DNA of 24,000 nucleotides, taken from contig NZ_FOMJ01000005.1 in assembly GCF_900112605.1 (NCBI RefSeq), positions 59,199-83,198 of the forward strand. The letters are read 5' to 3'. Below, piece by piece: positions 1 to 24,000 of this stretch. The DNA comes from Thiohalospira halophila DSM 15071 (GTDB lineage Bacteria > Pseudomonadota > Gammaproteobacteria > Thiohalospirales > Thiohalospiraceae). Every line of letters begins with the position of its first letter. Within the stretch, counting starts at the first letter, position 1. The notes under the pieces are model-generated. The model had not been told where the DNA came from. It was given only the letters and a program-made list of their open reading frames with translations, and did not search any database. The translations under genes were made by a program, and so were the position numbers.

Positions 1-1170
1 GTAGTCCTCCTTGCTCAGCTCCCGGACTCGGGTATCGGATGCCTCGGCAACACCGCGCTTGATGGCTTCGTACTGGAGGGGGTAGGGGTACTCCGGGCTC
101 TTCTCCCGAGTGATGGCCGCTGCCTGGCGCAGTGCCAGGAGGAGGCTGCGGGGCGCGATTCGCCCATGGGCATCGGCCAGGTGGCCGGTGATCCAGGTAT
201 AGGTGTACCCCCGCCGATGGTTGGTCCCCATGTAGGGGCCTGCGAGGGTTTCCAGGAGCGGACGCTGGCTCTTCTCGTTGCCGCGCACCTCGTCCGGAAG
301 GAGATAGAAACCATGGAGCCCGGGCCACTCCAGACCGGTGACCTTCTCCGCCATCTTCAAAAAGACCTCACTCGCGGGCCCATTGGCCAGGGTGTGGAAG
401 AGCAGGCCGTAGAGATCCACCGGCCGCCAGGCCAGGTCCACGCGGTTATGCAGGAGCTTGGAGCTGTCGCGGAAATCGAAGACCCCCTCGTCCTCCTCCA
501 TATCCGGCCGGATGAAGAACTTCATCCGGATATTCGGGTACGGACGGCAGGCCAGGGCCACCTCCAGGGCACCGCGGGTCAGGGCACGGACACTCTCCCA
601 GCTCCCCGGCGCGATAGCATCCAGGGAATCGAAGACCAACAGCAGGTACTTCCCTTCCTGCTTCAGGGCATTGGTCGCCTGCCCCAGCAGCTCGTTGAAG
701 GCCTCCGGGTCTTCTCGGGCCCACCGAGCCGCTTCGCTGTCACGCTCCGCCGGCAAGGCTAGGTCACATACCTCAGCCAGTTTGCGGGCCAGGACACCGC
801 GCCAGATATGCCGGGGCTCCAGACCCTCCTCCAGCAGCCTCTTCAGTGTCTCCGAATCGGGATGCTTCCCACCATGCGGGTCGTTGCTGAATCCGACCCG
901 CACATAGGTAGCCCCCAGAGTAACCGGGGCGCCCGTCCCCACCAGGCGCTGTCGCGTCGCATCATCGAACAGGGCCGCCGTCCACACCGACTTGCCCGCC
1001 CCCCGCATACCGACCACCACCGTGGTATCCAGGCTGAGTGCCTTCGTATGGCTATCGGGGATATACAACTCCCCGGGCCCCGGGGGCGTCAGGTCTTCCT
1101 GAGCCGAAACGTCCGGAAGATTGCAGAAGGCCTCGCGCAGGGCCTCGCGGGCTTCAGGGTCGGGTTTCAT
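1..1170 (-). CDS. P-loop NTPase of unrecognised family, C-terminus outside the window (390 codons visible)
   Basis: Hand translation of the minus strand from ATG (1170-1168) is open for 390 codons to the window edge. It begins MKPDPEAREALREAFCNLPDVSAQEDL. Walker A GMRGAGKS, Walker B-like YLLLVFDSLD, and a later GRIAPRSLLLALRQAA segment resembling an AAA+ lid/sensor helix. The ATG overlaps the upstream stop as ATGA (1167-1170). It is missing from the ORF track because no stop lies in the window. Confidence 0.75.
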   Translation of the reverse strand, partial: MKPDPEAREALREAFCNLPDVSAQEDLTPPGPGELYIPDSHTKALSLDTTVVVGMRGAGKSVWTAALFDDATRQRLVGTGAPVTLGATYVRVGFSNDPHGGKHPDSETLKRLLEEGLEPRHIWRGVLARKLAEVCDLALPAERDSEAARWAREDPEAFNELLGQATNALKQEGKYLLLVFDSLDAIAPGSWESVRALTRGALEVALACRPYPNIRMKFFIRPDMEEDEGVFDFRDSSKLLHNRVDLAWRPVDLYGLLFHTLANGPASEVFLKMAEKVTGLEWPGLHGFYLLPDEVRGNEKSQRPLLETLAGPYMGTNHRRGYTYTWITGHLADAHGRIAPRSLLLALRQAAAITREKSPEYPYPLQYEAIKRGVAEASDTRVRELSKEDY

Positions 1171-2489
1171 TCATCACTCCCGGAATTACCCAGCAACCGG
1201 CTACCCGCCCGATCGAAGAAATCCCGATAGGCCCCTTCCAGCACGACAGGTGCCGGTCCGTTGTCGGGATCGTGAAAGGACGCCCCGCGTAGTTCCTCGG
1301 CGGCATAAACCGGGAGCGGCCAGTGCGGCATGCTCTCATCGCTCTCCTCCGGCGTCCCGGGGCTAGGCTCCTGCTCCTCGTCATAGAGCAACTGCCACGC
1401 AGCATATGAACGGTCGCGCAGGTTCTCGAAATCCCGCTCGGTTCCGCCAGCCATTGCCCCTACCATGCTCATCCGCCAGCGCAAATCCCGGTCCGGCATG
1501 CCGTATTCCACGGCCGGCGACCACCGCAAGTGCTCGAAGAGGTGCTCATAGGCGGTCCAGGTCTGCGGATCATCCCGGGCGAAGAGGAACGCGTGCGCCC
1601 CCAGCCGGGTCACCGCCGCCGCGCCGATATCATGCATCCCGGCGCGAGCGTCCAGCAGCGCCACATCGAAGGGCTCGGCCCGCGTCCGGCCCGCATTCAG
1701 GAGTTCCAGAATCGCCTCCGCGAATCCGCGCTCGACCCCGTCGCTGCCCATTACCGGCAGGTAGGCGCGGCCCAGCTTGGCGACGTAGCCCCGGGTCTCC
1801 TTCCCGAAGGCAGGGATCACCCGGATCTCCCCCGGCGTCCCCGAAGGGAGCTCGACGCTACCCAGCATGTCCTCGAAAAGGTCCTCATCGGCCTGGCCGA
1901 CCCGGCCCTCCACCAGCCAGTCCACCACCCCGTAATCCGGGCGGCGATCCCGTCGCGGATCCTCCGGGATCTGGCGCAGGAGGAGGCTCTGCAGGCCCGG
2001 GGCCTCCAGGTCCAGATCCACCGCCAGCACCCGATGGCCCTGGGCGGCCAGATGGTGGGCCCAGGCCGCAAAGGTCGTCGACCGACCCACGCCCCCCTTG
2101 AGGCTGAAGGCCACGGCCGTGGGCAGCGGGGCCTCCTCCTTCAGCGGCCTGCGCAGCCAATCCTGGTTGTTCATCAGGCGATCCACCAGATAGACCAGTA
2201 CCGGCTCTTCCTGGAGGGCGATCGCCTCCCGACTCTGGAAGATCTCCTCGGGCAGGAGGAGTTCATCCCGCGACTGCACCGCCTCCTCCGGACCGGGGCC
2301 GAAGGCCCCGAGCCTCGCGTGCAGTTCCCGGGAGAGGGTCGCCTTGTCCGCCAGCGCCTCGCCGGAGACATTCACGGCTATGGAGACCCGGCCCACCAGA
2401 TCGCGGATGAGGTAGACGGCGTCGTGGCCGCCGAGGCGCTCACCGGCGAACTCCGTTGCGATATCCAGGGCATCGTGAAAGCGGACCAT
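1167..2489 (-). CDS. ParA/MinD-like (SIMIBI class) ATPase with variant Walker A KGGVGRST, plus unassigned N- and C-terminal regions
   Basis: Part of the 456-aa ORF 1167..2537. Deviant Walker A LKGGVGRSTT (2076..2099), then VLAVDLDLEAPG and a Walker B-like FDVALLDARAG. The preferred start is ATG at 2489 (MVRFHDALD), 4 nt after the upstream TAA and preceded by GGGGA. Starts at 2510 or 2537 would overlap the upstream gene. Confidence 0.85.
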   Translation of the reverse strand: MVRFHDALDIATEFAGERLGGHDAVYLIRDLVGRVSIAVNVSGEALADKATLSRELHARLGAFGPGPEEAVQSRDELLLPEEIFQSREAIALQEEPVLVYLVDRLMNNQDWLRRPLKEEAPLPTAVAFSLKGGVGRSTTFAAWAHHLAAQGHRVLAVDLDLEAPGLQSLLLRQIPEDPRRDRRPDYGVVDWLVEGRVGQADEDLFEDMLGSVELPSGTPGEIRVIPAFGKETRGYVAKLGRAYLPVMGSDGVERGFAEAILELLNAGRTRAEPFDVALLDARAGMHDIGAAAVTRLGAHAFLFARDDPQTWTAYEHLFEHLRWSPAVEYGMPDRDLRWRMSMVGAMAGGTERDFENLRDRSYAAWQLLYDEEQEPSPGTPEESDESMPHWPLPVYAAEELRGASFHDPDNGPAPVVLEGAYRDFFDRAGSRLLGNSGSDE

Positions 2490-2493
2490 GTAC

Positions 2494-2874
2494 TTATCCC
2501 CGATAGACATTGGCAGCGATGAGAAGACGCCGGGCACAGTCCTTATGGGCCCGCATCGCTTCCTCGGTCACCGCCCCGTCTGCTTCATAGCGTTGTTCCA
2601 CATCCCAGTCGGCGAAGCGGTTGGCACCCGATAGCAGCCCAACCAGGCCAGGAAACCGTTTCTGGAAGGCCGTTGCCTGCATCTTGTTCCACAGGACATT
2701 GATATGCTTGCGGTGTTCATCCCGGAAAAAACCCATTCTTTCAAGGGCCGACTTCAGGGCGCACTCCGCCGCAAAACCGTAGTGGTGGTCGGCATTCTCC
2801 CACCGTTCCTCCTCGTCCAGTAGCCCCGCGTCCTCCCAGTGTCGCCGGGCTGCCGCAGTGTAGTCCTCCTTCAT
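2494..2874 (-). CDS. Small all-helical HEPN-like protein (126 aa), function unknown
   Basis: ORF MKEDYTAAARRHWEDAGLLDEEERWENADHHYGFAAECALKSALERMGFFRDEHRKH...EQRYEADGAVTEEAMRAHKDCARRLLIAANVYRG. The layout resembles the minimal HEPN four-helix bundle: N-terminal helix pair with an AaExaLKa-like helix and a C-terminal xRY...TEEEA...A.RLL segment. RDEHRKH fits Rx5H spacing. The start overlaps the hsdS stop as ATGA (2871-2874). Family assignment is by eye only. Confidence 0.65.
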   Translation of the reverse strand: MKEDYTAAARRHWEDAGLLDEEERWENADHHYGFAAECALKSALERMGFFRDEHRKHINVLWNKMQATAFQKRFPGLVGLLSGANRFADWDVEQRYEADGAVTEEAMRAHKDCARRLLIAANVYRG

Positions 2875-4469
2875 CCTGCCTCCTTGCTTGCCGAACCTGT
2901 TCGAGCTCTACGCCCGTTCCCGGCCTCCCGCTCATTCTGCGGCGCCCCCTGGATGCGGGCCAGTAGCTCGCTGGCCGGCTCGTCGTTGGGGTCCTGGGAG
3001 ACGAGCCGGCCCTCGAAGGCGCGCTTGAGGATGGATTGTCGAAGATTAGCTGTTCTCTCCAAATTCTCCCCAACCGCCTTCTCCAGCTCCTCAATTTGCG
3101 AACTCATACGGTCAACCTGATCCACAATCAACTCTTGCTCCGAGATCGACGGCAGGGGCACACACAAGGAAACCAATTCCTTTGCGTTTATATTATTAAC
3201 GCCACTGGTCGATTTCGCCTTCCTATCCAACTGTTTCCTTACAGGTGGACTCTGCAGAACGTACTTTAGGTACTTCGGCAATATTGATCTAGAGATTGGC
3301 CTAAGACGAATCAAGTAGCCAGCGTAAAGAAAACCTTCATGTTCAGGCCCTACAAGGCCCGCTGTCCCGACGATGGCTAGGCTTCCATTTGAACGAATTA
3401 CCAAGAGGTCGCCAGCACATAAGGCCCAGTCCCTGATCTCCCTCGTCTCGAAATCGGCGAACTTGAGGTCACTTGAGTTTACTCGCCCGGAAACAACATT
3501 GGGGATCCGTAGAACGGGTGTCGCTCCCTTATCGTAAAAGCATTTCTTAGTGGTCCCGTACTTCGGATATTCGATCAGATCCCCGAGATGGCATCGCGAC
3601 CAGCCTGTCGAGGGAATTTCTACTTGGCCGGCCAAGAGATCCTCATCGTCGGTCCAATCCTTTGGTAGCGTCGGCTTCGAAGGCTTACTGCCAGCCTTGC
3701 CGTCGGCCTCCCATTGGGCCACCTGGGTCTTCCAATCCTCCAGTTGCTGCTGGTAGCGGGCCTGGCGCTCTTCGCGGATGCGCTCCAGGAGCTGGTCGGC
3801 GCTTTCCAGCTCGTCGGCGTGGTCGCGGCGCCACTGTTCGGTGAGGCGGCCCTCGAAGGCGTTCTTGAGGAGGGATTGGCGGTAGGTCTGGAGCCGGGCG
3901 CGGGCGGTCTCCAGGTTGGCCACGCTGTCGTCCAGCTCGGAGAACAGCTCCTCGATCTTGGCGACGATGCGTTTTTGCTCCCCCAATGGGGGCAACGGGA
4001 GCGGGATGTTTTCCACCGTCCGGGAAGATAGATGCTTTACCGTGACCGATGACGTATGGGCGTGTATCGCATCAAGGTAGGGCTGGAGGCAAAAATAGAG
4101 AAATTTTTCCTCCATGAGATAGCTTTCCAAGCGGACACGGCAAACACGCTGGTTAAGTAGGGCTTTCCCCCCATTCCAGAACGCACACCTGAAATCCCCA
4201 TCCATCCCAATCAGAAGATCGCCCGAATTCACAACATATTCAGAACTATATGGCCCGTTGTAGAAATTCTCCGTTTCCCGCTGACCTACATCCCGGATGC
4301 GGATAAGAGGAAGGCCCTCGTTGTCCGTAAAATACGCAGAACTGAAGGCGGCCCCGTTTTGCACACTGGCAATCTCTTTCAGGAAGACACGCTCCCAGCG
4401 ATCAGCTTTCACGAGGAGAGGGTGTTCCCCGCTATCAACGATCTGTTGGGGGGTTAATCCAAGGGCCAT
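2871..4469 (-). CDS. hsdS: Type I restriction-modification specificity subunit HsdS (two target recognition domains, TRDs)
   Basis: 532-aa ORF with two variable TRDs. Duplicated conserved helices: LPPLGEQKRIVAKIEELFSELD...RQSLLKNAFEGRLTEQW and LPSISEQELIVDQVDRMSSQIEELE...RQSILKRAFEGRLVSQD. The ATG overlaps the hsdR stop (TAATG at 4467-4471). Confidence 0.95.
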   Translation of the reverse strand: MALGLTPQQIVDSGEHPLLVKADRWERVFLKEIASVQNGAAFSSAYFTDNEGLPLIRIRDVGQRETENFYNGPYSSEYVVNSGDLLIGMDGDFRCAFWNGGKALLNQRVCRVRLESYLMEEKFLYFCLQPYLDAIHAHTSSVTVKHLSSRTVENIPLPLPPLGEQKRIVAKIEELFSELDDSVANLETARARLQTYRQSLLKNAFEGRLTEQWRRDHADELESADQLLERIREERQARYQQQLEDWKTQVAQWEADGKAGSKPSKPTLPKDWTDDEDLLAGQVEIPSTGWSRCHLGDLIEYPKYGTTKKCFYDKGATPVLRIPNVVSGRVNSSDLKFADFETREIRDWALCAGDLLVIRSNGSLAIVGTAGLVGPEHEGFLYAGYLIRLRPISRSILPKYLKYVLQSPPVRKQLDRKAKSTSGVNNINAKELVSLCVPLPSISEQELIVDQVDRMSSQIEELEKAVGENLERTANLRQSILKRAFEGRLVSQDPNDEPASELLARIQGAPQNEREAGNGRRARTGSASKEAG

Positions 4470-7243
4470 TACGCCACCATCTCCTCATTCATCTCCTCGA
4501 TCACCTCGCCCATGCGGTCCCCGAAAAGCTGATACATGCGGCCCCGGCCGCCCTCGGCATCGAACGGTGTGTAATCCAGGTCGTCTACCTCGAATCGGAC
4601 GGAGGTGGCGATGTGGTCGCGGATCATCTCCAGCCAGCGGTGCTGCTCTTTGGTGAACTTGGGCGCGTTGCCGGCGTGCTCGCCGAAGATCCAGCGCTGG
4701 AAGTTGCGGCGCACGGTCTCGTCGAAGGGGGTGAGCTGCTCGTCCCAGCCGGCCACGCGGCGCATCAGCGCGATGATCTGGGCCAGCTCCTTTTCGGGGC
4801 GGCGGGCCTGGACCTCGTCCAGGGCGGCGTAGGCGGCCCAGACCTTCGCCGGGGCGAGGTCGGGGCGCTCCCTGCGCAGGGCCTCCAGCACCTCGCTGAT
4901 CCGGGCGCGGGTCAGCTCCTTGCGGCGGTGGGGCTCGCTGAAGAGGATGGTCAGGGCGTCCAGGTCGTCGCGGTGGGTCCGGGCCCAGTCGGCGAAGCCC
5001 TGGGCCAGGGTCTGGCGGTGGGCCTCGGTGTTCTCGGCCCAGTCGCTGGTGACCACGGCGTCCGGATTCACGTCGTCGATGACCTGCTCCTGGCGCCGCT
5101 TGATGGACTCCATGGCCTCGTGGAGGTGGCCGGTGACGGCGGCGGTGGCACGCCGGGCCCGCTCCTCCCGGGCCTGGTCGCACTGCTCCGGGGTCGGCTC
5201 CACGTGCTCGGGCAGGCCGTTGGCCGCGCGGGCCTCCTCGGCAACGCGGTCGGGATCGTCCACGGCCAGTAGCTCGGCGGCCACGGCGGGCAGATCGGGG
5301 CCGCCGGTGGCCTCGCGGATCTCGCGCTCGCCCGGCTCGTCCACCCGTTTGGCGAAGCGGGACAGGCGGCCGGCGAGGCTGCGCAGGCTCTCCTCGTCCC
5401 GCTGGCCCATGGTCACGGCCTCGATGAGGTCCTTGGTTGCCACCGAGGGCTTTCGCTCCAGGGTGCCGGTCTCCATCTTCTCGGAGTCGGTGACGCCGAC
5501 GGCGTCCACCAGCACGAAGGCCTCCTTGGGGCCGTGAGCGGCGGGGGTCACCCTGCGCAGGCCCTCGGCGTCCAGGCTGCGGGTCCCGCGGCCCACCATC
5601 TGGGTGTAATAGGTGCGGCTCTTCACGTCGCGCATGAAGAGGACGGCCTCGATGGGCTTCACGTCCGTACCGGTGGCGATCATGTCCACCGTGACGGCGA
5701 TGCGCGGGTTGTAGTCGTTGCGAAAGGCGGAGAGCACGCGGTCCGCATTCTCCTCGCTGCGGTAGGTGACCTTCTTGCAGAAGGCGTTACCGGCGTCGAA
5801 GACCTGGCGGGCGGTACGGATCACATCGTCGGCGTGGCTGTCGCTCTTGGCGAAGATCAGCGTCTTGGGCACCTCCACGCGGCCACCCTCGCCGGCCCGG
5901 TCCGGGAACATGTGCGGCAGGGCGTCGCGGTAGGCCTGAAGGACGGTGCGGATCTGGTCGGGGTTCACCACGTCGCGGTCGAGCTGGCGGCCCTCGTAGA
6001 CCACCGGCTCGTCGAGCTGCTGCCAGCGCCGCTCGCGGGAGAGGCGTTCGCGGTGCTCCACCACCTCCTCGGCCTCGATCTGGCCGCCTTCGCGGGTGCG
6101 CTCGGTGTCGATGCGCCAGATCCGGTGGTCGACATTGACCCCGTCCACCACCGATTGCTCCAGGGTGTACTCGCTGACCACGTTCTGCTGGAAGAAGGCG
6201 TAGGTCCGCTGATCGGGGGTCGCCGTAAGCCCGACGAGGAAGCTGTCGAAGTACTCCAGGACCTGGCGCCACAGGTTGTAGATGGAGCGGTGGCACTCGT
6301 CGATGACGATGACGTCGAAGAACTCCGGGGGCACGCGCTTGTTGTAGTCCACCGGCACCGGCTCCCGGTCCATCCCGGCGGGGCTGCCGGGGTGCTCCTC
6401 GGCGGTCTCGTCCAGCTCCTCGCCCTTGAGGACGGAGTACATGCGCTGGATGGTGCTGATGCAGACCTGACCGTCCGTGGGCACGTGGGACGAGGTGAGC
6501 CGCTGGACCGTGTAGAGCTCGGTGAACTTGCGGTTGTCATCCTGGGGGATGTAGTCGTGGAACTCCCCCTCGGCCTGCTTGCCGAGATTGCGGGTGTCCA
6601 CCAGGAAGAGCACCCGGCGCACACCGGCGTGTTTGAGCAGGCGGTAGATGGCCGTGATGGCGGTATAGGTCTTGCCGGCGCCGGTGGCCATCTGGATGAG
6701 GGCCCGGGGCCGGTTGCGGCGCAGGGAGTCTTCCAGGTTGTGGATGGCGGTGAACTGGCAGTCGCGCAGACCGGCGTCGGACAGCTCCGGGAGCTGCTGC
6801 AGCCGACCGCGCAGGGTGCCCGTCTCCGCCCGCCATTCCGCCAGGGTCTCCGGCCGGTGGAAGCGGAAGACCTCCCGGGAGCGGGGCTCGGGGTCGGCCC
6901 TATCGGTGAAGTAGGTGACGACCCCGGTGGTCTCGTAGCGAAAGCGAAGGTCCGCCTCGCCGACGTGCTTGAGGCCGGCATCGGCGTAGGCCGCGGTCTG
7001 CTCCTCCACGCGGTTGAGCCGCTGGCCCTCTTCCTCCCGCTTGGCCTCGATGAGACCCACGGGCGCGCCGTCCACCAGCAACAGGTAGTCCGCCGGCCCG
7101 ACCTCGGTGGGATACTCCCGTACCGCGACGCCCCGGCTGGCGGCGGGATTCAGCTCGCTGCGGCTCTGCACCTCCCAGCCCGCCTGGCGGAGCTGGTCAT
7201 CGATGTGCTCCCGGGCGTGCTGTTCGGGATCCTGATTGGACAT
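4469..7243 (-). CDS. hsdR: Type I restriction enzyme endonuclease/translocase subunit HsdR (EcoEI-type C-terminal domain)
   Basis: N-terminal PD-(D/E)xK-like ADYLLLVDGAPVGLIEAKRE. Helicase motifs MATGAGKTYTAI, VIVIDECHRS and VGLTATP. The C-terminal FTKEQHRWLEMIRDHIATS...YTPFD tail is typical of the EcoEI R C-terminal domain. Start chosen at MSNQDPEQHAREHIDDQLRQAGW (ATG 7243, AGGGAAGCAGG upstream). The 70 codons further upstream in the track ORF look non-coding. Confidence 0.95.
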   Translation of the reverse strand: MSNQDPEQHAREHIDDQLRQAGWEVQSRSELNPAASRGVAVREYPTEVGPADYLLLVDGAPVGLIEAKREEEGQRLNRVEEQTAAYADAGLKHVGEADLRFRYETTGVVTYFTDRADPEPRSREVFRFHRPETLAEWRAETGTLRGRLQQLPELSDAGLRDCQFTAIHNLEDSLRRNRPRALIQMATGAGKTYTAITAIYRLLKHAGVRRVLFLVDTRNLGKQAEGEFHDYIPQDDNRKFTELYTVQRLTSSHVPTDGQVCISTIQRMYSVLKGEELDETAEEHPGSPAGMDREPVPVDYNKRVPPEFFDVIVIDECHRSIYNLWRQVLEYFDSFLVGLTATPDQRTYAFFQQNVVSEYTLEQSVVDGVNVDHRIWRIDTERTREGGQIEAEEVVEHRERLSRERRWQQLDEPVVYEGRQLDRDVVNPDQIRTVLQAYRDALPHMFPDRAGEGGRVEVPKTLIFAKSDSHADDVIRTARQVFDAGNAFCKKVTYRSEENADRVLSAFRNDYNPRIAVTVDMIATGTDVKPIEAVLFMRDVKSRTYYTQMVGRGTRSLDAEGLRRVTPAAHGPKEAFVLVDAVGVTDSEKMETGTLERKPSVATKDLIEAVTMGQRDEESLRSLAGRLSRFAKRVDEPGEREIREATGGPDLPAVAAELLAVDDPDRVAEEARAANGLPEHVEPTPEQCDQAREERARRATAAVTGHLHEAMESIKRRQEQVIDDVNPDAVVTSDWAENTEAHRQTLAQGFADWARTHRDDLDALTILFSEPHRRKELTRARISEVLEALRRERPDLAPAKVWAAYAALDEVQARRPEKELAQIIALMRRVAGWDEQLTPFDETVRRNFQRWIFGEHAGNAPKFTKEQHRWLEMIRDHIATSVRFEVDDLDYTPFDAEGGRGRMYQLFGDRMGEVIEEMNEEMVA

Positions 7244-7279
7244 CCTGCTTCCCTGCTCTGGGCCTCGCCGCCATCCTAG

Positions 7280-7299
7280 CAGCCCCGGACCGGGGGCTG
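7280..7299 (-). terminator. GC-rich hairpin just downstream of the ilvA 3' remnant; possible displaced ilvA terminator
   Basis: Stem cagcccc (7280-7286) pairs with ggggctg (7293-7299) around a 6-nt loop. On the minus strand it sits 11 nt after the remnant TGA stop (7311-7313). There is no clear U-tract. Confidence 0.25.
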
Positions 7300-7312
7300 T
7301 GAGAGGAGCCTC

Positions 7313-7352
7313 ACCGCAGAAACAGCTCGTACGCCGGGTTCTCTGTCTCTTC
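7313..7352. repeat. 40-bp direct repeat, copy A: duplicated last 13 codons of ilvA (EETENPAYELFLR) followed by its own TGA stop at 7311-7313
   Basis: accgcagaaacagctcgtacgccgggttctcTgtctcttc matches 8129..8168 at 39 of 40 positions. The single difference (t7344 vs c8160) is a synonymous ACA/ACG Thr codon in the ilvA frame. Confidence 0.9.
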
Positions 7353-7433
7353 CGCCAGCGGGGCACAATCAGGACCATCAGCGACCATCCCTCCTTCCCC
7401 TGGCTCGAAAGTAACGCGCTGTGCCTTAGATCG

Positions 7434-7461
7434 TTGACAGAGTGGCACTGCAAGTTAGGCT
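7434..7461 (+). promoter_or_regulatory. Candidate sigma70 promoter of the toxin-antitoxin cassette, possibly giving a leaderless mRNA
   Basis: TTGACA (7434-7439), 16-nt spacer, TAGGCT (7456-7461). The toxin ATG is at 7468 with no recognisable Shine-Dalgarno. GTGCC (7421-7425) and GGCAC (7444-7448) form short inverted arms around the -35. Confidence 0.35.
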
Positions 7462-7467
7462 TTTCTC

Positions 7468-7725
7468 ATGTACTCGGTGGAGCTTACCAAGACTGCCAGG
7501 AAGGCCCTGCTCCGTCTGCCACGCACCGACCGGCAGCGTATACAAGGCAAGCTCGAGTATCTGGCCGACAACCCGCATCATCCGGAACTCGACATCAAGC
7601 CACTGAAGGGCAGGGAAGCATGGCGATTGCGGGTCGGCGATTGGCGCATTATCTACGAGATCCATGACCAGTGGCTGGTGGTTCAGATCATCCGTATCGG
7701 AAGTCGTGGAGAGGTCTACAAATGA
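7468..7725 (+). CDS. RelE/ParE-family type II toxin (85 aa)
   Basis: MYSVELTKTARKALLRLPRTDRQRIQGKLEYLADNPHHPELDIKPLKGREAWRLRVGDWRIIYEIHDQWLVVQIIRIGSRGEVYK shows the typical RelE/ParE pattern (KxLkkLp, WRlRvGDyRiiY, vvv..IghRgevY). The stop overlaps the next start as ATGA (7722-7725). Confidence 0.9.
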   Translation: MYSVELTKTARKALLRLPRTDRQRIQGKLEYLADNPHHPELDIKPLKGREAWRLRVGDWRIIYEIHDQWLVVQIIRIGSRGEVYK

Positions 7726-8126
7726 TGGAAGAGACGGCCGACATCACCCAGATCATCCGGCGAAATGATGGCCATCCCGAATACGCCGTCGTCCCCTACG
7801 ACCAGTATCAGCGTATGCTTGAACGCATGGAGGAGCTGATCGACCTTCACGAGACCGACAAGGTCCGCGAGCGCATGCATACCGGAGAGGAAGAGTCGGT
7901 TCCACTGGAACTGGTCCAGCGCATTGATGCCGGGGAAAGCCCCGTCAGGGTCTGGCGGGAACATCGTGGTATCGAGCGCCGGGAACTTGCGGAGGCTACG
8001 GACATCGGCGACCGGGCTCTCTACATGATCGAGGCCGGCAAACGCGAACCATCGACGCGCGTACTCCGTCAGCTCGCCAGTCGACTGGACGTCGACGTCG
8101 ACGACCTCCTCCCACCGGCTGACTGA
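7722..8126 (+). CDS. Antitoxin with C-terminal XRE-type HTH and a Phd/YefM-like N-terminal segment (134 aa)
   Basis: Start MMEETAD at 7722. N-terminal GHPEYAVVPYDQYQRMLERMEELIDL resembles a Phd/YefM antitoxin N-terminus. C-terminal VRVWREHRGIERRELAEATDIGDRALYMIEAGKREPSTRVLRQLASRLDVDVDDL is an XRE/HigA-like HTH. The toxin-first order is as in HigBA. Confidence 0.85.
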   Translation: MMEETADITQIIRRNDGHPEYAVVPYDQYQRMLERMEELIDLHETDKVRERMHTGEEESVPLELVQRIDAGESPVRVWREHRGIERRELAEATDIGDRALYMIEAGKREPSTRVLRQLASRLDVDVDDLLPPAD

Positions 8127-9641
8127 CTACCGCAGAAACAGCTCGTACGCCGGGTTCTCCGTCTCTTCTTCCCAGGCGTAGCCCAGTTCCTGGAGGAACT
8201 GCTGGAAGGCGGGCTCCTCCTCCTCGGGGACCTGGAAGCCGGCGAGGACGCGGCCGTAGTCGGCGCCGTGGTTGCGGTAGTGGAACAGGGAGATGTTCCA
8301 GTCGGCGTGGAGGTGGCTGAGGAAGCGCAGCAGCGCCCCGGGCCGCTCGGGGAATTCGAAGCGGTAGAGGGTCTCCCGGCCGGCGTGGGGCGCGCGGCCG
8401 CCCACCATGTGGCGGACGTGGAGCTTGGCCATCTCGTTGTCGGTGAGATCCACCACGCCGTAGCCGGCGGCCTCCAGCTTCTCGCGGAGCTCCTCCTTCT
8501 CCGGGGCGCCGGCGTTCATGCGGATGCCGACGAAGATGTGGGCCTCGTCGGGGCCGGCGTAGCGGTAGTTGAACTCGGTGATGGAGCGGGTGCCGATGGC
8601 GTTGCAGAAGGCGCGGAAGCTGCCGGGCTGCTCGGGGATGGTCACGGCAAACAGCGCCTCGCGCCGCTCGCCCAGCTCGGCGCGCTCGGCCACGTAGCGC
8701 AGCCGGTCGAAGTTGATGTTGGCCCCGCTGACCACGGCGGCCAGGTTGGCGCCCTCCAGCCGGTGATTCTCCACGTACTGCTTGAGGCCGGCCACGCTGA
8801 GCGCCCCGGCCGGCTCGGCGATGGAGCGGGTGTTGTCGAAGATGTCCTTGATGGCGGCGCAGATGGCGTCGGTGGAGACCAGCACCACCTCGTCCACGCT
8901 CTCGCGCAGGATGCGGAAGGGCTCCTCGCCGATCCGGCGCACCGCCACGCCGTCGGCGAAGATCCCCACCTGGGGCAGCTGCACCCGCTCGCCGGCGGCC
9001 AGGGCGGAGTGCAGCGTCGGCGCATCCGCCGGCTCCACACCGATGATCCGCACGCCCGGATAGAGGGCCCGAAAGTAGGCGCTCACCCCCGCCAGAAGCC
9101 CACCACCGCCCACGGGGACGAAGACGGCCTCCAGCGGCTGCGGCGCCTGGCGGGCCAGCTCCATGGCCACCGTCCCCTGCCCGGCGATGACGTCGGGATC
9201 GTCGTAGGGCGGGATGAAGGCCATGCCGGCCTCCTCCGCGATCTGCATGCAGTGGGCGAAGGCCTCGTCGTAGGAACTGCCGTGGAGGACGATCTCCGCC
9301 CCCAGCGCCCGCACCGCCTCGATCTTGATGTCCGGCGTGGTCTTGGGCATGACGATCCGCGCCGGGATCCCGAGCCTGCGCGCCGACAGGGCCACGCCCT
9401 GGGCGTGGTTGCCGGCGGAGGCAGCAATGACGCCGCGCGCCCGCTGCTCCGGGGCGAGGTGGATGATCTTGTTGTACGCCCCGCGCAGCTTGTAGGAGAA
9501 GACCGGCTGCAGGTCCTCGCGCTTGAGGAAGACCTGGTTGCCCAGCCGGTTGGAGAGGCCGGTGGCCGGGTCCAGCGGCGTCTCCCGGGCCACGTCGTAG
9601 ACCCGGGCGGTGAGAATGCGCTTCAGGTAGGCGTCGAACAT
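8127..9641 (-). CDS. ilvA: Biosynthetic threonine ammonia-lyase (threonine dehydratase) IlvA, 504 aa
   Basis: MFDAYLKRILTARVYDVARETPLDPA...FSYKLRGAYNK (PLP lysine motif)...GGGGL..., plus the two C-terminal ACT-like regulatory repeats ending YAWEEETENPAYELFLR. Start at ATG 9641. The 814-aa track ORF is an upstream read-through extension. Confidence 0.97.
   Translation of the reverse strand: MFDAYLKRILTARVYDVARETPLDPATGLSNRLGNQVFLKREDLQPVFSYKLRGAYNKIIHLAPEQRARGVIAASAGNHAQGVALSARRLGIPARIVMPKTTPDIKIEAVRALGAEIVLHGSSYDEAFAHCMQIAEEAGMAFIPPYDDPDVIAGQGTVAMELARQAPQPLEAVFVPVGGGGLLAGVSAYFRALYPGVRIIGVEPADAPTLHSALAAGERVQLPQVGIFADGVAVRRIGEEPFRILRESVDEVVLVSTDAICAAIKDIFDNTRSIAEPAGALSVAGLKQYVENHRLEGANLAAVVSGANINFDRLRYVAERAELGERREALFAVTIPEQPGSFRAFCNAIGTRSITEFNYRYAGPDEAHIFVGIRMNAGAPEKEELREKLEAAGYGVVDLTDNEMAKLHVRHMVGGRAPHAGRETLYRFEFPERPGALLRFLSHLHADWNISLFHYRNHGADYGRVLAGFQVPEEEEPAFQQFLQELGYAWEEETENPAYELFLR
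8129..8168. repeat. 40-bp direct repeat, copy B: the functional 3' end of ilvA
   Basis: See copy A at 7313..7352. This copy encodes EETENPAYELFLR of the intact ilvA, followed by a TAG stop at 8127-8129. Confidence 0.9.
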
Positions 9642-9686
9642 GGCCGTTACGGTACCACCTCCCCCGGGGGGTGTCAGCGCGGGATC

Positions 9687-9716
9687 TGGCCGCAGCCGCC
9701 GCGGTGACCCTATAAT
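9687..9716 (+). promoter_or_regulatory. Candidate rpiA promoter
   Basis: Perfect TATAAT at 9711-9716, 34 nt upstream of the rpiA ATG. The -35 is weak (TGGCCG 9687-9692, 18-nt spacer). GGAGGAG Shine-Dalgarno at 9739-9745. Confidence 0.4.
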
Positions 9717-9749
9717 CGGCCGATTGTCATCGGGATTCGGAGGAGCACC

Positions 9750-10406
9750 ATGAACCAGGACGAGATGAAGCGCGAGGTGGCCCGGGCCGCCATCGAGTAC
9801 GTGGAGACCGACACGGTAATCGGCGTGGGCACCGGCTCCACCGCCAACTACTTCATCGACGAGCTGGCGAACATCAAGGGCCGCATCGAGGGCACCGTGG
9901 CCAGCTCCAACGCCAGCGCCGAGCGGCTCAAGGGCCACGGGATCCCGGTCTACAACCTCAACGACGTGGGCGACATCGGCCTCTACGTGGACGGCGCCGA
10001 CGAGACCACCCGCCACCTGCAGCTCACCAAGGGCGGCGGCGGCGCGCTGACGCGGGAGAAGATCGTCGCCGCCGCCAGCGAGAAGTTCGTCTGCATTGTG
10101 GACGACACCAAGGTGGTGGACATCCTGGGCGCCTTCCCGCTGCCCATCGAGGTGATCCCCATGGCGCGCAGCTACGTCGCCCGCCAGGTGGTCAAGCTGG
10201 GCGGCGAGCCGGTCCTGCGCGAGGGCTTCACCACCGACAACGGCAACCTCATCCTGGACGTCCACGGCCTCTCCATCATGGAGCCGTCCAGGCTGGAGGC
10301 GCAGCTCAACAACATCCCCGGCGTGGTCACCAACGGCCTCTTCGCCATGGACCCGGCGGATGTACTGCTCGTGGGCTCCTCCAGCGGGGTCGAGACCGTC
10401 CGCTAG
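9750..10406 (+). CDS. rpiA: Ribose-5-phosphate isomerase A
   Basis: 218 aa with [22 protein letters not shown] and [16 protein letters not shown], the canonical RpiA motifs. It is divergent from ilvA. Confidence 0.97.
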
Positions 10407-10419
10407 GGCGGCGCCAATC

Positions 10420-10541
10420 GAACGACGCAGCCGTCGTTCCGGGCGGCGCTCAGCGCCGACCCGGAACCTCGAGAACAGGCCCGCAGCAGTGCCTCGGTCC
10501 GGGGCTACGTTCTCGAGGTTCCCGCCTGCGCGGGAACGACG
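10420..10541. repeat. Composite imperfect palindrome (REP/MITE-like element or large terminator/insulator structure)
   Basis: Hairpin gaacgacg/cgtcgttc (10420-10439). Perfect 14-bp inverted repeat ggaacctcgagaac (10463-10476) / gttctcgaggttcc (10509-10522). Hairpin gttcccgc/gcgggaac (10518-10537). gaacgacg recurs at 10534-10541, so both ends carry cgtcgttcc + a short GC hairpin + ggaacctcgagaac in inverted orientation. Confidence 0.6.
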
Positions 10542-10570
10542 TCCAAGGGCAACGAGGAGGGAGCAGAGCA

Positions 10571-10774
10571 ATGGGGCGCTGGCTCATCGGCATCGGGCTG
10601 GTGCTGGTCGTCCTCGGCCTGATCTGGCCCTGGCTCGCCCGGCTGGGGCTGGGCCGGCTGCCGGGGGACATCGCCATCCAGCGGGAGGGATTCCACTTCT
10701 ACTTCCCCGTCACCACCTCGCTGCTGGTGAGCGTGGTAGTCTCCCTGCTGCTCTGGCTCTTCTTCCGGCGCTGA
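10571..10774 (+). CDS. DUF2905-family small membrane protein (67 aa)
   Basis: Two TM helices flank the GRLPGDIAIQREGFHFYFPVTTSLL signature of DUF2905. GAGGAGGGA Shine-Dalgarno upstream. Confidence 0.85.
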   Translation: MGRWLIGIGLVLVVLGLIWPWLARLGLGRLPGDIAIQREGFHFYFPVTTSLLVSVVVSLLLWLFFRR

Positions 10775-10775
10775 C

Positions 10776-11843
10776 GTGGGCCGCCGGCACGACCCCCACA
10801 AGGGCCGCGGGGCGGTGTCCAGCCCCGACAACCGCTACGCCGCCCGGCAGCGGGAGGCGGTCGACGATGGCTGGAGCGACGAGCTGGACCCCGAGCCGGC
10901 GCCGGCCACCACCCTCATCCCGCACAACACCCGCCGGATCCTCAGCTACAACGACTCCCCGGATCTCGCCTTCGACCGCACCCTGAACCCCTATCGCGGC
11001 TGCGAGCACGGCTGCATCTACTGCTACGCCCGTCCCACCCACGCCTGGCTGGACGAGTCCCCGGGCCGCGACTTCGAGACCCGGATCCACTACCGCCCCG
11101 ACGCCGCCGAGCGCCTGCGCGCGGAACTCGACCGGCCCGGCTACCAGCCGGAGACCATCGCCCTGGGCATGAACACCGACGCCTACCAGCCGGCGGAGCG
11201 GCAACTGGGGATCACCCGCTCGGTCCTGGAGGTCTGCCGGGAGACCCGCCATCCGGTGAGCCTGGTGACCAAGTCGGCCCTGGTGGAGCGGGACCGGGAT
11301 ATCCTCGGCCCCATGGCGGAAGCGGGGCTGGCCACCGTGGCCGTCTCCATCACCACCCTGGATAGCGACCTCGACCGCCGGCTGGAGCCCCGGGCGGCCG
11401 GTCCGCGCCGACGGCTGGCCACCATCCGGCGGCTGCGCGAGGCGGGGATCCCGGTGGGGGTACTGGTGGCCCCGGTGATCCCGGTCCTCACCGAGGCGGA
11501 GTTCGAGGCCATCCTGGAGGCGGCGGCCGAGGCCGGGGCGAGCTGGGCCGGCTACGTCCTGCTGCGGCTGCCCCACGAGCTGGGCGATCTCTTCCGGGAC
11601 TGGCTGGACGAGCACGCCCCCGGCCAGGCGGAGCACATCCTCTCCCGGGTCCAGCAGGCGCGGGGCGGGAAGGACTACGAGCCGAGCTTCGGCCGGCGCA
11701 TGACCGGGGAAGGACCCTGGGCGGACCTGCTGGCCCAGCGCTTCCGGCTGGCGCGGCGGAAGTTCGACCTGGAGTGGCCGCCGGTGCTGGACACCACGGC
11801 CTTCACGCCGCCCGGCGGGCGGCAGGGGGATCTCTTCGACTAG
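10776..11843 (+). CDS. PA0069-family radical SAM protein
   Basis: GTG start 1 nt after the upstream stop. CEHGCIYC (CxxxCxxC) cluster. The N-terminal GRGAVSSPDNRY and overall layout are typical of the PA0069 radical SAM family. Confidence 0.9.
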   Translation: MGRRHDPHKGRGAVSSPDNRYAARQREAVDDGWSDELDPEPAPATTLIPHNTRRILSYNDSPDLAFDRTLNPYRGCEHGCIYCYARPTHAWLDESPGRDFETRIHYRPDAAERLRAELDRPGYQPETIALGMNTDAYQPAERQLGITRSVLEVCRETRHPVSLVTKSALVERDRDILGPMAEAGLATVAVSITTLDSDLDRRLEPRAAGPRRRLATIRRLREAGIPVGVLVAPVIPVLTEAEFEAILEAAAEAGASWAGYVLLRLPHELGDLFRDWLDEHAPGQAEHILSRVQQARGGKDYEPSFGRRMTGEGPWADLLAQRFRLARRKFDLEWPPVLDTTAFTPPGGRQGDLFD

Positions 11844-11852
11844 GAGGGGAGG

Positions 11853-12767
11853 TCAGACGTAGAGGTTGATACCGCTGGCCTGGCCGGGCTCGCGGCGGGC
11901 ATAGCCACCCGCGGCGGCGCTCACCGTCTCCTCGGAGCCGGCACCATTATTACCCGGTCGCATCTCGCCGGAGTCGGTTACGGAATCGGCCCGGGCACTG
12001 CCCGACTCTCCCGGCTCACCGGGGCGGTTCGCCTCCAGGGGGTCTCCCACGGGATCGGGGTAGAGGGGCTCCGGCGCCAGCGGATCGCGCTCCGCCGCGC
12101 TGCCGCCGTCATCGCTGGCCGCGGCCGGGGACTCCTCCTGGCGCTCCATGCGCAGTTCCATGCGCGCCTCCTGGGCCATCTGAGTCGCCTCGGCGGCCAC
12201 CTGGCGATCCTGGGGCGAGGGATTGGCGGGAGCGAGGGCCGCGGCGCGGACCTGGCGCGCCTTCTCCAGGGTGGCCTCGGGATCATCGCGCACCGGCGTG
12301 GTATCCACGTCCACGTTCCCGCCGATGGCATAACGCCGCCCGTCGGGACCGACGACGAAACTGTAGGAGACCGACGAGGTATACGAACCGCCAGCGGCCA
12401 GGTGGGCCTGCTCGTGGGCGCGCACCTCGCGGTCGCGGTTGCGCAGCTCCTGCAGCGCCAGATCGCGGCGCTGCTGGTCCACCTGGTCCCGCACCCGCTG
12501 GCCCTGCCCATCCAGCCGGGCCGAGCTGGCCTCGGCCCGCTGCCGCTCCTCCGCTCGCCGCAGACCTTCCACCGCCTGGGAGCGGTTCTCCGTGCCGACC
12601 CGGGCCGGCTCACCGGCCGCTCGGTCCCGAGTGGGCGAGGACTGGGCCACTGCCTCACTGGTCTGCTCCACCGACTCCGGGATCCGGGCACCACCCATCC
12701 CCGGCCGCCCCGTGGGATTCAGGGAGGCCAGCGCGGCACTCAGACTGGGTGAAGCATCGGTGGCCAT
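11853..12767 (-). CDS. SprA-related putative metalloprotease family protein
   Basis: Core LRNRDREVRAHEQAHLAAGGSYTSSVSYSFVVGPDGRRYAIGGNVDVD matches the SprA-related / CJM1_0395-type signature (RDxEVRxHExAH...GPDGxxYAxGG). The termini are low complexity. Start set at ATG 12767 (MATDASP; GGAAG 5 nt upstream). The ORF is also open to 12824. Confidence 0.75.
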   Translation of the reverse strand: MATDASPSLSAALASLNPTGRPGMGGARIPESVEQTSEAVAQSSPTRDRAAGEPARVGTENRSQAVEGLRRAEERQRAEASSARLDGQGQRVRDQVDQQRRDLALQELRNRDREVRAHEQAHLAAGGSYTSSVSYSFVVGPDGRRYAIGGNVDVDTTPVRDDPEATLEKARQVRAAALAPANPSPQDRQVAAEATQMAQEARMELRMERQEESPAAASDDGGSAAERDPLAPEPLYPDPVGDPLEANRPGEPGESGSARADSVTDSGEMRPGNNGAGSEETVSAAAGGYARREPGQASGINLYV

Positions 12768-12824
12768 ATCCGCTTCCGATGACATTATGGGTATACTGCA
12801 AGTATGTATCAGCGTCCCGCTCAT

Positions 12825-12839
12825 GAGTCAAATTGACTC
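12825..12839. promoter_or_regulatory. 15-bp perfect palindrome GAGTCAA-A-TTGACTC in the divergent intergenic region (candidate operator)
   Basis: 7-bp arms around a single central base, located between the SprA-like gene and the efflux operon. Confidence 0.3.
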
Positions 12840-12865
12840 GCCCGGCGCGGACCTCCACCAGCGCA

Positions 12866-12894
12866 TTGACCGTGCAGTCAGTCCGGCGAAGAAT
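12866..12894 (+). promoter_or_regulatory. Candidate sigma70 promoter for the MFP-RND operon
   Basis: TTGACC (12866-12871), 17-nt spacer, AAGAAT (12889-12894). AAGGAGG Shine-Dalgarno lies just before the ATG at 12918. Confidence 0.35.
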
Positions 12895-12917
12895 GGAGGA
12901 GAACCAAGGAGGTCCCC

Positions 12918-13994
12918 ATGCCACGCCTGCCCCGCCGTCCCCTCACCATCCTCACCATCCTCATCCTGGCAGCGGCCTGGATCGGTTCCGGCGTTCTCAC
13001 TCGGCCAGCCCCCACCGCCGAAGAGACCGGGGAGCGCCCGAAAATGACCGTGGGGGTGGCCCAGCGCCGGGCCGAGCCGGTGGAGGAGCTGCTGGTCCTG
13101 CAGGGCGATGTGGAGCCGGACAGCCGCATGGTGGTCCGCGCCGAGACCGCCGGGCAGGTGGCCGAGTGGGCGGTTCCGCGCGGGGCGCAGGTGGCCGAGG
13201 GCGACCTCCTGGCGCGGCTGAAGATGGACGACCGGCAGGCGAAGCTGCGCCAGGCCGAGGCCCGGGTGGCCGGCGCCGAAAGCGACTACGAGGCCACCCG
13301 GACCATGGCCGAGGACGACTTCACCGCCGAGCTGCAGGTGGACGTCAAGCGCGCCGAGCTGGAGGCGGCCCGGGCCCAGCTGGAGGCGGTCCGCCAGGAC
13401 ATCGAGAATACCGAGCTGCGCGCGCCCATGGACGGCATCGTCAACCGCCGCATCGCCGAGCGCGGCGACTTCCTCGCCGTGGGCGGCCAGCTGGCCGAGA
13501 TCGTGGTCAATGACCCCCTGCTCGCCGTGGTTCGGGTCCCCCAGCACCGCATCCGCGATGTGGAGCCGGGGCAGGAGGCGCGCATCCGCTTCTTGGACGG
13601 CTCCACCGCCACCGGCGAGGTCACCTTCGTCGCCCCGGTGGCCGAGCCGGCCACCCGCACCTTCCGGCTGGAGGCGACCTTCCCCAACCCCGAGGGCGAA
13701 CTCCCCTCGGGGATCAGCGCCGAGGTCATCATCCCGGTGGCGGAGACGGAGGCCCACCGCGTCTCCCCCGCCCTGCTCGCCCTGGACGACGACGGCCGTC
13801 TGGGGCTCAAGGCGGTCGCCGACGGCGAGGTGGTCTTCCACGAGGTAGAGGTCATCCGCGCCGACCGCGATGGCGTCTGGGTCACCGGGGCGCCGGCGAC
13901 CCTCGACCTCATCACCGTGGGCGGCGGCTTCGTCCGCCCCGGTGAGGCGGTGGCCACCGAGCCCAGTCCGGCCCCGGGCGAGGGCCGGCCGTGA
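12918..13994 (+). CDS. Efflux RND transporter periplasmic adaptor (MFP/HlyD family)
   Basis: N-terminal TM anchor, coiled-coil hairpin (AKLRQAEARVAGAESDYE...ELEAARAQLEAVRQDIENTELRAPMDGIV), and lipoyl/beta-barrel motifs. The stop overlaps the next GTG start (GTGA, 13991-13994). Confidence 0.9.
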   Translation: MPRLPRRPLTILTILILAAAWIGSGVLTRPAPTAEETGERPKMTVGVAQRRAEPVEELLVLQGDVEPDSRMVVRAETAGQVAEWAVPRGAQVAEGDLLARLKMDDRQAKLRQAEARVAGAESDYEATRTMAEDDFTAELQVDVKRAELEAARAQLEAVRQDIENTELRAPMDGIVNRRIAERGDFLAVGGQLAEIVVNDPLLAVVRVPQHRIRDVEPGQEARIRFLDGSTATGEVTFVAPVAEPATRTFRLEATFPNPEGELPSGISAEVIIPVAETEAHRVSPALLALDDDGRLGLKAVADGEVVFHEVEVIRADRDGVWVTGAPATLDLITVGGGFVRPGEAVATEPSPAPGEGRP

Positions 13995-16900
13995 GGGCCC
14001 TCATCGCCGCCGCGGTGGACCGTGGCCGCGCCGTGCTGCTGCTGCTGGGGATCCTCCTGATCCTGGGGGCCGTGGCCTACGCCACCATCCCCAAGGAGGC
14101 CAACCCCGAGATCGACATCCCCATCTACTTCGTCACCGTCCCCTATCCCGGGATCACCTCCGAGGATGCCGAGCGCCTGCTGGTCCGCCCCCTGGAGCGG
14201 GAGCTGCAGTCGGTGGAGGGGCTGGACGAGATGCGCGCCTGGGCCGGCGAGGGCTTCGCCATGCTGCGGCTGGACTTCGAGCCCGGCTGGGACAGCCGCC
14301 AGGCTCTGGCCGACGTCCGCGAGGAGGTGGACCAGACCGAGCCGGAACTCCCCGCCGAGGCCGAGGAGCCGCGGGTAAGCGAGGTGGATGTCTCGCTCTT
14401 CCCGGTCCTCACGGCGACCCTCTCCGGCCCGGTGAGCGAGCGCTCGCTGCTGGAGACCGCCCGCGATCTGCGCGACCGCCTGGAGGCGAGCCCCGGCGTA
14501 CTGGAGGTGGACATCGGCGGCGAGCGCGAGGATGTCATGGAGATCCTGGTGGACCCGCTGGTCATGGAGTCCTACCGGATCTCCTACGCCGAACTCACCC
14601 GGGCCATCCAGCGCAACAACCAGCTGGTAACCGCCGGGGCGGTGGACACCGGCGCCGGCCGGATCGCCATCAAGGTCCCCGGCACCATCGAGGATACCGA
14701 AGCGGTCGAGAACACCGCGCTGCGCGCCGAGGACGGTACCGTGGTGCGGGTGGGCGACGTCGCCGAGGTCCGACAGACCTACAAGGACCCCGACAGCTTC
14801 GCCCGCATCGACGGCAATCCGGCGCTCTCCCTGGAGATCCGCAAGCGTACCGGGGCCAACATCCTGGAGGTAGTGGGCGAGGCCCGCCGGATCATCGAGG
14901 CCGCCCGGCAGGCGGGCCCCGAGGCACTGGAGGTACGCTACCTCCAGGATGGTGCCAAGGACGTGGCCGACTTCCTGGGCGACCTGGAGAACAACGTCAT
15001 CACCGCCGTGCTGCTGGTGATCCTGGTCATCGTCGCCGCCCTGGGGGTACGCTCCTCCCTGCTGGTGGCGGTGGCCATCCCGGGCGCCTTCCTCGGCGGC
15101 GTCCTGACCATCCACCTCATGGGCTTCACCCTCAACCTGGTGGTCCTCTTCTCCCTGATCCTGGTGGTGGGGATGCTGGTGGACGGTGCCGTGGTGGTCG
15201 CCGAGCTGGCCGACCGCTATGTCGCCGAGGGGCGCGGCCGGGCGGCGGCCTACCGCGATGCCGCCATCCGCATGGGATGGCCGGTGACCGCCGCCATCGC
15301 CACCACTCTGGCGGTCTTCTTCCCCATGCTCTTCTGGCCGGGAATGGTGGGCGAGTTCATCATCTACCTGCCGGCCACGGTGATCATCACCCTGCTCTTC
15401 TCCCTGGCCATGGCGCTCGTCTTTGTCCCGGCTCTGGGATCGTTCATCGGACCGCGCCAGGCGACCAACCCGGAGCTGGTGCGCCAGATCCGCGCCGCCG
15501 AGGCCGGCCGCTGGGAGGAGCTGGGCCGCCTCACCCGGGTCTATACCGACGCCCTGGCCGCTGCCTGCCGCCGGCCGGGGTTCACCCTGCTGGTCACGGC
15601 TACCATCACGGCCGCCCTCTACGCCGGCTGGGCCGTCCACGGCAAGGGGACCTCCTTCTTCCCCGACGTGGAGCCGCGCTTCGCCCAGATCCAGGTGCAG
15701 GCGCGGGGGGACCTCTCGGTCTGGGAGGCGGACGACCTGGTCCGCCGCGTCGAGGACCGGATCGCCGGGACCGACGGCGTAAAGACCCGCTATGCCCGCA
15801 CCATCGCCTCTCAACAGCGCCGCCTGGAGGGGGACTACCCCGAGGACACCATCGGCATCATCCAGCTGGAGCTCTCCGACTGGCGCACCCGCCGCCCCGC
15901 CAGCGAGGTCCTGGCCGAGCTTCGCCAGCACACCGCCGACCTGCCCGGCCTGAAGATCCAGGTCCGCAAGCAGGAGCGCGGCCCCACCGCCGGCAAACCG
16001 GTGGTGGTGGAGGTCCGCGGCACCGACGACGAGGCCATGGACGCGGCGGTGGAGCAGATCCGGGCCACCATGGCCGAGCTGGGCGGCTTTATCGACGTCT
16101 CCGACGACCGGCCGCCGCCGGGCGTGGAGGTGGAGCTACGGGTGGACCGGGAGGAGGCCGCCCGCCACGGGGTGGACATCGCCCTGCTGGGCCAGGGGCT
16201 GCAGACGCTCACCGACGGCATGCTCCTGGGCACCTACCACCCCGAGTTCACCGACGAAGCGGTGGACATCCGCCTGCGGCTGCCGGCGGATGCACGCCAC
16301 CTCCAGCAGCTGGCCACCCTGAACCTGCCCACGGAGCAGGGGCTGGTGCCGCTGCGCAACTTCGCCACCCTGGAGCCGGTGGAGGCCACCGGCCTCATCA
16401 AGCGCCGGGACGCGCGCCGGGCGCACACCATCGAGGCGGACGTGGCCGCCGGCGAGCTGGTGGACGAGCGCACCACCGCCCTGCAGACGGCGCTGGACGA
16501 GGCCGAGTGGCCCGAGGGAGTGAACTACGCCTTCCGCGGGGAGAGCGAGGACATGGCCGAGTCATCGCGCTTCCTGGTCCGCGCCTTCCTCTTCGCCGTG
16601 GCGCTGATGGTCGTGATCCTGGTGGTCCAGTTCAACCGCTTCACCCAGGCGGCCCTGGTCCTCTCCGCCATCCTCTTCTCCACCGCCGGGGTACTGGTCG
16701 GCCTGCTCATCCGCGGCGAGCCCTTCGGGATCGTCATGAGCGGCATCGGTACCCTGGCCCTGGCCGGCATCGTGGTGAACAACAACATCGTCCTCATCGA
16801 CACCTACAACGTCCTGCGCCGGGACGACGGCCTGGAGCCACTGGAGGCGGCCCTGCGCACCGGGGCCCAGCGCGCGCGGCCGGTGATCCTCACCGCCATC

Positions 16901-17113
16901 ACCACCATCCTGGGCCTCTCGCCCATGGTGCTGGGCTGGACCATCGACTTCATCGGCCGGGATTTCTACATCGGCGCCCCCTCCACCCAGTACTGGATCC
17001 AGCTGGCCACCGCCATCAGCGGCGGCCTCCTGGTAGCCACGCCGCTGACGCTCTTCTTCACCCCGGCCATGCTGGTCTGGCTGGACCGGCGAACCACCGC
17101 ACCCGCAGACTGA
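13991..17113 (+). CDS. Efflux RND transporter permease (AcrB/AcrD/AcrF family), 1040 aa
   Basis: 12-TM RND architecture with two large periplasmic loops. Conserved segments LVDGAVVVAE and AGIVVNNNIVLIDTYN. Confidence 0.95.
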   Translation: MRALIAAAVDRGRAVLLLLGILLILGAVAYATIPKEANPEIDIPIYFVTVPYPGITSEDAERLLVRPLERELQSVEGLDEMRAWAGEGFAMLRLDFEPGWDSRQALADVREEVDQTEPELPAEAEEPRVSEVDVSLFPVLTATLSGPVSERSLLETARDLRDRLEASPGVLEVDIGGEREDVMEILVDPLVMESYRISYAELTRAIQRNNQLVTAGAVDTGAGRIAIKVPGTIEDTEAVENTALRAEDGTVVRVGDVAEVRQTYKDPDSFARIDGNPALSLEIRKRTGANILEVVGEARRIIEAARQAGPEALEVRYLQDGAKDVADFLGDLENNVITAVLLVILVIVAALGVRSSLLVAVAIPGAFLGGVLTIHLMGFTLNLVVLFSLILVVGMLVDGAVVVAELADRYVAEGRGRAAAYRDAAIRMGWPVTAAIATTLAVFFPMLFWPGMVGEFIIYLPATVIITLLFSLAMALVFVPALGSFIGPRQATNPELVRQIRAAEAGRWEELGRLTRVYTDALAAACRRPGFTLLVTATITAALYAGWAVHGKGTSFFPDVEPRFAQIQVQARGDLSVWEADDLVRRVEDRIAGTDGVKTRYARTIASQQRRLEGDYPEDTIGIIQLELSDWRTRRPASEVLAELRQHTADLPGLKIQVRKQERGPTAGKPVVVEVRGTDDEAMDAAVEQIRATMAELGGFIDVSDDRPPPGVEVELRVDREEAARHGVDIALLGQGLQTLTDGMLLGTYHPEFTDEAVDIRLRLPADARHLQQLATLNLPTEQGLVPLRNFATLEPVEATGLIKRRDARRAHTIEADVAAGELVDERTTALQTALDEAEWPEGVNYAFRGESEDMAESSRFLVRAFLFAVALMVVILVVQFNRFTQAALVLSAILFSTAGVLVGLLIRGEPFGIVMSGIGTLALAGIVVNNNIVLIDTYNVLRRDDGLEPLEAALRTGAQRARPVILTAITTILGLSPMVLGWTIDFIGRDFYIGAPSTQYWIQLATAISGGLLVATPLTLFFTPAMLVWLDRRTTAPAD

Positions 17114-17120
17114 GGCCGCC

Positions 17121-17495
17121 ATGGAATTCCTTGCCACCGCCGACCGCCCCCTCACTGCCGAGGAACTGGCGGAGCAGCTCACCGTGGAGTCGCTCCCCGA
17201 CTGGTGCGACGCCTTCGCCGCCGTCGCCGCCGAGGACGAGGATCACGGCGCCGCCGATACCCTCTGGGGCCACTTCCGGGTGGTCCGCACCCCCATCCAG
17301 GGCGGCGTCCGCTTCGCCCTTACCGACTGCCCCAATGCCCTGGCCTGGACGGTCACCGCCGGCTATCCCCCGGCGCCGGACGGGGTCGCCGTCCACGCCA
17401 CCATCGCCCGCACCGAGGCCGATACCGACCCCGACTTTGCCGAGTCCATCGAGGAATTCGTCGAGGCCTGGCAGCGCGGCCTGGGCAATCGTTGA
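17121..17495 (+). CDS. Hypothetical acidic protein (124 aa) co-oriented with the RND pump
   Basis: ATG 8 nt after the RND stop. GC3-rich codon usage matches its neighbours. No family recognised. Confidence 0.5.
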   Translation: MEFLATADRPLTAEELAEQLTVESLPDWCDAFAAVAAEDEDHGAADTLWGHFRVVRTPIQGGVRFALTDCPNALAWTVTAGYPPAPDGVAVHATIARTEADTDPDFAESIEEFVEAWQRGLGNR

Positions 17496-17513
17496 CCGAT
17501 CGCCCCCGGGTAG

Positions 17514-17542
17514 TTGCACAATCTTTGTATAACTTATAGTCT
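17514..17542 (+). promoter_or_regulatory. Candidate pyp promoter in the lower-GC 178-bp spacer
   Basis: TTGCAC (17514-17519), 17-nt spacer, TAGTCT (17537-17542). GGAGA Shine-Dalgarno at 17663-17667, before the ATG at 17674. Confidence 0.25.
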
Positions 17543-17673
17543 CCATATCAGGGTTACCGGGGAGAGATTTCGATACACTCCCGTTACAAACCCGTCACAA
17601 TCCCCGTGGAATCACTGGGAAGGCCAGGGATCCGGGGAAGCTTGTACAACCCCTGCATAATGGAGACTCCACC

Positions 17674-18051
17674 ATGGACTTCGTTCAGTTCGGCACCGAC
17701 GACATCGAGAACACCCTGTCCAGCATGAAGGAAGGCGACCTGGACAACCTCGCCTTCGGCGCCATCCAGCTCGATGCCGACGGCAAGATCCTCCAGTACA
17801 ACGCCGCCGAGGGCGATATCACCGGCCGCGACCCCAAGGCCGTGATCGGCAAGAACTTCTTCAAGGAGGTCGCCCCCTGCACCGACTCCCAGGACTTCTC
17901 CGGTCGCTTCAAGGAGGGCGTCAAGAACGGTGACCTCAACACCATGTTCGAGTACACCTTCGACTACCAGATGCAGCCGACCAAGGTGAAGGTCCACATG
18001 AAGAAGGCCCTCACCGGCGACTCCTACTGGATCCTGGTCAAGCGCGCATAG
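17674..18051 (+). CDS. pyp: Photoactive yellow protein (PYP, xanthopsin), 125 aa
   Basis: Collinear with Halorhodospira halophila PYP, with all chromophore-pocket residues at identical numbering: Tyr42, Glu46, Thr50, Arg52, Cys69 (VAPCTD) and Met100. Long identical blocks include [46 protein letters not shown] and [12 protein letters not shown]. Confidence 0.97.
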
Positions 18052-18060
18052 AACCCCTCC

Positions 18061-18085
18061 CGGCGGGGGAGCTGCCCCGCCGTTT
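18061..18085 (+). terminator. Hairpin plus short T-tract between pyp and pcl (candidate partial terminator/attenuator)
   Basis: cggcgggg (18061-18068), loop gagctg, ccccgccg (18075-18082), then ttt (18083-18085). It starts 10 nt after the pyp TAG and ends 16 nt before the pcl ATG. Confidence 0.45.
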
Positions 18086-18100
18086 GTCCGGAGAGCGAAC

Positions 18101-19282
18101 ATGAATCTCGATGCAGACACCCTCCTGCCCGCCGTCACCTCCCTGGTTCGGGACGAACTGCGGCGCCTGCGCGGCGATGCCGGAGCGGCCGTCGACGCCA
18201 CCACCTGGGACGCCTCCACCACGCTGGGCGGCGACACCATCGGCGCCGACTCCATCGAACGCCTGACCATGGCAACGGCCGTGGCGGAACGCTTCGGCCT
18301 CCACGAACTCGACGCGGGGGACTACCTCCTCCGCAAGCACAGCCTGGGTGAATGGGCCGGGCTCGCGGCCCAGGGGATCCAGCAGGCGGGGGGCATGACC
18401 TTCCGCTCCTCCGGGACCACCGGGGAGCCGAAGCCGCACCGCCACAGCCTGGCCGACCTGGAGCAGGAGGTCTTCCACCTCGCCAATCTCTTCCCCGGCA
18501 CCCGACGGGTGGTCAGTCTCGTCCCGGCCCATCACATCTACGGCTTTCTCTTCGGCGTGCTCCTGCCCCGGGAGCTGGGCTGCCCCGTCCACCACGACCA
18601 GGGCGGTGGCGGCCTGCCGCCGGCGGACCTGGACCACGGCGACCTCGTCGTCGGGTTCCCGCTGCGCTGGCGCCAGCTGGCGACCCTCTATCCGGCCTTC
18701 CCGGCGGGCGTTACCGGCGTCACCTCCACCGCGCCCTGCCCCCCGGCCCTGGCCCGGGATCTGGAGCAGCGCGGGCTGGAGCGGTTCGTCGCCATCTACG
18801 GCGCCACCGAGACCGCCGGGATCGGCTACCGCGAGGGGCCGGATGCGCCCTTCCGCCTCTTCGAGCACTGGGAGTCGGACGGCCTCTACCTCTACCGGCG
18901 CCGGCGCACCGGCCTCGGCGAGGCGGTGACGCCGCCGGACCACCTGGAGTTCCACGGCACCCGTCACTTCATCCCCGCGGGGCGGCGGGACGGCGCCGTG
19001 CAGGTCGCCGGGGTGAACGTCCATCCCGACCAGGTGGCGGAGAAGCTGCGCGCCCGGCCGGGGGTCGCCGAGGCGGCGGTCCACCTGGACCGGAGCGAGG
19101 AGCCCCGGCTGGCCGGCTGGATCGTCCCCGATCCGGACACCGATCCCGAGGAGCTGAAGGCGACGCTGCAGACCTGGATCCGCGAGCACCTCACCCCGCC
19201 GGAGCGCCCGGTGCAACTGACCCTCGCCGAGGACATCCCGCGCGGACCCCTGGGCAAGCCCGCCGTGGGTCAGCCGGCGTGA
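18101..19282 (+). CDS. pcl: p-Coumarate (4-hydroxycinnamate)-CoA ligase for PYP chromophore activation, short adenylate-forming enzyme
   Basis: AMP-binding motifs FRSSGTTGEPKP and YGATETAG, with a C-terminal GKP lysine motif. Sits immediately downstream of pyp. Confidence 0.88.
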   Translation: MNLDADTLLPAVTSLVRDELRRLRGDAGAAVDATTWDASTTLGGDTIGADSIERLTMATAVAERFGLHELDAGDYLLRKHSLGEWAGLAAQGIQQAGGMTFRSSGTTGEPKPHRHSLADLEQEVFHLANLFPGTRRVVSLVPAHHIYGFLFGVLLPRELGCPVHHDQGGGGLPPADLDHGDLVVGFPLRWRQLATLYPAFPAGVTGVTSTAPCPPALARDLEQRGLERFVAIYGATETAGIGYREGPDAPFRLFEHWESDGLYLYRRRRTGLGEAVTPPDHLEFHGTRHFIPAGRRDGAVQVAGVNVHPDQVAEKLRARPGVAEAAVHLDRSEEPRLAGWIVPDPDTDPEELKATLQTWIREHLTPPERPVQLTLAEDIPRGPLGKPAVGQPA

Positions 19283-20829
19283 GCCTCCTCCTCGACGGAC
19301 GGCGCCCGACCATCGCCGAGGTGGAGGCCGTCGCCGACGGAACCGAGGTCGCCCTGGACCCGGGCGTCCTGGAGCGGGCCACCGCCGGCCGCCTGCACCT
19401 GGAGGAGATGGTGGCCGCCCGCCGCCTCATCTACGGCGTGACCACCGGCTACGGCCCCCTGGCGGGCTGCTACGTGGACCCGGACCGGTCGGCGGAGCTC
19501 CAGCGCAACCTCATCTACCACCTGGCCAGCGGCACCGGCGACCCCCTGCCCCGGCGAACGGTGCGGGCCATCATGTTCGTCCGCCTGGCCACCCTGACCC
19601 GGGGCCACTCCGCCGTGCGGCCGGAGAGCCTCCAGTGCCTGGTGGACTGGCTCAATGCCGACCTGGTGCCGGTGGTCCCCGAGCGGGGCACGGTGGGGGC
19701 GAGCGGCGACCTGACCCCGCTGGCCCACATCGCCCTGGCGCTCATGGGTGAGGGCGAGGTGGACGACAACGGCAACCGCCGCCCCGCCGGCGAGGCCCTG
19801 GCCGTGCGCGGCTGGGAGCCCTGGGAGCCGGCCGCCAAGGACGGCCTGGCCCTGGTCAACGGCACCGCCGCCATGACCGGCATCGCCGCCCTGAACGCCG
19901 CCGGGGCGCGCCGCGCCGTGGAGCTGGCCCAGCGGCTCACCGTGGCCGCCGCCGAGGTCCACGGCGCCCGCCTGGAGGCGTGGCGACCGGAGCTGGGCGA
20001 ACTGCGTCCCCACCCCGGCCAGCAGGCCGCCCACGCCCGGCTCAACGAGCTGGCCGCCGGCAGCCAGCGGCTGGTGGCGGCGGAACCGGCCTGGCTCCCG
20101 GACGACCTCGACGGGGTGGGCGAGGCGGCGGAGGTCCCCCAGGACCCCTACACCCTGCGCTGCGCCCCGCAACTCTTCGGCGCCGTGCTGGATGCCCTGG
20201 AGTGGCACCACACCACCGTCTCCCGGGAGGTGGGGGCCGTCACCGACAACCCCGTCTTCCTGCCGGAGGCCGATGCGGTGATCCACGGCGGCAACTTCTA
20301 CGGCCAGCACATCGCCTTCGCCGCGGACACCCAGGTGAATGCGCTGGTGAAGACCGCCGTCCACGCCGAACGGACCCTGGCCCGGCTCACCGACGAGCGC
20401 CGCAACGACGGCCTGCCGCCCTTCCTCCAGGGCAACCAGACCGGGCTCAACAGCGGCTTCATGGGGGCCCAGGTAACCGCCTCCGCCCTGGTGGCGGAGC
20501 TGCGGACCCAGGCCCACCCCGCCTCAATCCAGTCGATCCCCACCAACGCCGACAACCAGGACGTGGTGACCATGGGGACCATCGCCGCGCGCAAGGCCGC
20601 CGACGTCCTCGGCATGGTGGAGGAGCTGCTGGCCATCCACGCCCTGGCCCTGGCCCAGGCGGTGGAACTGCGCGGGAAGGACGGCTTCTCGCCGGCCACA
20701 CGAGGGCTCCACGAGGCGGTCCGGGCCACAGCCGGCTTCCTCGCCGACGATCGCCCCCTGCAACCGGCCATCGCCGCCCTGACGCGGCGACTGCGCGACC
20801 CCGCCGACCCCCTGCACCACCTGCCCTGA
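19279..20829 (+). CDS. tal: Tyrosine ammonia-lyase (aromatic amino acid ammonia-lyase, MIO-dependent)
   Basis: HAL/PAL/TAL fold with the GASGDLTPLAH MIO-forming Ala-Ser-Gly triad. The selectivity position reads NLIYHLASG (His-Leu as in TAL, versus Phe-Leu in PAL and Ser-His in HAL). The GTG start overlaps the pcl stop (GTGA, 19279-19282). The 309 upstream codons of the track ORF overlap pcl and are rejected. Confidence 0.88.
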   Translation: MSLLLDGRRPTIAEVEAVADGTEVALDPGVLERATAGRLHLEEMVAARRLIYGVTTGYGPLAGCYVDPDRSAELQRNLIYHLASGTGDPLPRRTVRAIMFVRLATLTRGHSAVRPESLQCLVDWLNADLVPVVPERGTVGASGDLTPLAHIALALMGEGEVDDNGNRRPAGEALAVRGWEPWEPAAKDGLALVNGTAAMTGIAALNAAGARRAVELAQRLTVAAAEVHGARLEAWRPELGELRPHPGQQAAHARLNELAAGSQRLVAAEPAWLPDDLDGVGEAAEVPQDPYTLRCAPQLFGAVLDALEWHHTTVSREVGAVTDNPVFLPEADAVIHGGNFYGQHIAFAADTQVNALVKTAVHAERTLARLTDERRNDGLPPFLQGNQTGLNSGFMGAQVTASALVAELRTQAHPASIQSIPTNADNQDVVTMGTIAARKAADVLGMVEELLAIHALALAQAVELRGKDGFSPATRGLHEAVRATAGFLADDRPLQPAIAALTRRLRDPADPLHHLP

Positions 20830-20933
20830 CCGGTCCCCTCCTCGCGGGGCCGACTCAAGTTTCCTCCCCTACCGCCGCTATCAGCCTTGAGGCCATCTGC
20901 TCGACTTCTCCGCACCGACCGACGGTACGGGGG

Positions 20934-20942
20934 TGCTATAAT
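20934..20942 (+). promoter_or_regulatory. Candidate extended -10 promoter (TGcTATAAT)
   Basis: TG at 20934-20935 and a perfect TATAAT at 20937-20942, about 80 nt upstream of the small ORF at 21024. Confidence 0.4.
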
Positions 20943-21023
20943 CCGGGTCGGTCCAGGGAGGGCACGAGGTGAGGGAATGCCTGAGTCCACATCCGAGACT
21001 CCACATCCGAAGGGGGAGGGCCC

Positions 21024-21179
21024 ATGCTGCTTGCCGCGGCCATCATCATCGGTCTGGCGCTACTGGTACTGCTGTTCATCCATGTGGCGAGCCTGCTCGG
21101 GTGGCCGCTGCGCGAGCGCATCGTCGAGCGCCACGAGCGTCAGCGCCAGCAGTACTACAGCCGCCAGCCCTGGGAGTAG
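21024..21179 (+). CDS. Possible small membrane protein (51 aa), not in the ORF track
   Basis: ATG preceded by GGGGGAGGG. Sequence MLLAAAIIIGLALLVLLFIHVASLLGWPLRERIVERHERQRQQYYSRQPWE has one TM helix and a basic tail. It ends 2 nt before the YheU-like start. Confidence 0.35.
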   Translation: MLLAAAIIIGLALLVLLFIHVASLLGWPLRERIVERHERQRQQYYSRQPWE

Positions 21180-21181
21180 CG

Positions 21182-21418
21182 TTGCCCGTCCGCGTTCCGC
21201 CGCAGAGTCTGGAGCCGGCCACCCTGGAATCGGTGCTGGAGGAGATCGTCACCCGGGACAGTACCGATTACGGCGAGGTACCGGTCTCCGTGGAGACCGC
21301 CCGGGAGCAGCTGCGCAACCGGCTGTACAGCGGCGAGGCGGCCCTGGTCTTCGACGAGGAGAGCGCCACCCTGGACGTTGTGCCGGCCGAACACGCGCCC
21401 CGCGAACGGGATGAGTGA
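21182..21418 (+). CDS. yheU: YheU-family (UPF0270) protein, about 78 aa
   Basis: VPPQSLEPATLESVLEEIVTRDSTDYGEVPVSVETAREQLRNRLYSGEAALVFDEESATLDVVP parallels E. coli YheU (IPWQELEAETL...REGTDYGE...QL.SGEAVLVW, recalled from memory). The proposed TTG start at 21182 has GGGAG 5 nt upstream. The longer track ORF from 20969 has an Arg/Pro/Ala-rich non-protein-like N-terminus. Confidence 0.65.
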   Translation: MPVRVPPQSLEPATLESVLEEIVTRDSTDYGEVPVSVETAREQLRNRLYSGEAALVFDEESATLDVVPAEHAPRERDE

Positions 21419-21491
21419 GAACTGTGTCACGGAAATGGGAGGCTGGTTACCCCACAATGAACCTGCTTTTAGCCAACCTAGGTAGTCGCTC

Positions 21492-22346
21492 ATGGGCGCG
21501 CTCAGCACCGAAGAACTGATCCGTCAGAGCCCCCGGCTGGGCTCCCTCCCGGATATCGTGGGGGAGCTCAACGCCGCGGCCGACGATCCCCAGAGTTCGG
21601 TGACCGATCTGGCAGCCATCATCAGCCGTGATCCGGCCCTCTCCGCCCGCCTGCTGGCCATCGTCAACAGCCCCTGGTACGGCCTGCGGGGCGAGGTGGC
21701 CGACATCGAGCGCGCCGTCTCCCTGGCCGGCACCCAGCAGCTGCGCTTCCTCGCCCTCTCCACCGTCATCGTCCGGCAGTTCACCAACCTGCCCAACGCG
21801 CTGGTGACCATGGACACCTTCTGGAAGCACAGCTTCACCTGTGCCGTGGCGGCCCGCGCCCTGGCCGAGAGCAGCGGCGAACGCGACCTGGAGCGCCACT
21901 TCCTCGGCGGCCTCCTCCACGACATCGGCAGCCTGCTCATCTACACCACCCTGCCGAGCCTGGCCAAGGAGGCGATCCTCCACGCCCGCTCCCAGAACCA
22001 GCCCATCTACCAGGCCGAACAGCTCATCCTCGGCTTCGACCACGCCGAGGCCGGCGGGGCGCTGCTGCGCCACTGGGGGCTGCCGGAGAGCCTGGCCGCC
22101 GCCGTGGAGGGCCACCACGAGCTGGGCGACCCCGGCCACTTCGGCCGCGAGAAGGCGCTGGTCCACCTGGCCAACGGCATCGCCAACGCCATCCACCCGA
22201 GCAACACCCTCTTCCGCCAGCCGCTGAACTCCGACCCGGCGGCCTGGGAGCTGGCCGGCCTGGATACCGACCAGCTGGACGCCACCCTCGCCTCCATGGA
22301 CGAACGGGTGGCCAAGGCCATGGGCGTCTTCTACTTCGCCGCCTGA
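21492..22346 (+). CDS. HDOD domain-containing signalling protein
   Basis: LPDIVGELNAAADDPQSSVTDLAAIISRDPALSARLLAIVNSPWYG...GLLHDIGSLL...GFDHAEAGGALLRHWGLPESL are hallmark HDOD motifs. Confidence 0.9.
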   Translation: MGALSTEELIRQSPRLGSLPDIVGELNAAADDPQSSVTDLAAIISRDPALSARLLAIVNSPWYGLRGEVADIERAVSLAGTQQLRFLALSTVIVRQFTNLPNALVTMDTFWKHSFTCAVAARALAESSGERDLERHFLGGLLHDIGSLLIYTTLPSLAKEAILHARSQNQPIYQAEQLILGFDHAEAGGALLRHWGLPESLAAAVEGHHELGDPGHFGREKALVHLANGIANAIHPSNTLFRQPLNSDPAAWELAGLDTDQLDATLASMDERVAKAMGVFYFAA

Positions 22347-24000
22347 AGGCCTCGCCCCTTCCAGAGCCAGAAGACCGCCGGCACCACCAGGAGCGCCAGC
22401 ACCCACGCACTGAGCATGCCCCCCATCATGGGGGCGGCGATGCGGCGCATCACCTCCGAGCCGGTACCACCGCCCACCATCACCGTGGCCAGCCCCAGGA
22501 TCACCGAGACCGCCGTCATGGTGATGGGCCGGACCCGGCGCAGGGCCCCCTCCTCCAGGGCCGCCATCAGGTCACCGCGATGGGGCGTGCGGCCCTCGGC
22601 CTCCGCGGCCTCCCGGGCGGCGGCCCACGCCTGCCCCAGGTAGACCACCATGAGCACCCCCAGCTCCACGGCCACGCCGGCCACGGCGATGAAGCCGACA
22701 CCGACCCCCACGGAGAGGTTGTAGCCCAGGGCCCAGAGCAGCCAGACCCCGCCCACCAGGGCCAGCGGCAGGGTGGCGAGGATGAGCAGAACCTCACCGG
22801 CCGCGCGGAAGTTGAGGTAGAGCAGCAGGGCAATGAGCACCAGCACCAGCGGCCCGACCATCAACAGGTGGTCCCGGGCGCGCTCCATGTTCTGGTACTG
22901 CCCCGCCCAGGCCAGGGAGTAGCCCGGCGGTAGCTCGACCTCGTCGGCGACGACACCCCGGGCCCGCTCCACCCAGCCGGCCAGATCGCCGGTGGTCAGA
23001 TCCACGTGGACCCAGCCCACCGGCCGGGCCTGTTCGCTCTTGATCATCCCCGGCCCCTGGCGGATGGCGATGTCGGCCACCTCCCCCAGGGCCACCCGGC
23101 GGCCATCCCCGGCGACCACCGGCAGGCTGCGCAGGTCCTCCAGGCTGGTCCGCCGGTCGGCGGGGAAGCGCAGGTTCACCGGGTAGCGCTCCCGCCCCTC
23201 CACCGTCTCGGTCACCGTCGCCCCGCCCACGGCCAGGCGCAGGAGCTCCTGGACCTCGGCCATGTCCACGCCGTAGCGCGCCAGCGCGCGGCGGTCCACG
23301 TCCACGTCGATGTAGCGGGCCGCCGCCACCCGCTCGGCGAAGGCCGACCGGGTTCCCGGCAGGTCGGCCACGGCCCGCTCGATCTCCCGGCCGATGGCCT
23401 GAATGGTCTCCAGCTCCGGGCCGCTGACCCGGATCCCCACCGGCGTGCGCACCCCCGAGGAGAGCATGTCGATCCGGGTCTTGATGGGCATGACCCAGGC
23501 ATTGGTCAGCCCGGGCACATCCACCCGCTCGTCCAGCTCCGCCTTGAGCTTCTCCAGGGTCATGCCCTCGCGCCACTCGTCCCTGGGCTTGAGGGTGATG
23601 GTGGTCTCGATCATGGTCATGGGAGCGGGATCGGTGGCCGTCTCCGCCCGGCCGATCTTGCCGAAGGTCCGCTCCACCTCCGGGACCTGCTGGATGAGCC
23701 GGTCGGTGACCTGGAGCAGCTGCTGCGCCTTGCCGGTGGACAGCCCCGGATCGGTGGTGGGCATGTACATGAGGTCACCCTCGTCCAGCTCGGGGATGAA
23801 CTCCGTCCCCAGCTGGCTCAACGGCCACAGGGTAGCGGCCACCAGCAGGGCGGCAGCGGCCACCATGGTCTTCGGCCAGTGCAGCACCGCCCGTAGCAGG
23901 GGGCCGTAGCCCCGGCCCAGCCAGCGCGTGACCGGGTGCTCGCCCTCCCCCCGGAGCCGGCCACGCACGAACAGGGCGATGAGCACCGGCACCAGAGTGA
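22331..24000 (-). CDS. CusA/CzcA-family heavy-metal efflux RND permease, C-terminal part (N-terminus outside the window)
   Basis: FIPELDEGDLMYMPTTDPGLS, WVMPIKTRIDMLSSGVRTPVGIRVSG and FIAVAGVAVELGVLMV are typical of CusA/CzcA. The reading frame is open to the right window edge. The 3' end overlaps the convergent HDOD gene by 16 nt. Confidence 0.9.
   Translation of the reverse strand, partial: TLVPVLIALFVRGRLRGEGEHPVTRWLGRGYGPLLRAVLHWPKTMVAAAALLVAATLWPLSQLGTEFIPELDEGDLMYMPTTDPGLSTGKAQQLLQVTDRLIQQVPEVERTFGKIGRAETATDPAPMTMIETTITLKPRDEWREGMTLEKLKAELDERVDVPGLTNAWVMPIKTRIDMLSSGVRTPVGIRVSGPELETIQAIGREIERAVADLPGTRSAFAERVAAARYIDVDVDRRALARYGVDMAEVQELLRLAVGGATVTETVEGRERYPVNLRFPADRRTSLEDLRSLPVVAGDGRRVALGEVADIAIRQGPGMIKSEQARPVGWVHVDLTTGDLAGWVERARGVVADEVELPPGYSLAWAGQYQNMERARDHLLMVGPLVLVLIALLLYLNFRAAGEVLLILATLPLALVGGVWLLWALGYNLSVGVGVGFIAVAGVAVELGVLMVVYLGQAWAAAREAAEAEGRTPHRGDLMAALEEGALRRVRPITMTAVSVILGLATVMVGGGTGSEVMRRIAAPMMGGMLSAWVLALLVVPAVFWLWKGRGLQAAK

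Follow-up and report, generated by a model that had tools for sequence, protein, structure and literature searches.

Genes nested within type I restriction-modification (R-M), BREX or DISARM operons have been used to predict anti-phage systems by 'guilt-by-embedding' (Payne, Hughes, Fineran & Jackson, bioRxiv 10.1101/2024.01.29.577857). PDC-M28 is a candidate predicted in this way in 2024, and is listed in Table S8 of that study as cassette CAS_00115 (count 121, 'Assign as candidate PDC-M28'). Payne et al. tested only HEC-01 to HEC-09, and the text consulted gives no phenotype, domain analysis or mechanism for PDC-M28. In the literature text searched, no mention of PDC-M28 by name was found; it is a candidate by prediction. 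The same study describes PrrC, an example of an embedded defence gene, as occurring almost only inside type I R-M loci. The second described system relevant here is AbiV, an RNase of the HEPN type whose substrate is rRNA (bioRxiv 10.1101/2024.05.05.592566). The present analysis adds an assignment of domains to the three PDC-M28 proteins and a comparison of the cassette across genomes.

Layout of the locus and membership of PDC-M28

The window, i.e. the whole stretch of DNA analysed, comprised 24,000 nucleotides of Thiohalospira halophila DSM 15071. On its minus strand, a six-gene cluster started with hsdR (4469..7243), which encoded a type I restriction subunit of 924 amino acids (aa) with a terminal EcoEI_R_C domain (Pfam ResIII, 1.2e-38; EcoEI_R_C, 1.2e-34; HSDR_N; PADLOC REase_I). 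It was followed by hsdS (2871..4469; 532 aa), encoding the type I specificity subunit (Pfam Methylase_S, 4.3e-34; PADLOC Specificity_I, 1e-115). The GC content of hsdS (0.51–0.60) was below that of the neighbouring genes in the GC profile. Downstream lay the three genes under study: gene A (orf126, 2494..2874; 126 aa), gene B (1167..2489; 440 aa) and gene C (1..1170), which was open to base 1 with 390 of its 493 codons inside the window.

At all four junctions, the stop and start codons overlapped or almost touched. Read on the minus strand, the hsdR stop and hsdS start shared one nucleotide (GCG-TAATG-GCC, 4467–4471), and the hsdS stop overlapped the gene A start in ATGA (2871–2874). The gene A TAA (2494–2496), with GGGGA a short way upstream, was followed by GTAC and then by the gene B ATG at 2489. 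The gene B stop and gene C start formed GAATGA, with an ATGA overlap at 1167–1170. A preliminary description of this DNA had reported near-zero intergenic DNA and these junction positions, which the minus-strand reading bore out, as the translations did for its gene structures and Walker motifs. It had also taken the trio to close the operon at its 3' end, which proved incorrect. On a 12.1-kb public contig containing the exact gene B sequence (L001), gene C was full-length (493 aa), and hsdM (503 aa; HsdM_N and N6_Mtase) started 39 nt beyond it, outside the window. The six co-directional genes were arranged as hsdR-hsdS-A-B-C-hsdM, with the trio embedded between hsdS and hsdM. The host type I R-M operon was complete, HsdR and HsdS being encoded in the window and HsdM on L001.

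The trio matched all three PADLOC models of PDC-M28. Gene A matched PDC-M28A (E = 8.8e-38; residues 1–118 on profile positions 1–126 of 138), gene B matched PDC-M28B (E = 2.7e-122; residues 1–432 on positions 1–432 of 438), and gene C matched PDC-M28C (E = 1.9e-127; profile positions 5–385 of 480, the alignment ending at the window edge). In the window and on L001, the genes were adjacent and co-directional in the PDC-M28 order, and the same order was found at 80 other loci. With no structural difference from PDC-M28, the trio is, by its profile matches and gene order, a copy of this catalogued candidate anti-phage cassette. The preliminary description had taken it for a candidate novel module, and the PADLOC check found it already present in PADLOC-DB. 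Its reasoning from embedding was the same logic by which Payne et al. predicted PDC-M28.

Domain assignments of the three proteins

Gene A encoded a small protein whose predicted fold was HEPN, of the classical or AbiV type. When the AF2 model (pLDDT 81.5, pTM 0.82) was compared with the PDB by Foldseek, the best nine matches were all HEPN proteins, including 1wol, 1o3u, 2hsb, 2q00, 3o10 and 1ufb (probability 0.93–1.0, TM 0.47–0.67), with weak E-values of 0.03–0.9. The window copy had no HEPN match in Pfam at E ≤ 0.1. Weak matches were found among its relatives to PF18728 HEPN_AbiV (31/86, best 8e-5) and PF05168 HEPN (6/86, best 3e-4). Residues R11, E37, H57, R95 and Y96 were invariant in the family and may form a functional cluster. 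The preliminary description had pointed to an Rx5H-compatible motif, RDEHRKH, at residues 51–57. This motif was present in the window copy (R51-x5-H57) and H57 was invariant (86/86 members), but an Arg 5–7 residues upstream of H57 occurred in only 23/86. Since the canonical Rx4-6H is not conserved family-wide, RNase activity of gene A is uncertain.

AbiV of Lactococcus, known from type III toxin-antitoxin and abortive infection, resembled gene A in its small HEPN fold, in the PDB neighbours common to both (AF0298 2HSB, TT1696 1UFB, sacsin 3O10) and in the form of its motif, 91-RNHKSKH-97; the weak HEPN_AbiV matches of gene A relatives were a further likeness. In contrast to AbiV, whose residue numbering reaches at least 199, gene A had 126 aa, the window copy had no significant Pfam match, the motif Arg was not conserved across the family, and gene A was always paired with two NTPases. 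Gene A is flanked by overlapping ORFs, which leave no non-coding space for an RNA antitoxin gene (abiV2); there was also no Rfam match.

Gene B encoded a protein of the ParA/MinD class (SIMIBI NTPases) whose P-loop has the variant form KGGVGR(S/T)T. Its translation contained SLKGGVGRST and matched NCBIfam NF047398 AAA_KGGVGR (168.7 bits, cutoff 90), a domain described there as a 'KGGVGR-motif variant', and Pfam CbiA (29.3 bits, cutoff 25.4). Among 30 family sequences, K131-G-G-V-G-R136, DLDLEAPG and LLDxRAG were invariant. Gene B thus had, like ParA, MinD and Soj, a deviant Walker A motif retaining the signature lysine (xKGG), together with the DxD and Walker B aspartates and the CbiA match. 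Unlike in these proteins, the canonical P-loop lysine (GK[ST]) was absent from all 30 sequences and replaced by the invariant Arg136 (KGGVGR[ST]T), which predicts slow or no hydrolysis. Gene B further differed in its family-specific N-terminal domain of 120 aa (approximately residues 1–120) and C-terminal extension of 110 aa (approximately 330–440), and its similarity to solved ParA-class proteins was limited to the P-loop region, the only part matched by Soj, MinD, Mrp and ParA in a PDB profile search. The terminal domains, which had no match in Pfam, could hold the real effector. No ParB, MinE or centromere partner was found, as the flanks of the loci shared no conserved family and the Pfam content of the neighbours was heterogeneous.

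Gene C carried the Walker A motif GMRGAGKS (in VVVGMRGAGKS) and the Walker B motif LLLVFDSLD (in YLLLVFDSLD), and R56, G57, G59, K60 and D181 were invariant in 48 sequences. It matched Pfam AAA_16 (36.1 bits, cutoff 32.6); its score with the NCBIfam Sll1717-family P-loop ATPase, 58 bits, was under the cutoff of 75. The fold was read from the AF2 model of a 93%-identical protein, P0154 (pLDDT 92.5). The Foldseek matches of this model in the PDB were Cdc6, Orc1 and ORC2 (2e-6 to 1e-4; 1fnn 2.2e-6, 1w5t 2.5e-6, 2qby 3.6e-6), followed by the Dark apoptosome (5e-4) and Avs3 (9e-3), with low global TM (0.3–0.38). The C-terminal part was modelled as helical and winged-helix-like, with short helices and hairpins. 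On this model, gene C is an ORC/Cdc6/STAND-like AAA+ ATPase. It shared with the Avs and bNACHT STAND sensors the AAA_16-type P-loop, the DSLD Walker B, the fold matches to Dark and Avs3 and the coupling of an NTPase switch to an effector. The DSLD motif resembles the NACHT signature DGLDE; the NACHT match in Pfam was faint (E 0.23). Unlike these sensors, gene C has 493 aa, no fused effector and no repeat-type sensor domain (TPR, WD40 or LRR) in the Pfam search or the model; its best matches were Cdc6/ORC and not Avs, and PDC-M28 includes an obligatory separate ParA-class protein. The protein classes named in the preliminary description (HEPN-like, KGGVGR ParA-like ATPase and second P-loop NTPase) were therefore upheld, respectively by the fold matches and weak family matches of gene A, by NF047398, and by AAA_16 with the Cdc6/ORC/STAND-like fold.

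Genomic contexts of the cassette

The comparison set comprised 81 loci from many phyla, namely L001 and 80 others. Where the contig permitted, genes A, B and C were co-linear on one strand, at 78, 81 and 79 loci, respectively. Whether the three genes co-occur as a unit had been raised as a check in the preliminary description, and the A-B-C order was kept at the 80 other loci. Overlaps of 4 nt were present at 41 of the 78 A/B junctions and 39 of the 79 B/C junctions, and nearly all other junctions were within about 12 nt; such recurrence over 81 loci indicates that the tight packing is not due to chance. No fourth conserved gene accompanied A-B-C, the largest flank cluster occurring at 9/81 loci. 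At one locus, a TIR-domain ORF replaced gene C.

The preliminary description proposed that the trio might guard or back up the type I enzyme, monitoring it as PrrC does EcoprrI and firing once restriction is blocked by a phage. In favour of this, the trio of Thiohalospira halophila lies within the hsdR-hsdS-...-hsdM cluster, is translationally coupled there and, like PrrC and RloC, combines NTPases with a HEPN-type module within a type I R-M operon; embedded defence genes such as PrrC also have a precedent (Payne et al., bioRxiv 10.1101/2024.01.29.577857). Against this proposal, homologues of hsdM, hsdS or hsdR were found within 10 kb at L001 only and at 0/80 other loci, and no type I R-M model was among the listed PADLOC matches of the nearest neighbours. 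Even the closest relatives (gene B 66–79% identical) were in unrelated contexts outside R-M. At L044 the trio was nested in BREX (PglX, A-B-C, BrxC, PglZ), and at L089 it was directly downstream of a PLD-SNF2 helicase and a type ISP-like R-M gene. Moreover, in PrrC a single chain joins an ABC-type ATPase to an anticodon-nuclease domain, whereas the trio is split over three proteins and its ATPases are of the ParA class and the AAA+ type, and no PrrC or RloC model was matched by the trio in the PADLOC search at E ≤ 0.1. A function dependent on a specific R-M partner would not be expected to persist across such diverse contexts, and we consider the guarding or back-up role highly improbable.

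The other neighbours of the trio were varied. It adjoined a Schlafen/AlbA_2 protein at one locus, and at one it shared an island with a NERD-UvrD helicase and with two toxin-antitoxin pairs, HicAB and YoeB. DpdF, DRT, GajB, PtuA, DrmD and PD-Lambda-2 occurred as scattered neighbours among the PADLOC matches listed, and about half of the annotated contexts were plain housekeeping. The defence and mobile-element neighbours at part of the loci make the defence role suggested in the preliminary description plausible. Homologues of gene B were present on 17 plasmids, and the whole trio was annotated on both plasmids examined, conjugative IncF and MOBF plasmids included. At L092, the trio was inserted between two direct repeats with 98% identity. 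Across genomes, A-B-C is, judging from gene order and context, a self-contained, horizontally mobile three-gene cassette independent of R-M.

Two other explanations were weighed. The trio might serve the maintenance of mobile elements, with gene B as ParA-type partition ATPase, gene C as ORC/Cdc6-like replication initiator and gene A as small adaptor, and play no part in conflict. The ParA/MinD class of gene B, the archaeal Cdc6/Orc1 initiators as best PDB matches of gene C and the 17 plasmids are in keeping with such a role. Yet no ParB, centromere, integrase or replicon gene was conserved beside the trio, the carrier plasmids possess their own RepA, and the cassette is built into operons whose stop and start codons overlap. 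Gene B is without the canonical P-loop lysine, gene A has a HEPN fold rather than that of a DNA-binding adaptor, and there was no match among 50,697 phage records. We regard a pure maintenance function as very unlikely.

HEPN proteins are commonly toxins. The trio might be an addiction module, in which a HEPN toxin restrained by the two NTPases stabilizes the locus or plasmid carrying it, or a system for competition with plasmids and other elements, rather than anti-phage immunity. The trio occurs on conjugative plasmids, near toxin-antitoxin modules and recombinases and in many unrelated sites, as this explanation would have it. However, known toxin-antitoxin modules are simpler than this set of three large, strictly co-conserved genes, two of which encode different NTPases, and immunity would account equally well for the defence neighbours and for the nesting within R-M and BREX operons. 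We rate addiction or inter-element competition as an unlikely, though appreciable, alternative. Immunity and addiction are compatible roles and not mutually exclusive.

Proposed mechanism and significance

The explanation we favour, with some reservation, is that the trio is an autonomous mobile cassette that landed in an R-M operon and encodes a split NTPase-switch immune module, probably of the abortive-infection type. In Thiohalospira halophila, the cassette would have landed between hsdS and hsdM and would be expressed within the six-gene cluster. We infer sensor, adaptor and effector roles for C, B and A. Gene C, a minimal ORC/Cdc6/STAND-like AAA+ protein, may sense an infection cue, either a foreign protein or a nucleic acid. 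Gene B may act as a nucleotide-dependent dimerization switch of the ParA/MinD type, serving as a scaffold or adaptor via its private N- and C-terminal domains. The part of effector would fall to gene A, most probably an RNase with its putative active cluster at R11/E37/H57/R95/Y96, whose release or dimerization would arrest translation and abort the infection. The cassette would not need the R-M enzyme, and R-M and BREX operons would be occasional landing sites without functional dependency.

We further hypothesize, more tentatively, that PDC-M28 might represent a new mechanistic type of immunity and the first built on a ParA/MinD-class protein. In such a system, this protein, a natural Lys-to-Arg P-loop variant, would be a nucleotide-locked dimerization scaffold linking two partners, a minimal ORC/Cdc6/STAND-like sensor and an AbiV-type HEPN RNase with a non-canonical R11/E37/H57/R95/Y96 site. 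The third gene would be exchangeable, the AAA+ protein occasionally giving way to a TIR effector.

For annotation, the locus illustrates that nesting in an R-M operon marks a landing site and is no evidence for functional coupling. Should PDC-M28 prove to protect its hosts, a ParA/MinD-class switch with a natural Lys-to-Arg P-loop would join the short list of prokaryotic immune NTPase families, and the cassette would offer a compact three-protein model of two different NTPase switches gating a HEPN effector.

Operon layout and identity of the cassette

The three minus-strand genes A (orf126), B (ATPase) and C (window 1-2874) matched the three models of PDC-M28, a candidate phage-defence system in PADLOC-DB (PDC-M28A vs. 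protein A: E = 8.8e-38, PDC-M28B vs. protein B: E = 2.7e-122, PDC-M28C vs. protein C: E = 1.9e-127). No other defence model in PADLOC-DB matched the trio proteins. PDC-M28 originates from a study by Payne, Hughes, Fineran and Jackson (bioRxiv 10.1101/2024.01.29.577857), whose collection of genes found inside BREX, DISARM and type I R-M systems was curated into 145 named 'phage defence candidates'. In their Table S8, cassette CAS_00115, with three families and a count of 121, is marked 'Assign as candidate PDC-M28'; only the Hma-embedded candidates HEC-01 to HEC-09 were assayed in that study. A literature search found no paper text mentioning PDC-M28 and nothing relevant on KGGVGR or Sll1717, and the DefensePredictor and BREX-diversity papers did not mention ParA or MinD components. 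The trio, proposed as novel in the preliminary description, is a further member of a catalogued system for which defence is predicted only. The logic of that proposal, which relied on embedding in an R-M operon, was sound, but it had previously been applied to exactly this family by Payne et al. New here, beyond the PADLOC flag, are the domain assignments and the evidence of independence from R-M.

Re-reading of the minus strand and the translations confirmed the sequence-level observations made earlier on junctions, motifs and the open third gene. The upstream genes hsdR (4469-7243) and hsdS (2871-4469) overlap by 1 nt in GCG TAATG GCC (4467-4471), and hsdS and orf126 share ATGA at 2871-2874. 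The TAA of orf126 (2494-2496), with GGGGA immediately upstream of it, is followed by GTAC and the ATPase ATG at 2489, and GAATGA at the end of the ATPase gene provides the ATGA overlap with gene C (1167-1170). The reading frame of gene C is open to base 1 of the window. On L001, a 12.1-kb public contig with the exact B sequence that extends past the window edge, gene C encodes 493 aa and is followed after 39 nt by hsdM (503 aa, HsdM_N and N6_Mtase), which starts with TTG and has GGAGG ahead of the start. The gene order is hsdR-hsdS-A-B-C-hsdM, and the trio is therefore embedded in the operon rather than located at its 3' end as initially described. An Rfam search of the window gave no match and a promoter and terminator scan did not exceed shuffled controls; therefore, neither internal transcription signals nor an RNA-antitoxin candidate was found.

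The GC content of hsdS (0.51-0.60) was below that of the trio (0.63-0.70), and below that of hsdR (0.66-0.75) and the housekeeping flanks. GC3 was 0.65 in hsdS (2871-4469), 0.69-0.82 in the trio and about 0.92 in hsdR and hsdM. The low values of hsdS relative to hsdR and hsdM suggest that hsdS, and perhaps the trio too, was acquired or exchanged later than the R and M genes. Directly upstream of hsdR and divergent from it, on the plus strand, a gene for a ParE-family toxin (85 aa; PF05016, E = 6e-13) overlaps an HTH_3 antitoxin-like gene (135 aa; window 7468-8126). This pair, the R-M operon and the trio make up a small defence/toxin-antitoxin island adjoining ilvA. Outside the window, directly past hsdM, the same island holds another toxin-antitoxin- or Abi-like pair (L001 9339-10863), in which an HTH and Peptidase_M78 gene (ImmA/IrrE-like, 354 aa) overlaps a DUF3368 gene (PIN-like, 159 aa).

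Domain composition of the three proteins

Protein A (126 aa, RDEHRKH at residues 51-57) had no Pfam or NCBIfam match, and PDB sequence-profile searches with two A profiles returned nothing meaningful. Its AlphaFold model, based on a 31-sequence alignment, was a helical bundle (pLDDT 81.5, pTM 0.82). The nine best PDB matches of the model were all HEPN-domain proteins (ST0689, TM0613, AF0298, SsR10, sacsin HEPN, TT1696), with probabilities of 0.93-1.0 and TM scores of 0.47-0.67, albeit with weak E-values (0.03-0.9). In a profile search against 1.84 billion representatives, 1019 sequences were related to A at E<=1e-3; the 150 listed were nearly all stand-alone proteins of roughly 105-180 aa. Among 86 diverse relatives, 31 weakly matched PF18728 (HEPN_AbiV) and six matched PF05168 (HEPN), while R11, E37, H57, R95 and Y96 were invariant. 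The matches of the model and of the relatives, together with this conservation, indicate that A is probably a HEPN-fold protein nearest to the classical and AbiV types. The fold suspected earlier was thus supported by the model, but the motif was not: H57 is the histidine of RDEHRKH, and an arginine 5-7 residues ahead of it occurred in only 23 of the 86 relatives. The polar cluster of A is strongly conserved, but a canonical catalytic motif is not kept family-wide.

The designation of protein B (440 aa, SLKGGVGRST) as a KGGVGR ParA-like ATPase was corroborated by NCBIfam NF047398, 'KGGVGR-motif variant AAA ATPase' (168.7 bits vs. a cutoff of 90), and by a Pfam CbiA match above threshold. Similarity to the solved Soj, MinD, Mrp and ParA structures was confined to the P-loop region. 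Family-specific sequence makes up the N-terminal ~120 and C-terminal ~110 residues, and these parts, searched in isolation, had no match in Pfam. K131-G-G-V-G-R136-[ST]-T, DLDLEAPG and LLDxRAGxHDIG were invariant in 30 B homologues. B keeps the ParA 'signature' lysine but has arginine throughout in place of the canonical P-loop lysine. In P-loop NTPases with arginine at this position, nucleotide should still be bound but hydrolysed weakly or not at all; the same is therefore predicted for B, given its invariant arginine.

Protein C, previously regarded as a second P-loop NTPase, contains GMRGAGKS and LLLVFDSLD. Its Pfam AAA_16 match was borderline, its NCBIfam Sll1717 score was under the family cutoff, its NACHT match was faint and a PDB sequence-profile search returned nothing meaningful. 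We take the DSLD of its Walker B to resemble the NACHT signature. A homologue with 93% identity gave a confident model (pLDDT 92.5), with archaeal Cdc6/Orc1/ORC2 as the best PDB matches (2e-6 to 1e-4), followed by ClpA, the Dark apoptosome and Avs3. The AAA_16 and model matches agree with the NTPase assignment and class C as a minimal AAA+ protein of the ORC/Cdc6/STAND type; its C-terminal half is helical and winged-helix-like, and it lacks a repeat sensor.

Distribution and genomic contexts

Scanning a single genome per species confirmed 516 relatives of B, and the best 80 loci were analysed together with L001. These best 80 of 516 came from Gamma-, Beta- and Alphaproteobacteria, Myxococcota, Acidobacteriota, Nitrospirota, Chloroflexota, Cyanobacteria, Planctomycetota, Deinococcota and Mycobacteriaceae. 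Of the 81 loci, all had B, 78 had A and 79 had C according to iterated HMMs derived from the L001 proteins, and the order was always A-B-C on one strand. Missing A or C genes were at contig ends with one exception, and 4-nt overlaps accounted for about half of the trio junctions. No flanking gene was conserved; a fourth gene of the cassette was rejected, since the largest flank cluster covered only 9 of the 81 loci. In L019, an uncultured gammaproteobacterial contig, A and B precede a 311-aa ORF in which a TIR_2 domain (E = 3e-13) is joined to an S4 domain (487-3024), with no C homologue; the S4 domain resembles ribosomal protein S4 in its C-terminal half. Either the contig is chimeric or it carries a genuine A-B-TIR variant.

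Homologues of hsdM, hsdS and hsdR were found in L001 only and were absent from the 80 other loci. Counting the nearest two genes to either side of the trio, the 244 neighbouring ORFs were mostly housekeeping genes, with a few mobile-element genes and scattered single strong defence matches (PglX, BrxC, PglZ, DpdF, DRT, GajB, PtuA, DrmD, PD-Lambda-2, PsyrT); no type I R-M model was among the neighbour matches listed. In L044, a Chromatiaceae MAG, the trio is nested in BREX (PglX ... A-B-C, BrxC, PglZ, all on one strand; 2838-17173). The PglX there is apparently split (ORFs 2838-5393 and 5816-7354). An obligate link to R-M or BREX was rejected on the basis of the restriction of hsdM/S/R to L001, the heterogeneous neighbours and this BREX nesting. 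Elsewhere, the trio lies directly past a PLD-SNF2 helicase and a type ISP-like R-M gene (L089), adjoins a Schlafen/AlbA_2 protein (L083), or sits in an island with NERD-UvrD, HicAB and YoeB (L085, Thioalkalivibrio). In L083, the SLFN_AlbA_2 + HATPase_c_4 gene downstream of the trio is followed by a second, short CbiA/ParA-type ATPase gene (226 aa), and the two (12939-14446) may be another ParA-containing defence-like pair. The flanks in L082, L090 and L091 are plain housekeeping or biosynthetic genes. In L092, the trio lies in a Calvin-cycle (housekeeping) gene cluster between two direct copies of an fba-tkt' segment (fructose-bisphosphate aldolase/transketolase fragment; 8014-8313 and 12925-13224, 98% identical, at least 300 nt, 4911 nt apart), which looks like an insertion with target duplication.

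B homologues occurred on 17 plasmids, and the whole trio was annotated on both plasmids examined, the conjugative Enterobacter IncF and Burkholderia glumae plasmids. The Enterobacter copy, FBF69_RS23925-35 on plasmid pSurvcare220 of Enterobacter bugandensis (NZ_CP039454.1, 137389-140719), had no E. coli DNA match, and no B homologue turned up among 50,697 phage records. Autonomous and mobile, the cassette has landed in many places, occasionally inside R-M or BREX operons. Its varied landing sites argue against a PrrC-like dependence on the type I enzyme, the R-M guarding proposed in the preliminary description. PrrC is almost exclusively R-M-embedded (Payne et al., bioRxiv 10.1101/2024.01.29.577857), in contrast to PDC-M28, which is not confined to R-M operons. 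With hsdM/S/R in only one of 81 loci and so many unrelated landing sites, we consider a guard of the R-M complex very improbable.

A probable role in immunity or conflict

The earlier view of the trio as a defence candidate was upheld by the PDC-M28 matches, the contexts and the parts list. An immune or conflict role is the best reading and reasonably probable, since defence or toxin-antitoxin genes occur in roughly half of the annotated contexts, plasmids carry the trio, and its parts comprise, besides a HEPN protein and a STAND-like NTPase, a further switch NTPase. An addiction or anti-plasmid function seems unlikely, and partition or replication genes of a mobile element would be a very improbable explanation, much like R-M guarding. 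Within the preferred immune or conflict role, and with much less certainty than the role itself, C would sense, B would scaffold or gate, and A would cleave RNA. PDC-M28 is a widespread family of unusual composition, and a ParA-class switch with a lysine-to-arginine exchange would, if true, be new in immunity.
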